From positions 289,333 through 353,332 of the forward strand of contig JBECUI020000029.1 in assembly GCA_040954595.2 (NCBI GenBank): a DNA stretch of 64,000 nucleotides, in the 5' to 3' direction. This DNA is from Balanoglossus misakiensis. Its lineage: Eukaryota > Animalia > Hemichordata. The notes beneath the pieces were generated by a model. That model was given only the letters and a program-made list of their open reading frames with translations. It ran no database searches and was not told where the DNA came from. Below, one piece after another: positions 1 through 64,000 of this stretch. Each line of letters opens with the position of its first letter. Positions within the stretch are counted from its first letter, which is position 1. A program made the position numbers and the translations under genes.

Positions 1-180
1 ACATGCACTAAAGCGCCCTCACTGCTGGGTGTGTTGTATGGTCTTTAACCCTGTTTCAAATTAGAGTACTTTCTGCAATTTCAAGACAGATCTTACGTGC
101 CATTGGAGAGCTCCATTGACTGGTCATTCATACTGTTTTCATTCATTCATTGCGGCATCAATATATTTTATCTATTCTAG

Positions 181-331
181 CCAAAGAGCTTGGCACCTGT
201 TGAAATGAACTCATCTGCTGTGGGCCAGTTTATTGGTGGCAGTTGAGCTGAGGAGAGCACCTTCCTTCCCGGCACGCCACCAAGTAAAGTTCCACGCCGC
301 CCACCACAGATGCCAGCATTCATTCATGCGA
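181..331 (+). ncRNA. Putative non-coding structured exon present in every monomer (representative copy)
   Basis: Preceded by TTTTATCTATTCTAG (acceptor-like) and followed by GTGAGT at 332 (consensus donor). All three + frames contain stops. Nested inverted repeats at 212-225/299-312 and 229-240/276-288. Confidence 0.5.
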
Positions 332-364
332 GTGAGTGTAATTGCAAATTTGCCTATTCTAGAT

Positions 365-541
365 CTGTAATGGAAATGGAGAAAGTACCTTATATTTTCT
401 GTAAAATAGACATTTAATTGGCAAGCCGTCCTGCATCAATTATTAATTGTGTACATGCACTAAAGCGCCCTCACTGCTGGGTGTGTTGTATGGTCTTTAA
501 CCCTGTTTCAAATTAGAGTACTTTCTGCAATTTCAAGACAG
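365..541. mobile_element. 177-bp non-autonomous TIR element (MITE-like) in every 452-bp monomer (representative copy)
   Basis: Left end CTGTAATGGAAATGGAGAAAGTAC versus reverse complement of right end CTGTCTTGAAATTGCAGAAAGTAC (imperfect TIR). Flanked by AT on both sides within AGAT...ATCT. Absent from 274/275/265-bp monomers. Confidence 0.8.
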
Positions 542-3500
542 ATCTTACGTGCCATTGGAGAGCTCCATTGACTGGTCATTCATACTGTTTTCATTCATTC
601 ATTGCGGCATCAATATATTTTATCTATTCTAGCCAAAGAGCTTGGCACCTGTTGAAATGAACTCATCTGCTGTGGGCCAGTTTATTGGTGGCAGTTGAGC
701 TGAGGAGAGCACCTTCCTTCCCGGCACGCCACCAAGTAAAGTTCCACGCCGCCCACCACAGATGCCAGCATTCATTCATGCGAGTGAGTGTAATTGCAAA
801 TTTGCCTATTCTAGATTCTTACGTGCCATTGGAGAGCTCCATTGACTGGTCATTCATACTGTTTTCATTCATTCATTGCGGCATCAATATATTTTATCTA
901 TTCTAGCCAAAGAGCTTGGCACCTGTTGAAATGAACTCATCTGCTGTGGGCCAGTTTATTGGTGGCAGTTGAGCTGAGCAGAGCACCTTCCTTCCCGGCA
1001 CGCCACCAAGTAAAGTTCCACGCCGCCCACCACAGATGCCAGCATTCATTCATGCGAGTGAGTGTAATTGCAAATTTGCCTATTCTAGAATCTTACGTGC
1101 CATTGGAGAGCTCCATTGACTGGTCATTCATACTGTTTTCATTCATTCATTGCGGCATCAATATATTTTATCTATTCTAGCCAAAGAGCTTGGCACCTGT
1201 TGAAATGAACTCATCTGCTGTGGGCCAGTTTATTGGTGGCAGTTGAGCTGAGGAGAGCACCTTCCTTCCCGGCACGCCACCAAGTAAAGTTCCACGCCGC
1301 CCACCACAGATGCCAGCATTCATTCATGCGAGTGAGTGTAATTGCAAATTTGCCTATTCTAGATCTGTAATGGAAATGGAGAAAGTACCTTATATTTTCT
1401 GTAAAATAGACATTTAATTGGCAAGCCGTCCTGCATCAATTATTAATTGTGTACATGCACTAAAGCGCCCTCACTGCTGGGTGTGTTGTATGGTCTTTAA
1501 CCCTGTTTCAAATTAGAGTACTTTCTGCAATTTCAAGACAGATCTTACGTGCCATTGGAGAGCTCCATTGACTGGTCATTCATACTGTTTTCATTCATTC
1601 ATTGCGGCATCAATATATTTTATCTATTCTAGCCAAAGAGCTTGGCACCTGTTGAAATGAACTCATCTGCTGTGGGCCAGTTTATTGGTGGCAGTTGAGC
1701 TGAGGAGAGCACCTTCCTTCCCGGCACGCCACCAAGTAAAGTTCCACGCCGCCCACCACAGATGCCAGCATTCATTCATGCGAGTGAGTGTAATTGCAAA
1801 TTTGCCTATTCTAGATCTGTAATGGAAATGGAGAAAGTACCTTATATTTTCTGTAAAATAGACATTTAATTGGCAAGCCGTCCTGCATCAATTATTAATT
1901 GTGTACATGCACTAAAGCGCCCTCACTGCTGGGTGTGTTGTATGGTCTTTAACCCTGTTTCAAATTAGAGTACTTTCTGCAATTTCAAGACAGATCTTAC
2001 GTGCCATTGGAGAGCTCCATTGACTGGTCATTCATACTGTTTTCATTCATTCATTGCGGCATCAATATATTTTATCTATTCTAGCCAAAGAGCTTGGCAC
2101 CTGTTGAAATGAACTCATCTGCTGTGGGCCAGTTTATTGGTGGCAGTTGAGCTGAGGAGAGCACCTTCCTTCCCGGCACGCCACCAAGTAAAGTTCCACG
2201 CCGCCCACCACAGATGCCAGCATTCATTCATGCGAGTGAGTGTAATTGCAAATTTGCCTATTCTAGATCTGTAATGGAAATGGAGAAAGTACCTTATATT
2301 TTCTGTAAAATAGACATTTAATTGGCAAGCCGTCCTGCATCAATTATTAATTGTGTACATGCACTAAAGCGCCCTCACTGCTGGGTGTGTTGTATGGTCT
2401 TTAACCCTGTTTCAAATTAGAGTACTTTCTGCAATTTCAAGACAGATCTTACGTGCCATTGGAGAGCTCCATTGACTGGTCATTCATACTGTTTTCATTC
2501 ATTCATTGCGGCATCAATATATTTTATCTATTCTAGCCAAAGAGCTTGGCACCTGTTGAAATGAACTCATCTGCTGTGGGCCAGTTTATTGGTGGCAGTT
2601 GAGCTGAGGAGAGCACCTTCCTTCCCGGCACGCCACCAAGTAAAGTTCCACGCCGCCCACCACAGATGCCAGCATTCATTCATGCGAGTGAGTGTAATTG
2701 CAAATTTGCCTATTCTAGATCTGTAATGGAAATGGAGAAAGTACCTTATATTTTCTGTAAAATAGACATTTAATTGGCAAGCCGTCCTGCATCAATTATT
2801 AATTGTGTACATGCACTAAAGCGCCCTCACTGCTGGGTGTGTTGTATGGTCTTTAACCCTGTTTCAAATTAGAGTACTTTCTGCAATTTCAAGACAGATC
2901 TTACGTGCCATTGGAGAGCTCCATTGACTGGTCATTCATACTGTTTTCATTCATTCATTGCGGCATCAATATATTTTATCTATTCTAGCCAAAGAGCTTG
3001 GCACCTGTTGAAATGAACTCATCTGCTGTGGGCCAGTTTATTGGTGGCAGTTGAGCTGAGGAGAGCACCTTCCTTCCCGGCACGCCACCAAGTAAAGTTC
3101 CACGCCGCCCACCACAGATGCCAGCATTCATTCATGCGAGTGAGTGTAATTGCAAATTTGCCTATTCTAGATCTGTAATGGAAATGGAGAAAGTACCTTA
3201 TATTTTCTGTAAAATAGACATTTAATTGGCAAGCCGTCCTGCATCAATTATTAATTGTGTACATGCACTAAAGCGCCCTCACTGCTGGGTGTGTTGTATG
3301 GTCTTTAACCCTGTTTCAAATTAGAGTACTTTCTGCAATTTCAAGACAGATCTTACGTGCCATTGGAGAGCTCCATTGACTGGTCATTCATACTGTTTTC
3401 ATTCATTCATTGCGGCATCAATATATTTTATCTATTCTAGCCAAAGAGCTTGGCACCTGTTGAAATGAACTCATCTGCTGTGGGCCAGTTTATTGGTGGC

Positions 3501-6500
3501 AGTTGAGCTGAGGAGAGCACCTTCCTTCCCGGCACGCCACCAAGTAAAGTTCCACGCCGCCCACCACAGATGCCAGCATTCATTCATGCGAGTGAGTGTA
3601 ATTGCAAATTTGCCTATTCTAGATCTGTAATGGAAATGGAGAAAGTACCTTATATTTTCTGTAAAATAGACATTTAATTGGCAAGCCGTCCTGCATCAAT
3701 TATTAATTGTGTACATGCACTAAAGCGCCCTCACTGCTGGGTGTGTTGTATGGTCTTTAACCCTGTTTCAAATTAGAGTACTTTCTGCAATTTCAAGACA
3801 GATCTTACGTGCCATTGGAGAGCTCCATTGACTGGTCATTCATACTGTTTTCATTCATTCATTGCGGCATCAATATATTTTATCTATTCTAGCCAAAGAG
3901 CTTGGCACCTGTTGAAATGAACTCATCTGCTGTGGGCCAGTTTATTGGTGGCAGTTGAGCTGAGGAGAGCACCTTCCTTCCCGGCACGCCACCAAGTAAA
4001 GTTCCACGCCGCCCACCACAGATGCCAGCATTCATTCATGCGAGTGAGTGTAATTGCAAATTTGCCTATTCTAGATCTGTAATGGAAATGGAGAAAGTAC
4101 CTTATATTTTCTGTAAAATAGACATTTAATTGGCAAGCCGTCCTGCATCAATTATGAATTGTGTACATGCACTAAAGCGCCCTCACTGCTGGGTGTGTTG
4201 TATGGTCTTTAACCCTGTTTCAAATTAGAGTACTTTCTGCAATTTCAAGACAGATCTTACGTGCCATTGGAGAGCTCCATTGACTGGTCATTCATACTGT
4301 TTTCATTCATTCATTGCGGCATCAATATATTTTATCTATTCTAGCCAAAGAGCTTGGCACCTGTTGAAATGAACTCATCTGCTGTGGGCCAGTTTATTGG
4401 TGGCAGTTGAGCTGAGGAGAGCACCTTCCTTCCCGGCACGCCACCAAGTAAAGTTCCACGCCGCCCACCACAGATGCCAGCATTCATTCATGCGAGTGAG
4501 TGTAATTGCAAATTTGCCTATTCTAGATCTGTAATGGAAATGGAGAAAGTACCTTATATTTTCTGTAAAATAGACATTTAATTGGCAAGCCGTCCTGCAT
4601 CAATTATGAATTGTGTACATGCACTAAAGCGCCCTCACTGCTGGGTGTGTTGTATGGTCTTTAACCCTGTTTCAAATTAGAGTACTTTCTGCAATTTCAA
4701 GACAGATCTTACGTGCCATTGGAGAGCTCCATTGACTGGTCATTCATACTGTTTTCATTCATTCATTGCGGCATCAATATATTTTATCTATTCTAGCCAA
4801 AGAGCTTGGCACCTGTTGAAATGAACTCATCTGCTGTGGGCCAGTTTATTGGTGGCAGTTGAGCTGAGCAGAGCACCTTCCTTCCCGGCACGCCACCAAG
4901 TAAAGTTCCACGCCGCCCACCACAGATGCCAGCATTCATTCATGCGAGTGAGTGTAATTGCAAATTTGCCTATTCTAGATCTGTAATGGAAATGGAGAAA
5001 GTACCTTATATTTTCTGTAAAATAGACATTTAATTGGCAAGCCGTCCTGCATCAATTATGAATTGTGTACATGCACTAAAGCGCCCTCACTGCTGGGTGT
5101 GTTGTATGGTCTTTAACCCTGTTTCAAATTAGAGTACTTTCTGCAATTTCAAGACAGATCTTACGTGCCATTGGAGAGCTCCATTGACTGGTCATTCATA
5201 CTGTTTTCATTCATTCATTGCGGCATCAATATATTTTATCTATTCTAGCCAAAGAGCTTGGCACCTGTTGAAATGAACTCATCTGCTGTGGGCCAGTTTA
5301 TTGGTGGCAGTTGAGCTGAGGAGAGCACCTTCCTTCCCGGCACGCCACCAAGTAAAGTTCCACGCCGCCCACCACAGATGCCAGCATTCATTCATGCGAG
5401 TGAGTGTAATTGCAAATTTGCCTATTCTAGATCTGTAATGGAAATGGAGAAAGTACCTTATATTTTCTGTAAAATAGACATTTAATTGGCAAGCCGTCCT
5501 GCATCAATTATTAATTGTGTACATGCACTAAAGCGCCCTCACTGCTGGGTGTGTTGTATGGTCTTTAACCCTGTTTCAAATTAGAGTACTTTCTGCAATT
5601 TCAAGACAGATCTTACGTGCCATTGGAGAGCTCCATTGACTGGTCATTCATACTGTTTTCATTCATTCATTGCGGCATCAATATATTTTATCTATTCTAG
5701 CCAAAGAGCTTGGCACCTGTTGAAATGAACTCATCTGCTGTGGGCCAGTTTATTGGTGGCAGTTGAGCTGAGGAGAGCACCTTCTTTCCCGGCACGCCAC
5801 CAAGTAAAGTTCCACGCCGCCCACCACAGATGCCAGCATTCATTCATGCGAGTGAGTGTAATTGCAAATTTGCCTATTTACGTGCCATTGGAGAGCTCCA
5901 TTGACTGGTCATTCATACTGTTTTCATTCATTCATTGCGGCATCAATATATTTTATCTATTCTAGCCAAAGAGCTTGGCACCTGTTGAAATGAACTCATC
6001 TGCTGTGGGCCAGTTTATTGGTGGCAGTTGAGCTGAGGAGAGCACCTTCCTTCCCGGCACGCCACCAAGTAAAGTTCCACGCCGCCCACCACAGATGCCA
6101 GCATTCATTCATGCGAGTGAGTGTAATTGCAAATTTGCCTATTCTAGAATCTTACGTGCCATTGGAGAGCTCCATTGACTGGTCATTCATACTGTTTTCA
6201 TTCATTCATTGCGGCATCAATATATTTTATCTATTCTAGCCGAAGAGCTTGGCACCTGTTGAAATGAACTCATCTGCTGTGGGCCAGTTTATTGGTGGCA
6301 GTTGAGCTGAGGAGAGCACCTTCCTTCCCGGCACGCCACCAAGTAAAGTTCCACGCCGCCCACCACAGATGCCAGCATTCATTCATGCGAGTGAGTGTAA
6401 TTGCAAATTTGCCTATTCTAGATCTGTAATGGAAATGGAGAAAGTACCTTATATTTTCTGTAAAATAGACATTTAATTGGCAAGCCGTCCTGCATCAATT

Positions 6501-9500
6501 ATTAATTGTGTACATGCACTAAAGCGCCCTCACTGCTGGGTGTGTTGTATGGTCTTTAACCCTGTTTCAAATTAGAGTACTTTCTGCAATTTCAAGACAG
6601 ATCTTACGTGCCATTGGAGAGCTCCATTGACTGGTCATTCATACTGTTTTCATTCATTCATTGCGGCATCAATATATTTTATCTATTCTAGCCAAAGAGC
6701 TTGGCACCTGTTGAAATGAACTCATCTGCTGTGGGCCAGTTTATTGGTGGCAGTTGAGCTGAGGAGAGCACCTTCCTTCCCGGCACGCCACCAAGTAAAG
6801 TTCCACGCCGCCCACCACAGATGCCAGCATTCATTCATGCGAGTGAGTGTAATTGCAAATTTGCCTATTCTAGATTCTTACGTGCCATTGGAGAGCTCCA
6901 TTGACTGGTCATTCATACTGTTTTCATTCATTCATTGCGGCATCAATATATTTTATCTATTCTAGCCAAAGAGCTTGGCACCTGTTGAAATGAACTCATC
7001 TGCTGTGGGCCAGTTTATTGGTGGCAGTTGAGCTGAGGAGAGCACCTTCCTTCCCGGCACGCCACCAAGTAAAGTTCCACGCCGCCCACCACAGATGCCA
7101 GCATTCATTCATGCGAGTGAGTGTAATTGCAAATTTGCCTATTCTAGAATCTTACGTGCCATTGGAGAGCTCCATTGACTGGTCATTCATACTGTTTTCA
7201 TTCATTCATTGCGGCATCAATATATTTTATCTATTCTAGCCAAAGAGCTTGGCACCTGTTGAAATGAACTCATCTGCTGTGGGCCAGTTTATTGGTGGCA
7301 GTTGAGCTGAGGAGAGCACCTTCCTTCCCGGCACGCCACCAAGTAAAGTTCCACGCCGCCCACCACAGATGCCAGCATTCATTCATGCGAGTGAGTGTAA
7401 TTGCAAATTTGCCTATTCTAGATCTGTAATGGAAATGGAGAAAGTACCTTATATTTTCTGTAAAATAGACATTTAATTGGCAAGCCGTCCTGCATCAATT
7501 ATTAATTGTGTACATGCACTAAAGCGCCCTCACTGCTGGGTGTGTTGTATGGTCTTTAACCCTGTTTCAAATTAGAGTACTTTCTGCAATTTCAAGACAG
7601 ATCTTACGTGCCATTGGAGAGCTCCATTGACTGGTCATTCATACTGTTTTCATTCATTCATTGCGGCATCAATATATTTTATCTATTCTAGCCAAAGAGC
7701 TTGGCACCTGTTGAAATGAACTCATCTGCTGTGGGCCAGTTTATTGGTGGCAGTTGAGCTGAGGAGAGCACCTTCCTTCCCGGCACGCCACCAAGTAAAG
7801 TTCCACGCCGCCCACCACAGATGCCAGCATTCATTCATGCGAGTGAGTGTAATTGCAAATTTGCCTATTCTAGATCTGTAATGGAAATGGAGAAAGTACC
7901 TTATATTTTCTGTAAAATAGACATTTAATTGGCAAGCCGTCCTGCATCAATTATTAATTGTGTACATGCACTAAAGCGCCCTCACTGCTGGGTGTGTTGT
8001 ATGGTCTTTAACCCTGTTTCAAATTAGAGTACTTTCTGCAATTTCAAGACAGATCTTACGTGCCATTGGAGAGCTCCATTGACTGGTCATTCATACTGTT
8101 TTCATTCATTCATTGCGGCATCAATATATTTTATCTATTCTAGCCAAAGAGCTTGGCACCTGTTGAAATGAACTCATCTGCTGTGGGCCAGTTTATTGGT
8201 GGCAGTTGAGCTGAGGAGAGCACCTTCCTTCCCGGCACGCCACCAAGTAAAGTTCCACGCCGCCCACCACAGATGCCAGCATTCATTCATGCGAGTGAGT
8301 GTAATTGCAAATTTGCCTATTCTAGATCTGTAATGGAAATGGAGAAAGTACCTTATATTTTCTGTAAAATAGACATTTAATTGGCAAGCCGTCCTGCATC
8401 AATTATTAATTGTGTACATGCACTAAAGCGCCCTCACTGCTGGGTGTGTTGTATGGTCTTTAACCCTGTTTCAAATTAGAGTACTTTCTGCAATTTCAAG
8501 ACAGATCTTACGTGCCATTGGAGAGCTCCATTGACTGGTCATTCATACTGTTTTCATTCATTCATTGCGGCATCAATATATTTTATCTATTCTAGCCAAA
8601 GAGCTTGGCACCTGTTGAAATGAACTCATCTGCTGTGGGCCAGTTTATTGGTGGCAGTTGAGCTGAGGAGAGCACCTTCCTTCCCGGCACGCCACCAAGT
8701 AAAGTTCCACGCCGCCCACCACAGATGCCAGCATTCATTCATGCGAGTGAGTGTAATTGCAAATTTGCCTATTCTAGATCTGTAATGGAAATGGAGAAAG
8801 TACCTTATATTTTCTGTAAAATAGACATTTAATTGGCAAGCCGTCCTGCATCAATTATGAATTGTGTACATGCACTAAAGCGCCCTCACTGCTGGGTGTG
8901 TTGTATGGTCTTTAACCCTGTTTCAAATTAGAGTACTTTCTGCAATTTCAAGACAGATCTTACGTGCCATTGGAGAGCTCCATTGACTGGTCATTCATAC
9001 TGTTTTCATTCATTCATTGCGGCATCAATATATTTTATCTATTCTAGCCAAAGAGCTTGGCACCTGTTGAAATGAACTCATCTGCTGTGGGCCAGTTTAT
9101 TGGTGGCAGTTGAGCTGAGAAGAGCACCTTCCTTCCCGGCACGCCACCAAGTAAAGTTCCACGCCGCCCACCACAGATGCCAGCATTCATTCATGCGAGT
9201 GAGTGTAATTGCAAATTTGCCTATTCTAGATCTGTAATGGAAATGGAGAAAGTACCTTATATTTTCTGTAAAATAGACATTTAATTGGCAAGCCGTCCTG
9301 CATCAATTATGAATTGTGTACATGCACTAAAGCGCCCTCACTGCTGGGTGTGTTGTATGGTCTTTAACCCTGTTTCAAATTAGAGTACTTTCTGCAATTT
9401 CAAGACAGATCTTACGTGCCATTGGAGAGCTCCATTGACTGGTCATTCATACTGTTTTCATTCATTCATTGCGGCATCAATATATTTTATCTATTCTAGC

Positions 9501-10845
9501 CAAAGAGCTTGGCACCTGTTGAAATGAACTCATCTGCTGTGGGCCAGTTTATTGGTGGCAGTTGAGCTGAGCAGAGCACCTTCCTTCCCGGCACGCCACC
9601 AAGTAAAGTTCCACGCCGCCCACCACAGATGCCAGCATTCATTCATGCGAGTGAGTGTAATTGCAAATTTGCCTATTCTAGATCTGTAATGGAAATGGAG
9701 AAAGTACCTTATATTTTCTGTAAAATAGACATTTAATTGGCAAGCCGTCCTGCATCAATTATGAATTGTGTACATGCACTAAAGCGCCCTCACTGCTGGG
9801 TGTGTTGTATGGTCTTTAACCCTGTTTCAAATTAGAGTACTTTCTGCAATTTCAAGACAGATCTTACGTGCCATTGGAGAGCTCCATTGACTGGTCATTC
9901 ATACTGTTTTCATTCATTCATTGCGGCATCAATATATTTTATCTATTCTAGCCAAAGAGCTTGGCACCTGTTGAAATGAACTCATCTGCTGTGGGCCAGT
10001 TTATTGGTGGCAGTTGAGCTGAGAAGAGCACCTTCCTTCCCGGCACGCCACCAAGTAAAGTTCCACGCCGCCCACCACAGATGCCAGCATTCATTCATGC
10101 GAGTGAGTGTAATTGCAAATTTGCCTATTCTAGATCTGTAATGGAAATGGAGAAAGTACCTTATATTTTCTGTAAAATAGACATTTAATTGGCAAGCCGT
10201 CCTGCATCAATTATGAATTGTGTACATGCACTAAAGCGCCCTCACTGCTGGGTGTGTTGTATGGTCTTTAACCCTGTTTCAAATTAGAGTACTTTCTGCA
10301 ATTTCAAGACAGATCTTACGTGCCATTGGAGAGCTCCATTGACTGGTCATTCATACTGTTTTCATTCATTCATTGCGGCATCAATATATTTTATCTATTC
10401 TAGCCAAAGAGCTTGGCACCTGTTGAAATGAACTCATCTGCTGTGGGCCAGTTTATTGGTGGCAGTTGAGCTGAGGAGAGCACCTTCCTTCCCGGCACGC
10501 CACCAAGTAAAGTTCCACGCCGCCCACCACAGATGCCAGCATTCATTCATGCGAGTGAGTGTAATTGCAAATTTGCCTATTCTAGATCTGTAATGGAAAT
10601 GGAGAAAGTACCTTATATTTTCTGTAAAATAGACATTTAATTGGCAAGCCGTCCTGCATCAATTATTAATTGTGTACATGCACTAAAGCGCCCTCACTGC
10701 TGGGTGTGTTGTATGGTCTTTAACCCTGTTTCAAATTAGAGTACTTTCTGCAATTTCAAGACAGATCTTACGTGCCATTGGAGAGCTCCATTGACTGGTC
10801 ATTCATACTGTTTTCATTCATTCATTGCGGCATCAATATATTTTA

Positions 10846-11269
10846 CAGCCGAAATTATGAAAGGTCGCCGATTCAATATGTGATCTAGACGTCCTGTGTG
10901 CACTGAACACACGATGTGTTTATCTAACACAAACAACAGAACCTCTCATAAAAGAGATGCGGTATCATTAGACTAATTACAGATGGTAGTCTGGAAACAC
11001 GCTCCCCCTCAGAGAGAGTTGTTTACTTGGGTACGATGTCAAAGTTTAATCTCAAAGTGTATACGCTTTATGTTGAGAGTGTACCCAAGTAAACAACTCT
11101 CTCTGAGGGGGAGCGTGTTTCCAGACTACCATCTGTAATTAGTCTAATGATACCGCATCTCTTTTATGAGAGGTTCTGTTGTTTGTGTTAGATAAACACA
11201 TCGTGTGTTCAGTGCACACAGGACGTCTAGATCACATATTGAATCGGCGACCTTTCATAATTTCGGCTG
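10846..11269. mobile_element. 424-bp MITE with 189-bp terminal inverted repeats and TA target-site duplication (Tc1/mariner-type)
   Basis: CAGCCGAAATTATGAAAGG...CCTTTCATAATTTCGGCTG. Arms 10846-11034 and 11081-11269 with a 46-bp spacer. TA at 10844-45 and 11270-71; the empty site TTTTATCT is seen in the other monomers. Confidence 0.95.
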
Positions 11270-11383
11270 TATCTATTCTAGCCAAAGAGCTTGGCACCTG
11301 TTGAAATGAACTCATCTGCTGTGGGCCAGTTTATTGGTGGCAGTTGAGCTGAGGAGAGCACCTTCCTTCCCGGCACGCCACCA

Positions 11384-13190
11384 AGTACAGTTCCACGTGC
11401 ATTCCTGGCCCTGGTTTTATTTATGTTTACAGACAATATTGCATTTTTGTACAAGTATTTTAATCAACTATAAATTTTGAATGTGTCATTTACCTGAACC
11501 GGTCATGTTGACCAGAATGATACATTTCTGCCTTCACTCACCCTATAAATATGTGATTGAGACATAGGTCATTTGCATAAGCTAACATACCAGAAAGTAA
11601 GCATATCTGTTGTTTTCCCTGTGTCACTGCCATCAAAGTAAAAATTAGACGTTGTGTAGAGCAAACTCCAATTTTTTGTTCTCAATAAACATGGATGAAT
11701 TACATAGAATGTGTTTGTTGTTTACAGTCTTTAAATGACACATTAGATTATGCACTTTACAAAACGTTTCTGAGAAACAAGTGACTAACTAGTTTCTTTC
11801 CACTGTGGCCAACGTGGTTCACTGTTTGTGTCAGAATCTCTCTGTTTTGCAAGGATTTTGAAATCATAGTGGTGACATGCATAGTGAAAATCAGCTACTT
11901 TCAAATGTCCGTCATGTTCATGCTGTAATTGAATTTTCAAAGCTGGGCTGGCGTGTTTTTTCTTATTTACATAAGTATCACACTTTATACATGTATCTTC
12001 ATGGGGTTTTTTGAGTCCCGTATTTAGGTCCTCTCTCACAATTTTACGAAATATCGTATAACTGACAGTTGTTCTTCCCAGAAGAGATTGGTTGGTTATG
12101 AACTCTCGGTGTAACTGCGATATACTGTGGGCCGGCGCCAGGTACGGTTTAAATCGAGGATTCCTGCAGTAGTGAGATTCTACAATTCTGTGCCTGCGTA
12201 CGTGTTCAGTGATATCAGTCAGCAAATTTGGATTGAGTTTCCGACGATGCCCTTTGTGTCGGCCCCTTGCATCTGGCATCAGACCAGTAAAGTTCCATGT
12301 GCATTCCTGGCCCTGGTTTTATTTATGTTTACAGACAATATTGCATTTTTGTACAAGTATTTTAATCAACTATAAATTTTGAATGTGTCATTTACCTGAA
12401 CCGGTCATGTTGACCAGAATGATACATTTCTGCCTTCACTCACCCTATAAATATGTGATTGAGACATAGGTCATTTGCATAAGCTAACATACCAGAAAGT
12501 AAGCATATCTGATGTTTTCCCTGTGTCACTGCCATCAAAGTAAAAATTAGACGTTGTGTAGAGCAAACTCCAATTTTTTGTTCTCAATAAACATGGATGA
12601 ATTACATAGAATGTGTTTGTTGTTTACAGTCTTTAAATGACACATTAGATTATGCACTTTACAAAACGTTTCTGAGAAACAAGTGACTAACTAGTTTCTT
12701 TCCACTGTGGCCAACGTGGTTCACTGTTTGTGTCAGAATCTCTCTGTTTTGCAAGGATTTTGAAATCATAGTGGTGACATGCATAGTGAAAATCAGCTAC
12801 TTTCAAATGTCCGTCATGTTCATGCTGTAATTGAATTTTCAAAGCTGGGCTGGCGTGTTTTTTCTTATTTACATAAGTATCACACTTTATACATGTATCT
12901 TCATGGGGTTTTCTGAGTCCCGTATTTAGGTCCTCTCTCACAATTTTACGAAATATCGTATAACTGACAGTTGTTCTTCCCAGAAGAGATTGGTTGGTTA
13001 TGAACTCTCGGTGTAACTGCGATATACTGTGGTCCGGCGCCAGGTACGGTTTAAATCGAGGATTCCTGCAGTAGTGAGATTCTACAATTCTGTGCCTGCG
13101 TACGTGTTCAGTGATATCAGTCAGCAAATTTGGATTGAGTTTCCGACGATGCCCTTTGTGTCGGCCCCTTGCATCTGGCATCAGACCAGT
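11384..13190. repeat. 902-bp tandem duplication inside the cassette
   Basis: 11384-12285 repeats as 12286-13187 with a few substitutions. AGT microhomology at the join (12286-88). ORF ends 11785 and 12687 differ by 902. Confidence 0.97.
11785..12279 (-). pseudogene. 5'-truncated duplicate of the transposase N-terminal-half ORF (164 aa)
   Basis: Matches the last 164 aa of the 12687 ORF apart from D>A and R>K. Created by the 902-bp duplication. Confidence 0.85.
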
Positions 13191-13643
13191 TGAACAGTGC
13201 ATCATTTTGCTTAGAACGGTTCTAGTCCGCCTCTCACTAATGCCAAATAATTTCAGGAATGCATTTTTGCAGACAGTAACCGTTTCACCGCCTTCATTCA
13301 CCAGGTGATAACGAACCGATTTCTTGTGTGACTTCATCTGCATATCCATCAGTTTGTAGAGCATCAAGTTCTGTTCATTATACACGCGACCATCAAAATA
13401 TTTTCTCGTGGTGCCTAAAACATGCGTACTCCCAAGCTTCCGCAGACAATTCCCTTGAACGCAGGCGCATTCCAAGGAAAGACTGTCAATATCTGGAAAA
13501 GGGCGATTTTTCCTTGGTTTTTGTCTCGGACACGTCTTTTTAGAATTCCTACGTGGCTTGTTGGCTCGAGCTGACAGTTCGGTTCTGCGTTGCTGCCACA
13601 CAGGAATGGGTTCCCACGCATAAGCAACTCCCCGGCAGGCCAT
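12687..13643 (-). CDS. Transposase N-terminal half (Sola1/DUF7869-like; putative DNA-binding and CxxC region)
   Basis: Motifs VCKNAFLKLFGIS, DARGRH, ESHYCR...YL, VSYTIFRKI, KPHEDTCIKCD are typical of the region preceding the catalytic core in this family. First ATG at 13643; intact frame. Confidence 0.8.
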   Translation of the reverse strand: MACRGVAYAWEPIPVWQQRRTELSARANKPRRNSKKTCPRQKPRKNRPFPDIDSLSLECACVQGNCLRKLGSTHVLGTTRKYFDGRVYNEQNLMLYKLMDMQMKSHKKSVRYHLVNEGGETVTVCKNAFLKLFGISERRTRTVLSKMMHCSTGLMPDARGRHKGHRRKLNPNLLTDITEHVRRHRIVESHYCRNPRFKPYLAPDHSISQLHREFITNQSLLGRTTVSYTIFRKIVREDLNTGLRKPHEDTCIKCDTYVNKKKHASPALKIQLQHEHDGHLKVADFHYACHHYDFKILAKQRDSDTNSEPRWPQWKETS

Positions 13644-13690
13644 GGTCACAGCTGAAGTATTTGTTCAAGTACTGACTGACTAAACGCGGC

Positions 13691-14824
13691 ATGGAACAAA
13701 CGAACGAACGACTTCACGTTCGGAAAAAAAATCGTTGCGAGCTGTTGGGTGCATGCCTCTATAGTTGTCGGCAACCGTTCTTTTTTATTGCTAAACAATG
13801 CTGTCAGAGCATGGAAGGTGTGGTGGAAAACGAACAGAGGTTTTGTACGACCAACGATTGGATGGTGCTACATATGGACTTCCACAAGTCATTGCCGGTT
13901 CCTAAACTCAGCTCTGAAGACTTTTACTTTAAATCGAAATTGCAAATGAAGCTCCTTGGAATTTACAACGGGACAACGGAAAAGATGCATTGTTATGTAT
14001 GGACAGAGCTCGATAGCAGAAAGTCTCCCGATGAAGTTATTACCTGTCTAAATCACTTTTTTTATAACTCGGGTGTGACCAGCAGACATGCAGTTATTTA
14101 CAGCGACAACTGCCGTGCCGAATTCAAGTGTGGGAAGTTAATGTTTTACTATGACTATCTGTTACGAAAGGGCGTGTTTCGACGAATTGACTATAAAACT
14201 CTTGTGGCTGGACACACGTACTCCACCTGTGACCGAGTTTTTGCGTCCATTGAAAGGCATGCAAGTCGTTTCCAGAGTATAGAGACACCTCACGATTGGA
14301 CATCTGTGATTCGAGGATCTTCTCTGAATGGGAACATTGGAGTTACGGAGATGACTCACAGAGACTTTTTCAATTATTCTGATTTCCTGAAAAATGAGTA
14401 CGTTGTGCGTTATGCAGATACAAACAATGTAACTTTTTACTACCAAGCCATGCACTATTTTAATTTTGGAGAAGGAGAAAGGCTTGATACCGACGGCAAC
14501 CTCAGAACATTTAGTCATGCAGATAAAGTTTGGGTGAGAACATCTCTAGATCCAAGCGAGACCCCGATTGTAGTCGACTTTAGAAAGAAGAAGCAGAACC
14601 GGCGTTTACAAGATTGTACGCTGAACAAACTTTATCAGGAACGTCGACCACTGGCGAGCAAAGTTTGGCGGGATCTTCAGAGTTTAGCCAAAAATTACCT
14701 GTCTCCGGAGGCAATAGAATTTTATAGGAATCTACCGCTTCAGGAGAGTAGTGGCACCTCTGCAGACCCGTACGCCTTTCATGATGATGACGACGACGAT
14801 GATGATGATATGGGCGGTGGTTGA
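13691..14824 (+). CDS. Transposase catalytic half (RNase H-like DDD core, Sola1/DUF7869-like)
   Basis: Motifs HMDFHKSLPVP, CYVWTE...SPDEVITCL, IYSDNC, GHTYSTCDRVFASIE; acidic tail; AATAAA overlaps the stop (14824-14829). The true start may be ATG 13811. Confidence 0.85.
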   Translation: MEQTNERLHVRKKNRCELLGACLYSCRQPFFFIAKQCCQSMEGVVENEQRFCTTNDWMVLHMDFHKSLPVPKLSSEDFYFKSKLQMKLLGIYNGTTEKMHCYVWTELDSRKSPDEVITCLNHFFYNSGVTSRHAVIYSDNCRAEFKCGKLMFYYDYLLRKGVFRRIDYKTLVAGHTYSTCDRVFASIERHASRFQSIETPHDWTSVIRGSSLNGNIGVTEMTHRDFFNYSDFLKNEYVVRYADTNNVTFYYQAMHYFNFGEGERLDTDGNLRTFSHADKVWVRTSLDPSETPIVVDFRKKKQNRRLQDCTLNKLYQERRPLASKVWRDLQSLAKNYLSPEAIEFYRNLPLQESSGTSADPYAFHDDDDDDDDDMGGG

Positions 14825-14985
14825 ATAAACTGTCCTTTTCATGACGACAGTGATTTTGGATATTTGATGTGCGTGCACAGTTTATATGTAATATTTTCAC
14901 ACGAACGAGTTTTGACTGAATTTGATTAAAGAATGTACTCGATAATTAACAAATGTGCTGAATCGTGGTTATTATGTTGTTAATT

Positions 14986-15025
14986 TTTGTTTGTTTGTTT
15001 GTTTGTTTGTTTGTTTGTTTGTTTG
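14986..15025 (+). repeat. (TTTG)10 microsatellite
   Basis: Read directly; also present in copy 2 near 33730-33769. Confidence 0.95.
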
Positions 15026-15158
15026 TAAACAATTTCCGTTCATTCAACTGGCTACAAAGTTGGATTTTTGTACTGGGAAGCGATAAACTCGCACATCAAA
15101 ACCGGGGAGACTCGATCATTTTTCCCTGCAGGTAGCCTGAAAAGCACCCGGGCAGAGA

Positions 15159-15231
15159 TTACGTCATATATGGTCCACTTTAATACGAAATTATGCAAAT
15201 GTGACATTTCACGGAAACGGCGTATATAAAA
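15159..15231 (+). promoter_or_regulatory. Putative Pol II promoter of the SET gene
   Basis: CRE-like TTACGTCA (15159), octamer ATGCAAAT (15193) and TATAAAA (15225-15231), about 95 bp upstream of ATG 15324. Confidence 0.55.
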
Positions 15232-15323
15232 GCGACCCTGGGCTATTGTTCGGAATGCGTCATCGACGAGAGAGTGACTGATAATTCTTCTACCTCGAGT
15301 CAACCATTCTGTATATACTGAAC

Positions 15324-16664
15324 ATGGCTAGCTGGCGCAGGAAGAGACAAGGCAATGTGCGGTCTGTAATCAACGAACGGCACCGCTCAGTTCAGTGTCC
15401 CTTTCTTCAAAAGTGGATCGGTGAGCAATTGGTATTTTCAGGTCGTTCAGAGGATGAAGTCCAGTCCAGTACTGTATTTGAGAGCTACAAATGTTGGGTT
15501 GAAAACTATTCGTCGGCGGACAATCAAGTAATGATTATGGTTACTAAAGCTCGATTTTTCAAGGTGAGAATGATCGCATTTTTCTTTCCCCCCCCCCCCT
15601 CCCTCCCTCCCTCCCTCCCCCAAGGGACTCGTTTTCTGTCTCTTTTAAACCTGTAACTTAACGAAAAGGAAGTTTTTCACATATCTCTTCGTTGACACTA
15701 TAGCAATTTGGAGCGCGGATGCTTCAAGAGAAGAGCGTTACCAAATCAAAGTCGGCCGGGGTTAATATTTATAGAGGTGTTCGTCTGAAAGCTGGTTCGC
15801 GAAGAATCTCAACGGGGAAACCTGAGCACAGTGTACTTCAGACCAGGGCAAGGGCATTTCTTGATGACGCCAGCGTGACCGTTCCGATCGAGGTAAGAAT
15901 GGTGTTTTGTTTGGACTAGGACAATAGAACGTTGCAATGAGTGTGTCAATGGGTGTCCAAGTGCAAACGTGGTCTGCTTCTGTCCACAAATGCCATTAAT
16001 TTTTGGCAGGATTTATAAAATTGTCAATGAAGAATACAAAAATGAAAAACAACAGTTAATAGCAAACTGGTAGGATTGCAAGGGCTTGTAAAACGGTACA
16101 CACTGTACCAGGAAGTTTGCAACACTAATGAAGAATGTATATGATATATTTAGGTGAGAACTGTTCGCGATCGCCGGGACGCAGGACGGTGCGCGTTTTC
16201 GACGAGGGATATTCAAGCCTGGGACGTCGTCTGCGAATACCGGGGCACGGTTATTAGCGTTGAAGAAGCTAGTCGGCGTGATGAGCTTTACAGGGCAGAG
16301 GGGAAACGACCACGCATGTTCCATCTCTACATTGGAAAGAGACACGTTGTGTGAGTGTATCACTTAGTCGAATATATGGTCATATATTGCAAAGCATCTG
16401 TCGAAATAGAAAACGTAATATTGTCTATATTTTCCTCATTAACGCAGCATTGACGGATACGATGTCCCAGCCGGTGAAGAAAATTTAGCAGGCCTAATAA
16501 ATCACAGTCAGCAGAACGCCAACTTGGTACCGGTTCGGATCGGAGAGCGCCTGGTTTTCTTTGCAACCAGGAATCTTTGTCAGGGAGTAGAGCTTTTGTA
16601 TGATTACGGTGACGGGGGTGAAGAGGATTTCTTCAGTGGTTCTCAAACTTTTCCTGAAAATTAA
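15324..16664 (+). CDS. Spliced SET-domain protein (SETD8/PR-Set7-like) with N-terminal winged-helix-like region; exons 15324-15563, 15704-15892, 16154-16350, 16448-16664; 280 aa
   Basis: Three GT-AG introns with matching phases (0, 0, 2) give one open frame. SET motifs GRCAFSTRDI, VCEYRG, IDG, LAGLINHS, ELLYDYGD. Confidence 0.9.
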
Positions 16665-17570
16665 GGCATTAACACATCAACGCTTCGGGGTGTCGTAACG
16701 GCGGCGCGGCGGGGGGGGGGGGGGGGACGTGAAAATGTTTGTATCAGGAACAAAATTCCCGTGCAAATCACCTTGATCCGGGTGGGTGGACTATTCGCGA
16801 CAAATGTTGAAATCATACAAAGCATTTTACTTAATTAACCCATTTTTTTCATTTATTTGTTTACAGTTTACAACGTCATAGAGAAGTTGAACTAGAGACT
16901 GGATCAGCGTGGGTGACACCATAGTACACCAATGTTTTCTTCAGTTTGATTCAATTGTAATTTAAAACTGAGATTGCCTAACGCTTTCCCAGATTTTTTT
17001 AACCACTGAGAAACTGTGGGTTTTTTTCTGGGTTTTGGTGCGAGGTGATCTCAGTCAGTGGTGTTAATTTAATTAATCATTTTCTTTTCCTATTTACGTC
17101 GACTGAAATGTATTTTGATAGGTGATAGTCATACCATAAAAAAAATCTTACGGCGCGACTGCCAAAATGTACATTTATTTGTCCGTTCCAAGTTATTTTG
17201 TGTATGTGTGATGGGTGCCGGTGACTGTGCAGGGTTGATTTCCCTAGAGCGACTGTTATATTCGTTTTCCAACGATGATGAATTTACATGTTATTTGCTT
17301 GGCATTTTGACGCAGAGACACTTCTGAAAACACAAACCTATTAATTATGCCACGGGTGTAAATTGATCACATTAAAAGAGGCTTTAGACGTTTGCCGCGA
17401 GCTCCTGGTGGGCAGAATCTTGTCAGCCCAAATTTGACTATAAGTACATAGCCAATGATGTGACGCTCTCCCACATCCTTCGCCGCGCCTTTTCGCTGAT
17501 TTACAGCATCTTGCGTAAACACTGTCATTTGATCTTGCTTGGCAGAAGTCAACTTGCTCTATACTACATT

Positions 17571-17936
17571 ATGGCGGCCAAGCTCAACTGCATATCAGAT
17601 AATGCCAAGGAGCGTTTGAGAGGCATCCTCGCCAGAAGGAGTCGCGTTTCCGGTGACTGTGTGCTCTGGACGGGTGCAGCTTGTCGAAACGGCTATGGCT
17701 CTATTACGTTCAGAGATGAGAACACTCTAACCGCCTATGTCCATCACATTGCACTCCTAATTAACGGAGTGCAATTGGTGGGCAGGCGGTTAGAGTGTTC
17801 TCATCTTTGCAACGAAAAGCTATGCATCCGCCCAGAGCACATTGTCCAGGAAACGCGACTCCTAAACATTTCACGAAAGACGTGCTTTAAATCCCCAAAA
17901 GGGGAGTGTCACCACGATCCCAGGTGCCTAAGGTGA
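17571..17936 (+). CDS. His-Cys box / His-Me finger endonuclease (zinc-binding loop homing-endonuclease type)
   Basis: CVLWTG...GYG, YVHH, SHLCNEKLCIRPEHI...E...N.SRKTC...CHHDPRC. ATG at 17571. The stop lies within AG|GTGAGT, a possible splice donor. Confidence 0.85.
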   Translation: MAAKLNCISDNAKERLRGILARRSRVSGDCVLWTGAACRNGYGSITFRDENTLTAYVHHIALLINGVQLVGRRLECSHLCNEKLCIRPEHIVQETRLLNISRKTCFKSPKGECHHDPRCLR

Positions 17937-18844
17937 GTAATCCTCTTCTCATTTGATATGTATTGTGTGACCCTGCAGTTGAAACGCTTTCATCAATAAT
18001 TTGCGGCGCGTGGGTAATCTCGGTGTTATTGACAATGCAGCCGGCCCAAACATTTTTAAATTAACACTGTTTCTGACTGTATTAACGAAATGTCCAATTT
18101 GCAAGTAGCCTATAGACAACCCTTTTGAATGAGTTTTGTCTCGTTGAGATTTTATACATAAGGAACAATCTAGATTTATTTTAGAAGACACTGTTCTTTT
18201 AAAACAGCTAGCATAATACAGCTAAATTTCGGAATTTCCGGACAATTTTCGGAATTCCTTTTAAATTTGAGAAATTTTTCATCAGATATAAGTGTTACTA
18301 TTTATTGGACATGTTTTTATCATTGTTTACTTTTTAAGGTCATTCTCACCCCCCCCCCCCCAAAAAAAGCCGCTTTAGGCTTCATGTTCAGTAAAAAATC
18401 TGGAAAGTTCAGCTGAATTTTACACTGATCACACATTTTTGGGAAGGTCTGGCGCAAAATAAAGGATGACAAATGTAAATCTAATGTCACATTTGTAAAC
18501 CTCTAAGTATTGTACACTCATTCTATTAAGTATATGCAAATAGTACGGATAATTTTTTCGGAATGTGGAATTCCGAAATTAGTTCGGAACGTGTTAGCAG
18601 TGAAGAGATCACCACTGAGGGTTGGAAGGCCTTGCCAGAAATTAACGCGTAAAGTACGCCCTCACAGGCCATGTAAACAAGGTCAAATAAGGCCGTCTGG
18701 CAAACGAATGATTAATTCAACGCGCCATTTGAGCCGAGCTGAGTTGGTCTGAGTTGCGTATCACACAGACTTAGGCTGAATGTCAGTGGAGTAACCAGTC
18801 CGTTTTAGATTTACCAATGATGTGAATTTAATTTCTTCACCCAG

Positions 18845-19250
18845 AAAAACAGAACACAACTTGTCTGCAACATGATGCTGGAGGTGACACATGACAGAGA
18901 AGTGGATCCGCGTTGTCAACACAGATGCCAGCATTCAAAAGGGGAGTGCCACCTGCTAAAATCAACTCATCTGCTGTTGGCCCATTTTACCTGTGGCAAC
19001 TGTTCAGAGGAGACAACGTTTATTCCGTGCAAGCCAACACGCAATGTTGGGGTCTACCTGTCAACACAGATGCAAGCATTCATGTGAGTGAGTATCAGGA
19101 CTGACCTTGTATTTGCTGAATAATTCATAATGCCTATTTTAGAATTCTTAGAGGCATTTGGAGTTCATTGCCTGGTCAACCAAACTACACCCCTTAACAG
19201 CTGAAACAAAATGCGTATTGTGTTCATTCATTCATTGCATCAATATATAT
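18845..19250 (+). other. Diverged homolog of the satellite monomer (exon 18845-~19087 plus intron-like sequence)
   Basis: Shares CACCTG..AAAT.AACTCATCTGCTGT.GGCC, CACAGATGC.AGCATTCAT, GAGTGAGT, TGCCTATT.TAGAATTCTTA and TTCATTCATTCATTGC with the monomer, in the same order. Acceptor TTTCTTCACCCAG at 18844. Confidence 0.85.
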
Positions 19251-19555
19251 AGGCAACATGAGTATCAAGTAGCACTATTTGTTTACGATTGTATTCATGA
19301 AAACTTCCCACTAACAATTCCACAGTTAATATTGAACACATTTATCCAACAAGGTCAAAAGAAAAAGGGAATCTTCTGGTTCCAAAATACGCCACAAATG
19401 TGGGTCAACATACAGTGAAATATTATGGTGCTCAAATATGCAACATATCAAATCTGTCTCATCAAAGTCATGCTTTAAAAAAGAATTGAAAAGGTATTAT
19501 TTATCCATTTGACTGCTGTATTTTCAGAAGGAAAACAAACTGAATTTGGTTTTTC

Positions 19556-22500
19556 AAGTACCTTATATTTTCTGTAAAATAGACATTTAATTGGCAAGCC
19601 GTCCTGCATCAATTATTAATTGTGTACATGCACTAAAGCGCCCTCACTGCTGGGTGTGTTGTATGGTCTTTAACCCTGTTTCAAATTAGAGTACTTTCTG
19701 CAATTTCAAGACAGATCTTACGTGCCATTGGAGAGCTCCATTGACTGGTCATTCATACTGTTTTCATTCATTCATTGCGGCATCAATATATTTTATCTAT
19801 TCTAGCCAAAGAGCTTGGCACCTGTTGAAATGAACTCATCTGCTGTGGGCCAGTTTATTGGTGGCAGTTGAGCTGAGGAGAGCACCTTCCTTCCCGGCAC
19901 GCCACCAAGTAAAGTTCCACGCCGCCCACCACAGATGCCAGCATTCATTCATGCGAGTGAGTGTAATTGCAAATTTGCCTATTCTAGATCTGTAATGGAA
20001 ATGGAGAAAGTACCTTATATTTTCTGTAAAATAGACATTTAATTGGCAAGCCGTCCTGCATCAATTATTAATTGTGTACATGCACTAAAGCGCCCTCACT
20101 GCTGGGTGTGTTGTATGGTCTTTAACCCTGTTTCAAATTAGAGTACTTTCTGCAATTTCAAGACAGATCTTACGTGCCATTGGAGAGCTCCATTGACTGG
20201 TCATTCATACTGTTTTCATTCATTCATTGCGGCATCAATATATTTTATCTATTCTAGCCAAAGAGCTTGGCACCTGTTGAAATGAACTCATCTGCTGTGG
20301 GCCAGTTTATTGGTGGCAGTTGAGCTGAGGAGAGCACCTTCCTTCCCGGCACGCCACCAAGTAAAGTTCCACGCCGCCCACCACAGATGCCAGCATTCAT
20401 TCATGCGAGTGAGTGTAATTGCAAATTTGCCTATTCTAGATCTGTAATGGAAATGGAGAAAGTACCTTATATTTTCTGTAAAATAGACATTTAATTGGCA
20501 AGCCGTCCTGCATCAATTATTAATTGTGTACATGCACTAAAGCGCCCTCACTGCTGGGTGTGTTGTATGGTCTTTAACCCTGTTTCAAATTAGAGTACTT
20601 TCTGCAATTTCAAGACAGATCTTACGTGCCATTGGAGAGCTCCATTGACTGGTCATTCATACTGTTTTCATTCATTCATTGCGGCATCAATATATTTTAT
20701 CTATTCTAGCCAAAGAGCTTGGCACCTGTTGAAATGAACTCATCTGCTGTGGGCCAGTTTATTGGTGGCAGTTGAGCTGAGGAGAGCACCTTCCTTCCCG
20801 GCACGCCACCAAGTAAAGTTCCACGCCGCCCACCACAGATGCCAGCATTCATTCATGCGAGTGAGTGTAATTGCAAATTTGCCTATTCTAGATCTGTAAT
20901 GGAAATGGAGAAAGTACCTTATATTTTCTGTAAAATAGACATTTAATTGGCAAGCCGTCCTGCATCAATTATTAATTGTGTACATGCACTAAAGCGCCCT
21001 CACTGCTGGGTGTGTTGTATGGTCTTTAACCCTGTTTCAAATTAGAGTACTTTCTGCAATTTCAAGACAGATCTTACGTGCCATTGGAGAGCTCCATTGA
21101 CTGGTCATTCATACTGTTTTCATTCATTCATTGCGGCATCAATATATTTTATCTATTCTAGCCAAAGAGCTTGGCACCTGTTGAAATGAACTCATCTGCT
21201 GTGGGCCAGTTTATTGGTGGCAGTTGAGCTGAGGAGAGCACCTTCCTTCCCGGCACGCCACCAAGTAAAGTTCCACGCCGCCCACCACAGATGCCAGCAT
21301 TCATTCATGCGAGTGAGTGTAATTGCAAATTTGCCTATTCTAGATCTGTAATGGAAATGGAGAAAGTACCTTATATTTTCTGTAAAATAGACATTTAATT
21401 GGCAAGCCGTCCTGCATCAATTATTAATTGTGTACATGCACTAAAGCGCCCTCACTGCTGGGTGTGTTGTATGGTCTTTAACCCTGTTTCAAATTAGAGT
21501 ACTTTCTGCAATTTCAAGACAGATCTTACGTGCCATTGGAGAGCTCCATTGACTGGTCATTCATACTGTTTTCATTCATTCATTGCGGCATCAATATATT
21601 TTATCTATTCTAGCCAAAGAGCTTGGCACCTGTTGAAATGAACTCATCTGCTGTGGGCCAGTTTATTGGTGGCAGTTGAGCTGAGGAGAGCACCTTCCTT
21701 CCCGGCACGCCACCAAGTAAAGTTCCACGCCGCCCACCACAGATGCCAGCATTCATTCATGCGAGTGAGTGTAATTGCAAATTTGCCTATTCTAGATCTG
21801 TAATGGAAATGGAGAAAGTACCTTATATTTTCTGTAAAATAGACATTTAATTGGCAAGCCGTCCTGCATCAATTATTAATTGTGTACATGCACTAAAGCG
21901 CCCTCACTGCTGGGTGTGTTGTATGGTCTTTAACCCTGTTTCAAATTAGAGTACTTTCTGCAATTTCAAGACAGATCTTACGTGCCATTGGAGAGCTCCA
22001 TTGACTGGTCATTCATACTGTTTTCATTCATTCATTGCGGCATCAATATATTTTATCTATTCTAGCCAAAGAGCTTGGCACCTGTTGAAATGAACTCATC
22101 TGCTGTGGGCCAGTTTATTGGTGGCAGTTGAGCTGAGGAGAGCACCTTCTTTCCCGGCACGCCACCAAGTAAAGTTCCACGCCGCCCACCACAGATGCCA
22201 GCATTCATTCATGCGAGTGAGTGTAATTGCAAATTTGCCTATTTACGTGCCATTGGAGAGCTCCATTGACTGGTCATTCATACTGTTTTCATTCATTCAT
22301 TGCGGCATCAATATATTTTATCTATTCTAGCCAAAGAGCTTGGCACCTGTTGAAATGAACTCATCTGCTGTGGGCCAGTTTATTGGTGGCAGTTGAGCTG
22401 AGGAGAGCACCTTCCTTCCCGGCACGCCACCAAGTAAAGTTCCACGCCGCCCACCACAGATGCCAGCATTCATTCATGCGAGTGAGTGTAATTGCAAATT

Positions 22501-25500
22501 TGCCTATTCTAGATCTGTAATGGAAATGGAGAAAGTACCTTATATTTTCTGTAAAATAGACATTTAATTGGCAAGCCGTCCTGCATCAATTATTAATTGT
22601 GTACATGCACTAAAGCGCCCTCACTGCTGGGTGTGTTGTATGGTCTTTAACCCTGTTTCAAATTAGAGTACTTTCTGCAATTTCAAGACAGATCTTACGT
22701 GCCATTGGAGAGCTCCATTGACTGGTCATTCATACTGTTTTCATTCATTCATTGCGGCATCAATATATTTTATCTATTCTAGCCAAAGAGCTTGGCACCT
22801 GTTGAAATGAACTCATCTGCTGTGGGCCAGTTTATTGGTGGCAGTTGAGCTGAGGAGAGCACCTTCCTTCCCGGCACGCCACCAAGTAAAGTTCCACGCC
22901 GCCCACCACAGATGCCAGCATTCATTCATGCGAGTGAGTGTAATTGCAAATTTGCCTATTCTAGAATTCTTACGTGCCATTGGAGAGCTCCATTGACTGG
23001 TCATTCATACTGTTTTCATTCATTCATTGCGGCATCAATATATTTTATCTATTCTAGCCAAAGAGCTTGGCACCTGTTGAAATGAACTCATCTGCTGTGG
23101 GCCAGTTTATTGGTGGCAGTTGAGCTGAGGAGAGCACCTTCCTTCCCGGCACGCCACCAAGTAAAGTTCCACGCCGCCCACCACAGATGCCAGCATTCAT
23201 TCATGCGAGTGAGTGTAATTGCAAATTTGCCTATTCTAGATCTGTAATGGAAATGGAGAAAGTACCTTATATTTTCTGTAAAATAGACATTTAATTGGCA
23301 AGCCGTCCTGCATCAATTATTAATTGTGTACATGCACTAAAGCGCCCTCACTGCTGGGTGTGTTGTATGGTCTTTAACCCTGTTTCAAATTAGAGTACTT
23401 TCTGCAATTTCAAGACAGATCTTACGTGCCATTGGAGAGCTCCATTGACTGGTCATTCATACTGTTTTCATTCATTCATTGCGGCATCAATATATTTTAT
23501 CTATTCTAGCCAAAGAGCTTGGCACCTGTTGAAATGAACTCATCTGCTGTGGGCCAGTTTATTGGTGGCAGTTGAGCTGAGGAGAGCACCTTCTTTCCCG
23601 GCACGCCACCAAGTAAAGTTCCACGCCGCCCACCACAGATGCCAGCATTCATTCATGCGAGTGAGTGTAATTGCAAATTTGCCTATTCTAGAATCTTACG
23701 TGCCATTGGAGAGCTCCATTGACTGGTCATTCATACTGTTTTCATTCATTCATTGCGGCATCAATATATTTTATCTATTCTAGCCAAAGAGCTTGGCACC
23801 TGTTGAAATGAACTCATCTGCTGTGGGCCAGTTTATTGGTGGCAGTTGAGCTGAGGAGAGCACCTTCTTTCCCGGCACGCCACCAAGTAAAGTTCCACGC
23901 CGCCCACCACAGATGCCAGCATTCATTCATGCGAGTGAGTGTAATTGCAAATTTGCCTATTTACGTGCCATTGGAGAGCTCCATTGACTGGTCATTCATA
24001 CTGTTTTCATTCATTCATTGCGGCATCAATATATTTTATCTATTCTAGCCAAAGAGCTTGGCACCTGTTGAAATGAACTCATCTGCTGTGGGCCAGTTTA
24101 TTGGTGGCAGTTGAGCTGAGGAGAGCACCTTCCTTCCCGGCACGCCACCAAGTAAAGTTCCACGCCGCCCACCACAGATGCCAGCATTCATTCATGCGAG
24201 TGAGTGTAATTGCAAATTTGCCTATTCTAGATCTGTAATGGAAATGGAGAAAGTACCTTATATTTTCTGTAAAATAGACATTTAATTGGCAAGCCGTCCT
24301 GCATCAATTATTAATTGTGTACATGCACTAAAGCGCCCTCACTGCTGGGTGTGTTGTATGGTCTTTAACCCTGTTTCAAATTAGAGTACTTTCTGCAATT
24401 TCAAGACAGATCTTACGTGCCATTGGAGAGCTCCATTGACTGGTCATTCATACTGTTTTCATTCATTCATTGCGGCATCAATATATTTTATCTATTCTAG
24501 CCAAAGAGCTTGGCACCTGTTGAAATGAACTCATCTGCTGTGGGCCAGTTTATTGGTGGCAGTTGAGCTGAGGAGAGCACCTTCTTTCCCGGCACGCCAC
24601 CAAGTAAAGTTCCACGCCGCCCACCACAGATGCCAGCATTCATTCATGCGAGTGAGTGTAATTGCAAATTTGCCTATTCTAGAATCTTACGTGCCATTGG
24701 AGAGCTCCATTGACTGGTCATTCATACTGTTTTCATTCATTCATTGCGGCATCAATATATTTTATCTATTCTAGCCAAAGAGCTTGGCACCTGTTGAAAT
24801 GAACTCATCTGCTGTGGGCCAGTTTATTGGTGGCAGTTGAGCTGAGGAGAGCACCTTCTTTCCCGGCACGCCACCAAGTAAAGTTCCACGCCGCCCACCA
24901 CAGATGCCAGCATTCATTCATGCGAGTGAGTGTAATTGCAAATTTGCCTATTCTAGAATCTTACGTGCCATTGGAGAGCTCCATTGACTGGTCATTCATA
25001 CTGTTTTCATTCATTCATTGCGGCATCAATATATTTTATCTATTCTAGCCAAAGAGCTTGGCACCTGTTGAAATGAACTCATCTGCTGTGGGCCAGTTTA
25101 TTGGTGGCAGTTGAGCTGAGGAGAGCACCTTCCTTCCCGGCACGCCACCAAGTAAAGTTCCACGCCGCCCACCACAGATGCCAGCATTCATTCATGCGAG
25201 TGAGTGTAATTGCAAATTTGCCTATTCTAGAATCTTACGTGCCATTGGAGAGCTCCATTGACTGGTCATTCATACTGTTTTCATTCATTCATTGCGGCAT
25301 CAATATATTTTATCTATTCTAGCCAAAGAGCTTGGCACCTGTTGAAATGAACTCATCTGCTGTGGGCCAGTTTATTGGTGGCAGTTGAGCTGAGGAGAGC
25401 ACCTTCCTTCCCGGCACGCCACCAAGTAAAGTTCCACGCCGCCCACCACAGATGCCAGCATTCATTCATGCGAGTGAGTGTAATTGCAAATTTGCCTATT

Positions 25501-28500
25501 CTAGAATCTTACGTGCCATTGGAGAGCTCCATTGACTGGTCATTCATACTGTTTTCATTCATTCATTGCGGCATCAATATATTTTATCTATTCTAGCCGA
25601 AGAGCTTGGCACCTGTTGAAATGAACTCATCTGCTGTGGGCCAGTTTATTGGTGGCAGTTGAGCTGAGGAGAGCACCTTCCTTCCCGGCACGCCACCAAG
25701 TAAAGTTCCACGCCGCCCACCACAGATGCCAGCATTCATTCATGCGAGTGAGTGTAATTGCAAATTTGCCTATTCTAGATCTGTAATGGAAATGGAGAAA
25801 GTACCTTATATTTTCTGTAAAATAGACATTTAATTGGCAAGCCGTCCTGCATCAATTATTAATTGTGTACATGCACTAAAGCGCCCTCACTGCTGGGTGT
25901 GTTGTATGGTCTTTAACCCTGTTTCAAATTAGAGTACTTTCTGCAATTTCAAGACAGATCTTACGTGCCATTGGAGAGCTCCATTGACTGGTCATTCATA
26001 CTGTTTTCATTCATTCATTGCGGCATCAATATATTTTATCTATTCTAGCCAAAGAGCTTGGCACCTGTTGAAATGAACTCATCTGCTGTGGGCCAGTTTA
26101 TTGGTGGCAGTTGAGCTGAGGAGAGCACCTTCCTTCCCGGCACGCCACCAAGTAAAGTTCCACGCCGCCCACCACAGATGCCAGCATTCATTCATGCGAG
26201 TGAGTGTAATTGCAAATTTGCCTATTCTAGATTCTTACGTGCCATTGGAGAGCTCCATTGACTGGTCATTCATACTGTTTTCATTCATTCATTGCGGCAT
26301 CAATATATTTTATCTATTCTAGCCAAAGAGCTTGGCACCTGTTGAAATGAACTCATCTGCTGTGGGCCAGTTTATTGGTGGCAGTTGAGCTGAGGAGAGC
26401 ACCTTCCTTCCCGGCACGCCACCAAGTAAAGTTCCACGCCGCCCACCACAGATGCCAGCATTCATTCATGCGAGTGAGTGTAATTGCAAATTTGCCTATT
26501 CTAGAATCTTACGTGCCATTGGAGAGCTCCATTGACTGGTCATTCATACTGTTTTCATTCATTCATTGCGGCATCAATATATTTTATCTATTCTAGCCAA
26601 AGAGCTTGGCACCTGTTGAAATGAACTCATCTGCTGTGGGCCAGTTTATTGGTGGCAGTTGAGCTGAGGAGAGCACCTTCCTTCCCGGCACGCCACCAAG
26701 TAAAGTTCCACGCCGCCCACCACAGATGCCAGCATTCATTCATGCGAGTGAGTGTAATTGCAAATTTGCCTATTCTAGATCTGTAATGGAAATGGAGAAA
26801 GTACCTTATATTTTCTGTAAAATAGACATTTAATTGGCAAGCCGTCCTGCATCAATTATTAATTGTGTACATGCACTAAAGCGCCCTCACTGCTGGGTGT
26901 GTTGTATGGTCTTTAACCCTGTTTCAAATTAGAGTACTTTCTGCAATTTCAAGACAGATCTTACGTGCCATTGGAGAGCTCCATTGACTGGTCATTCATA
27001 CTGTTTTCATTCATTCATTGCGGCATCAATATATTTTATCTATTCTAGCCAAAGAGCTTGGCACCTGTTGAAATGAACTCATCTGCTGTGGGCCAGTTTA
27101 TTGGTGGCAGTTGAGCTGAGGAGAGCACCTTCCTTCCCGGCACGCCACCAAGTAAAGTTCCACGCCGCCCACCACAGATGCCAGCATTCATTCATGCGAG
27201 TGAGTGTAATTGCAAATTTGCCTATTCTAGATCTGTAATGGAAATGGAGAAAGTACCTTATATTTTCTGTAAAATAGACATTTAATTGGCAAGCCGTCCT
27301 GCATCAATTATTAATTGTGTACATGCACTAAAGCGCCCTCACTGCTGGGTGTGTTGTATGGTCTTTAACCCTGTTTCAAATTAGAGTACTTTCTGCAATT
27401 TCAAGACAGATCTTACGTGCCATTGGAGAGCTCCATTGACTGGTCATTCATACTGTTTTCATTCATTCATTGCGGCATCAATATATTTTATCTATTCTAG
27501 CCAAAGAGCTTGGCACCTGTTGAAATGAACTCATCTGCTGTGGGCCAGTTTATTGGTGGCAGTTGAGCTGAGGAGAGCACCTTCCTTCCCGGCACGCCAC
27601 CAAGTAAAGTTCCACGCCGCCCACCACAGATGCCAGCATTCATTCATGCGAGTGAGTGTAATTGCAAATTTGCCTATTCTAGATCTGTAATGGAAATGGA
27701 GAAAGTACCTTATATTTTCTGTAAAATAGACATTTAATTGGCAAGCCGTCCTGCATCAATTATTAATTGTGTACATGCACTAAAGCGCCCTCACTGCTGG
27801 GTGTGTTGTATGGTCTTTAACCCTGTTTCAAATTAGAGTACTTTCTGCAATTTCAAGACAGATCTTACGTGCCATTGGAGAGCTCCATTGACTGGTCATT
27901 CATACTGTTTTCATTCATTCATTGCGGCATCAATATATTTTATCTATTCTAGCCAAAGAGCTTGGCACCTGTTGAAATGAACTCATCTGCTGTGGGCCAG
28001 TTTATTGGTGGCAGTTGAGCTGAGGAGAGCACCTTCCTTCCCGGCACGCCACCAAGTAAAGTTCCACGCCGCCCACCACAGATGCCAGCATTCATTCATG
28101 CGAGTGAGTGTAATTGCAAATTTGCCTATTCTAGATCTGTAATGGAAATGGAGAAAGTACCTTATATTTTCTGTAAAATAGACATTTAATTGGCAAGCCG
28201 TCCTGCATCAATTATTAATTGTGTACATGCACTAAAGCGCCCTCACTGCTGGGTGTGTTGTATGGTCTTTAACCCTGTTTCAAATTAGAGTACTTTCTGC
28301 AATTTCAAGACAGATCTTACGTGCCATTGGAGAGCTCCATTGACTGGTCATTCATACTGTTTTCATTCATTCATTGCGGCATCAATATATTTTATCTATT
28401 CTAGCCAAAGAGCTTGGCACCTGTTGAAATGAACTCATCTGCTGTGGGCCAGTTTATTGGTGGCAGTTGAGCTGAGGAGAGCACCTTCCTTCCCGGCACG

Positions 28501-30141
28501 CCACCAAGTAAAGTTCCACGCCGCCCACCACAGATGCCAGCATTCATTCATGCGAGTGAGTGTAATTGCAAATTTGCCTATTCTAGATCTGTAATGGAAA
28601 TGGAGAAAGTACCTTATATTTTCTGTAAAATAGACATTTAATTGGCAAGCCGTCCTGCATCAATTATTAATTGTGTACATGCACTAAAGCGCCCTCACTG
28701 CTGGGTGTGTTGTATGGTCTTTAACCCTGTTTCAAATTAGAGTACTTTCTGCAATTTCAAGACAGATCTTACGTGCCATTGGAGAGCTCCATTGACTGGT
28801 CATTCATACTGTTTTCATTCATTCATTGCGGCATCAATATATTTTATCTATTCTAGCCAAAGAGCTTGGCACCTGTTGAAATGAACTCATCTGCTGTGGG
28901 CCAGTTTATTGGTGGCAGTTGAGCTGAGGAGAGCACCTTCCTTCCCGGCACGCCACCAAGTAAAGTTCCACGCCGCCCACCACAGATGCCAGCATTCATT
29001 CATGCGAGTGAGTGTAATTGCAAATTTGCCTATTCTAGATCTGTAATGGAAATGGAGAAAGTACCTTATATTTTCTGTAAAATAGACATTTAATTGGCAA
29101 GCCGTCCTGCATCAATTATTAATTGTGTACATGCACTAAAGCGCCCTCACTGCTGGGTGTGTTGTATGGTCTTTAACCCTGTTTCAAATTAGAGTACTTT
29201 CTGCAATTTCAAGACAGATCTTACGTGCCATTGGAGAGCTCCATTGACTGGTCATTCATACTGTTTTCATTCATTCATTGCGGCATCAATATATTTTATC
29301 TATTCTAGCCAAAGAGCTTGGCACCTGTTGAAATGAACTCATCTGCTGTGGGCCAGTTTATTGGTGGCAGTTGAGCTGAGGAGAGCACCTTCTTTCCCGG
29401 CACGCCACCAAGTAAAGTTCCACGCCGCCCACCACAGATGCCAGCATTCATTCATGCGAGTGAGTGTAATTGCAAATTTGCCTATTTACGTGCCATTGGA
29501 GAGCTCCATTGACTGGTCATTCATACTGTTTTCATTCATTCATTGCGGCATCAATATATTTTATCTATTCTAGCCAAAGAGCTTGGCACCTGTTGAAATG
29601 AACTCATCTGCTGTGGGCCAGTTTATTGGTGGCAGTTGAGCTGAGGAGAGCACCTTCCTTCCCGGCACGCCACCAAGTAAAGTTCCACGCCGCCCACCAC
29701 AGATGCCAGCATTCATTCATGCGAGTGAGTGTAATTGCAAATTTGCCTATTCTAGATCTGTAATGGAAATGGAGAAAGTACCTTATATTTTCTGTAAAAT
29801 AGACATTTAATTGGCAAGCCGTCCTGCATCAATTATTAATTGTGTACATGCACTAAAGCGCCCTCACTGCTGGGTGTGTTGTATGGTCTTTAACCCTGTT
29901 TCAAATTAGAGTACTTTCTGCAATTTCAAGACAGATCTTACGTGCCATTGGAGAGCTCCATTGACTGGTCATTCATACTGTTTTCATTCATTCATTGCGG
30001 CATCAATATATTTTATCTATTCTAGCCAAAGAGCTTGGCACCTGTTGAAATGAACTCATCTGCTGTGGGCCAGTTTATTGGTGGCAGTTGAGCTGAGGAG
30101 AGCACCTTCCTTCCCGGCACGCCACCAAGTAAAGTTCCACG
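19556..30141 (+). repeat. Satellite array block 2
   Basis: Same monomers. Begins mid-monomer at AAGTACCTTATA (19556) and ends at AAAGTTCCACG (30141). Confidence 0.99.
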
Positions 30142-30528
30142 TGCATTCCTGGCCCTGGTTTTATTTATGTTTACAGACAATATTGCATTTTTGTACAAGT
30201 ATTTTAATCAACTATAAATTTTGAATGTGTCATTTACCTGAACCGGTCATGTTGACCAGAATGATACATTTCTGCCTTCACTCACCCTATAAATATGTGA
30301 TTGAGACATAGGTCATTTGCATAAGCTAACATACCAGAAAGTAAGCATATCTGTTGTTTTCCCTGTGTCACTGCCATCAAAGTAAAAATTAGACGTTGTG
30401 TAGAGCAAACTCCAATTTTTTGTTCTCAATAAACATGGATGAATTACATAGAATGTGTTTGTTGTTTACAGTCTTTAAATGACACATTAGATTATGCACT
30501 TTACAAAACGTTTCTGAGAAACAAGTGA

Positions 30529-31023
30529 CTAACTAGTTTCTTTCCACTGTGGCCAACGTGGTTCACTGTTTGTGTCAGAATCTCTCTGTTTTGCAAGGAT
30601 TTTGAAATCATAGTGGTGACATGCATAGTGAAAATCAGCTACTTTCAAATGTCCGTCATGTTCATGCTGTAATTGAATTTTCAAAGCTGGGCTGGCGTGT
30701 TTTTTCTTATTTACATAAGTATCACACTTTATACATGTATCTTCATGGGGTTTTTTGAGTCCCGTATTTAGGTCCTCTCTCACAATTTTACGAAATATCG
30801 TATAACTGACAGTTGTTCTTCCCAGAAGAGATTGGTTGGTTATGAACTCTCGGTGTAACTGCGATATACTGTGGGCCGGCGCCAGGTACGGTTTAAATCG
30901 AGGATTCCTGCAGTAGTGAGATTCTACAATTCTGTGCCTGCGTACGTGTTCAGTGATATCAGTCAGCAAATTTGGATTGAGTTTCCGACGATGCCCTTTG
31001 TGTCGGCCCCTTGCATCTGGCAT
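30529..31023 (-). pseudogene. 5'-truncated duplicate of transposase N-half, copy 2
   Basis: Same as 11785-12279, offset 18744. Confidence 0.85.
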
Positions 31024-31430
31024 CAGACCAGTAAAGTTCCATGTGCATTCCTGGCCCTGGTTTTATTTATGTTTACAGACAATATTGCATTTTTGTACAA
31101 GTATTTTAATCAACTATAAATTTTGAATGTGTCATTTACCTGAACCGGTCATGTTGACCAGAATGATACATTTCTGCCTTCACTCACCCTATAAATATGT
31201 GATTGAGACATAGGTCATTTGCATAAGCTAACATACCAGAAAGTAAGCATATCTGATGTTTTCCCTGTGTCACTGCCATCAAAGTAAAAATTAGACGTTG
31301 TGTAGAGCAAACTCCAATTTTTTGTTCTCAATAAACATGGATGAATTACATAGAATGTGTTTGTTGTTTACAGTCTTTAAATGACACATTAGATTATGCA
31401 CTTTACAAAACGTTTCTGAGAAACAAGTGA

Positions 31431-32387
31431 CTAACTAGTTTCTTTCCACTGTGGCCAACGTGGTTCACTGTTTGTGTCAGAATCTCTCTGTTTTGCAAGG
31501 ATTTTGAAATCATAGTGGTGACATGCATAGTGAAAATCAGCTACTTTCAAATGTCCGTCATGTTCATGCTGTAATTGAATTTTCAAAGCTGGGCTGGCGT
31601 GTTTTTTCTTATTTACATAAGTATCACACTTTATACATGTATCTTCATGGGGTTTTCTGAGTCCCGTATTTAGGTCCTCTCTCACAATTTTACGAAATAT
31701 CGTATAACTGACAGTTGTTCTTCCCAGAAGAGATTGGTTGGTTATGAACTCTCGGTGTAACTGCGATATACTGTGGTCCGGTGCCAGGTACGGTTTAAAT
31801 CGAGGATTCCTGCAGTAGTGAGATTCTACAATTCTGTGCCTGCGTACGTGTTCAGTGATATCAGTCAGCAAATTTGGATTGAGTTTCCGACGATGCCCTT
31901 TGTGTCGGCCCCTTGCATCTGGCATCAGACCAGTTGAACAGTGCATCATTTTGCTTAGAACGGTTCTAGTCCGCCTCTCACTAATGCCAAATAATTTCAG
32001 GAATGCATTTTTGCAGACAGTAACCGTTTCACCGCCTTCATTCACCAGGTGATAACGAACCGATTTCTTGTGTGACTTCATCTGCATATCCATCAGTTTG
32101 TAGAGCATCAAGTTCTGTTCATTATACACGCGACCATCAAAATATTTTCTCGTGGTGCCTAAAACATGCGTACTCCCAAGCTTCCGCATACAATTCCCTT
32201 GAACGCAGGCGCATTCCAAGGAAAGACTGTCAATATCTGGAAAAGGGCGATTTTTCCTTGGTTTTTGTCTCGGACACGTCTTTTTAGAATTCCTACGTGG
32301 CTTGTTGGCTCGAGCTGACAGTTCGGTTCTGCGTTGCTGCCACACAGGAATGGGTTCCCACGCATAAGCAACTCCCCGGCAGGCCAT
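31431..32387 (-). CDS. Transposase N-terminal half, copy 2
   Basis: Same as copy 1 except one L>M change (GNCLRK/GNCMRK). Confidence 0.8.
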   Translation of the reverse strand: MACRGVAYAWEPIPVWQQRRTELSARANKPRRNSKKTCPRQKPRKNRPFPDIDSLSLECACVQGNCMRKLGSTHVLGTTRKYFDGRVYNEQNLMLYKLMDMQMKSHKKSVRYHLVNEGGETVTVCKNAFLKLFGISERRTRTVLSKMMHCSTGLMPDARGRHKGHRRKLNPNLLTDITEHVRRHRIVESHYCRNPRFKPYLAPDHSISQLHREFITNQSLLGRTTVSYTIFRKIVREDLNTGLRKPHEDTCIKCDTYVNKKKHASPALKIQLQHEHDGHLKVADFHYACHHYDFKILAKQRDSDTNSEPRWPQWKETS

Positions 32388-32434
32388 GGTCACAGCTGAA
32401 GTATTTGTTCAAGTACTGACTGACTAAACGCGGC

Positions 32435-33568
32435 ATGGAACAAACGAACGAACGACTTCACGTTCGGAAAAAAAATCGTTGCGAGCTGTTGGGTGCATGC
32501 CTCTATAGTTGTCGGCAACCGTTCTTTTTTATTGCTAAACAATGCTGTCAGAGCATGGAAGGTGTGGTGGAAAACGAACAGAGGTTTTGTACGACCAACG
32601 ATTGGATGGTGCTACATATGGACTTCCACAAGTCATTGCCGGTTCCTAAACTCAGCTCTGAAGACTTTTACTTTAAATCGAAATTGCAAATGAAGCTCCT
32701 TGGAATTTACAACGGGACAACGGAAAAGATGCATTGTTATGTATGGACAGAGCTCGATAGCAGAAAGTCTCCCGATGAAGTTATTACCTGTCTAAATCAC
32801 TTTTTTTATAACTCGGGTGTGACCAGCAGACATGCAGTTATTTACAGCGACAACTGCCGTGCCGAATTCAAGTGTGGGAAGTTAATGTTTTACTATGACT
32901 ATCTGTTACGAAAGGGCGTGTTTCGACGAATTGACTATAAAACTCTTGTGGCTGGACACACGTACTCCACCTGTGACCGAGTTTTTGCGTCCATTGAAAG
33001 GCATGCAAGTCGTTTCCAGAGTATAGAGACACCTCACGATTGGACATCTGTGATTCGAGGATCTTCTCTGAATGGGAACATTGGAGTTACGGAGATGACT
33101 CACAGAGACTTTTTCAATTATTCTGATTTCCTGAAAAATGAGTACGTTGTGCGTTATGCAGATACAAACAATGTAACTTTTTACTACCAAGCCATGCACT
33201 ATTTTAATTTTGGAGAAGGAGAAAGGCTTGATACCGACGGCAACCTCAGAACATTTAGTCATGCAGATAAAGTTTGGGTGAGAACATCTCTAGATCCAAG
33301 CGAGACCCCGATTGTAGTCGACTTTAGAAAGAAGAAGCAGAACCGGCGTTTACAAGATTGTACGCTGAACAAACTTTATCAGGAACGTCGACCACTGGCG
33401 AGCAAAGTTTGGCGGGATCTTCAGAGTTTAGCCAAAAATTACCTGTCTCCGGAGGCAATAGAATTTTATAGGAATCTACCGCTTCAGGAGAGTAGTGGCA
33501 CCTCTGCAGACCCGTACGCCTTTCATGATGATGACGACGACGATGATGATGATATGGGCGGTGGTTGA
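32435..33568 (+). CDS. Transposase catalytic half, copy 2
   Basis: Translation identical to 13691-14824. Confidence 0.85.
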   Translation: MEQTNERLHVRKKNRCELLGACLYSCRQPFFFIAKQCCQSMEGVVENEQRFCTTNDWMVLHMDFHKSLPVPKLSSEDFYFKSKLQMKLLGIYNGTTEKMHCYVWTELDSRKSPDEVITCLNHFFYNSGVTSRHAVIYSDNCRAEFKCGKLMFYYDYLLRKGVFRRIDYKTLVAGHTYSTCDRVFASIERHASRFQSIETPHDWTSVIRGSSLNGNIGVTEMTHRDFFNYSDFLKNEYVVRYADTNNVTFYYQAMHYFNFGEGERLDTDGNLRTFSHADKVWVRTSLDPSETPIVVDFRKKKQNRRLQDCTLNKLYQERRPLASKVWRDLQSLAKNYLSPEAIEFYRNLPLQESSGTSADPYAFHDDDDDDDDDMGGG

Positions 33569-34067
33569 ATAAACTGTCCTTTTCATGACGACAGTGATTT
33601 TGGATATTTGATGTGCGTGCACAGTTTATATGTAATATTTTCACACGAACGAGTTTTGACTGAATTTGATTAAAGAATGTACTCGATAATTAACAAATGT
33701 GCTGAATCGTGGTTATTATGTTGTTAATTTTTGTTTGTTTGTTTGTTTGTTTGTTTGTTTGTTTGTTTGTAAACAATTTCCGTTCATTCAACTGGCTACA
33801 AAGTTGGATTTTTGTACTGGGAAGCGATAAACTCGCACATCAAAACCGGGGAGACTCGATCATTTTTCCCTGCAGGTAGCCTGAAAAGCACCCGGGCAGA
33901 GATTACGTCATATATGGTCCACTTTAATACGAAATTATGCAAATGTGACATTTCACGGAAACGGCGTATATAAAAGCGACCCTGGGCTATTGTTCGGAAT
34001 GCGTCATCGACGAGAGAGTGACTGATAATTCTTCTACCTCGAGTCAACCATTCTGTATATACTGAAC

Positions 34068-35405
34068 ATGGCTAGCTGGCGCAGGAAGAGACAAGGCAAT
34101 GTGCGGTCTGTAATCAACGAACGGCACCGCTCAGTTCAGTGTCCCTTTCTTCAAAAGTGGATCGGTGAGCAATTGGTATTTTCAGGTCGTTCAGAGGATG
34201 AAGTCCAGTCCAGTACTGTATTTGAGAGCTACAAATGTTGGGTTGAAAACTATTCGTCGGCGGACAATCAAGTAATGATTATGGTTACTAAAGCTCGATT
34301 TTTCAAGGTGAGAATGATCGCATTTTTCTTTCCCCCCCCCCCCCTCCCTCCCTCCCTCCCCCAAGGGACTCGTTTTCTGTCTCTTTTAAACCTGTAACTT
34401 AACGAAAAGGAAGTTTTTCACATATCTCTTCGTTGACACTATAGCAATTTGGAGCGCGGATGCTTCAAGAGAAGAGCGTTACCAAATCAAAGTCGGCCGG
34501 GGTTAATATTTATAGAGGTGTTCGTCTGAAAGCTGGTTCGCGAAGAATCTCAACGGGGAAACCTGAGCACAGTGTACTTCAGACCAGGGCAAGGGCATTT
34601 CTTGATGACGCCAGCGTGACCGTTCCGATCGAGGTAAGAATGGTGTTTTGTTTGGACTAGGACAATAGAACGTTGCAATGAGTGTGTCAATGGGTGTCCA
34701 AGTGCAAACGTGGTCTGCTTCTGTCCACAAATGCCATTAATTTTTGGCAGGATTTATAAAATTGTCAATGAAGAATACAAAAATGAAAAACAACAGTTAA
34801 TAGCAAACTGGTAGGATTGCAAGGGCTTGTAAAACGGTACACACTGTACCAGGAAGTTTGCAACACTAATGAAGAATGTATATGATATATTTAGGTGAGA
34901 ACTGTTCGCGATCGCCGGGACGCAGGACGGTGCGCGTTTTCGACGAGGGATATTCAAGCCTGGGACGTCGTCTGCGAATACCGGGGCACGGTTATTAGCG
35001 TTGAAGAAGCTAGTCGGCGTGATGAGCTTTACAGGGCAGAGGGGAAACGACCACGCATGTTCCATCTCTACATTGGAAAGAGACACGTTGTGTGAGTGTA
35101 TCACTTAGTCGAATATATGGTCATATATTGCAAAGCATCTGTCGAAATAGAAAACGTAATATTGTCTATATTTTCCTCATTAACGCAGCATTGACGGATA
35201 CGATGTCCCAGCCGGTGAAGAAAATTTAGCAGGCCTAATAAATCACAGTCAGCAGAACGCCAACTTGGTACCGGTTCGGATCGGAGAGCGCCTGGTTTTC
35301 TTTGCAACCAGGAATCTTTGTCAGGGAGTAGAGCTTTTGTATGATTACGGTGACGGGGGTGAAGAGGATTTCTTCAGTGGTTCTCAAACTTTTCCTGAAA
35401 ATTAA
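34068..35405 (+). CDS. Spliced SET-domain protein, copy 2; exons 34068-34307, 34445-34633, 34895-35091, 35189-35405
   Basis: Same exons and splice sites as copy 1; intron 1 is 3 bp shorter in its poly-C tract. Confidence 0.9.
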
Positions 35406-36308
35406 GGCATTAACACATCAACGCTTCGGGGTGTCGTAACGGCGGCGCGGCGGGGGGGGGGGGGACGTGAAAATGTTTGTATCAGGAACAAAATTCCCGT
35501 GCAAATCACCTTGATCCGGGTGGGTGGACTATTCGCGACAAATGTTGAAATCATACAAAGCATTTTACTTAATTAACCCATTTTTTTCATTTATTTGTTT
35601 ACAGTTTACAACGTCATAGAGAAGTTGAACTAGAGACTGGATCAGCGTGGGTGACACCATAGTACACCAATGTTTTCTTCAGTTTGATTCAATTGTAATT
35701 TAAAACTGAGATTGCCTAACGCTTTCCCAGATTTTTTTAACCACTGAGAAACTGTGGGTTTTTTTCTGGGTTTTGGTGCGAGGTGATCTCAGTCAGTGGT
35801 GTTAATTTAATTAATCATTTTCTTTTCCTATTTACGTCGACTGAAATGTATTTTGATAGGTGATAGTCATACCATAAAAAAAATCTTACGGCGCGACTGC
35901 CAAAATGTACATTTATTTGTCCGTTCCAAGTTATTTTGTGTATGTGTGATGGGTGCCGGTGACTGTGCAGGGTTGATTTCCCTAGAGCGACTGTTATATT
36001 CGTTTTCCAACGATGATGAATTTACATGTTATTTGCTTGGCATTTTGACGCAGAGACACTTCTGAAAACACAAACCTATTAATTATGCCACGGGTGTAAA
36101 TTGATCACATTAAAAGAGGCTTTAGACGTTTGCCGCGAGCTCCTGGTGGGCAGAATCTTGTCAGCCCAAATTTGACTATAAGTACATAGCCAATGATGTG
36201 ACGCTCTCCCACATCCTTCGCCGCGCCTTTTCGCTGATTTACAGCATCTTGCGTAAACACTGTCATTTGATCTTGCTTGGCAGAAGTCAACTTGCTCTAT
36301 ACTACATT

Positions 36309-36674
36309 ATGGCGGCCAAGCTCAACTGCATATCAGATAATGCCAAGGAGCGTTTGAGAGGCATCCTCGCCAGAAGGAGTCGCGTTTCCGGTGACTGTGT
36401 GCTCTGGACGGGTGCAGCTTGTCGAAACGGCTATGGCTCTATTACGTTCAGAGATGAGAACACTCTAACCGCCTATGTCCATCACATTGCACTCCTAATT
36501 AACGGAGTGCAATTGGTGGGCAGGCGGTTAGAGTGTTCTCATCTTTGCAACGAAAAGCTATGCATCCGCCCAGAGCACATTGTCCAGGAAACGCGACTCC
36601 TAAACATTTCACGAAAGACGTGCTTTAAATCCCCAAAAGGGGAGTGTCACCACGATCCCAGGTGCCTAAGGTGA
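36309..36674 (+). CDS. His-Cys box / His-Me finger endonuclease, copy 2
   Basis: Translation identical to copy 1. Confidence 0.85.
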   Translation: MAAKLNCISDNAKERLRGILARRSRVSGDCVLWTGAACRNGYGSITFRDENTLTAYVHHIALLINGVQLVGRRLECSHLCNEKLCIRPEHIVQETRLLNISRKTCFKSPKGECHHDPRCLR

Positions 36675-37583
36675 GTAATCCTCTTCTCATTTGATATGTA
36701 TTGTGTGACCCTGCAGTTGAAACGCTTTCATCAATAATTTGCGGCGCGTGGGTAATCTCGGTGTTATTGACAATGCAGCCGGCCCAAACATTTTTAAATT
36801 AACACTGTTTCTGACTGTATTAACGAAATGTCCAATTTGCAAGTAGCCTATAGACAACCCTTTTGAATGAGTTTTGTCTCGTTGAGATTTTATACATAAG
36901 GAACAATCTAGATTTATTTTAGAAGACACTGTTCTTTTAAAACAGCTAGCATAATACAGCTAAATTTCGGAATTTCCGGACAATTTTCGGAATTCCTTTT
37001 AAATTTGAGAAATTTTTCATCAGATATAAGTGTTACTATTTATTGGACATGTTTTTATCATTGTTTACTTTTTAAGGTCATTCTCACCCCCCCCCCCCCC
37101 AAAAAAAGCCGCTTTAGGCTTCATGTTCAGTAAAAAATCTGGAAAGTTCAGCTGAATTTTACACTGATCACACATTTTTGGGAAGGTCTGGCGCAAAATA
37201 AAGGATGACAAATGTAAATCTAATGTCACATTTGTAAACCTCTAAGTATTGTACACTCATTCTATTAAGTATATGCAAATAGTACGGATAATTTTTTCGG
37301 AATGTGGAATTCCGAAATTAGTTCGGAACGTGTTAGCAGTGAAGAGATCACCACTGAGGGTTGGAAGGCCTTGCCAGAAATTAACGCGTAAAGTACGCCC
37401 TCACAGGCCATGTAAACAAGGTCAAATAAGGCCGTCTGGCAAACGAATGATTAATTCAACGCGCCATTTGAGCCGAGCTGAGTTGGTCTGAGTTGCGTAT
37501 CACACAGACTTAGGCTGAATGTCAGTGGAGTAACCAGTCCGTTTTAGATTTACCAATGATGTGAATTTAATTTCTTCACCCAG

Positions 37584-37989
37584 AAAAACAGAACACAACT
37601 TGTCTGCAACATGATGCTGGAGGTGACACATGACAGAGAAGTGGATCCGCGTTGTCAACACAGATGCCAGCATTCAAAAGGGGAGTGCCACCTGCTAAAA
37701 TCAACTCATCTGCTGTTGGCCCATTTTACCTGTGGCAACTGTTCAGAGGAGACAACGTTTATTCCGTGCAAGCCAACACGCAATGTTGGGGTCTACCTGT
37801 CAACACAGATGCAAGCATTCATGTGAGTGAGTATCAGGACTGACCTTGTATTTGCTGAATAATTCATAATGCCTATTTTAGAATTCTTAGAGGCATTTGG
37901 AGTTCATTGCCTGGTCAACCAAACTACACCCCTTAACAGCTGAAACAAAATGCGTATTGTGTTCATTCATTCATTGCATCAATATATAT
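37584..37989 (+). other. Diverged homolog of the satellite monomer, copy 2
   Basis: Same as 18845-19250, offset 18739. Confidence 0.85.
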
Positions 37990-38294
37990 AGGCAACATGA
38001 GTATCAAGTAGCACTATTTGTTTACGATTGTATTCATGAAAACTTCCCACTAACAATTCCACAGTTAATATTGAACACATTTATCCAACAAGGTCAAAAG
38101 AAAAAGGGAATCTTCTGGTTCCAAAATACGCCACAAATGTGGGTCAACATACAGTGAAATATTATGGTGCTCAAATATGCAACATATCAAATCTGTCTCA
38201 TCAAAGTCATGCTTTAAAAAAGAATTGAAAAGGTATTATTTATCCATTTGACTGCTGTATTTTCAGAAGGAAAACAAACTGAATTTGGTTTTTC

Positions 38295-41200
38295 AAGTAC
38301 CTTATATTTTCTGTAAAATAGACATTTAATTGGCAAGCCGTCCTGCATCAATTATTAATTGTGTACATGCACTAAAGCGCCCTCACTGCTGGGTGTGTTG
38401 TATGGTCTTTAACCCTGTTTCAAATTAGAGTACTTTCTGCAATTTCAAGACAGATCTTACGTGCCATTGGAGAGCTCCATTGACTGGTCATTCATACTGT
38501 TTTCATTCATTCATTGCGGCATCAATATATTTTATCTATTCTAGCCAAAGAGCTTGGCACCTGTTGAAATGAACTCATCTGCTGTGGGCCAGTTTATTGG
38601 TGGCAGTTGAGCTGAGGAGAGCACCTTCCTTCCCGGCACGCCACCAAGTAAAGTTCCACGCCGCCCACCACAGATGCCAGCATTCATTCATGCGAGTGAG
38701 TGTAATTGCAAATTTGCCTATTCTAGATCTGTAATGGAAATGGAGAAAGTACCTTATATTTTCTGTAAAATAGACATTTAATTGGCAAGCCGTCCTGCAT
38801 CAATTATTAATTGTGTACATGCACTAAAGCGCCCTCACTGCTGGGTGTGTTGTATGGTCTTTAACCCTGTTTCAAATTAGAGTACTTTCTGCAATTTCAA
38901 GACAGATCTTACGTGCCATTGGAGAGCTCCATTGACTGGTCATTCATACTGTTTTCATTCATTCATTGCGGCATCAATATATTTTATCTATTCTAGCCAA
39001 AGAGCTTGGCACCTGTTGAAATGAACTCATCTGCTGTGGGCCAGTTTATTGGTGGCAGTTGAGCTGAGGAGAGCACCTTCCTTCCCGGCACGCCACCAAG
39101 TAAAGTTCCACGCCGCCCACCACAGATGCCAGCATTCATTCATGCGAGTGAGTGTAATTGCAAATTTGCCTATTCTAGATCTGTAATGGAAATGGAGAAA
39201 GTACCTTATATTTTCTGTAAAATAGACATTTAATTGGCAAGCCGTCCTGCATCAATTATTAATTGTGTACATGCACTAAAGCGCCCTCACTGCTGGGTGT
39301 GTTGTATGGTCTTTAACCCTGTTTCAAATTAGAGTACTTTCTGCAATTTCAAGACAGATCTTACGTGCCATTGGAGAGCTCCATTGACTGGTCATTCATA
39401 CTGTTTTCATTCATTCATTGCGGCATCAATATATTTTATCTATTCTAGCCAAAGAGCTTGGCACCTGTTGAAATGAACTCATCTGCTGTGGGCCAGTTTA
39501 TTGGTGGCAGTTGAGCTGAGGAGAGCACCTTCCTTCCCGGCACGCCACCAAGTAAAGTTCCACGCCGCCCACCACAGATGCCAGCATTCATTCATGCGAG
39601 TGAGTGTAATTGCAAATTTGCCTATTCTAGATCTGTAATGGAAATGGAGAAAGTACCTTATATTTTCTGTAAAATAGACATTTAATTGGCAAGCCGTCCT
39701 GCATCAATTATTAATTGTGTACATGCACTAAAGCGCCCTCACTGCTGGGTGTGTTGTATGGTCTTTAACCCTGTTTCAAATTAGAGTACTTTCTGCAATT
39801 TCAAGACAGATCTTACGTGCCATTGGAGAGCTCCATTGACTGGTCATTCATACTGTTTTCATTCATTCATTGCGGCATCAATATATTTTATCTATTCTAG
39901 CCAAAGAGCTTGGCACCTGTTGAAATGAACTCATCTGCTGTGGGCCAGTTTATTGGTGGCAGTTGAGCTGAGGAGAGCACCTTCCTTCCCGGCACGCCAC
40001 CAAGTAAAGTTCCACGCCGCCCACCACAGATGCCAGCATTCATTCATGCGAGTGAGTGTAATTGCAAATTTGCCTATTCTAGATTCTTACGTGCCATTGG
40101 AGAGCTCCATTGACTGGTCATTCATACTGTTTTCATTCATTCATTGCGGCATCAATATATTTTATCTATTCTAGCCAAAGAGCTTGGCACCTGTTGAAAT
40201 GAACTCATCTGCTGTGGGCCAGTTTATTGGTGGCAGTTGAGCTGAGCAGAGCACCTTCCTTCCCGGCACGCCACCAAGTAAAGTTCCACGCCGCCCACCA
40301 CAGATGCCAGCATTCATTCATGCGAGTGAGTGTAATTGCAAATTTGCCTATTCTAGAATCTTACGTGCCATTGGAGAGCTCCATTGACTGGTCATTCATA
40401 CTGTTTTCATTCATTCATTGCGGCATCAATATATTTTATCTATTCTAGCCAAAGAGCTTGGCACCTGTTGAAATGAACTCATCTGCTGTGGGCCAGTTTA
40501 TTGGTGGCAGTTGAGCTGAGGAGAGCACCTTCCTTCCCGGCACGCCACCAAGTAAAGTTCCACGCCGCCCACCACAGATGCCAGCATTCATTCATGCGAG
40601 TGAGTGTAATTGCAAATTTGCCTATTCTAGATCTGTAATGGAAATGGAGAAAGTACCTTATATTTTCTGTAAAATAGACATTTAATTGGCAAGCCGTCCT
40701 GCATCAATTATTAATTGTGTACATGCACTAAAGCGCCCTCACTGCTGGGTGTGTTGTATGGTCTTTAACCCTGTTTCAAATTAGAGTACTTTCTGCAATT
40801 TCAAGACAGATCTTACGTGCCATTGGAGAGCTCCATTGACTGGTCATTCATACTGTTTTCATTCATTCATTGCGGCATCAATATATTTTATCTATTCTAG
40901 CCAAAGAGCTTGGCACCTGTTGAAATGAACTCATCTGCTGTGGGCCAGTTTATTGGTGGCAGTTGAGCTGAGGAGAGCACCTTCCTTCCCGGCACGCCAC
41001 CAAGTAAAGTTCCACGCCGCCCACCACAGATGCCAGCATTCATTCATGCGAGTGAGTGTAATTGCAAATTTGCCTATTCTAGATCTGTAATGGAAATGGA
41101 GAAAGTACCTTATATTTTCTGTAAAATAGACATTTAATTGGCAAGCCGTCCTGCATCAATTATTAATTGTGTACATGCACTAAAGCGCCCTCACTGCTGG

Positions 41201-44200
41201 GTGTGTTGTATGGTCTTTAACCCTGTTTCAAATTAGAGTACTTTCTGCAATTTCAAGACAGATCTTACGTGCCATTGGAGAGCTCCATTGACTGGTCATT
41301 CATACTGTTTTCATTCATTCATTGCGGCATCAATATATTTTATCTATTCTAGCCAAAGAGCTTGGCACCTGTTGAAATGAACTCATCTGCTGTGGGCCAG
41401 TTTATTGGTGGCAGTTGAGCTGAGGAGAGCACCTTCCTTCCCGGCACGCCACCAAGTAAAGTTCCACGCCGCCCACCACAGATGCCAGCATTCATTCATG
41501 CGAGTGAGTGTAATTGCAAATTTGCCTATTCTAGATCTGTAATGGAAATGGAGAAAGTACCTTATATTTTCTGTAAAATAGACATTTAATTGGCAAGCCG
41601 TCCTGCATCAATTATTAATTGTGTACATGCACTAAAGCGCCCTCACTGCTGGGTGTGTTGTATGGTCTTTAACCCTGTTTCAAATTAGAGTACTTTCTGC
41701 AATTTCAAGACAGATCTTACGTGCCATTGGAGAGCTCCATTGACTGGTCATTCATACTGTTTTCATTCATTCATTGCGGCATCAATATATTTTATCTATT
41801 CTAGCCAAAGAGCTTGGCACCTGTTGAAATGAACTCATCTGCTGTGGGCCAGTTTATTGGTGGCAGTTGAGCTGAGGAGAGCACCTTCCTTCCCGGCACG
41901 CCACCAAGTAAAGTTCCACGCCGCCCACCACAGATGCCAGCATTCATTCATGCGAGTGAGTGTAATTGCAAATTTGCCTATTCTAGATCTGTAATGGAAA
42001 TGGAGAAAGTACCTTATATTTTCTGTAAAATAGACATTTAATTGGCAAGCCGTCCTGCATCAATTATTAATTGTGTACATGCACTAAAGCGCCCTCACTG
42101 CTGGGTGTGTTGTATGGTCTTTAACCCTGTTTCAAATTAGAGTACTTTCTGCAATTTCAAGACAGATCTTACGTGCCATTGGAGAGCTCCATTGACTGGT
42201 CATTCATACTGTTTTCATTCATTCATTGCGGCATCAATATATTTTATCTATTCTAGCCAAAGAGCTTGGCACCTGTTGAAATGAACTCATCTGCTGTGGG
42301 CCAGTTTATTGGTGGCAGTTGAGCTGAGGAGAGCACCTTCCTTCCCGGCACGCCACCAAGTAAAGTTCCACGCCGCCCACCACAGATGCCAGCATTCATT
42401 CATGCGAGTGAGTGTAATTGCAAATTTGCCTATTCTAGATCTGTAATGGAAATGGAGAAAGTACCTTATATTTTCTGTAAAATAGACATTTAATTGGCAA
42501 GCCGTCCTGCATCAATTATTAATTGTGTACATGCACTAAAGCGCCCTCACTGCTGGGTGTGTTGTATGGTCTTTAACCCTGTTTCAAATTAGAGTACTTT
42601 CTGCAATTTCAAGACAGATCTTACGTGCCATTGGAGAGCTCCATTGACTGGTCATTCATACTGTTTTCATTCATTCATTGCGGCATCAATATATTTTATC
42701 TATTCTAGCCAAAGAGCTTGGCACCTGTTGAAATGAACTCATCTGCTGTGGGCCAGTTTATTGGTGGCAGTTGAGCTGAGGAGAGCACCTTCCTTCCCGG
42801 CACGCCACCAAGTAAAGTTCCACGCCGCCCACCACAGATGCCAGCATTCATTCATGCGAGTGAGTGTAATTGCAAATTTGCCTATTCTAGATCTGTAATG
42901 GAAATGGAGAAAGTACCTTATATTTTCTGTAAAATAGACATTTAATTGGCAAGCCGTCCTGCATCAATTATTAATTGTGTACATGCACTAAAGCGCCCTC
43001 ACTGCTGGGTGTGTTGTATGGTCTTTAACCCTGTTTCAAATTAGAGTACTTTCTGCAATTTCAAGACAGATCTTACGTGCCATTGGAGAGCTCCATTGAC
43101 TGGTCATTCATACTGTTTTCATTCATTCATTGCGGCATCAATATATTTTATCTATTCTAGCCAAAGAGCTTGGCACCTGTTGAAATGAACTCATCTGCTG
43201 TGGGCCAGTTTATTGGTGGCAGTTGAGCTGAGGAGAGCACCTTCTTTCCCGGCACGCCACCAAGTAAAGTTCCACGCCGCCCACCACAGATGCCAGCATT
43301 CATTCATGCGAGTGAGTGTAATTGCAAATTTGCCTATTTACGTGCCATTGGAGAGCTCCATTGACTGGTCATTCATACTGTTTTCATTCATTCATTGCGG
43401 CATCAATATATTTTATCTATTCTAGCCAAAGAGCTTGGCACCTGTTGAAATGAACTCATCTGCTGTGGGCCAGTTTATTGGTGGCAGTTGAGCTGAGGAG
43501 AGCACCTTCCTTCCCGGCACGCCACCAAGTAAAGTTCCACGCCGCCCACCACAGATGCCAGCATTCATTCATGCGAGTGAGTGTAATTGCAAATTTGCCT
43601 ATTCTAGATCTGTAATGGAAATGGAGAAAGTACCTTATATTTTCTGTAAAATAGACATTTAATTGGCAAGCCGTCCTGCATCAATTATTAATTGTGTACA
43701 TGCACTAAAGCGCCCTCACTGCTGGGTGTGTTGTATGGTCTTTAACCCTGTTTCAAATTAGAGTACTTTCTGCAATTTCAAGACAGATCTTACGTGCCAT
43801 TGGAGAGCTCCATTGACTGGTCATTCATACTGTTTTCATTCATTCATTGCGGCATCAATATATTTTATCTATTCTAGCCAAAGAGCTTGGCACCTGTTGA
43901 AATGAACTCATCTGCTGTGGGCCAGTTTATTGGTGGCAGTTGAGCTGAGGAGAGCACCTTCCTTCCCGGCACGCCACCAAGTAAAGTTCCACGCCGCCCA
44001 CCACAGATGCCAGCATTCATTCATGCGAGTGAGTGTAATTGCAAATTTGCCTATTCTAGAATTCTTACGTGCCATTGGAGAGCTCCATTGACTGGTCATT
44101 CATACTGTTTTCATTCATTCATTGCGGCATCAATATATTTTATCTATTCTAGCCAAAGAGCTTGGCACCTGTTGAAATGAACTCATCTGCTGTGGGCCAG

Positions 44201-47200
44201 TTTATTGGTGGCAGTTGAGCTGAGGAGAGCACCTTCCTTCCCGGCACGCCACCAAGTAAAGTTCCACGCCGCCCACCACAGATGCCAGCATTCATTCATG
44301 CGAGTGAGTGTAATTGCAAATTTGCCTATTCTAGATCTGTAATGGAAATGGAGAAAGTACCTTATATTTTCTGTAAAATAGACATTTAATTGGCAAGCCG
44401 TCCTGCATCAATTATTAATTGTGTACATGCACTAAAGCGCCCTCACTGCTGGGTGTGTTGTATGGTCTTTAACCCTGTTTCAAATTAGAGTACTTTCTGC
44501 AATTTCAAGACAGATCTTACGTGCCATTGGAGAGCTCCATTGACTGGTCATTCATACTGTTTTCATTCATTCATTGCGGCATCAATATATTTTATCTATT
44601 CTAGCCAAAGAGCTTGGCACCTGTTGAAATGAACTCATCTGCTGTGGGCCAGTTTATTGGTGGCAGTTGAGCTGAGGAGAGCACCTTCTTTCCCGGCACG
44701 CCACCAAGTAAAGTTCCACGCCGCCCACCACAGATGCCAGCATTCATTCATGCGAGTGAGTGTAATTGCAAATTTGCCTATTCTAGAATCTTACGTGCCA
44801 TTGGAGAGCTCCATTGACTGGTCATTCATACTGTTTTCATTCATTCATTGCGGCATCAATATATTTTATCTATTCTAGCCAAAGAGCTTGGCACCTGTTG
44901 AAATGAACTCATCTGCTGTGGGCCAGTTTATTGGTGGCAGTTGAGCTGAGGAGAGCACCTTCTTTCCCGGCACGCCACCAAGTAAAGTTCCACGCCGCCC
45001 ACCACAGATGCCAGCATTCATTCATGCGAGTGAGTGTAATTGCAAATTTGCCTATTTACGTGCCATTGGAGAGCTCCATTGACTGGTCATTCATACTGTT
45101 TTCATTCATTCATTGCGGCATCAATATATTTTATCTATTCTAGCCAAAGAGCTTGGCACCTGTTGAAATGAACTCATCTGCTGTGGGCCAGTTTATTGGT
45201 GGCAGTTGAGCTGAGGAGAGCACCTTCCTTCCCGGCACGCCACCAAGTAAAGTTCCACGCCGCCCACCACAGATGCCAGCATTCATTCATGCGAGTGAGT
45301 GTAATTGCAAATTTGCCTATTCTAGATCTGTAATGGAAATGGAGAAAGTACCTTATATTTTCTGTAAAATAGACATTTAATTGGCAAGCCGTCCTGCATC
45401 AATTATTAATTGTGTACATGCACTAAAGCGCCCTCACTGCTGGGTGTGTTGTATGGTCTTTAACCCTGTTTCAAATTAGAGTACTTTCTGCAATTTCAAG
45501 ACAGATCTTACGTGCCATTGGAGAGCTCCATTGACTGGTCATTCATACTGTTTTCATTCATTCATTGCGGCATCAATATATTTTATCTATTCTAGCCAAA
45601 GAGCTTGGCACCTGTTGAAATGAACTCATCTGCTGTGGGCCAGTTTATTGGTGGCAGTTGAGCTGAGGAGAGCACCTTCTTTCCCGGCACGCCACCAAGT
45701 AAAGTTCCACGCCGCCCACCACAGATGCCAGCATTCATTCATGCGAGTGAGTGTAATTGCAAATTTGCCTATTCTAGAATCTTACGTGCCATTGGAGAGC
45801 TCCATTGACTGGTCATTCATACTGTTTTCATTCATTCATTGCGGCATCAATATATTTTATCTATTCTAGCCAAAGAGCTTGGCACCTGTTGAAATGAACT
45901 CATCTGCTGTGGGCCAGTTTATTGGTGGCAGTTGAGCTGAGGAGAGCACCTTCTTTCCCGGCACGCCACCAAGTAAAGTTCCACGCCGCCCACCACAGAT
46001 GCCAGCATTCATTCATGCGAGTGAGTGTAATTGCAAATTTGCCTATTCTAGAATCTTACGTGCCATTGGAGAGCTCCATTGACTGGTCATTCATACTGTT
46101 TTCATTCATTCATTGCGGCATCAATATATTTTATCTATTCTAGCCAAAGAGCTTGGCACCTGTTGAAATGAACTCATCTGCTGTGGGCCAGTTTATTGGT
46201 GGCAGTTGAGCTGAGGAGAGCACCTTCCTTCCCGGCACGCCACCAAGTAAAGTTCCACGCCGCCCACCACAGATGCCAGCATTCATTCATGCGAGTGAGT
46301 GTAATTGCAAATTTGCCTATTCTAGAATCTTACGTGCCATTGGAGAGCTCCATTGACTGGTCATTCATACTGTTTTCATTCATTCATTGCGGCATCAATA
46401 TATTTTATCTATTCTAGCCAAAGAGCTTGGCACCTGTTGAAATGAACTCATCTGCTGTGGGCCAGTTTATTGGTGGCAGTTGAGCTGAGGAGAGCACCTT
46501 CCTTCCCGGCACGCCACCAAGTAAAGTTCCACGCCGCCCACCACAGATGCCAGCATTCATTCATGCGAGTGAGTGTAATTGCAAATTTGCCTATTCTAGA
46601 ATCTTACGTGCCATTGGAGAGCTCCATTGACTGGTCATTCATACTGTTTTCATTCATTCATTGCGGCATCAATATATTTTATCTATTCTAGCCGAAGAGC
46701 TTGGCACCTGTTGAAATGAACTCATCTGCTGTGGGCCAGTTTATTGGTGGCAGTTGAGCTGAGGAGAGCACCTTCCTTCCCGGCACGCCACCAAGTAAAG
46801 TTCCACGCCGCCCACCACAGATGCCAGCATTCATTCATGCGAGTGAGTGTAATTGCAAATTTGCCTATTCTAGATCTGTAATGGAAATGGAGAAAGTACC
46901 TTATATTTTCTGTAAAATAGACATTTAATTGGCAAGCCGTCCTGCATCAATTATTAATTGTGTACATGCACTAAAGCGCCCTCACTGCTGGGTGTGTTGT
47001 ATGGTCTTTAACCCTGTTTCAAATTAGAGTACTTTCTGCAATTTCAAGACAGATCTTACGTGCCATTGGAGAGCTCCATTGACTGGTCATTCATACTGTT
47101 TTCATTCATTCATTGCGGCATCAATATATTTTATCTATTCTAGCCAAAGAGCTTGGCACCTGTTGAAATGAACTCATCTGCTGTGGGCCAGTTTATTGGT

Positions 47201-50200
47201 GGCAGTTGAGCTGAGGAGAGCACCTTCTTTCCCGGCACGCCACCAAGTAAAGTTCCACGCCGCCCACCACAGATGCCAGCATTCATTCATGCGAGTGAGT
47301 GTAATTGCAAATTTGCCTATTCTAGAATCTTACGTGCCATTGGAGAGCTCCATTGACTGGTCATTCATACTGTTTTCATTCATTCATTGCGGCATCAATA
47401 TATTTTATCTATTCTAGCCAAAGAGCTTGGCACCTGTTGAAATGAACTCATCTGCTGTGGGCCAGTTTATTGGTGGCAGTTGAGCTGAGGAGAGCACCTT
47501 CTTTCCCGGCACGCCACCAAGTAAAGTTCCACGCCGCCCACCACAGATGCCAGCATTCATTCATGCGAGTGAGTGTAATTGCAAATTTGCCTATTTACGT
47601 GCCATTGGAGAGCTCCATTGACTGGTCATTCATACTGTTTTCATTCATTCATTGCGGCATCAATATATTTTATCTATTCTAGCCAAAGAGCTTGGCACCT
47701 GTTGAAATGAACTCATCTGCTGTGGGCCAGTTTATTGGTGGCAGTTGAGCTGAGGAGAGCACCTTCCTTCCCGGCACGCCACCAAGTAAAGTTCCACGCC
47801 GCCCACCACAGATGCCAGCATTCATTCATGCGAGTGAGTGTAATTGCAAATTTGCCTATTCTAGAATCTTACGTGCCATTGGAGAGCTCCATTGACTGGT
47901 CATTCATACTGTTTTCATTCATTCATTGCGGCATCAATATATTTTATCTATTCTAGCCGAAGAGCTTGGCACCTGTTGAAATGAACTCATCTGCTGTGGG
48001 CCAGTTTATTGGTGGCAGTTGAGCTGAGGAGAGCACCTTCCTTCCCGGCACGCCACCAAGTAAAGTTCCACGCCGCCCACCACAGATGCCAGCATTCATT
48101 CATGCGAGTGAGTGTAATTGCAAATTTGCCTATTCTAGATCTGTAATGGAAATGGAGAAAGTACCTTATATTTTCTGTAAAATAGACATTTAATTGGCAA
48201 GCCGTCCTGCATCAATTATTAATTGTGTACATGCACTAAAGCGCCCTCACTGCTGGGTGTGTTGTATGGTCTTTAACCCTGTTTCAAATTAGAGTACTTT
48301 CTGCAATTTCAAGACAGATCTTACGTGCCATTGGAGAGCTCCATTGACTGGTCATTCATACTGTTTTCATTCATTCATTGCGGCATCAATATATTTTATC
48401 TATTCTAGCCAAAGAGCTTGGCACCTGTTGAAATGAACTCATCTGCTGTGGGCCAGTTTATTGGTGGCAGTTGAGCTGAGGAGAGCACCTTCCTTCCCGG
48501 CACGCCACCAAGTAAAGTTCCACGCCGCCCACCACAGATGCCAGCATTCATTCATGCGAGTGAGTGTAATTGCAAATTTGCCTATTCTAGATCTGTAATG
48601 GAAATGGAGAAAGTACCTTATATTTTCTGTAAAATAGACATTTAATTGGCAAGCCGTCCTGCATCAATTATTAATTGTGTACATGCACTAAAGCGCCCTC
48701 ACTGCTGGGTGTGTTGTATGGTCTTTAACCCTGTTTCAAATTAGAGTACTTTCTGCAATTTCAAGACAGATCTTACGTGCCATTGGAGAGCTCCATTGAC
48801 TGGTCATTCATACTGTTTTCATTCATTCATTGCGGCATCAATATATTTTATCTATTCTAGCCAAAGAGCTTGGCACCTGTTGAAATGAACTCATCTGCTG
48901 TGGGCCAGTTTATTGGTGGCAGTTGAGCTGAGGAGAGCACCTTCTTTCCCGGCACGCCACCAAGTAAAGTTCCACGCCGCCCACCACAGATGCCAGCATT
49001 CATTCATGCGAGTGAGTGTAATTGCAAATTTGCCTATTCTAGATCTGTAATGGAAATGGAGAAAGTACCTTATATTTTCTGTAAAATAGACATTTAATTG
49101 GCAAGCCGTCCTGCATCAATTATTAATTGTGTACATGCACTAAAGCGCCCTCACTGCTGGGTGTGTTGTATGGTCTTTAACCCTGTTTCAAATTAGAGTA
49201 CTTTCTGCAATTTCAAGACAGATCTTACGTGCCATTGGAGAGCTCCATTGACTGGTCATTCATACTGTTTTCATTCATTCATTGCGGCATCAATATATTT
49301 TATCTATTCTAGCCAAAGAGCTTGGCACCTGTTGAAATGAACTCATCTGCTGTGGGCCAGTTTATTGGTGGCAGTTGAGCTGAGGAGAGCACCTTCCTTC
49401 CCGGCACGCCACCAAGTAAAGTTCCACGCCGCCCACCACAGATGCCAGCATTCATTCATGCGAGTGAGTGTAATTGCAAATTTGCCTATTCTAGATCTGT
49501 AATGGAAATGGAGAAAGTACCTTATATTTTCTGTAAAATAGACATTTAATTGGCAAGCCGTCCTGCATCAATTATTAATTGTGTACATGCACTAAAGCGC
49601 CCTCACTGCTGGGTGTGTTGTATGGTCTTTAACCCTGTTTCAAATTAGAGTACTTTCTGCAATTTCAAGACAGATCTTACGTGCCATTGGAGAGCTCCAT
49701 TGACTGGTCATTCATACTGTTTTCATTCATTCATTGCGGCATCAATATATTTTATCTATTCTAGCCAAAGAGCTTGGCACCTGTTGAAATGAACTCATCT
49801 GCTGTGGGCCAGTTTATTGGTGGCAGTTGAGCTGAGGAGAGCACCTTCCTTCCCGGCACGCCACCAAGTAAAGTTCCACGCCGCCCACCACAGATGCCAG
49901 CATTCATTCATGCGAGTGAGTGTAATTGCAAATTTGCCTATTCTAGAATTCTTACGTGCCATTGGAGAGCTCCATTGACTGGTCATTCATACTGTTTTCA
50001 TTCATTCATTGCGGCATCAATATATTTTATCTATTCTAGCCAAAGAGCTTGGCACCTGTTGAAATGAACTCATCTGCTGTGGGCCAGTTTATTGGTGGCA
50101 GTTGAGCTGAGGAGAGCACCTTCCTTCCCGGCACGCCACCAAGTAAAGTTCCACGCCGCCCACCACAGATGCCAGCATTCATTCATGCGAGTGAGTGTAA

Positions 50201-53200
50201 TTGCAAATTTGCCTATTCTAGATCTGTAATGGAAATGGAGAAAGTACCTTATATTTTCTGTAAAATAGACATTTAATTGGCAAGCCGTCCTGCATCAATT
50301 ATTAATTGTGTACATGCACTAAAGCGCCCTCACTGCTGGGTGTGTTGTATGGTCTTTAACCCTGTTTCAAATTAGAGTACTTTCTGCAATTTCAAGACAG
50401 ATCTTACGTGCCATTGGAGAGCTCCATTGACTGGTCATTCATACTGTTTTCATTCATTCATTGCGGCATCAATATATTTTATCTATTCTAGCCAAAGAGC
50501 TTGGCACCTGTTGAAATGAACTCATCTGCTGTGGGCCAGTTTATTGGTGGCAGTTGAGCTGAGGAGAGCACCTTCTTTCCCGGCACGCCACCAAGTAAAG
50601 TTCCACGCCGCCCACCACAGATGCCAGCATTCATTCATGCGAGTGAGTGTAATTGCAAATTTGCCTATTCTAGAATCTTACGTGCCATTGGAGAGCTCCA
50701 TTGACTGGTCATTCATACTGTTTTCATTCATTCATTGCGGCATCAATATATTTTATCTATTCTAGCCAAAGAGCTTGGCACCTGTTGAAATGAACTCATC
50801 TGCTGTGGGCCAGTTTATTGGTGGCAGTTGAGCTGAGGAGAGCACCTTCTTTCCCGGCACGCCACCAAGTAAAGTTCCACGCCGCCCACCACAGATGCCA
50901 GCATTCATTCATGCGAGTGAGTGTAATTGCAAATTTGCCTATTTACGTGCCATTGGAGAGCTCCATTGACTGGTCATTCATACTGTTTTCATTCATTCAT
51001 TGCGGCATCAATATATTTTATCTATTCTAGCCAAAGAGCTTGGCACCTGTTGAAATGAACTCATCTGCTGTGGGCCAGTTTATTGGTGGCAGTTGAGCTG
51101 AGGAGAGCACCTTCCTTCCCGGCACGCCACCAAGTAAAGTTCCACGCCGCCCACCACAGATGCCAGCATTCATTCATGCGAGTGAGTGTAATTGCAAATT
51201 TGCCTATTCTAGATCTGTAATGGAAATGGAGAAAGTACCTTATATTTTCTGTAAAATAGACATTTAATTGGCAAGCCGTCCTGCATCAATTATTAATTGT
51301 GTACATGCACTAAAGCGCCCTCACTGCTGGGTGTGTTGTATGGTCTTTAACCCTGTTTCAAATTAGAGTACTTTCTGCAATTTCAAGACAGATCTTACGT
51401 GCCATTGGAGAGCTCCATTGACTGGTCATTCATACTGTTTTCATTCATTCATTGCGGCATCAATATATTTTATCTATTCTAGCCAAAGAGCTTGGCACCT
51501 GTTGAAATGAACTCATCTGCTGTGGGCCAGTTTATTGGTGGCAGTTGAGCTGAGGAGAGCACCTTCTTTCCCGGCACGCCACCAAGTAAAGTTCCACGCC
51601 GCCCACCACAGATGCCAGCATTCATTCATGCGAGTGAGTGTAATTGCAAATTTGCCTATTCTAGAATCTTACGTGCCATTGGAGAGCTCCATTGACTGGT
51701 CATTCATACTGTTTTCATTTATTCATTGCGGCATCAATATATTTTATCTATTCTAGCCAAAGAGCTTGGCACCTGTTGAAATGAACTCATCTGCTGTGGG
51801 CCAGTTTATTGGTGGCAGTTGAGCTGAGGAGAGCACCTTCTTTCCCGGCACGCCACCAAGTAAAGTTCCACGCCGCCCACCACAGATGCCAGCATTCATT
51901 CATGCGAGTGAGTGTAATTGCAAATTTGCCTATTCTAGAATCTTACGTGCCATTGGAGAGCTCCATTGACTGGTCATTCATACTGTTTTCATTCATTCAT
52001 TGCAGCATCAATATATTTTATCTATTCTAGCCAAAGAGCTTGGCACCTGTTGAAATGAACTCATCTGCTGTGGGCCAGTTTATTGGTGGCAGTTGAGCTG
52101 AGGAGAGCACCTTCCTTCCCGGCACGCCACCAAGTAAAGTTCCACGCCGCCCACCACAGATGCCAGCATTCATTCATGCGAGTGAGTGTAATTGCAAATT
52201 TGCCTATTCTAGAATCTTACGTGCCATTGGAGAGCTCCATTGACTGGTCATTCATACTGTTTTCATTCATTCATTGCGGCATCAATATATTTTATCTATT
52301 CTAGCCAAAGAGCTTGGCACCTGTTGAAATGAACTCATCTGCTGTGGGCCAGTTTATTGGTGGCAGTTGAGCTGAGGAGAGCACCTTCCTTCCCGGCACG
52401 CCACCAAGTAAAGTTCCACGCCGCCCACCACAGATGCCAGCATTCATTCATGCGAGTGAGTGTAATTGCAAATTTGCCTATTCTAGAATCTTACGTGCCA
52501 TTGGAGAGCTCCATTGACTGGTCATTCATACTGTTTTCATTCATTCATTGCGGCATCAATATATTTTATCTATTCTAGCCGAAGAGCTTGGCACCTGTTG
52601 AAATGAACTCATCTGCTGTGGGCCAGTTTATTGGTGGCAGTTGAGCTGAGGAGAGCACCTTCCTTCCCGGCACGCCACCAAGTAAAGTTCCACGCCGCCC
52701 ACCACAGATGCCAGCATTCATTCATGCGAGTGAGTGTAATTGCAAATTTGCCTATTCTAGATCTGTAATGGAAATGGAGAAAGTACCTTATATTTTCTGT
52801 AAAATAGACATTTAATTGGCAAGCCGTCCTGCATCAATTATTAATTGTGTACATGCACTAAAGCGCCCTCACTGCTGGGTGTGTTGTATGGTCTTTAACC
52901 CTGTTTCAAATTAGAGTACTTTCTGCAATTTCAAGACAGATCTTACGTGCCATTGGAGAGCTCCATTGACTGGTCATTCATACTGTTTTCATTCATTCAT
53001 TGCGGCATCAATATATTTTATCTATTCTAGCCAAAGAGCTTGGCACCTGTTGAAATGAACTCATCTGCTGTGGGCCAGTTTATTGGTGGCAGTTGAGCTG
53101 AGGAGAGCACCTTCCTTCCCGGCACGCCACCAAGTAAAGTTCCACGCCGCCCACCACAGATGCCAGCATTCATTCATGCGAGTGAGTGTAATTGCAAATT

Positions 53201-56200
53201 TGCCTATTCTAGATTCTTACGTGCCATTGGAGAGCTCCATTGACTGGTCATTCATACTGTTTTCATTCATTCATTGCGGCATCAATATATTTTATCTATT
53301 CTAGCCAAAGAGCTTGGCACCTGTTGAAATGAACTCATCTGCTGTGGGCCAGTTTATTGGTGGCAGTTGAGCTGAGGAGAGCACCTTCCTTCCCGGCACG
53401 CCACCAAGTAAAGTTCCACGCCGCCCACCACAGATGCCAGCATTCATTCATGCGAGTGAGTGTAATTGCAAATTTGCCTATTCTAGAATCTTACGTGCCA
53501 TTGGAGAGCTCCATTGACTGGTCATTCATACTGTTTTCATTCATTCATTGCGGCATCAATATATTTTATCTATTCTAGCCAAAGAGCTTGGCACCTGTTG
53601 AAATGAACTCATCTGCTGTGGGCCAGTTTATTGGTGGCAGTTGAGCTGAGGAGAGCACCTTCCTTCCCGGCACGCCACCAAGTAAAGTTCCACGCCGCCC
53701 ACCACAGATGCCAGCATTCATTCATGCGAGTGAGTGTAATTGCAAATTTGCCTATTCTAGATCTGTAATGGAAATGGAGAAAGTACCTTATATTTTCTGT
53801 AAAATAGACATTTAATTGGCAAGCCGTCCTGCATCAATTATTAATTGTGTACATGCACTAAAGCGCCCTCACTGCTGGGTGTGTTGTATGGTCTTTAACC
53901 CTGTTTCAAATTAGAGTACTTTCTGCAATTTCAAGACAGATCTTACGTGCCATTGGAGAGCTCCATTGACTGGTCATTCATACTGTTTTCATTCATTCAT
54001 TGCGGCATCAATATATTTTATCTATTCTAGCCAAAGAGCTTGGCACCTGTTGAAATGAACTCATCTGCTGTGGGCCAGTTTATTGGTGGCAGTTGAGCTG
54101 AGGAGAGCACCTTCCTTCCCGGCACGCCACCAAGTAAAGTTCCACGCCGCCCACCACAGATGCCAGCATTCATTCATGCGAGTGAGTGTAATTGCAAATT
54201 TGCCTATTCTAGATCTGTAATGGAAATGGAGAAAGTACCTTATATTTTCTGTAAAATAGACATTTAATTGGCAAGCCGTCCTGCATCAATTATTAATTGT
54301 GTACATGCACTAAAGCGCCCTCACTGCTGGGTGTGTTGTATGGTCTTTAACCCTGTTTCAAATTAGAGTACTTTCTGCAATTTCAAGACAGATCTTACGT
54401 GCCATTGGAGAGCTCCATTGACTGGTCATTCATACTGTTTTCATTCATTCATTGCGGCATCAATATATTTTATCTATTCTAGCCAAAGAGCTTGGCACCT
54501 GTTGAAATGAACTCATCTGCTGTGGGCCAGTTTATTGGTGGCAGTTGAGCTGAGGAGAGCACCTTCCTTCCCGGCACGCCACCAAGTAAAGTTCCACGCC
54601 GCCCACCACAGATGCCAGCATTCATTCATGCGAGTGAGTGTAATTGCAAATTTGCCTATTCTAGATCTGTAATGGAAATGGAGAAAGTACCTTATATTTT
54701 CTGTAAAATAGACATTTAATTGGCAAGCCGTCCTGCATCAATTATTAATTGTGTACATGCACTAAAGCGCCCTCACTGCTGGGTGTGTTGTATGGTCTTT
54801 AACCCTGTTTCAAATTAGAGTACTTTCTGCAATTTCAAGACAGATCTTACGTGCCATTGGAGAGCTCCATTGACTGGTCATTCATACTGTTTTCATTCAT
54901 TCATTGCGGCATCAATATATTTTATCTATTCTAGCCAAAGAGCTTGGCACCTGTTGAAATGAACTCATCTGCTGTGGGCCAGTTTATTGGTGGCAGTTGA
55001 GCTGAGGAGAGCACCTTCCTTCCCGGCACGCCACCAAGTAAAGTTCCACGCCGCCCACCACAGATGCCAGCATTCATTCATGCGAGTGAGTGTAATTGCA
55101 AATTTGCCTATTCTAGATCTGTAATGGAAATGGAGAAAGTACCTTATATTTTCTGTAAAATAGACATTTAATTGGCAAGCCGTCCTGCATCAATTATTAA
55201 TTGTGTACATGCACTAAAGCGCCCTCACTGCTGGGTGTGTTGTATGGTCTTTAACCCTGTTTCAAATTAGAGTACTTTCTGCAATTTCAAGACAGATCTT
55301 ACGTGCCATTGGAGAGCTCCATTGACTGGTCATTCATACTGTTTTCATTCATTCATTGCGGCATCAATATATTTTATCTATTCTAGCCAAAGAGCTTGGC
55401 ACCTGTTGAAATGAACTCATCTGCTGTGGGCCAGTTTATTGGTGGCAGTTGAGCTGAGGAGAGCACCTTCCTTCCCGGCACGCCACCAAGTAAAGTTCCA
55501 CGCCGCCCACCACAGATGCCAGCATTCATTCATGCGAGTGAGTGTAATTGCAAATTTGCCTATTCTAGATCTGTAATGGAAATGGAGAAAGTACCTTATA
55601 TTTTCTGTAAAATAGACATTTAATTGGCAAGCCGTCCTGCATCAATTATTAATTGTGTACATGCACTAAAGCGCCCTCACTGCTGGGTGTGTTGTATGGT
55701 CTTTAACCCTGTTTCAAATTAGAGTACTTTCTGCAATTTCAAGACAGATCTTACGTGCCATTGGAGAGCTCCATTGACTGGTCATTCATACTGTTTTCAT
55801 TCATTCATTGCGGCATCAATATATTTTATCTATTCTAGCCAAAGAGCTTGGCACCTGTTGAAATGAACTCATCTGCTGTGGGCCAGTTTATTGGTGGCAG
55901 TTGAGCTGAGGAGAGCACCTTCCTTCCCGGCACGCCACCAAGTAAAGTTCCACGCCGCCCACCACAGATGCCAGCATTCATTCATGCGAGTGAGTGTAAT
56001 TGCAAATTTGCCTATTCTAGATCTGTAATGGAAATGGAGAAAGTACCTTATATTTTCTGTAAAATAGACATTTAATTGGCAAGCCGTCCTGCATCAATTA
56101 TTAATTGTGTACATGCACTAAAGCGCCCTCACTGCTGGGTGTGTTGTATGGTCTTTAACCCTGTTTCAAATTAGAGTACTTTCTGCAATTTCAAGACAGA

Positions 56201-59200
56201 TCTTACGTGCCATTGGAGAGCTCCATTGACTGGTCATTCATACTGTTTTCATTCATTCATTGCGGCATCAATATATTTTATCTATTCTAGCCAAAGAGCT
56301 TGGCACCTGTTGAAATGAACTCATCTGCTGTGGGCCAGTTTATTGGTGGCAGTTGAGCTGAGGAGAGCACCTTCTTTCCCGGCACGCCACCAAGTAAAGT
56401 TCCACGCCGCCCACCACAGATGCCAGCATTCATTCATGCGAGTGAGTGTAATTGCAAATTTGCCTATTTACGTGCCATTGGAGAGCTCCATTGACTGGTC
56501 ATTCATACTGTTTTCATTCATTCATTGCGGCATCAATATATTTTATCTATTCTAGCCAAAGAGCTTGGCACCTGTTGAAATGAACTCATCTGCTGTGGGC
56601 CAGTTTATTGGTGGCAGTTGAGCTGAGGAGAGCACCTTCCTTCCCGGCACGCCACCAAGTAAAGTTCCACGCCGCCCACCACAGATGCCAGCATTCATTC
56701 ATGCGAGTGAGTGTAATTGCAAATTTGCCTATTCTAGATCTGTAATGGAAATGGAGAAAGTACCTTATATTTTCTGTAAAATAGACATTTAATTGGCAAG
56801 CCGTCCTGCATCAATTATTAATTGTGTACATGCACTAAAGCGCCCTCACTGCTGGGTGTGTTGTATGGTCTTTAACCCTGTTTCAAATTAGAGTACTTTC
56901 TGCAATTTCAAGACAGATCTTACGTGCCATTGGAGAGCTCCATTGACTGGTCATTCATACTGTTTTCATTCATTCATTGCGGCATCAATATATTTTATCT
57001 ATTCTAGCCAAAGAGCTTGGCACCTGTTGAAATGAACTCATCTGCTGTGGGCCAGTTTATTGGTGGCAGTTGAGCTGAGGAGAGCACCTTCCTTCCCGGC
57101 ACGCCACCAAGTAAAGTTCCACGCCGCCCACCACAGATGCCAGCATTCATTCATGCGAGTGAGTGTAATTGCAAATTTGCCTATTCTAGAATTCTTACGT
57201 GCCATTGGAGAGCTCCATTGACTGGTCATTCATACTGTTTTCATTCATTCATTGCGGCATCAATATATTTTATCTATTCTAGCCAAAGAGCTTGGCACCT
57301 GTTGAAATGAACTCATCTGCTGTGGGCCAGTTTATTGGTGGCAGTTGAGCTGAGGAGAGCACCTTCCTTCCCGGCACGCCACCAAGTAAAGTTCCACGCC
57401 GCCCACCACAGATGCCAGCATTCATTCATGCGAGTGAGTGTAATTGCAAATTTGCCTATTCTAGATCTGTAATGGAAATGGAGAAAGTACCTTATATTTT
57501 CTGTAAAATAGACATTTAATTGGCAAGCCGTCCTGCATCAATTATTAATTGTGTACATGCACTAAAGCGCCCTCACTGCTGGGTGTGTTGTATGGTCTTT
57601 AACCCTGTTTCAAATTAGAGTACTTTCTGCAATTTCAAGACAGATCTTACGTGCCATTGGAGAGCTCCATTGACTGGTCATTCATACTGTTTTCATTCAT
57701 TCATTGCGGCATCAATATATTTTATCTATTCTAGCCAAAGAGCTTGGCACCTGTTGAAATGAACTCATCTGCTGTGGGCCAGTTTATTGGTGGCAGTTGA
57801 GCTGAGGAGAGCACCTTCTTTCCCGGCACGCCACCAAGTAAAGTTCCACGCCGCCCACCACAGATGCCAGCATTCATTCATGCGAGTGAGTGTAATTGCA
57901 AATTTGCCTATTCTAGAATCTTACGTGCCATTGGAGAGCTCCATTGACTGGTCATTCATACTGTTTTCATTCATTCATTGCGGCATCAATATATTTTATC
58001 TATTCTAGCCAAAGAGCTTGGCACCTGTTGAAATGAACTCATCTGCTGTGGGCCAGTTTATTGGTGGCAGTTGAGCTGAGGAGAGCACCTTCTTTCCCGG
58101 CACGCCACCAAGTAAAGTTCCACGCCGCCCACCACAGATGCCAGCATTCATTCATGCGAGTGAGTGTAATTGCAAATTTGCCTATTTACGTGCCATTGGA
58201 GAGCTCCATTGACTGGTCATTCATACTGTTTTCATTCATTCATTGCGGCATCAATATATTTTATCTATTCTAGCCAAAGAGCTTGGCACCTGTTGAAATG
58301 AACTCATCTGCTGTGGGCCAGTTTATTGGTGGCAGTTGAGCTGAGGAGAGCACCTTCCTTCCCGGCACGCCACCAAGTAAAGTTCCACGCCGCCCACCAC
58401 AGATGCCAGCATTCATTCATGCGAGTGAGTGTAATTGCAAATTTGCCTATTCTAGATCTGTAATGGAAATGGAGAAAGTACCTTATATTTTCTGTAAAAT
58501 AGACATTTAATTGGCAAGCCGTCCTGCATCAATTATTAATTGTGTACATGCACTAAAGCGCCCTCACTGCTGGGTGTGTTGTATGGTCTTTAACCCTGTT
58601 TCAAATTAGAGTACTTTCTGCAATTTCAAGACAGATCTTACGTGCCATTGGAGAGCTCCATTGACTGGTCATTCATACTGTTTTCATTCATTCATTGCGG
58701 CATCAATATATTTTATCTATTCTAGCCAAAGAGCTTGGCACCTGTTGAAATGAACTCATCTGCTGTGGGCCAGTTTATTGGTGGCAGTTGAGCTGAGGAG
58801 AGCACCTTCTTTCCCGGCACGCCACCAAGTAAAGTTCCACGCCGCCCACCACAGATGCCAGCATTCATTCATGCGAGTGAGTGTAATTGCAAATTTGCCT
58901 ATTCTAGAATCTTACGTGCCATTGGAGAGCTCCATTGACTGGTCATTCATACTGTTTTCATTCATTCATTGCGGCATCAATATATTTTATCTATTCTAGC
59001 CAAAGAGCTTGGCACCTGTTGAAATGAACTCATCTGCTGTGGGCCAGTTTATTGGTGGCAGTTGAGCTGAGGAGAGCACCTTCTTTCCCGGCACGCCACC
59101 AAGTAAAGTTCCACGCCGCCCACCACAGATGCCAGCATTCATTCATGCGAGTGAGTGTAATTGCAAATTTGCCTATTCTAGAATCTTACGTGCCATTGGA

Positions 59201-62200
59201 GAGCTCCATTGACTGGTCATTCATACTGTTTTCATTCATTCATTGCGGCATCAATATATTTTATCTATTCTAGCCAAAGAGCTTGGCACCTGTTGAAATG
59301 AACTCATCTGCTGTGGGCCAGTTTATTGGTGGCAGTTGAGCTGAGGAGAGCACCTTCCTTCCCGGCACGCCACCAAGTAAAGTTCCACGCCGCCCACCAC
59401 AGATGCCAGCATTCATTCATGCGAGTGAGTGTAATTGCAAATTTGCCTATTCTAGAATCTTACGTGCCATTGGAGAGCTCCATTGACTGGTCATTCATAC
59501 TGTTTTCATTCATTCATTGCGGCATCAATATATTTTATCTATTCTAGCCAAAGAGCTTGGCACCTGTTGAAATGAACTCATCTGCTGTGGGCCAGTTTAT
59601 TGGTGGCAGTTGAGCTGAGGAGAGCACCTTCCTTCCCGGCACGCCACCAAGTAAAGTTCCACGCCGCCCACCACAGATGCCAGCATTCATTCATGCGAGT
59701 GAGTGTAATTGCAAATTTGCCTATTCTAGAATCTTACGTGCCATTGGAGAGCTCCATTGACTGGTCATTCATACTGTTTTCATTCATTCATTGCGGCATC
59801 AATATATTTTATCTATTCTAGCCGAAGAGCTTGGCACCTGTTGAAATGAACTCATCTGCTGTGGGCCAGTTTATTGGTGGCAGTTGAGCTGAGGAGAGCA
59901 CCTTCCTTCCCGGCACGCCACCAAGTAAAGTTCCACGCCGCCCACCACAGATGCCAGCATTCATTCATGCGAGTGAGTGTAATTGCAAATTTGCCTATTC
60001 TAGATCTGTAATGGAAATGGAGAAAGTACCTTATATTTTCTGTAAAATAGACATTTAATTGGCAAGCCGTCCTGCATCAATTATTAATTGTGTACATGCA
60101 CTAAAGCGCCCTCACTGCTGGGTGTGTTGTATGGTCTTTAACCCTGTTTCAAATTAGAGTACTTTCTGCAATTTCAAGACAGATCTTACGTGCCATTGGA
60201 GAGCTCCATTGACTGGTCATTCATACTGTTTTCATTCATTCATTGCGGCATCAATATATTTTATCTATTCTAGCCAAAGAGCTTGGCACCTGTTGAAATG
60301 AACTCATCTGCTGTGGGCCAGTTTATTGGTGGCAGTTGAGCTGAGGAGAGCACCTTCCTTCCCGGCACGCCACCAAGTAAAGTTCCACGCCGCCCACCAC
60401 AGATGCCAGCATTCATTCATGCGAGTGAGTGTAATTGCAAATTTGCCTATTCTAGATTCTTACGTGCCATTGGAGAGCTCCATTGACTGGTCATTCATAC
60501 TGTTTTCATTCATTCATTGCGGCATCAATATATTTTATCTATTCTAGCCAAAGAGCTTGGCACCTGTTGAAATGAACTCATCTGCTGTGGGCCAGTTTAT
60601 TGGTGGCAGTTGAGCTGAGGAGAGCACCTTCCTTCCCGGCACGCCACCAAGTAAAGTTCCACGCCGCCCACCACAGATGCCAGCATTCATTCATGCGAGT
60701 GAGTGTAATTGCAAATTTGCCTATTCTAGAATCTTACGTGCCATTGGAGAGCTCCATTGACTGGTCATTCATACTGTTTTCATTCATTCATTGCGGCATC
60801 AATATATTTTATCTATTCTAGCCAAAGAGCTTGGCACCTGTTGAAATGAACTCATCTGCTGTGGGCCAGTTTATTGGTGGCAGTTGAGCTGAGGAGAGCA
60901 CCTTCCTTCCCGGCACGCCACCAAGTAAAGTTCCACGCCGCCCACCACAGATGCCAGCATTCATTCATGCGAGTGAGTGTAATTGCAAATTTGCCTATTC
61001 TAGATCTGTAATGGAAATGGAGAAAGTACCTTATATTTTCTGTAAAATAGACATTTAATTGGCAAGCCGTCCTGCATCAATTATTAATTGTGTACATGCA
61101 CTAAAGCGCCCTCACTGCTGGGTGTGTTGTATGGTCTTTAACCCTGTTTCAAATTAGAGTACTTTCTGCAATTTCAAGACAGATCTTACGTGCCATTGGA
61201 GAGCTCCATTGACTGGTCATTCATACTGTTTTCATTCATTCATTGCGGCATCAATATATTTTATCTATTCTAGCCAAAGAGCTTGGCACCTGTTGAAATG
61301 AACTCATCTGCTGTGGGCCAGTTTATTGGTGGCAGTTGAGCTGAGGAGAGCACCTTCCTTCCCGGCACGCCACCAAGTAAAGTTCCACGCCGCCCACCAC
61401 AGATGCCAGCATTCATTCATGCGAGTGAGTGTAATTGCAAATTTGCCTATTCTAGATCTGTAATGGAAATGGAGAAAGTACCTTATATTTTCTGTAAAAT
61501 AGACATTTAATTGGCAAGCCGTCCTGCATCAATTATTAATTGTGTACATGCACTAAAGCGCCCTCACTGCTGGGTGTGTTGTATGGTCTTTAACCCTGTT
61601 TCAAATTAGAGTACTTTCTGCAATTTCAAGACAGATCTTACGTGCCATTGGAGAGCTCCATTGACTGGTCATTCATACTGTTTTCATTCATTCATTGCGG
61701 CATCAATATATTTTATCTATTCTAGCCAAAGAGCTTGGCACCTGTTGAAATGAACTCATCTGCTGTGGGCCAGTTTATTGGTGGCAGTTGAGCTGAGGAG
61801 AGCACCTTCCTTCCCGGCACGCCACCAAGTAAAGTTCCACGCCGCCCACCACAGATGCCAGCATTCATTCATGCGAGTGAGTGTAATTGCAAATTTGCCT
61901 ATTCTAGATCTGTAATGGAAATGGAGAAAGTACCTTATATTTTCTGTAAAATAGACATTTAATTGGCAAGCCGTCCTGCATCAATTATTAATTGTGTACA
62001 TGCACTAAAGCGCCCTCACTGCTGGGTGTGTTGTATGGTCTTTAACCCTGTTTCAAATTAGAGTACTTTCTGCAATTTCAAGACAGATCTTACGTGCCAT
62101 TGGAGAGCTCCATTGACTGGTCATTCATACTGTTTTCATTCATTCATTGCGGCATCAATATATTTTATCTATTCTAGCCAAAGAGCTTGGCACCTGTTGA

Positions 62201-64000
62201 AATGAACTCATCTGCTGTGGGCCAGTTTATTGGTGGCAGTTGAGCTGAGGAGAGCACCTTCCTTCCCGGCACGCCACCAAGTAAAGTTCCACGCCGCCCA
62301 CCACAGATGCCAGCATTCATTCATGCGAGTGAGTGTAATTGCAAATTTGCCTATTCTAGAATTCTTACGTGCCATTGGAGAGCTCCATTGACTGGTCATT
62401 CATACTGTTTTCATTCATTCATTGCGGCATCAATATATTTTATCTATTCTAGCCAAAGAGCTTGGCACCTGTTGAAATGAACTCATCTGCTGTGGGCCAG
62501 TTTATTGGTGGCAGTTGAGCTGAGGAGAGCACCTTCCTTCCCGGCACGCCACCAAGTAAAGTTCCACGCCGCCCACCACAGATGCCAGCATTCATTCATG
62601 CGAGTGAGTGTAATTGCAAATTTGCCTATTCTAGATCTGTAATGGAAATGGAGAAAGTACCTTATATTTTCTGTAAAATAGACATTTAATTGGCAAGCCG
62701 TCCTGCATCAATTATTAATTGTGTACATGCACTAAAGCGCCCTCACTGCTGGGTGTGTTGTATGGTCTTTAACCCTGTTTCAAATTAGAGTACTTTCTGC
62801 AATTTCAAGACAGATCTTACGTGCCATTGGAGAGCTCCATTGACTGGTCATTCATACTGTTTTCATTCATTCATTGCGGCATCAATATATTTTATCTATT
62901 CTAGCCAAAGAGCTTGGCACCTGTTGAAATGAACTCATCTGCTGTGGGCCAGTTTATTGGTGGCAGTTGAGCTGAGGAGAGCACCTTCTTTCCCGGCACG
63001 CCACCAAGTAAAGTTCCACGCCGCCCACCACAGATGCCAGCATTCATTCATGCGAGTGAGTGTAATTGCAAATTTGCCTATTCTAGAATCTTACGTGCCA
63101 TTGGAGAGCTCCATTGACTGGTCATTCATACTGTTTTCATTCATTCATTGCGGCATCAATATATTTTATCTATTCTAGCCAAAGAGCTTGGCACCTGTTG
63201 AAATGAACTCATCTGCTGTGGGCCAGTTTATTGGTGGCAGTTGAGCTGAGGAGAGCACCTTCTTTCCCGGCACGCCACCAAGTAAAGTTCCACGCCGCCC
63301 ACCACAGATGCCAGCATTCATTCATGCGAGTGAGTGTAATTGCAAATTTGCCTATTTACGTGCCATTGGAGAGCTCCATTGACTGGTCATTCATACTGTT
63401 TTCATTCATTCATTGCGGCATCAATATATTTTATCTATTCTAGCCAAAGAGCTTGGCACCTGTTGAAATGAACTCATCTGCTGTGGGCCAGTTTATTGGT
63501 GGCAGTTGAGCTGAGGAGAGCACCTTCCTTCCCGGCACGCCACCAAGTAAAGTTCCACGCCGCCCACCACAGATGCCAGCATTCATTCATGCGAGTGAGT
63601 GTAATTGCAAATTTGCCTATTCTAGATCTGTAATGGAAATGGAGAAAGTACCTTATATTTTCTGTAAAATAGACATTTAATTGGCAAGCCGTCCTGCATC
63701 AATTATTAATTGTGTACATGCACTAAAGCGCCCTCACTGCTGGGTGTGTTGTATGGTCTTTAACCCTGTTTCAAATTAGAGTACTTTCTGCAATTTCAAG
63801 ACAGATCTTACGTGCCATTGGAGAGCTCCATTGACTGGTCATTCATACTGTTTTCATTCATTCATTGCGGCATCAATATATTTTATCTATTCTAGCCAAA
63901 GAGCTTGGCACCTGTTGAAATGAACTCATCTGCTGTGGGCCAGTTTATTGGTGGCAGTTGAGCTGAGGAGAGCACCTTCTTTCCCGGCACGCCACCAAGT
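38295..64000 (+). repeat. Satellite array block 3 (runs off window end), with higher-order structure
   Basis: Same monomers and same start junction as block 2. The order of 265/452/275/274 variants recurs. Confidence 0.99.

Follow-up and report, generated by a model that had tools for sequence, protein, structure and literature searches.

The 64,000-nucleotide stretch of Balanoglossus misakiensis DNA analyzed here (the window) is mostly composed of one tandemly repeated unit, interrupted twice by the same 8-kb cassette. It raises the question of whether the repeat encodes a conserved structured RNA, and how such an RNA would relate to the nuclease gene carried by the cassette. The answer that we tentatively favor is that the repeat arose by amplification of the 3' module of a single spliced RNA rich in hairpins, which would begin in the nuclease gene and limit the nuclease. 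The unit measures 274 bp, extended to 452 bp by a 177-bp MITE-like insert where this is present. A preliminary description had placed more than 100 copies of it in the window, next to a nuclease gene, and both statements hold: we count 126 exon starts (123 whole copies, two cut at cassette junctions and one cut by the window end), divided 27 + 28 + 71 among three arrays, and an I-PpoI-like ORF lies at 17571..17936, in the cassette between arrays.

1..11398, + strand: array 1, 27 exon starts; runs off the window start and finishes in a truncated unit
19556..30142, + strand: array 2, 28 exon starts; starts within a MITE and ends in a truncated unit
38296..64000, + strand: array 3, 71 exon starts; runs off the window end
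30143..38295, no strand assigned: second four-gene cassette, with the diverged units U0 and U1; 99.9% identical to the first, nuclease coding sequence identical
181..331, + strand: exon-like part of the array unit (unit B), 151 nt; acceptor-like TTCTAG before 181, donor-like GTGAGT after 331
332..632, + strand: intron-like remainder of the unit, here in the 452-bp form with MITE; MITE-free units are 265, 274 or 275 bp
204..324, + strand: predicted stem-loop; outer helices 212-217/307-312 and 220-225/299-304, middle helix 229-240/276-288, apical helices 247-255/262-273

That 181..331 is an exon we infer from its splice-like motifs. A protein-coding exon was rejected, given stop codons in all three frames and a frameshift relative to U1. 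The 126 exon copies fall into 8 sequence classes and are near-identical, arranged in higher-order blocks as in a satellite, so the idea that selection on the RNA drove the amplification is unsupported. There is no AATAAA on the + strand of the unit. On the minus strand, where every unit contains an AATAAA, MITE-bearing units combine an acceptor-like site from the MITE with a donor-like site from the unit.

Each exon was proposed to fold into a long stem-loop. Every arm named in the preliminary description was located, and the minimum-energy fold of 204-324 contains all of its helices. At -41.4 kcal/mol, this fold has a z-score of -2.53 against shuffled sequences (3 of 200 shuffles equally good), a value that varies with the chosen ends, from -3.3 for 212-312 to -1.0 for the whole 150-nt exon. 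As a background, 2 of 55 cassette windows reach z -2.5 or lower, and one of these is the rod-like fold-back of the nuclease gene described below. In the tandem context, the pairing probability is 0.98 for the outer helices, which form within each unit, and 0.9 for the middle helix. By the long-duplex criterion for hairpin RNA, the repeat alone is marginal and the nuclease rod qualifies.

The suggested identity as a canonical miRNA precursor fits poorly. Canonical animal pre-miRNAs have a near-continuous stem of about 33-35 bp with a short loop; here the fold spans 121 nt with an 8-nt one-sided bulge, the arms are 73 nt apart, and the upper helices are lost in U1. A search against Rfam gave 0 matches in 1-1200 at E 10; within 10000-21000, neither U0/U1 nor any array unit had a match at E 5. 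No tRNA or tmRNA was found, and no hammerhead, SECIS, box C/D or H/ACA motif was seen on inspection by eye for the consensus patterns. Apart from U0 and U1, the cassette contains no good antisense target of the repeat arms (best 15/21, on the + strand). A weak Rfam score for MIR7486 is accounted for by a 424-bp near-perfect palindrome at 10846-11269 (396/424 positions self-complementary, CAG...CTG ends, TA on both sides). This palindrome is inserted in one unit; it precedes the first cassette copy and is missing before the second.

Conservation of the stem can be assessed with two diverged homologs in the cassette.

18947..19087, + strand: U1, diverged exon homolog, 71% over 151 columns; ends at a donor-like GTGAGT
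18858..18937, + strand: U0, a shorter and more diverged unit; 5' arm differing at 2 of 11 positions, 3' arm matching that of U1 at 23/24
19088..19250, + strand: intron-like homolog; the MITE site, here as AATT, lies in a 19/20 block

In a hand-set register, all 12 outer pairs are kept in U1. Under uniform mutation at the observed rate, this has P 0.002 (P 0.02 for 11 kept pairs), for helices that were chosen post hoc. U0 retains a six-pair helix (6/6) by way of two G-U changes. Across the outer helices of both homologs, no pair is broken; three have become G-U and one has changed on both sides, and the G-U-type changes all favor the + strand. Moreover, of the 18-column blocks compared between the array and U1, those of the two arms are best kept, with 34/36 identical columns compared to 97/138 overall (permutation p 0.039).

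The compensatory change reported earlier is present, in that 222-302 changes from G-C in the array to U-A in U1 and 224-300 from G-C to G-U; a single double change is nevertheless no proof of selection on pairing, as one arises somewhere in 80% of simulations of neutral change. Its register was set by hand next to an alignment gap, which adds three pairs, and the double change is absent from automatic alignments. In the covariation analysis that had been called for, three versions of the unit, all from this window, yield this one double change, and the covariation count, calculated from two sequences only, was equalled by 223 of 500 shuffles. When all 44 predicted pairs are considered, 29 survive automatic alignment to U1 (neutral P 0.32). 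In U1, the basal AAUGAA/UUCAUU helix is short of 2 of its 6 pairs, the middle helix retains 7 of its 12, and the upper stem is the least conserved part.

The homologs also fold poorly. U1 behaves like its shuffles (z -0.47 for the whole exon and -1.58), and U0 has a z of +0.8. In context, the closing helix of U1 forms with the U1 3' arm at a probability of 0.00-0.01 and with the 3' arm of U0 at 0.11-0.16, for both candidate exon ends; the probability reaches 0.54 only if U1 is excised from its context, and the closing helix of U0 stays at 0.0. Since the arms are the best-kept blocks and the U0 helix is intact, yet U1 and U0 fold poorly, a constrained closing helix is plausible, while conservation of the long stem-loop is not established. 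The claim of a conserved structured RNA is thus partly supported, by the arms, the 12 outer pairs of U1, the U0 helix and the extreme hairpin of the upstream nuclease exon; it is unsupported for the stem-loop as a whole, and the evidence for a conserved structure of the repeat is thin.

Further homologs were sought in several ways. A covariance-model search of the cassette for further copies of the unit found none, and a gapped arm-pattern scan of viral and metagenome contigs found no outside homolog of the repeat. One viral-contig match to the pattern reads as RNA-virus polymerase coding sequence, and one metagenome match lies on a bacterial contig with no similarity past the pattern; both were dropped as chance.

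These results bear directly on a possible, though somewhat unlikely, explanation in which the repeat is a satellite passenger: a 3' piece of an element, with a relic or chance inverted repeat, would have been amplified by unequal crossing-over, the stem-loop being functionless and the nuclease rod a separate matter. Satellite DNA can arise from transposon interiors, with near-identical monomers, higher-order blocks and nested MITEs. The near-identical copies in higher-order blocks, the whole-exon z-scores of the array unit and of U1, the pairs kept at the neutral rate, and the double change and covariation score that neutral change or shuffling readily supplies would all be expected from such a passenger. 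So would the homology between the array and U1 that continues through the intron-like part at 75-86%, as the exon is then not specially kept. This explanation leaves aside, however, the preferential retention of the arms and the unbroken outer pairs in U1 and U0, as well as the donor motif found at the same place in U1. Compared to transposon-born satellites, the locus also differs by its exon-intron-like anatomy and by an adjacent older copy that continues the predicted splice path of the gene. Were the repeat no more than a satellite, its origin from the 3' end of a gene would still be recorded in the window, together with an older copy, a MITE and four empty-site classes.

The tentatively favored transcript would begin in the nuclease gene, where the strongest fold of the locus is found.

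17571..17936, + strand: His-Me finger (His-Cys box, I-PpoI-like) nuclease ORF, 121 aa; PF05551, E 2e-13
17637..17864, + strand: rod-like fold-back; 99 pairs, 198/228 bases paired, helices of 26, 15, 11, 10 and 8 bp in three codon registers
11684..11689, + strand: first + strand AATAAA after array 1, a candidate end of the array transcript

I-PpoI is the best match of the ORF both by profile (E 5.9e-10) and by fold, with a pLDDT of 94.8 for the predicted model. Residues S77, H78, H90, E94 and N99 correspond to I-PpoI S97, H98, H110, E114 and N119 with identical spacing (numbering as used in the main text of PMC9587614). The catalytic and zinc-binding residues and the predicted fold identify the product as a His-Cys box, I-PpoI-like His-Me nuclease, for which site-specific DNA cleavage is predicted. 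A nuclease scan of viral contigs revealed no related locus.

The rod is the stronger feature of the locus, compared to the stem-loop of the repeat. The nuclease exon folds with a z of -14.6, and 0 of 100 shuffles were as good. The native coding sequence reaches -191.6 kcal/mol, compared to -101.0 ± 7.3 for 150 synonymous recodings, the best of which attains -118.7 (0/150 close); since the recodings fold far more weakly, the fold is not forced by the protein. Four transposase stretches used as a control gave z-scores of -0.7 to +2.6, with no such excess. Among 240-nt windows from 11401 to about 19680, the rod stands at -145.3 and no other falls below -75.1, and in the spliced model the rod helices have probabilities of 0.98 and 0.99. 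Residues invariant in 17 family members are found on both arms (C30, G35, Y42 and H58; S77, H78, C80, C85 and H90), which, with the three codon registers, argues against a simple inverted duplication or an assembly fold-back. The rod is unchanged in both cassette copies.

As RNA, the + strand of the rod folds to -154.5 with 99 pairs and the other strand to -140.6 with 90 pairs; as DNA, the two strands are nearly symmetric (-89.0 and -83.0). The longest perfect helices oppose variable stretches of the left arm to conserved motifs of the right arm. In our reading, the rod may be a fold-back that was perfected stepwise under protein constraint. A protein-level test of palindromic coding, restricted to relatives no longer than 180 aa (39 of 168), gave the rod-bearing nuclease itself a z of only 0.4, and its positive control thereby failed. 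Double coding of this kind, in which a protein-coding exon keeps its catalytic residues on the two sides of a 99-pair duplex, is rare, and the duplex is by construction complementary to its own mRNA.

In the favored scenario, RNA polymerase II would start in the nuclease gene and transcribe U0/U1 and the array as + strand RNA, with the first AATAAA as the end. The nuclease stop codon is overlapped by a perfect donor-like sequence, AAG|GTGAGT. The next acceptor-like site would open an exon with U0 and U1, whose donor-like end is homologous in place to that of the array unit. The predicted junction is 17932-18846, and the U0-U1 exon would end at 19087 or 19083. If these GTGAGT and TAG motifs are used, the rod would be joined to 27 or more short stem-loops. 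Four GTRAGT hexamers occur on the + strand of the cassette, all at predicted exon ends (SET exon 3, the nuclease and two overlapping ones at U1), that of SET exon 3 being supported by an open spliced frame; because about 5 are expected from composition, only their placing counts. In the spliced model, the nuclease ORF stops at codon 137, ahead of dozens of junctions. The unspliced stop may be the real one, since 5 of 16 aligned relatives end within one residue of it, and an AATAAA at 18458 could end the nuclease mRNA before U0, as a shorter unspliced mRNA.

The rod might then lower nuclease output, either by being diced into siRNAs that target the nuclease mRNA or by preventing translation. 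Nonsense-mediated decay would come on top, as the stop codon would precede many junctions. The short stem-loops would descend from an older structured 3' module (U0, U1 and B) of which the closing helix alone is constrained. Their copy number would result from unequal crossing-over, maybe aided by nuclease cuts or MITE excision, with no need for selection on the RNA.

Besides the nuclease, each of the two cassette copies contains, in this order, a minus-strand ORF, a DUF7869 ORF and a SET gene, with the nuclease last.

12687..13643, - strand: transposase-like ORF with no Pfam family; look-alikes in the Atlas are eukaryotic hypothetical proteins
13811..14824, + strand: DUF7869 ORF, the transposase-like catalytic half (Pfam E 1.4e-14), head to head with the 12687..13643 ORF
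15324..16664, + strand: SET-domain gene (Pfam SET); four exons with GT-AG introns and an open 280-aa frame, splice model checked

From its motifs, we take the minus-strand ORF to resemble the N-terminal half of a DDE transposase. Its 3' end carries a 902-bp tandem duplication (11384-12288 / 12286-13190), which opens with 12 bases of unit sequence. The DUF7869 ORF has two relatives of similar length at 51% and 47%, the latter from Saccoglossus, that start near the same place. Their shared short length and start suggest that the split of the transposase into two ORFs is old, a view based on these two relatives from a search at near lengths. The predicted structure of this ORF has a pLDDT of 38. 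Atlas clusters for the cassette proteins are eukaryotic, which, with the GT-AG introns of the SET gene and the Saccoglossus relative, indicates an animal genome. A DUF7869-alignment scan of metagenome, viral and genome contigs and a SET-exon scan of viral contigs detected no related locus, and a word-indexed protein search at near lengths with the nuclease and the N-half ORF gave no match. No terminal inverted repeats joining the cassette ends were found.

The octamer motifs ATGCAAAT occur at 15193, upstream of the SET gene, and at 18534, upstream of U0, which might give U0/U1 a separate promoter.

The unit varies in length at a single site only, where the MITE-like insert lies.

365..541, no strand assigned: MITE-like insert, 177 bp; imperfect terminal inverted repeats CTGT...ACAG, AT on both sides

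The insert interrupts 70 of the 122 short units and has an AT on either side. The 52 MITE-free sites form four classes, AAT (30), a 9-bp shorter form (11), ATT (6) and AATT (5), and none is a plain AT. By the mechanism described for hAT and CACTA elements, hairpin-type excision of a MITE from an AT duplication yields AATT, AAT and ATT. The empty-site classes look like excision footprints, none of them precise, and are compatible with repeated excision of the hairpin type. In the U1 intron, positions 19131-19150 show the AATT form of the site, 19/20 identical to the AATT-class units and semi-palindromic, which makes them a candidate nuclease or transposase site. The block could be the trace of an ancient insertion, with the MITE later lost from U1 as well, or it may have been retained for a different purpose, for example nuclease cutting.

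These features bear on a possible role at the DNA level, which we consider improbable. The rod and the arms would act as cruciforms, single-strand hairpins or inverted protein-binding sites, and the nuclease would cut a semi-palindromic, AATT-centered site in each unit and so drive unequal crossing-over. The cassette does recur, with long direct repeats between its copies, the single variable site is conserved in U1, and DNA folding shows little strand preference. The AATT, AAT and ATT classes are, however, those expected of hairpin-type MITE excision, for which no nuclease is needed; the G-U-type changes favor the + strand throughout, and the splice-like motifs are left unexplained. A precedent for the DNA-level role would be I-PpoI, which cuts a 15-bp semi-palindrome, together with the induced-crossover model laid out in the main text of PMC9587614. 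For Sola2, PMC3627910 gives 4-bp target duplications; the 2 bp of AT at the MITE differ from these.

Among described elements, KolobokP provides a counterpart of the gene content. As presented in the main text of PMC9587614 (Kojima and Bao 2022), it is an animal element with a DDE-type transposase and an I-PpoI-like His-Me nuclease, and it forms multimers in which an internal region lies between long direct repeats, with induced crossover as the proposed origin. The pairing of transposase and I-PpoI-like nuclease, the multimer form and the spacing of catalytic residues are shared with the present locus. KolobokP has a single Kolobok-type transposase ORF, whereas here DUF7869 is accompanied by a separate head-to-head ORF and a SET gene. 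Its nuclease is encoded on the strand opposite to the transposase, in contrast to the same strand as DUF7869 here, and its 450- or 660-bp LTDRs and short TIRs differ from the arrays of 10 kb or longer and the lack of TIRs at the cassette. The parts of PMC9587614 on the nuclease residues and on induced crossover make no mention of a fold-back in the nuclease gene. How the germ line tolerates a double-strand-break enzyme is a question left open for KolobokP. If a rod feeding RNA silencing is real, it would allow a selfish element to carry such an enzyme in the germ line without death of the host.

In its mode of action, the proposed hairpin-rich transcript would be most like the Drosophila esi-2/hp-CG4068 locus. 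Where PMC11840564 and PMC10317233 describe that locus, it consists of tandem units of ~260 nt that form imperfect hairpins on a common transcript, with fast change in copy number (20, 9, 14 and 10 copies in four species). The present locus resembles it in its tandem units with a predicted hairpin each. The units here differ in carrying splice-like motifs, in numbering 126 in the window and in lying within a transposase-bearing higher-order repeat; in addition, the strongest hairpin is formed by the protein-coding exon that precedes them, and we claim no sequence homology. Dicer products and a target have been shown for the fly locus, compared to predicted hairpins here. If the scenario is correct, tandem hairpin-RNA clusters, described in flies, would also arise within a mobile element of another animal group.

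A broader version of the scenario, which we regard as doubtful, is that of an undescribed animal mobile element with a split DUF7869 transposase, a SET methyltransferase and an I-PpoI-like nuclease. Its catalytic nuclease exon would have evolved to encode both a protein and a 99-pair duplex and be spliced to hairpin exons, with the RNA acting as a brake on, or a partner of, a nuclease that drives tandem amplification of the element itself. Mostly open-access literature, without Repbase, yielded no report of a self-complementary nuclease coding sequence with hairpin RNA or endo-siRNA in a transposon, of a His-Me finger or Sola1 transposase with a SET domain or of DUF7869, or of a satellite with MITE excision footprints.

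The proximity of a nuclease and a structured repeat also invites comparison with HEARO/IscB-omegaRNA and Fanzor, in which, as described in PMC13565253, a transposon-borne nuclease likewise sits beside a structured RNA. Unlike OMEGA systems as outlined there, the locus has no RuvC domain, element-end guide, variable spacer or Rfam match, and its structure sits in the catalytic core of the ORF. Membership in HEARO/OMEGA was rejected, with a single 121-aa domain, identical array interiors and no Rfam match.

We give a small chance to an RNA partner, which would guide or scaffold the nuclease in a HEARO/OMEGA-like manner or offer the SET methyltransferase a repeated docking site. The gene neighborhood would suit such a role, as would a closing helix conserved around interiors of differing length in U0, U1 and B. 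A further hint is that positions 17896-17913, at the end of the nuclease ORF, and 18936-18953, in the U0-U1 linker, have 17/18 bases in common (E 0.2 for the whole cassette, so this may be chance). Identical array interiors offer no spacer diversity, however, and the ORF is a bare 121-aa I-PpoI-like domain of a family that, in the main text of PMC9587614, reads DNA by protein contacts; the repeat has no Rfam match. A tandem miRNA cluster, with each exon giving one mature miRNA from one arm via Drosha and Dicer, is very improbable: the kept blocks are about the length of a miRNA and the spliced-junction form of the repeat is a 78-nt hairpin with z -2.5, but this form drops to a probability of 0.0 when neighboring sequence is included, no Rfam family applies, and the least conserved part is the bulged upper stem.

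The tentatively preferred reading is that of a spliced transcript running from the nuclease gene into U0, U1 and the array, and several minor features were noted along this path. One reading frame across U0-U1 contains DPRC and KGECH, both of which occur in the nuclease tail, maybe by chance. A frameshifted stretch at 19237-19550, with no Pfam match, breaks the U1 intron just ahead of the expected acceptor; its translation resembles the C terminus of a LINE reverse transcriptase. Within the predicted nuclease intron, TTCGGAA-type motifs at 18225-18258 and 18567-18589 are repeated in inverted orientation, with a local fold z of -2.9.

Follow-up and report, generated by a model that had tools for sequence, protein, structure and literature searches.

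Two monomer lengths and their junctions

How did one tandem array come to hold monomers of two lengths? The window, by which we mean the whole stretch of 64,000 nucleotides analysed (Balanoglossus misakiensis, contig JBECUI020000029.1, positions 289,333 to 353,332 of the forward strand), is filled by a satellite of 452-bp and 265- to 275-bp monomers, which an 8-kb gene-bearing segment interrupts twice. A preliminary description, made from the sequence, had taken the short monomers for footprints of repeated excision of a 177-bp element with terminal inverted repeats (TIR). Anchored on the body common to all monomers, our census counted 123 monomer junctions in the window; 71 are filled and read TAGAT-[177 bp]-ATCTT, and the other 52 are empty. 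The filled site, with its CTGT and ACAG ends, and the four empty joints of that description (here a, t, d and x) were all recovered, as follows:

361..364 (+), left flank AGAT; the AT at 363-364 is likely one copy of a 2-bp target duplication
365..541 (+), 177-bp non-coding TIR element (MITE-like), CTGT...ACAG; 71 full copies in the window
365..388 (+), left terminal inverted repeat, 24 bp; 19/24 match to the right one
518..541 (-), right terminal inverted repeat
542..545 (+), right flank ATCT; its AT at 542-543 likely forms the other copy of that duplication
548..806 (+), body common to all monomers, 259 bp; 123 copies, 7 haplotypes
812..820 (+), first occurrence of empty joint t, TAGATTCTT, 274 bp; 6/123
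1086..1094 (+), first occurrence of empty joint a, TAGAATCTT, 274 bp; 30/123
5873..5882 (+), first occurrence of empty joint x, CCTATTTACG, 265 bp; 11/123
22962..22971 (+), first occurrence of empty joint d, TAGAATTCTT, 275 bp; 5/123

The core of joint d, AGAATTCT, is an 8-bp palindrome. A 273-bp joint reading TAGATCTT, which is both the precise product and the one expected from slippage between the two AGATCT copies, was found at none of the 123 junctions in the window and was not among the joints listed for run X1, so that its absence, noted in the preliminary description, holds. Slippage between the AGATCT copies was rejected as the source of the short monomers because no joint of that type occurs. 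Joints that retain both AT copies, GATC-GATC joints and GT-AG splice-type joints were likewise seen at 0 of the 123 junctions in the window, and intron loss via RNA was rejected for want of a GT-AG product among them.

Length variation is confined to the joint. Across its 123 copies the 259-bp body shows six substitution alleles at five sites and not one indel, and the 71 inserts vary at one site (in 7 copies), also with zero indels. The joint, by comparison, has four alleles in the window and five when contigs are included. Three random indels would all land in a 12-nt stretch of 274 with a probability of about 8e-5; this estimate is rough, as it leaves aside the one-substitution difference between a and t. 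The commonest body haplotype is found ahead of filled, a, t and d joints alike.

Ends, flanks and relatives of the 177-bp element

The 19/24 match between the TIRs was reached by none of 100,000 shuffles of the element, which has no ORF of 100 aa. An Rfam search of the monomer region 90-1100 gave no match, and the TIR pattern had 0 matches in metagenome contigs. From the window alone, elements of 179, 177, 175 or 173 bp, with duplications of 0, 2, 4 or 6 bp, are all possible, because the AGAT and ATCT flanks are palindromic. A search for dispersed copies, which the preliminary description had proposed, turned up diverged relatives in public contigs with AT directly outside their ends. At least three contigs of run X1 and at least two of run X4 start (AT)n-CTGT, and at least one X4 contig ends ACAG-AT-(AT)n, continuing into (AT)n behind 543; each shows one element end at a time. 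An autonomous partner would be expected to have CTGT..AGAAAGTAC ends.

As the dispersed copies have (AT)n flanks, AT is the sole constant flank, and we dropped the GATC and AGATCT duplication readings; a 175-bp element with a GATC duplication was rejected on this ground. A 2-bp duplication and none look the same in the dispersed copies since (AT)n is degenerate. With AT directly outside their ends, these copies also tell us that the filled monomers carry the normal flanks of the family. The AT next to the dispersed copies points to a MITE with a 2-bp AT duplication.

Among the matches listed, dispersed pieces differ from the satellite insert at 11 of 81 letters, or at 5 letters and 5 gaps in 81, and one dispersed left end matches the right TIR at one position more than the satellite copy does. 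Because these pieces are diverged, the 71 inserts are nearly uniform and the commonest body haplotype spans joint types, the insertion looks older than the common ancestor of the array. An old insertion in turn favours loss from a filled ancestor, and we infer that the change ran in the direction of loss rather than gain. Younger dispersed copies, identical to the satellite insert, may exist beyond the matches listed.

Probable excision and the chemistry of the joints

We consider it probable, at roughly 60%, that the joints of the short monomers are germline excision footprints of the 177-bp element, made on about five or six occasions and then amplified. A transposase would have cut the AT-flanked element out of the long monomer in the germline about five or six separate times; each break would have been repaired to its own joint, and the repaired monomers would then have been copied via unequal crossing-over. 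The cut probably followed hAT/Ds-type chemistry, each flank being nicked one base in and closed into a hairpin, which is then opened before end-joining. On opening, the left end would offer TAGA-A-TCT and the right end AGA-T-TCTT, from which a would arise as TAGA+A+TCTT, t as TAGA+T+TCTT and d as TAGA+AT+TCTT. The same ends would yield a fifth joint found in contigs only, n, as TAGA+A+TTACG and, with trimming, x. The mobilising transposase is probably encoded outside the window.

Ten cut models were compared by splitting every one of the five joints into a prefix taken from the left end and a suffix taken from the right. With 177-bp ends, a hairpin on the flank whose nick lies one base outside the element was the sole model of the ten to give 5/5 joints without an untemplated base. 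Eight others required two untemplated bases for d and one for n, and one model required more; resection alone, flush hairpins, mariner-type overhangs and other boundaries call for an untemplated AT for d, an A for n, or more. A one-base offset of the nick into the flank is known from Hermes. The hairpin chemistry of the preliminary description thus emerges as the only one of the ten models that fits all five joints, although four of the joints fit deletion of d equally well.

The joints may be set beside those of Ac/Ds. Table 1 of a study of Ds footprints has the last flank base swapped for its complement in 11 of 17 cases, the complement of the other side in 3, a two-base palindromic addition in 1 and a longer deletion in 1, and Ds is cleaved at the flanking 5' nucleotide (PMC1978519). 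As in that table, the element-adjacent base here would have been lost and its complement gained, and three of the joints mirror Ds footprints; one- and two-base palindromic additions and an occasional longer deletion occur, without a precise product (PMC1978519). Unlike Ac/Ds, the satellite site has a likely 2-bp (AT) duplication instead of one of 5-8 bp, the search found no cognate transposase, and the satellite scars are fixed and amplified in higher-order repeats. The flank-hairpin pathway itself covers hAT, Transib, MULE and RAG (PMC5499845).

Number of events

The empty joints recur in fixed settings. With F for a filled monomer, t always lies within F-t-a (6/6) and d within F-d-F (5/5), and the block dFaxFaaaaF is present four times in the array. 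At a SNP lying some 100 bp upstream, T precedes the joint in 11/11 x, 14/30 a and one filled copy, and C in every d and t and in 16/30 a; x is always preceded by the 170T body (11/11). Joint a, standing on both backgrounds, allows two origins, and recombination over 99 bp fits equally well. Because of the fixed higher-order contexts, the 52 empty monomers collapse to about five or six events: the five joint types set the floor, and there were perhaps six.

Public contigs extend the tabulation beyond the window; runs X1 and X4 are one sample, and contig depths were not taken as copy numbers. The X1 contigs hold joints a, d, t and x together with the fifth type, n, of 272 bp, which comes from one contig of that one run. 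Runs X2 and X3 gave the filled form and a only, and in X4 a was the sole empty joint listed. Beyond the window, then, the tabulation added n and no 273-bp joint, but the joints are not all independent events. A 3-base deletion at 604 in X1 and X4 contigs was left out of the satellite indel count because it is identical to the sequence of a diverged paralogue (see below). In X1 contigs, moreover, both GATC sites appear with an extra GATC, 365 is joined to 541 and there are loose ends terminating in GATC; we interpret all of these as Hi-C-like restriction-ligation products and not as alleles.

The claim that the length variants arose by repeated excision is borne out in part: the TIR, the dispersed relatives and the restriction of indels to the joint speak for it, but the amplified events are few and deletion of d fits the joints too. 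If correct, the array would be a natural archive of several excisions that took place at a single site in the germline, their repair products kept and amplified, and transposase action would be a source of satellite monomer length variants. Excision footprints as such are already well known. For satellite monomers that carry them, a literature search, whose coverage lay mostly outside subscription journals, found general reviews only.

A paralogue that reads d and the alternatives to excision

Two features of the gene-bearing segment bear on the alternatives:

17571..17936 (+), His-Me finger endonuclease ORF, PF05551 (E 2e-13), a candidate cutter only if d is ancestral
18936..19249 (+), diverged paralogue of the empty monomer; 194/239 aligned bases identical, 75 gap columns

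The joint of the paralogue, TAGAATTCTTA, lies at 19140-19150, with a second copy near 37879; no variant of it was listed in runs X1 and X4. If the joints come from excision, this d sequence would be a scar that the insertion left at an earlier time. In one X4 contig of low depth, sequence resembling the paralogue (19079) is connected to the element (19556), the letters between them being unread; this hints weakly at an insertion older than the paralogue. We rejected gene conversion of the paralogue by d, since identity ends within 2 bases on its left side and immediately on its right. Contigs also lead from 19248 back to 18950 or 18936 across 27-34 intervening letters, which points to a paralogue-type monomer that builds sister tandem arrays of about 333-340 bp.

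By empty-site logic d would be the pre-insertion site, since the sole empty paralogue reads exactly d, and the joint sequences alone fit excision and deletion of an ancestral d alike because each of the other joints, a, t, n and x, is one contiguous deletion of d. The preliminary description had set against excision the descent of the short joints from one ancestral empty allele by point mutation, or an abundance of 273-bp products; the paralogue goes half way towards the former, whereas the latter are absent (0/123). It is conceivable, if unlikely, that d (AGAATTCT) is an ancestral, never-occupied break hot spot, that a, t, n and x are end-joining deletions across its centre and that the element entered once, losing the central AT. 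The cutter would perhaps be the linked His-Me endonuclease, whose ORF lies about 1.2 kb from the paralogue, and the 8-bp palindrome of d suits such a reading, as does the paralogue itself; by sequence, that endonuclease is a candidate cutter only. An insertion into d would, however, have to delete an A and a T and yet end with the same AT flanks as the dispersed copies, and the expected AGAAT-[element]-ATTCT intermediate was found 0 times, whereas AGAT left ends number 71 and ATCT right ends 74. Never-occupied monomers would moreover share bodies identical to those of filled ones, though the insert looks old. An ancestral d explains the empty joints as well as excision does, and the filled form badly. 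The same endonuclease could drive a homing-like process, in which it cuts AGAATTCT and templated repair spreads the filled monomers, which are immune; a, t, n and x would then be cut-resistant end-joining alleles. Such alleles are seen with engineered gene drives, but we give this version very little credence.

A single loss of the element (or two), with the further joints made by point mutation, slippage and recombination in the array, seems to us a little less probable than an ancestral d. One edit separates the two joints in each of the pairs a-t, a-d and t-d, a becomes n by a 2-nt slip in TCT, and the higher-order structure shows few founders. This would nevertheless crowd 2 to 3 extra indels into some 12 nt while the other 259 nt stayed free of them in all 123 copies; x is not a TCT direct-repeat product, and a d derived by chance must match both the hairpin prediction and the paralogue. 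Direct comparison of the filled site with the paralogue would instead make the element 179 bp long (TCTGT..ACAGA), its insertion removing two target bases, with d as the true empty site and a and t as scars that keep one terminal or palindromic base. The (AT)n flanks fit duplication or deletion alike, and a flush-hairpin model on 179-bp ends yields a, t and x without untemplated bases. The deleted dinucleotide would, though, be AT in the satellite but TA in (AT)n tracts, and n would still be one extra base short. We know of no superfamily that removes two target bases upon insertion, and think this reading highly improbable.

Comparison with known superfamilies

The probable germline excision of a 177-bp element raises the matter of its family. 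Short, non-coding and with TIRs, it has the features of a MITE, and its diverged copies have AT outside both ends, each contig showing a single end that lies in (AT)n. CACTA/EnSpm elements have CAC-type ends, which the CTGT ends do not match, and Ginger elements have TGT..ACA ends and a 4-bp duplication; for a Ginger-type, 175-bp element with GATC duplicated, it is (AT)n that stands outside the dispersed ends. At no symmetric boundary does the satellite site have the TA pair of Tc1/mariner, and the Tc1/mariner overhang model requires untemplated bases for d and n. In length, the likely duplication fits the 2-4 bp given for CACTA/EnSpm (CMC) (PMC4482050). The hAT duplication is 5-8 bp (PMC4482050), against the AT that is all the satellite and dispersed flanks have in common; the hAT transposase has a C/DxxH signature (PMC9587614), and no autonomous partner of the 177-bp element was found in the window or the contigs.

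With ISL2EU, of the PHIS superfamily, the element shares a likely 2-bp AT target duplication and an animal host (PMC4482050). Its sites are, unlike the A|AT|T target described there, G-AT-C in the satellite and T-AT-A in (AT)n, and it starts CT, with CTGT ends, where ISL2EU TIRs usually start GG (PMC4482050). Like KolobokP solo-LTDRs in the published account, it is a non-autonomous TIR unit whose excision is read from assembled tandem structures inside another repeat, with a His-Me endonuclease nearby (PMC9587614). It differs from Kolobok in the TTAA duplications, RR..YY ends and one-sided 1-5 bp deletion footprints given for the latter (PMC9587614), and the linked transposase here is of the DUF7869 type. 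Sola1 MITEs also have AT-rich targets, but their 4-bp AWWT duplication (PMC3845634) is missing at the satellite site, where AGAT faces ATCT, and would be compatible only in the (AT)n copies.

None of the superfamilies checked joins an AT duplication, CTGT ends and flank hairpins, and a described family with such ends may exist beyond them; a literature search for AT-duplicating, microsatellite-targeting elements found none. The 177-bp element is best filed as a MITE outside the superfamilies checked. If the excision reading holds, it would represent a TIR family in which hAT-like flank hairpins go together with CTGT ends and an AT duplication of 2 bp, which would bear on the spread of RAG-like cleavage.

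A second, unrelated MITE lies at 10846-11270. It is about 425 bp long, a near-perfect palindrome with CAG..CTG ends and a TA duplication, and is present at one of 125 monomer sites, the remaining 124 being clean and free of any footprint.

The linked split transposase

The preliminary description had suggested that a split transposase linked to the array was the mobiliser. Its two halves are:

12687..13664 (-), N-terminal half of a split DUF7869 transposase, stop-to-stop frame
13811..14824 (+), C-terminal catalytic half, PF25273 (DUF7869), with D23, D99 and D141

They lie head-to-head on opposite strands (12687-14824, with a second copy at 31431-33568). The best relatives of the C-terminal half are mostly stand-alone proteins of about 280-320 residues, one of them named for Saccoglossus, and its more distant relatives are fused proteins of 600-800 residues that also match the N-terminal half. 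As the closest relatives are stand-alone catalytic halves and the fused ones are more distant, we regard the split as a trait of the lineage. The N-terminal half had no match among proteins of similar length, no transposase locus was confirmed in metagenome, viral or prokaryote contigs, and a literature search found no publications on DUF7869. By its motifs the transposase may be Sola1-like. Judged by eye, its catalytic motifs differ from those in the first of the two parts of a Sola2 alignment (PMC3627910, additional file 10).

The predicted structure of the C-terminal half (pLDDT 93) has a compact core around D23, D99 and D141, with about 40 residues between the second and third catalytic Asp in the model. 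The model aligns best to integrases and Mos1 (Z 9-10.3), and to Hermes with Z 7.3 over chain range 174-602. A wide structure search with it gave RNase H-fold matches, and Foldseek against the PDB gave nothing at E 0.001 or better.

That this transposase excised the element appears very unlikely. Two copies of the segment do lie inside the array, both reading frames are open, and the (AT)n flanks give ATAT, which fits the AWWT duplication described for Sola1 (PMC3845634). Yet all 145 TIR matches (at most 3 mismatches) fall in satellite inserts and none in the segment, the best blastn-short match between element and segment has E = 1.0, and AGAT and ATCT, which flank the element in the satellite, do not form a 4-bp direct repeat. 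The modelled compact core, closest to integrases and mariner-type Mos1 with Hermes lower, speaks against it as well. We put the link no lower than this since the true ends of the segment lie beyond the window.

The gene-bearing segment

Within the His-Me frame, 17637-17863 (second copy near 36375-36600) forms a near-perfect hairpin of about 227 nt, with a folding energy of -154.5 kcal/mol (z = -18 against 200 shuffles); a coding stretch that doubles as a long palindrome is unusual. A SET domain (PF00856), split over at least two exons, lies at 16154-16664 between the transposase and the endonuclease, and is likely cargo of the same mobile unit as these two. The 3' part of the N-terminal half gene is tandemly duplicated (902 bp, 11384-13190), and the array meets this duplication via a short common stretch near 11385-11397. 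At the other side, the segment-array joint falls inside the left TIR of the element, 18 bases from its end (19555-19556 and 38294-38295), and is spanned by contigs of X1 and X4. Apart from the TA MITE, the segment copies at 10771-19979 and 29941-38718 differ in no more than 3 substitutions and 3 homopolymer indels; as the two differ so little, the segment was duplicated recently, together with the array.

Follow-up and report, generated by a model that had tools for sequence, protein, structure and literature searches.

The 64-kb window, that is the whole stretch of DNA analysed, contains two almost identical cassettes embedded in a satellite array, and each encodes an intact-looking split DDD transposase, a SET domain and a His-Cys box nuclease, in agreement with the original prediction. 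All four reading frames are open, as also predicted, with the SET frame open only in a model of four exons. Our reading, held tentatively and at a little short of even, is that the cassette holds the core genes of a composite DNA transposon whose own repeats grew into the satellite, and that it is copied by nuclease-stimulated unequal recombination.

The first cassette (11398..19555, 8,158 bp) and the second (30142..38294) are 99.9% identical, and the frames are open in the second copy too. The match of 99.9% extends over 11270-21345 against 30014-40084, with three substitutions and three homopolymer-length differences. No further cassette lies in the window, and the two are separated by 10.6 kb of array. 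The predicted head-to-tail macro-unit of 18.7 kb finds no support: the cassette recurs, but not as a fixed unit, as the monomer order of the arrays behind the two cassettes diverges after 1,790 bp. Contigs from a single sample, sequenced in two public DNA runs, span the cassette, and two overlapping steps carry them across the head-to-head junction; this sample is possibly the source sample, and the contig support is thus not independent. In run X1 the contig depth was about 700-800 on the cassette versus 23-27 for the rarest variant contigs, which hints at tens of copies, depth being no copy number. Runs X3 and X4, from a second organism, gave near-identical letters at very low depth and in small shares, probably by carry-over, and were left out.

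The array (plus strand) occupies 1..11397, 19556..30141 and 38295..64000, the last being 25.7 kb free of cassettes. Among the 125 anchor intervals in the window 71 measure 452 bp, 36 measure 274 bp, five 275 bp and 11 265 bp, while two contain the cassette. The leftmost stretch, built of 452-, 274- and 265-bp monomers, is joined to the cassette at monomer position 207; the cassette replaces positions 208-293 and the array resumes at position 294. The stretch between the cassettes contains a higher-order repeat that measures about 7.24 kb. The ancestral satellite unit is 274 bp, and the 452-bp monomer is this unit with a 178-bp insert, bounded by 28-bp inverted repeats (imperfect in the example at 19986..20170) and found with other flanks too. 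The inverted repeats of the array are hence a property of a separate inserted MITE, which does not support the earlier idea of a TIR-rich array of the cassette's own, nor that of a transposase acting on array TIRs, as the cassette has none. Four E-boxes in the monomer were not above chance (17.5% of 2,000 shuffles). A semi-palindrome scan revealed no long palindromic site that stands out at the monomer junction, and the best semi-palindrome of the monomer (14/18, positions 12-29) lies away from it.

The cassette itself contains diverged copies of the 274-bp type of satellite monomer (18914..19250, plus strand). The identity is 71% over 151 columns (E 1.5e-14; nhmmer E 6e-18), and on this alignment the satellite and the cassette are related by common descent, as had been proposed. 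In addition, one contig links a different monomer variant to the identical left junction. Together with the 29% divergence of the internal monomer this suggests that the link between cassette and satellite is old. At the cassette ends the inverted match was not above shuffles (68 of 200 scored as high), so that terminal inverted repeats are lacking, and no target duplication was found, including the 4-bp AWWT type; the window may not reach as far as the true ends. Both absences count against the composite-transposon reading, as they leave these particular copies without the marks of transposition.

Three further features lie in or beside the cassette. A fold-back MITE-like insert of 424 bp (10846..11269) with 199-bp arms, 98% complementary, and a TA duplication is present only before the first cassette, and gave the sole Rfam match, which was sub-threshold and microRNA-like. 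An older MITE-like insert (18225..18596) has 23-bp inverted arms and loose ends at both borders, and is dispersed elsewhere in the genome. The third is a tandem duplication of 902 bp (11384..12288, minus strand) that copies the 3' part of the transposase N-half gene together with the region downstream; it begins inside a satellite monomer, is 99.4% identical to 12286-13190 and lacks a start codon for a gene of its own; in run X1 its contig depth is about twice that of the cassette. These two inserts and the duplication go beyond the original prediction, as do the hairpin and the winged helix-SET fusion described below.

The nuclease gene (17571..17936, plus strand) encodes 121 aa and matches Pfam PF05551 (E 6.7e-13). 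Aligned to I-PpoI it retains the catalytic residues and zinc ligands (S97, H98, H110, E114, N119 and two zinc sites); a low-sensitivity search found no homologues. Within its ORF lies a bulged hairpin of 227 nt (17637..17863, plus strand), of which both arms are coding. It folds at -191.6 kcal/mol versus -109 +/- 5 kcal/mol for synonymous permutations, none of 150 being as low (z about -15), and none of 200 dinucleotide shuffles folds as low either. Control folds of three phage His-Me ORFs gave z-values of -0.7, -0.5 and -2.6. The hairpin has a G-U versus A-C asymmetry of no more than 5 to 1. One KolobokP nuclease gene showed short partial complementarity only, as judged by eye.

These data bear on a possible, if somewhat doubtful, alternative in which the cassette is a mere passenger. 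On this view a multi-gene transposon, either intact or as a recent fragment, lodged in a satellite that shares ancestry with its internal repeats, lost its ends and is duplicated only by the normal turnover of the array, its genes contributing nothing to the array. Only two cassettes per 126 monomers, at a spacing that is not fixed, fit such a history, as do the two cassette/satellite junctions, both blunt joins into monomers without TIRs. The array amplifies through its own higher-order repeat, which is cassette-free; other MITEs are likewise caught in it, and copies this alike would stay open-framed without selection. The age of the link with the satellite, as given by the internal monomer and the shared left junction, argues against it. 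So does the hairpin, which implies selection on the control of the nuclease, and so does the kind of nuclease, which, compared by eye, is tied to direct-repeat multimers in KolobokP (PMC9587614).

Upstream of the nuclease, a four-exon gene of 280 aa (15324..16664, plus strand) is predicted to fuse a Pox_D5-like winged helix to a SET domain, with exons at 15324-15563, 15704-15892, 16154-16350 and 16448-16664 and a TATA box at 15223. Exon 4 matched SETD8 entries (E about 1e-3) and also 4LDG, while for exon 3 KMT2C/D scores better than SETD8; no homologues of exon 4 were found in a low-sensitivity search. H4K20 monomethylation on nucleosomes, the activity of SETD8/PR-Set7, is a candidate for this domain, and a Tyr at the SET switch position would favour monomethylation. 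Among the 13 best-supported variant sites of exon 4 in a sequencing run, ten fall at third positions and nine are synonymous (p about 0.001-0.002), and one would create a stop if standing alone. Two low-depth variants connect the end of the SET gene to 17104, upstream of the nuclease.

The winged helix and the nuclease both have largely phage, virus and bacterial clusters as Atlas neighbours, and the cassette genes show no CpG depletion (o/e 0.84-0.99 versus 0.46 in the satellite). Both observations would suit a cassette that is part of something larger, either a virus-like element or a giant mobile one, in which the split transposase serves as integrase and the D5-type winged helix, the SET domain and the nuclease are accessory genes. 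We consider this unlikely, since capsid, polymerase and helicase genes are absent from the cassette, while spliceosomal introns (predicted), a TATA box and poly(A) signals are present. Moreover, scans of viral contigs yielded no confirmed relative except three distant phage His-Me ORFs.

The transposase is encoded by two divergent genes. The N-half (12687..13643, minus strand, 318 aa) carries Cys/His motifs, for which we suggest a DNA-binding role, and has a poly(A) signal downstream; its structure model (pLDDT 82) gave no PDB match at E <= 0.001. The C-half (13811..14824, plus strand, 337 aa) belongs to DUF7869 and has an RNase H/integrase fold, with AATAAA at the stop. Its predicted fold is integrase-like and its triad D23-D99-D141 is intact, the three Asp residues being present in 49, 49 and 50 of 50 aligned rows. 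The two start codons are separated by a CpG-rich spacer of 167 bp (13644..13810, CpG o/e 1.31), a candidate bidirectional promoter. A 4-bp deletion variant at 13750, seen in the run contigs, disfavours an upstream ATG at 13691. Judging from its motifs, the transposase is probably Sola1-like.

The split is probably no accident, judging from the relatives. The best six of 150 listed N-half matches are stand-alone proteins of 306-347 aa aligned end to end, and five of these six have a Trp/Pro tail resembling the end of the N-half in the window. Both C-half matches are likewise stand-alone proteins and begin near the start of the C-half in the window; distant relatives of the transposase are fused proteins. 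When 148 rows were placed in a quick tree, the N-half fell in a group of 14 rows with none of the 69 fused proteins inside, at an SH-aLRT of 92, which is below 95. Outside this group 32 of the 43 rows labelled stand-alone are interspersed with fused proteins, hence ORF length alone may reflect exons or fragments. The closest N-half match and the closest C-half match are each on a 2,400-bp Logan contig, which we infer to be one and the same. Relatives of the split transposase occur in anthozoans and one hemichordate, and some contigs have two copies. A related locus, L008, on a 4,965-bp contig from a bacterial bin, encodes a distant N-half (29% identity), and the contig looks animal-derived given its cnidarian relatives. 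No C-half, SET or nuclease was found in the 3.9 kb upstream, and the contig is cut at the 3' end of the gene. No relatives in genomic context were confirmed in metagenomes (four pattern matches, none a relative) or in prokaryote genomes. For no other species did we find a locus at which the four genes lie together, which counts against the composite-transposon reading. Trans-splicing of the halves was rejected, as the phases of the obvious donor and acceptor mismatch by eye.

It could be argued that the host has domesticated this machinery for marking, cutting or eliminating the satellite, as in centromere maintenance, programmed elimination or drive. A homogeneous array with a higher-order repeat, and a putative chromatin writer, a nuclease and a transposase located inside it with all frames intact, would agree with this. 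We find it quite improbable, as the diverged multi-copy variants and the relatives in anthozoans and a hemichordate resemble a family of mobile elements more than one locus of the host. Very improbable is an origin of the split by local inversion, in which an ordinary transposase of two exons was disrupted and the element left dead: flipping the first half would yield the observed geometry, many short library matches are probably exons, and L008 shows no head-to-head partner gene, but the last residues of the N-half and a Met near the start of the C-half are conserved at the amino-acid level in kin at 33-52% identity, the two halves together are longer than the fused linker, and each half has a poly(A) signal.

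Returning to the composite transposon, we propose that its lineage is undescribed and probably Sola1-like, and that short repeats of its own likely expanded into the surrounding satellite. The two transposase halves may be co-expressed from the 167-bp spacer and act as one enzyme. The cassette is now probably multiplied through unequal recombination within the array, which cutting by the nuclease in the array would stimulate; the precedent for nuclease-induced unequal crossover is KolobokP, for which such a spread has been proposed and is itself unproven (PMC9587614). The hairpin might work in RNA and keep the nuclease scarce, by blocked translation, editing or small RNAs, and with the nuclease scarce an array so rich in potential targets would suffer less damage. 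By guiding the SET domain to DNA of the element itself, the winged helix could bring about a favourable chromatin mark. Taken to its full extent, this would be a self-propagating satellite with a two-subunit transposase, a hairpin-restrained homing-type nuclease and a sequence-targeted methyltransferase, in a layout recurring across marine invertebrates; we regard this fuller version as doubtful.

How satellite arrays originate and continue to expand is an open question, and the usual answer is passive turnover. Here the array encodes enzymes able, in principle, to cut, copy and mark it, and an older monomer is traceable, hence active amplification becomes directly testable with a nuclease of 121 aa and a substrate of 274 bp. 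A conserved two-gene DDD transposase is unusual in itself, and so is a nuclease ORF in which two conserved halves pair with each other over almost their whole length. The predicted winged-helix-SET fusion would be a candidate for a natural sequence-targeted chromatin writer.

Open genes amplified in tandem arrays are known from D4Z4/DUX4 macrosatellites, and satellites born from transposon-internal repeats from the central repeats of Helitrons. These types hold one host-type gene or none, and are not known to carry a set of transposase, nuclease and methyltransferase.

DNA transposons with a SET methyltransferase, thought to modify their own chromatin, include HarbingerS and oomycete MuDR (cited in PMC12730594), and SETMAR likewise. 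They have transposases of other superfamilies, the passages of PMC12730594 on them report no His-Me nuclease or satellite, and in the cassette the SET domain is fused to a D5-type winged helix. The cassette shares the DDD triad and N-terminal Cys/His motifs with fused relatives of 600-700 aa; by these motifs it would be Sola1-like. Described Sola1 elements have a single ORF of some 630 aa, and TIRs and AWWT duplications are among their features (PMC3845634), whereas the cassette has two divergent ORFs and neither TIRs nor an AWWT duplication.

The earlier note recognised this combination of genes in no described element. The gene set was indeed not found in the literature, Repbase and Dfam being outside this search, but several of its parts are joined in KolobokP, the closest known system (Kojima and Bao 2022, PMC9587614). 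According to that paper, KolobokP of marine invertebrates combines a DDD/E transposase with a small I-PpoI-like His-Me nuclease, flanking direct repeats and tandem multimers, which share a repeat and are bounded by target duplications. The cassette resembles it in having a transposase, an I-PpoI-like His-Me nuclease (similar by eye to those of KolobokP) and repeats in multiple copies, and in the mechanism proposed. The transposase, repeats and cargo differ. KolobokP is described with a single-ORF Kolobok-type DDE transposase whose catalytic core contains zinc fingers and which bears a C/DxxH signature, and with terminal direct repeats of about 450 or 660 bp that have short TIRs of their own and RR..YY ends. 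The cassette instead has a DUF7869 transposase of DDD type in two divergent genes, and its flanks are long satellite arrays with a 274-bp unit and without terminal inverted repeats, the ends of these arrays being beyond the window. The closeness of 452 bp to the 450-bp repeats is a coincidence, as the former arises from the MITE insert. In comparison with KolobokP as presented in the main text of that paper, where no hairpin is mentioned, the cassette also adds a winged-helix-SET gene and a nuclease ORF that forms a long hairpin.

The whole window is one satellite array with two interruptions. An anchor search located 126 monomer starts, at intervals of 452 bp (71), 274 bp (36), 275 bp (5) and 265 bp (11), with two further intervals holding the four-gene cassette (copy 1 at 11398-19555, copy 2 at 30142-38294). 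Similarity between monomers exceeds 99%, and they are arranged in a higher-order repeat roughly 7.24 kb long. The cassette stands in place of monomer positions 208-293, and only three substitutions and three homopolymer-length changes separate its copies. The 18.7-kb macro-unit of the original prediction is merely the distance between copies, as the arrays following the two cassettes diverge after 1,790 bp and the final 25.7 kb of the window has no cassette. Further, the cassette was recovered in contigs from two public DNA runs of one sample, possibly the source of the window itself, with the head-to-head junction bridged in two overlapping steps; the cassette-in-satellite observation is real. 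CpG o/e is 0.84-1.31 in the cassette genes (11398-17936), i.e. without depletion, and 0.46 in the depleted satellite. A 424-bp fold-back element (10846-11269; 199-bp arms, TA duplication) lies within the single monomer directly upstream of copy 1; as it was not found before copy 2, it is younger than the duplication or was lost afterwards.

A diverged monomer had been noted inside the cassette, and we confirmed it at 18914-19250 (about 1.3 monomers, 71% identity to the satellite; E 1.5e-14, and 6e-18 in a second search). Its alignment to the satellite lacks a 178-bp segment, hence the 274-bp unit is older than the 452-bp unit. This segment is bounded by imperfect inverted repeats of 28 bp, and the runs also show it between different, AT-rich flanks, which makes it a separate MITE-like insert, present in every 452-bp monomer (for example at 19986-20170) and amplified within the satellite. 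The array's inverted repeats are those of this insert rather than ends of the element, and the cassette ends gave no inverted match beyond chance (68 of 200 shuffles scored as high). The run contigs hold at least three other monomer variants akin to the internal monomer (18936-19248), which make up a wider repeat family in the genome. One contig joins the same left cassette junction to such a variant. Together with the diverged internal monomer, this leads us to infer that the right side of the cassette-satellite association is old and that its left side has been homogenised.

At close to even odds, we favour the reading that the cassette is the core of a composite transposon, made up of a two-subunit transposase, a targeted methyltransferase and a restrained nuclease. 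The element's own repeats would have grown into the surrounding array, and the cassette would at present be multiplied via unequal recombination, likely assisted by the nuclease. A 902-bp duplication begins within the junction monomer, which fits break repair there and does not prove it. That the cassette is a passive passenger of the array is less probable.

The nuclease ORF (121 aa) matches PF05551 (E 6.7e-13) and, aligned to I-PpoI, has the residues named as conserved in the paper on KolobokP, a composite transposon in which a DDD/E transposase is accompanied by a His-Me nuclease (PMC9587614). It contains a hairpin of 99 pairs (17637-17863); when its arms are aligned, 88 of 97 positions match and there are 25 gap positions. 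The folding energy of the ORF is -191.6 kcal/mol, whereas 150 synonymous permutations gave -109 +/- 5 and not one reached so low a value; z-values were -1.5 to 2.4 for seven windows from the other cassette genes and -0.7, -0.5 and -2.6 for three phage His-Me ORFs. Paired bases occur in every one of the nine codon registers, and conserved motifs are encoded on each arm, so one recent inverted duplication does not account for the hairpin. We infer that it was shaped by selection, or else by recurrent template switching with selection on the protein acting as a filter; the mismatches (five G-U vs one A-C) lean weakly towards an RNA role.

The winged-helix-SET gene was modelled as four GT-AG exons in a single open frame, predicted from DNA to encode 280 aa. 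Exon 1 was likened to Pox_D5 winged-helix clusters (Atlas 0.97; family on 25-71% of cluster members), and exons 3 and 4 form the SET domain, with exon 4 closest to SETD8-type entries and exon 3 matching KMT2C/D better than SETD8. Among the 13 exon 4 sites listed for the best-supported diverged variants in one run, 10 are third-position, 9 are synonymous and one is a stop if considered alone. In two low-depth variants the SET end abuts position 17104, which lies upstream of the nuclease, so SET-nuclease order seems to be kept in related families of the genome. That the four genes are a piece of a larger virus-like element is improbable, and that they are domesticated machinery slightly more so.

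The transposase C-half (13811-14824) matches DUF7869 (E 1.4e-14) and has a confident predicted fold (pLDDT 92) resembling integrases and IstA; its three aspartates are kept in 49/50, 49/50 and 50/50 aligned proteins. By its motifs, the transposase is probably Sola1-like. The C-half tail (14770-14821) is low-complexity and acidic and is absent from both C-half relatives; a (TTTG)10 microsatellite follows 3' of the gene (14986-15026). The N-half (12687-13643) lies on the opposite strand, 167 bp away, and some copies carry a 4-bp deletion at 13750, between the two start codons. It had no match in Pfam or PDB and 2,597 in a representative protein library. Both halves are matched by 69 of 160 compared proteins, indicating that the ancestral transposase was a single protein of 600-700 aa.

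The split is common to relatives. The best six N-half matches among those listed (33-40% identity, 306-347 aa) align end to end, five with a similar Trp/Pro C-terminal tail. Both C-half matches (51% and 47% identity, one from Saccoglossus kowalevskii), from a search restricted to 185-590 aa, share the approximate start of the window's C-half, although 38 extra residues of unrelated sequence appear in a more recent annotation. In a quick N-domain tree (148 rows, excluding six cluster members and segments <140 aa) the N-half falls in a group of 14 rows, the named members being anthozoans, with none of the 69 fused proteins inside (SH-aLRT 92); as a caution, another 32 short rows, probably representing exons or fragments, sit among the fused proteins. 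The top N-half and top C-half matches each lie on a 2,400-bp contig, which points to linkage of the halves, though not to their orientation. The sole related locus examined, a contig in a bacterial genome bin (L008, 1-4965), encodes a split-type N-half with cnidarian relatives and is probably host DNA; no partner gene was found within 3.9 kb upstream, and the contig stops at the gene end. It also carries a 78-bp imperfect palindrome (3265-3342) and a 16-bp inverted pair (2833/3019). That the split is a broken inversion is the least probable of the alternatives.

A split Sola-type transposase, such a four-gene set or a hairpin nuclease ORF was not found in the open literature, Repbase Reports and subscription journals being outside this scope. 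SET cargo is described for HarbingerS and oomycete MuDR transposons (PMC12730594), and a 2026 review gives KolobokP as an example of a transposon with a protein-guided homing-type nuclease, the model being unconfirmed (PMC13565253). KolobokP, with its direct repeats and multimers (PMC9587614), has its logic in common with the cassette element but differs from it in transposase and terminal repeats; the cassette element resembles KolobokP in its workings, yet is not a KolobokP.

Follow-up and report, generated by a model that had tools for sequence, protein, structure and literature searches.

An ancient split of a DUF7869-type transposase into two head-to-head genes, probably acting as two subunits, in a hemichordate satellite array

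When the two parts of a transposase lie on opposite strands, are they the remains of one broken gene or the subunits of a divided enzyme? This question is raised by a 64,000-nt stretch of the Balanoglossus misakiensis genome (hereinafter the window). A preliminary description of this DNA had noted two intact head-to-head open reading frames (ORFs) with transposase motifs. Both ORFs are indeed free of stops and frameshifts, and the motifs VCKNAFLKLFGIS, DARGRH, ESHYCR, PHEDTCIKC, and HMDFHK are all found in their translations. Our reading is that the two genes are probably the halves of one DUF7869-type DDD transposase, which was split long ago and likely reassembles as a two-subunit enzyme. 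The pair and its immediate surroundings are as follows.

12687..13643, minus strand: N-half gene, 318 aa (stop-to-stop ORF 12687-13664 with 325 codons; first ATG 13643)
13811..14824, plus strand: C-half gene, 337 aa, with the DUF7869 domain, D23, D99, H135, D141, and an acidic tail (probable start 13811)
13644..13810, no strand: spacer of 167 nt between the probable start codons, read from the sequence; reads show indel variants at 13723 and 13750
12318..12323, minus strand: AATAAA, about 18 nt ahead of the junction with satellite-derived sequence
14824..14829, plus strand: AATAAA, overlapping the C-half stop codon

The N-half contains a basic N-terminus, Cys/His motifs, a predicted helix-turn-helix-like domain, a long helix, and a clade-specific C-terminal W/P/W tail. 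It has no Pfam match, while the C-half matches DUF7869 alone (PF25273; 54.6 bits against a cut-off of 26, E 1.4e-14). Single-chain proteins with this domain are taken here to be Sola1-type DDD transposases. The ORFs have 382 and 325 codons; when the bases of the 8.16-kb unit that contains the pair were shuffled 200 times, no ORF was longer than 182 codons. Each ORF has its own AATAAA, as had been described; the one at 14824 on the plus strand is the sole one in 14780-15330, and the one on the minus strand (TTTATT at 12318) is the sole one in 12280-12700.

The window is an array of a 452-bp satellite, with 124 copies and shorter variants, which is interrupted twice by this same unit.

11398..19555, no strand: whole 8.16-kb unit, standing in place of satellite monomer positions 208-293
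30142..38294, no strand: second copy of the unit, at the same satellite monomer position as the first
31431-32387, minus strand, and 32555-33568, plus strand: N-half and C-half of the second copy, both intact

The two copies are 99.9% identical, the changes in the second copy being one synonymous substitution and L67M in the N-half. Because the layout is seen twice in the window at this identity, a one-off assembly error was rejected. A Logan contig of run X1 (13161-13731) covers both first ATGs and contigs of X2 span them too; among the Logan contigs over the two ATGs, none is listed with a joint to any other arrangement. X1, X2, and X5 are one sample, maybe the source of the window itself, and their contig support is not independent; X3 and X4 yielded only short low-depth pieces and were left out. 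Minor X1 contigs carry a 7-nt insertion inside the C-half (depth 61 of 864), which counts against full intactness. Other X1 contigs of low depth hold diverged or decayed relatives of the C-half, which suggests that older C-half relatives are present elsewhere in the genome.

The first ATGs of the two frames are 47 nt apart, as first reported, but the functional spacing is probably larger. Specifically, the C-half frame is open from 13676 (ORF 13676-14824, 382 codons), with its first ATG at 13691. The ATG at 13811, with A at -3 and G at +4, lies 22 aa ahead of the first Asp, and two homologs, P0001 and P0002, start 15 aa ahead of it. Indel variants at 13723 and 13750 are common in X1 (depths 89.5 and 302 beside 753); with them, a frame starting at ATG 13691 has only 24 and 84 aa, and both variants lie upstream of 13811. 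ATG 13691 was rejected as a needed start, since its frame is broken by the indel variants and homologs begin nearer the first Asp. Given the homolog starts and the position of the variants, translation of the C-half probably begins at ATG 13811, which would place the start codons 167 nt apart. The 167-nt spacer is a candidate shared promoter.

In many relatives, the two halves form one protein. A HMMER search with the N-half against 1.84 billion representatives gave 2,591 matches at E 0.001 or better, and the best 150 were examined. In 72 of these 150, the C-half profile matches downstream in the same protein. In these, the motifs are collinear in one polypeptide, as had been described for the family: the fused homologs hold both halves in the same order with a short gap, and each half aligned to full-length members gives consecutive, non-overlapping coverage. 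For example, the N-half match ends at 372 and the C-half match starts at 377 in P0011, with 333 and 335 in P0025 and 282 and 284 in P0106. In the window, the N-terminal region and the catalytic domain are not in one polypeptide but in two ORFs on opposite strands. A word-index search returned no N-half match and did not bring up longer forms when queried with the C-half alignment; these blanks mean little, since fused forms exist.

The fused proteins also locate the break. Both motifs were found in 47 well-covered fused proteins, and in 40 of these the first Asp follows DxCxxC by 46-68 aa, with a median of 60; the window N-half runs 70 aa beyond DxCxxC and the C-half begins 22 aa ahead of the first Asp. 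By these distances, the break would sit in the linker after the long helix, leaving the whole triad in the C-half, with about 32 residues gained at the new ends. In an alignment of 23 rows, 20 of them fused homologs and without P0037 and P0153 because of their poor coverage, every row keeps D99, H135, and D141, and all but one, which has a gap, keep D23. From what is known of the family, these four residues are presumably catalytic. The pair has the motifs of single-chain DUF7869 proteins in unchanged order, with D, D, H, and D at matching positions, and differs from them in being two genes on opposite strands with about 32 extra end residues.

The relatives of the N-half indicate that the split is old. 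The top six matches (33-40% identity, 306-347 aa) match over their full length and have the same end point as the query. In a FastTree tree of 149 rows, which excludes P0079 and P0133 because they are too short, a clade (SH 96) without a single fused member unites the query with 14 of the best 150 N-half matches; outside the clade, 72 of the 136 examined N-half matches are fused. An IQ-TREE tree of 37 rows (15 clade rows and 22 of the 72 fused proteins) supports the clade at 100/99, which confirms it but is no fresh test because the group was taken from FastTree. Both trees are midpoint-rooted. Among proteins that reach at least 62 aa past DxCxxC, the first-Asp motif is present in 0 of 8 inside the clade versus 83 of 100 outside. 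The W/P/W tail motif (RWPQW in the query) ends five of the 14 clade matches and none of the 136 others, the pattern having been drawn from those members.

The named N-half members of the clade are from Oculina, Nematostella, and Actinostola, and the Oculina RefSeq model XP_078355980.1 is a stand-alone protein of 359 aa. P0005 ends 53 aa past DxCxxC. P0060 is cut by a contig end; of the same cluster, P0161 reaches 65 aa and P0164 72 aa. Nothing on the split point can be learned from five clade matches of the 14 (P0010, P0012, P0017, P0051, and P0091), since they end early. Many of the matches come from unspliced ORF calls, which could represent first exons.

Only two clusters of C-half relatives were found, P0001 (51% identity) and P0002 (47%, Saccoglossus XP_002739486.1). 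The three C-halves (query, P0001, and P0002) group at 100/99, with a bootstrap that is not fully settled, and a newer Saccoglossus model, P0003, has 38 aa more upstream. P0004, the best N-half match, and P0001, the best C-half match, are each on a 2,400-bp Logan contig with room for both halves; judged from the equal 2,400 bp alone, this is probably the same contig.

Separately encoded halves thus recur across the clade at 26-51% identity (N-halves alone, 26-40%), and the closest relatives are not all continuous genes. Distant marine-animal relatives stop or start at the same point, and the split appears to be old and inherited. Given this recurrence, the split is no private recent inversion. 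The window copies are nearly identical and hence young, which would suit a recent private inversion that broke one transposase gene whose halves have yet to decay; this reading is nevertheless extremely improbable and largely refuted by the clade of separately ending or starting halves and by lineage-specific termini that are missing from fused proteins.

The head-to-head layout is not universal, because one N-half relative (P0060, 26% identical to the query) has no C-half in 3.9 kb upstream. Its locus, L001, is a contig of eukaryotic appearance from a bacterial bin, with the gene continuing past the end of the contig. The genome behind this locus, the bacterial bin, gave one N-half match and no C-half or DUF7869 match, and the control matched nowhere either, so that this blank carries no information. 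A degenerate N-half pattern found three viral and 76 metagenome stretches, with a relative encoded in none of the 79. Context searches were blank for the C-half alignment in metagenome and viral contigs, and for P0008 and P0091 in viral contigs.

The missing upstream C-half at L001 bears on another explanation, namely that the relatives are one gene with an intron at this point, that their stand-alone halves are exon calls, and that a single exon was inverted in this genome only. Besides L001, this would fit the fact that most matches are unspliced ORF calls, the variable tails of cluster 9 (QQAI versus QQGNLSVQQII), and the cnidarian members that break earlier within the N-half. We consider it unlikely, because the W/P/W tail is kept before the stop in proteins that are 30-40% identical, which is unexpected for intron read-through, and because the Met start falls at the same column in two C-halves. 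Moreover, the Oculina protein is stand-alone in RefSeq as well, and the window halves are on opposite strands yet intact.

Opposite-strand halves could also be rejoined at the RNA level, trans-splicing yielding a single-chain transposase. Such trans-splicing between strands is known from Drosophila mod(mdg4), and in the window an acceptor-like AG follows a T-rich tract 3 nt before ATG 13811, in frame. However, the donor-like sites at 12724 and 12691, among the final 37 coding nt of the N-half gene, are in phase 1, while the acceptor at 13808 needs phase 0, and each half has its own AATAAA and its own stop or Met, which makes rejoining very unlikely. A weaker AG at 13818, inside the C-half, would suit phase 1.

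Structure prediction bears on whether the split halves work as two subunits. The N-half model has a pLDDT of 64, with ordered domains from about residue 50 to 290 and the long helix at the end; the C-half model is poor, with a pLDDT of 39. The best structural alignments of N-half residues 160-240 are to a Tn7-type transpososome chain, 9bw1_M (Z 6.6, rmsd 2.8, 63 aligned), and to TnsB 8aa5 (Z 5.8, rmsd 3.5, 68 aligned), both below Z 8, the safe level for structure alignment. Foldseek with the N-half model found nothing at E 0.001 or better, and no solved structure related by sequence was found. The invariant Cys and His residues of the N-half suggest zinc sites.

The predicted N-half/C-half complex scores 0.45, compared with 0.00 for three controls; at least 57% of the contacts are shared among three runs, with partner pLDDT of at least 59. 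As benchmarks, 51 of 78 solved complexes attain that mark, as do two of 108 mismatched pairs. Because the range of 0.60 or under holds only five of the 78 solved complexes but all four mismatches that passed, this score speaks weakly for the complex, and halves of a split gene can pass through likeness to solved structures. The two-subunit transposase proposed in the preliminary description is accordingly supported, if weakly, by the complex prediction.

A mechanism can be proposed for such an enzyme. A single ancestral break would have separated the long helix from the first catalytic strand, within the linker that joins them. The N-half would bind the DNA ends of the element through its Cys/His motifs (probably zinc sites) and its helix-turn-helix-like domain; the long helix of the N-half and the tail newly gained at its C-terminus would dock on the catalytic domain, and the C-half would cut DNA within the two-subunit enzyme. 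Both halves may be co-expressed from the 167-nt spacer.

The closest working parallel is in PIF/Harbinger elements (Ping, Pong, and Harbinger3_DR), in which, according to PMC2836001, DNA binding and catalysis are on two interacting element-encoded proteins that are both needed. By analogy, the window pair most likely divides binding and catalysis in this way, and the N-half most likely attaches to the element ends and brings in the catalytic half, the role that ORF1 plays for the Harbinger transposase. The Harbinger partner is Myb-like, whereas the partner in the window is the transposase's own former N-terminal half, with single-chain relatives extant. Membership in PIF/Harbinger was rejected: the N-half has no Pfam match, the C-half matches DUF7869 only, and there is no Myb-like ORF1 or Harbinger-type domain. 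The pair thus seems most like PIF/Harbinger in its working but not a member, with probable descent from single-chain DUF7869 proteins.

A frame break between DNA-binding and catalytic parts is also familiar from the IS3 and IS1 families (OrfA/OrfB and InsA/InsB). Their reading frames are co-oriented and are rejoined via programmed frameshifting, which is ruled out for the window pair because its halves are on opposite strands. No split Sola or DUF7869 transposase was found in the literature searched; Repbase and Bao et al. 2009, which lay outside the search, may hold some. No split form of Sola is mentioned in the Sola passages of PMC5751038, PMC4455052, PMC3985635, PMC3627910, and bioRxiv 10.1101/2021.09.26.461848.

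The unit that carries the pair has, in order, a 903-bp duplicate of the N-half 3' part, the N-half (minus), the C-half (plus), a SET gene, and a His-Me finger ORF. The features other than the pair are as follows.

11380..12288, minus strand: tandem duplicate, 903 bp, of the 3' part and 3' UTR of the N-half gene (99.3% to 12283-13190)
15324..16664, plus strand: SET-domain gene of four exons (PF00856 on two exons; splice test)
17388..17936, plus strand: His-Me finger ORF, with the zinc-binding loop of a homing endonuclease (PF05551, E 6.7e-13)

The exons of the SET gene (15324-15563, 15704-15892, 16154-16350, and 16448-16664) are separated by GT-AG introns and join into a single open frame of 280 aa. 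Such spliceosomal introns, together with the named homologs, indicate that the host is an animal. Neither terminal inverted repeats (TIRs) nor target site duplications (TSDs) were found at the junctions of the unit with the satellite, and the true ends are possibly lost or elsewhere. A 13/16 inverted match between the left end of the unit and 15838 was rejected; it lies inside a SET exon and is at chance level. The unit here was probably multiplied with the satellite array and not by its own transposition, because both copies occupy the identical monomer position, and the copies are young because they are nearly identical.

According to PMC3845634, an autonomous Sola1 element encodes a single ORF of 630 aa and is marked by TIRs and by AWWT target sites; no TIR or 4-bp AWWT TSD was found where the window unit meets the satellite, although its true ends may be lost or elsewhere. 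KolobokP, according to PMC9587614, combines a DDD/E transposase, a His-Me finger nuclease gene, and tandem multimers. The unit resembles it in the His-Me finger gene (PF05551, 17388-17936), whose membership in the same element as the pair is only possible. In contrast to KolobokP, the 452-bp repeat forms its own long arrays, which are broken at the unit junctions, and there are no complete terminal direct repeats. Membership in KolobokP was rejected, given the DUF7869-type split transposase, the replacement of monomer positions 208-293 without duplication, and the lack of complete long terminal direct repeats with a TTAA target duplication.

It is conceivable, though somewhat doubtful, that the pair represents an animal DNA transposon lineage, from cnidarians to hemichordates, with one transposase split, a new docking tail, a divergent promoter, and SET and His-Me genes, which is still active. 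If so, it would be a living intermediate on the route from one-protein ancestors to two-protein transposases, and a natural two-part switch for transposon tools. Where cut-and-paste transposition is known to use two proteins, as in PIF/Harbinger, the second one is no fragment of the transposase. The family studied here has both single-chain and split members and a mapped breakpoint, which makes the passage from one subunit to two open to direct testing. A split permits separate control of DNA binding and cutting. Repeat annotation that expects one ORF would call such elements broken or overlook them.

Alternatively, the split pair could be a domesticated host gene pair that has lost its mobility, as the lack of TIR or TSD at the unit ends, the position of both copies at one satellite site, and the intactness of the halves across deep divergence might imply. 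We regard domestication as rather unlikely, since there are two loci in Nematostella and two cluster 9 copies, both cut short, on contigs of 455,956 bp each. Likewise, the decayed C-half relatives at low depth in X1, the high divergence within the clade (N-halves 26-40%), the intact triad, and the adjoining SET and His-Me finger genes all speak against domestication.

The 903-bp duplicate is 5'-truncated and has a frame of 177 codons at 11785-12318. In X1, the contig depth over it is 1564, compared with 753 alongside.

The 452-bp satellite is a higher-order array, in which short variants of 265-274 bp recur in repeated order across the window (1-64000), and the gene unit is carried within this array. 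The left junction of the unit (11398; also 12299) lies ~18 nt beyond the AATAAA of the N-half transposase gene and, judging from the sequence, would coincide with the expected cleavage point of the N-half transcript. No poly(T) tract is present at this junction (11398 and 12299). The right end of the unit contains diverged pieces of the satellite monomer (71-95%) at 18917-19248. A contig from sequencing run X2 joins 19036 to 12287, indicating that some copies of the unit have a different left flank.

Palindromic and inverted-repeat features were located in and beside the first unit copy.

Palindromes and inverted repeats (window coordinates)
10844-11271, near-perfect palindrome of 428 bp, arms of 199 nt, 98%
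13757-13765, palindromic CTATAG, in the spacer between the N-half and C-half genes
17711-17809, inverted repeat of 26 nt, within the His-Me finger coding sequence
18236-18589, inverted repeat pair of 23 nt, spaced 308 nt, contig depth raised

The 428-bp palindrome, which is MITE-like, is inserted into a single satellite monomer and precedes the first unit copy only. The inverted repeat pair at 18236-18589 is probably a dispersed small element. The broken frames at 19152-19489 have a motif resembling the 3'-terminal part of LINE ORF2; a Pfam search of this segment returned no match.

Exons 1-2 of the neighbouring SET gene (15324-15892) resemble a winged-helix domain (FLQKWI...Y.CW...FFK...IYRGVRLK) like those of the RFX/D5 type, and Pfam gave no support for this reading of 15324-15892. 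In the spacer, CTATAG could, speculatively, be a candidate TATA-like site for both directions. The spacer also contains GTTGTCGGCAAC near 13764, which resembles an RFX box.

The gene at 3917-4963 of contig L001, which encodes a relative of the N-half, shares 48% identity with P0014, a protein of the Oculina cluster. The genome containing it is filed as Microscillaceae bacterium (HAS44388.1), and L001 is probably eukaryotic DNA mis-binned into that genome.
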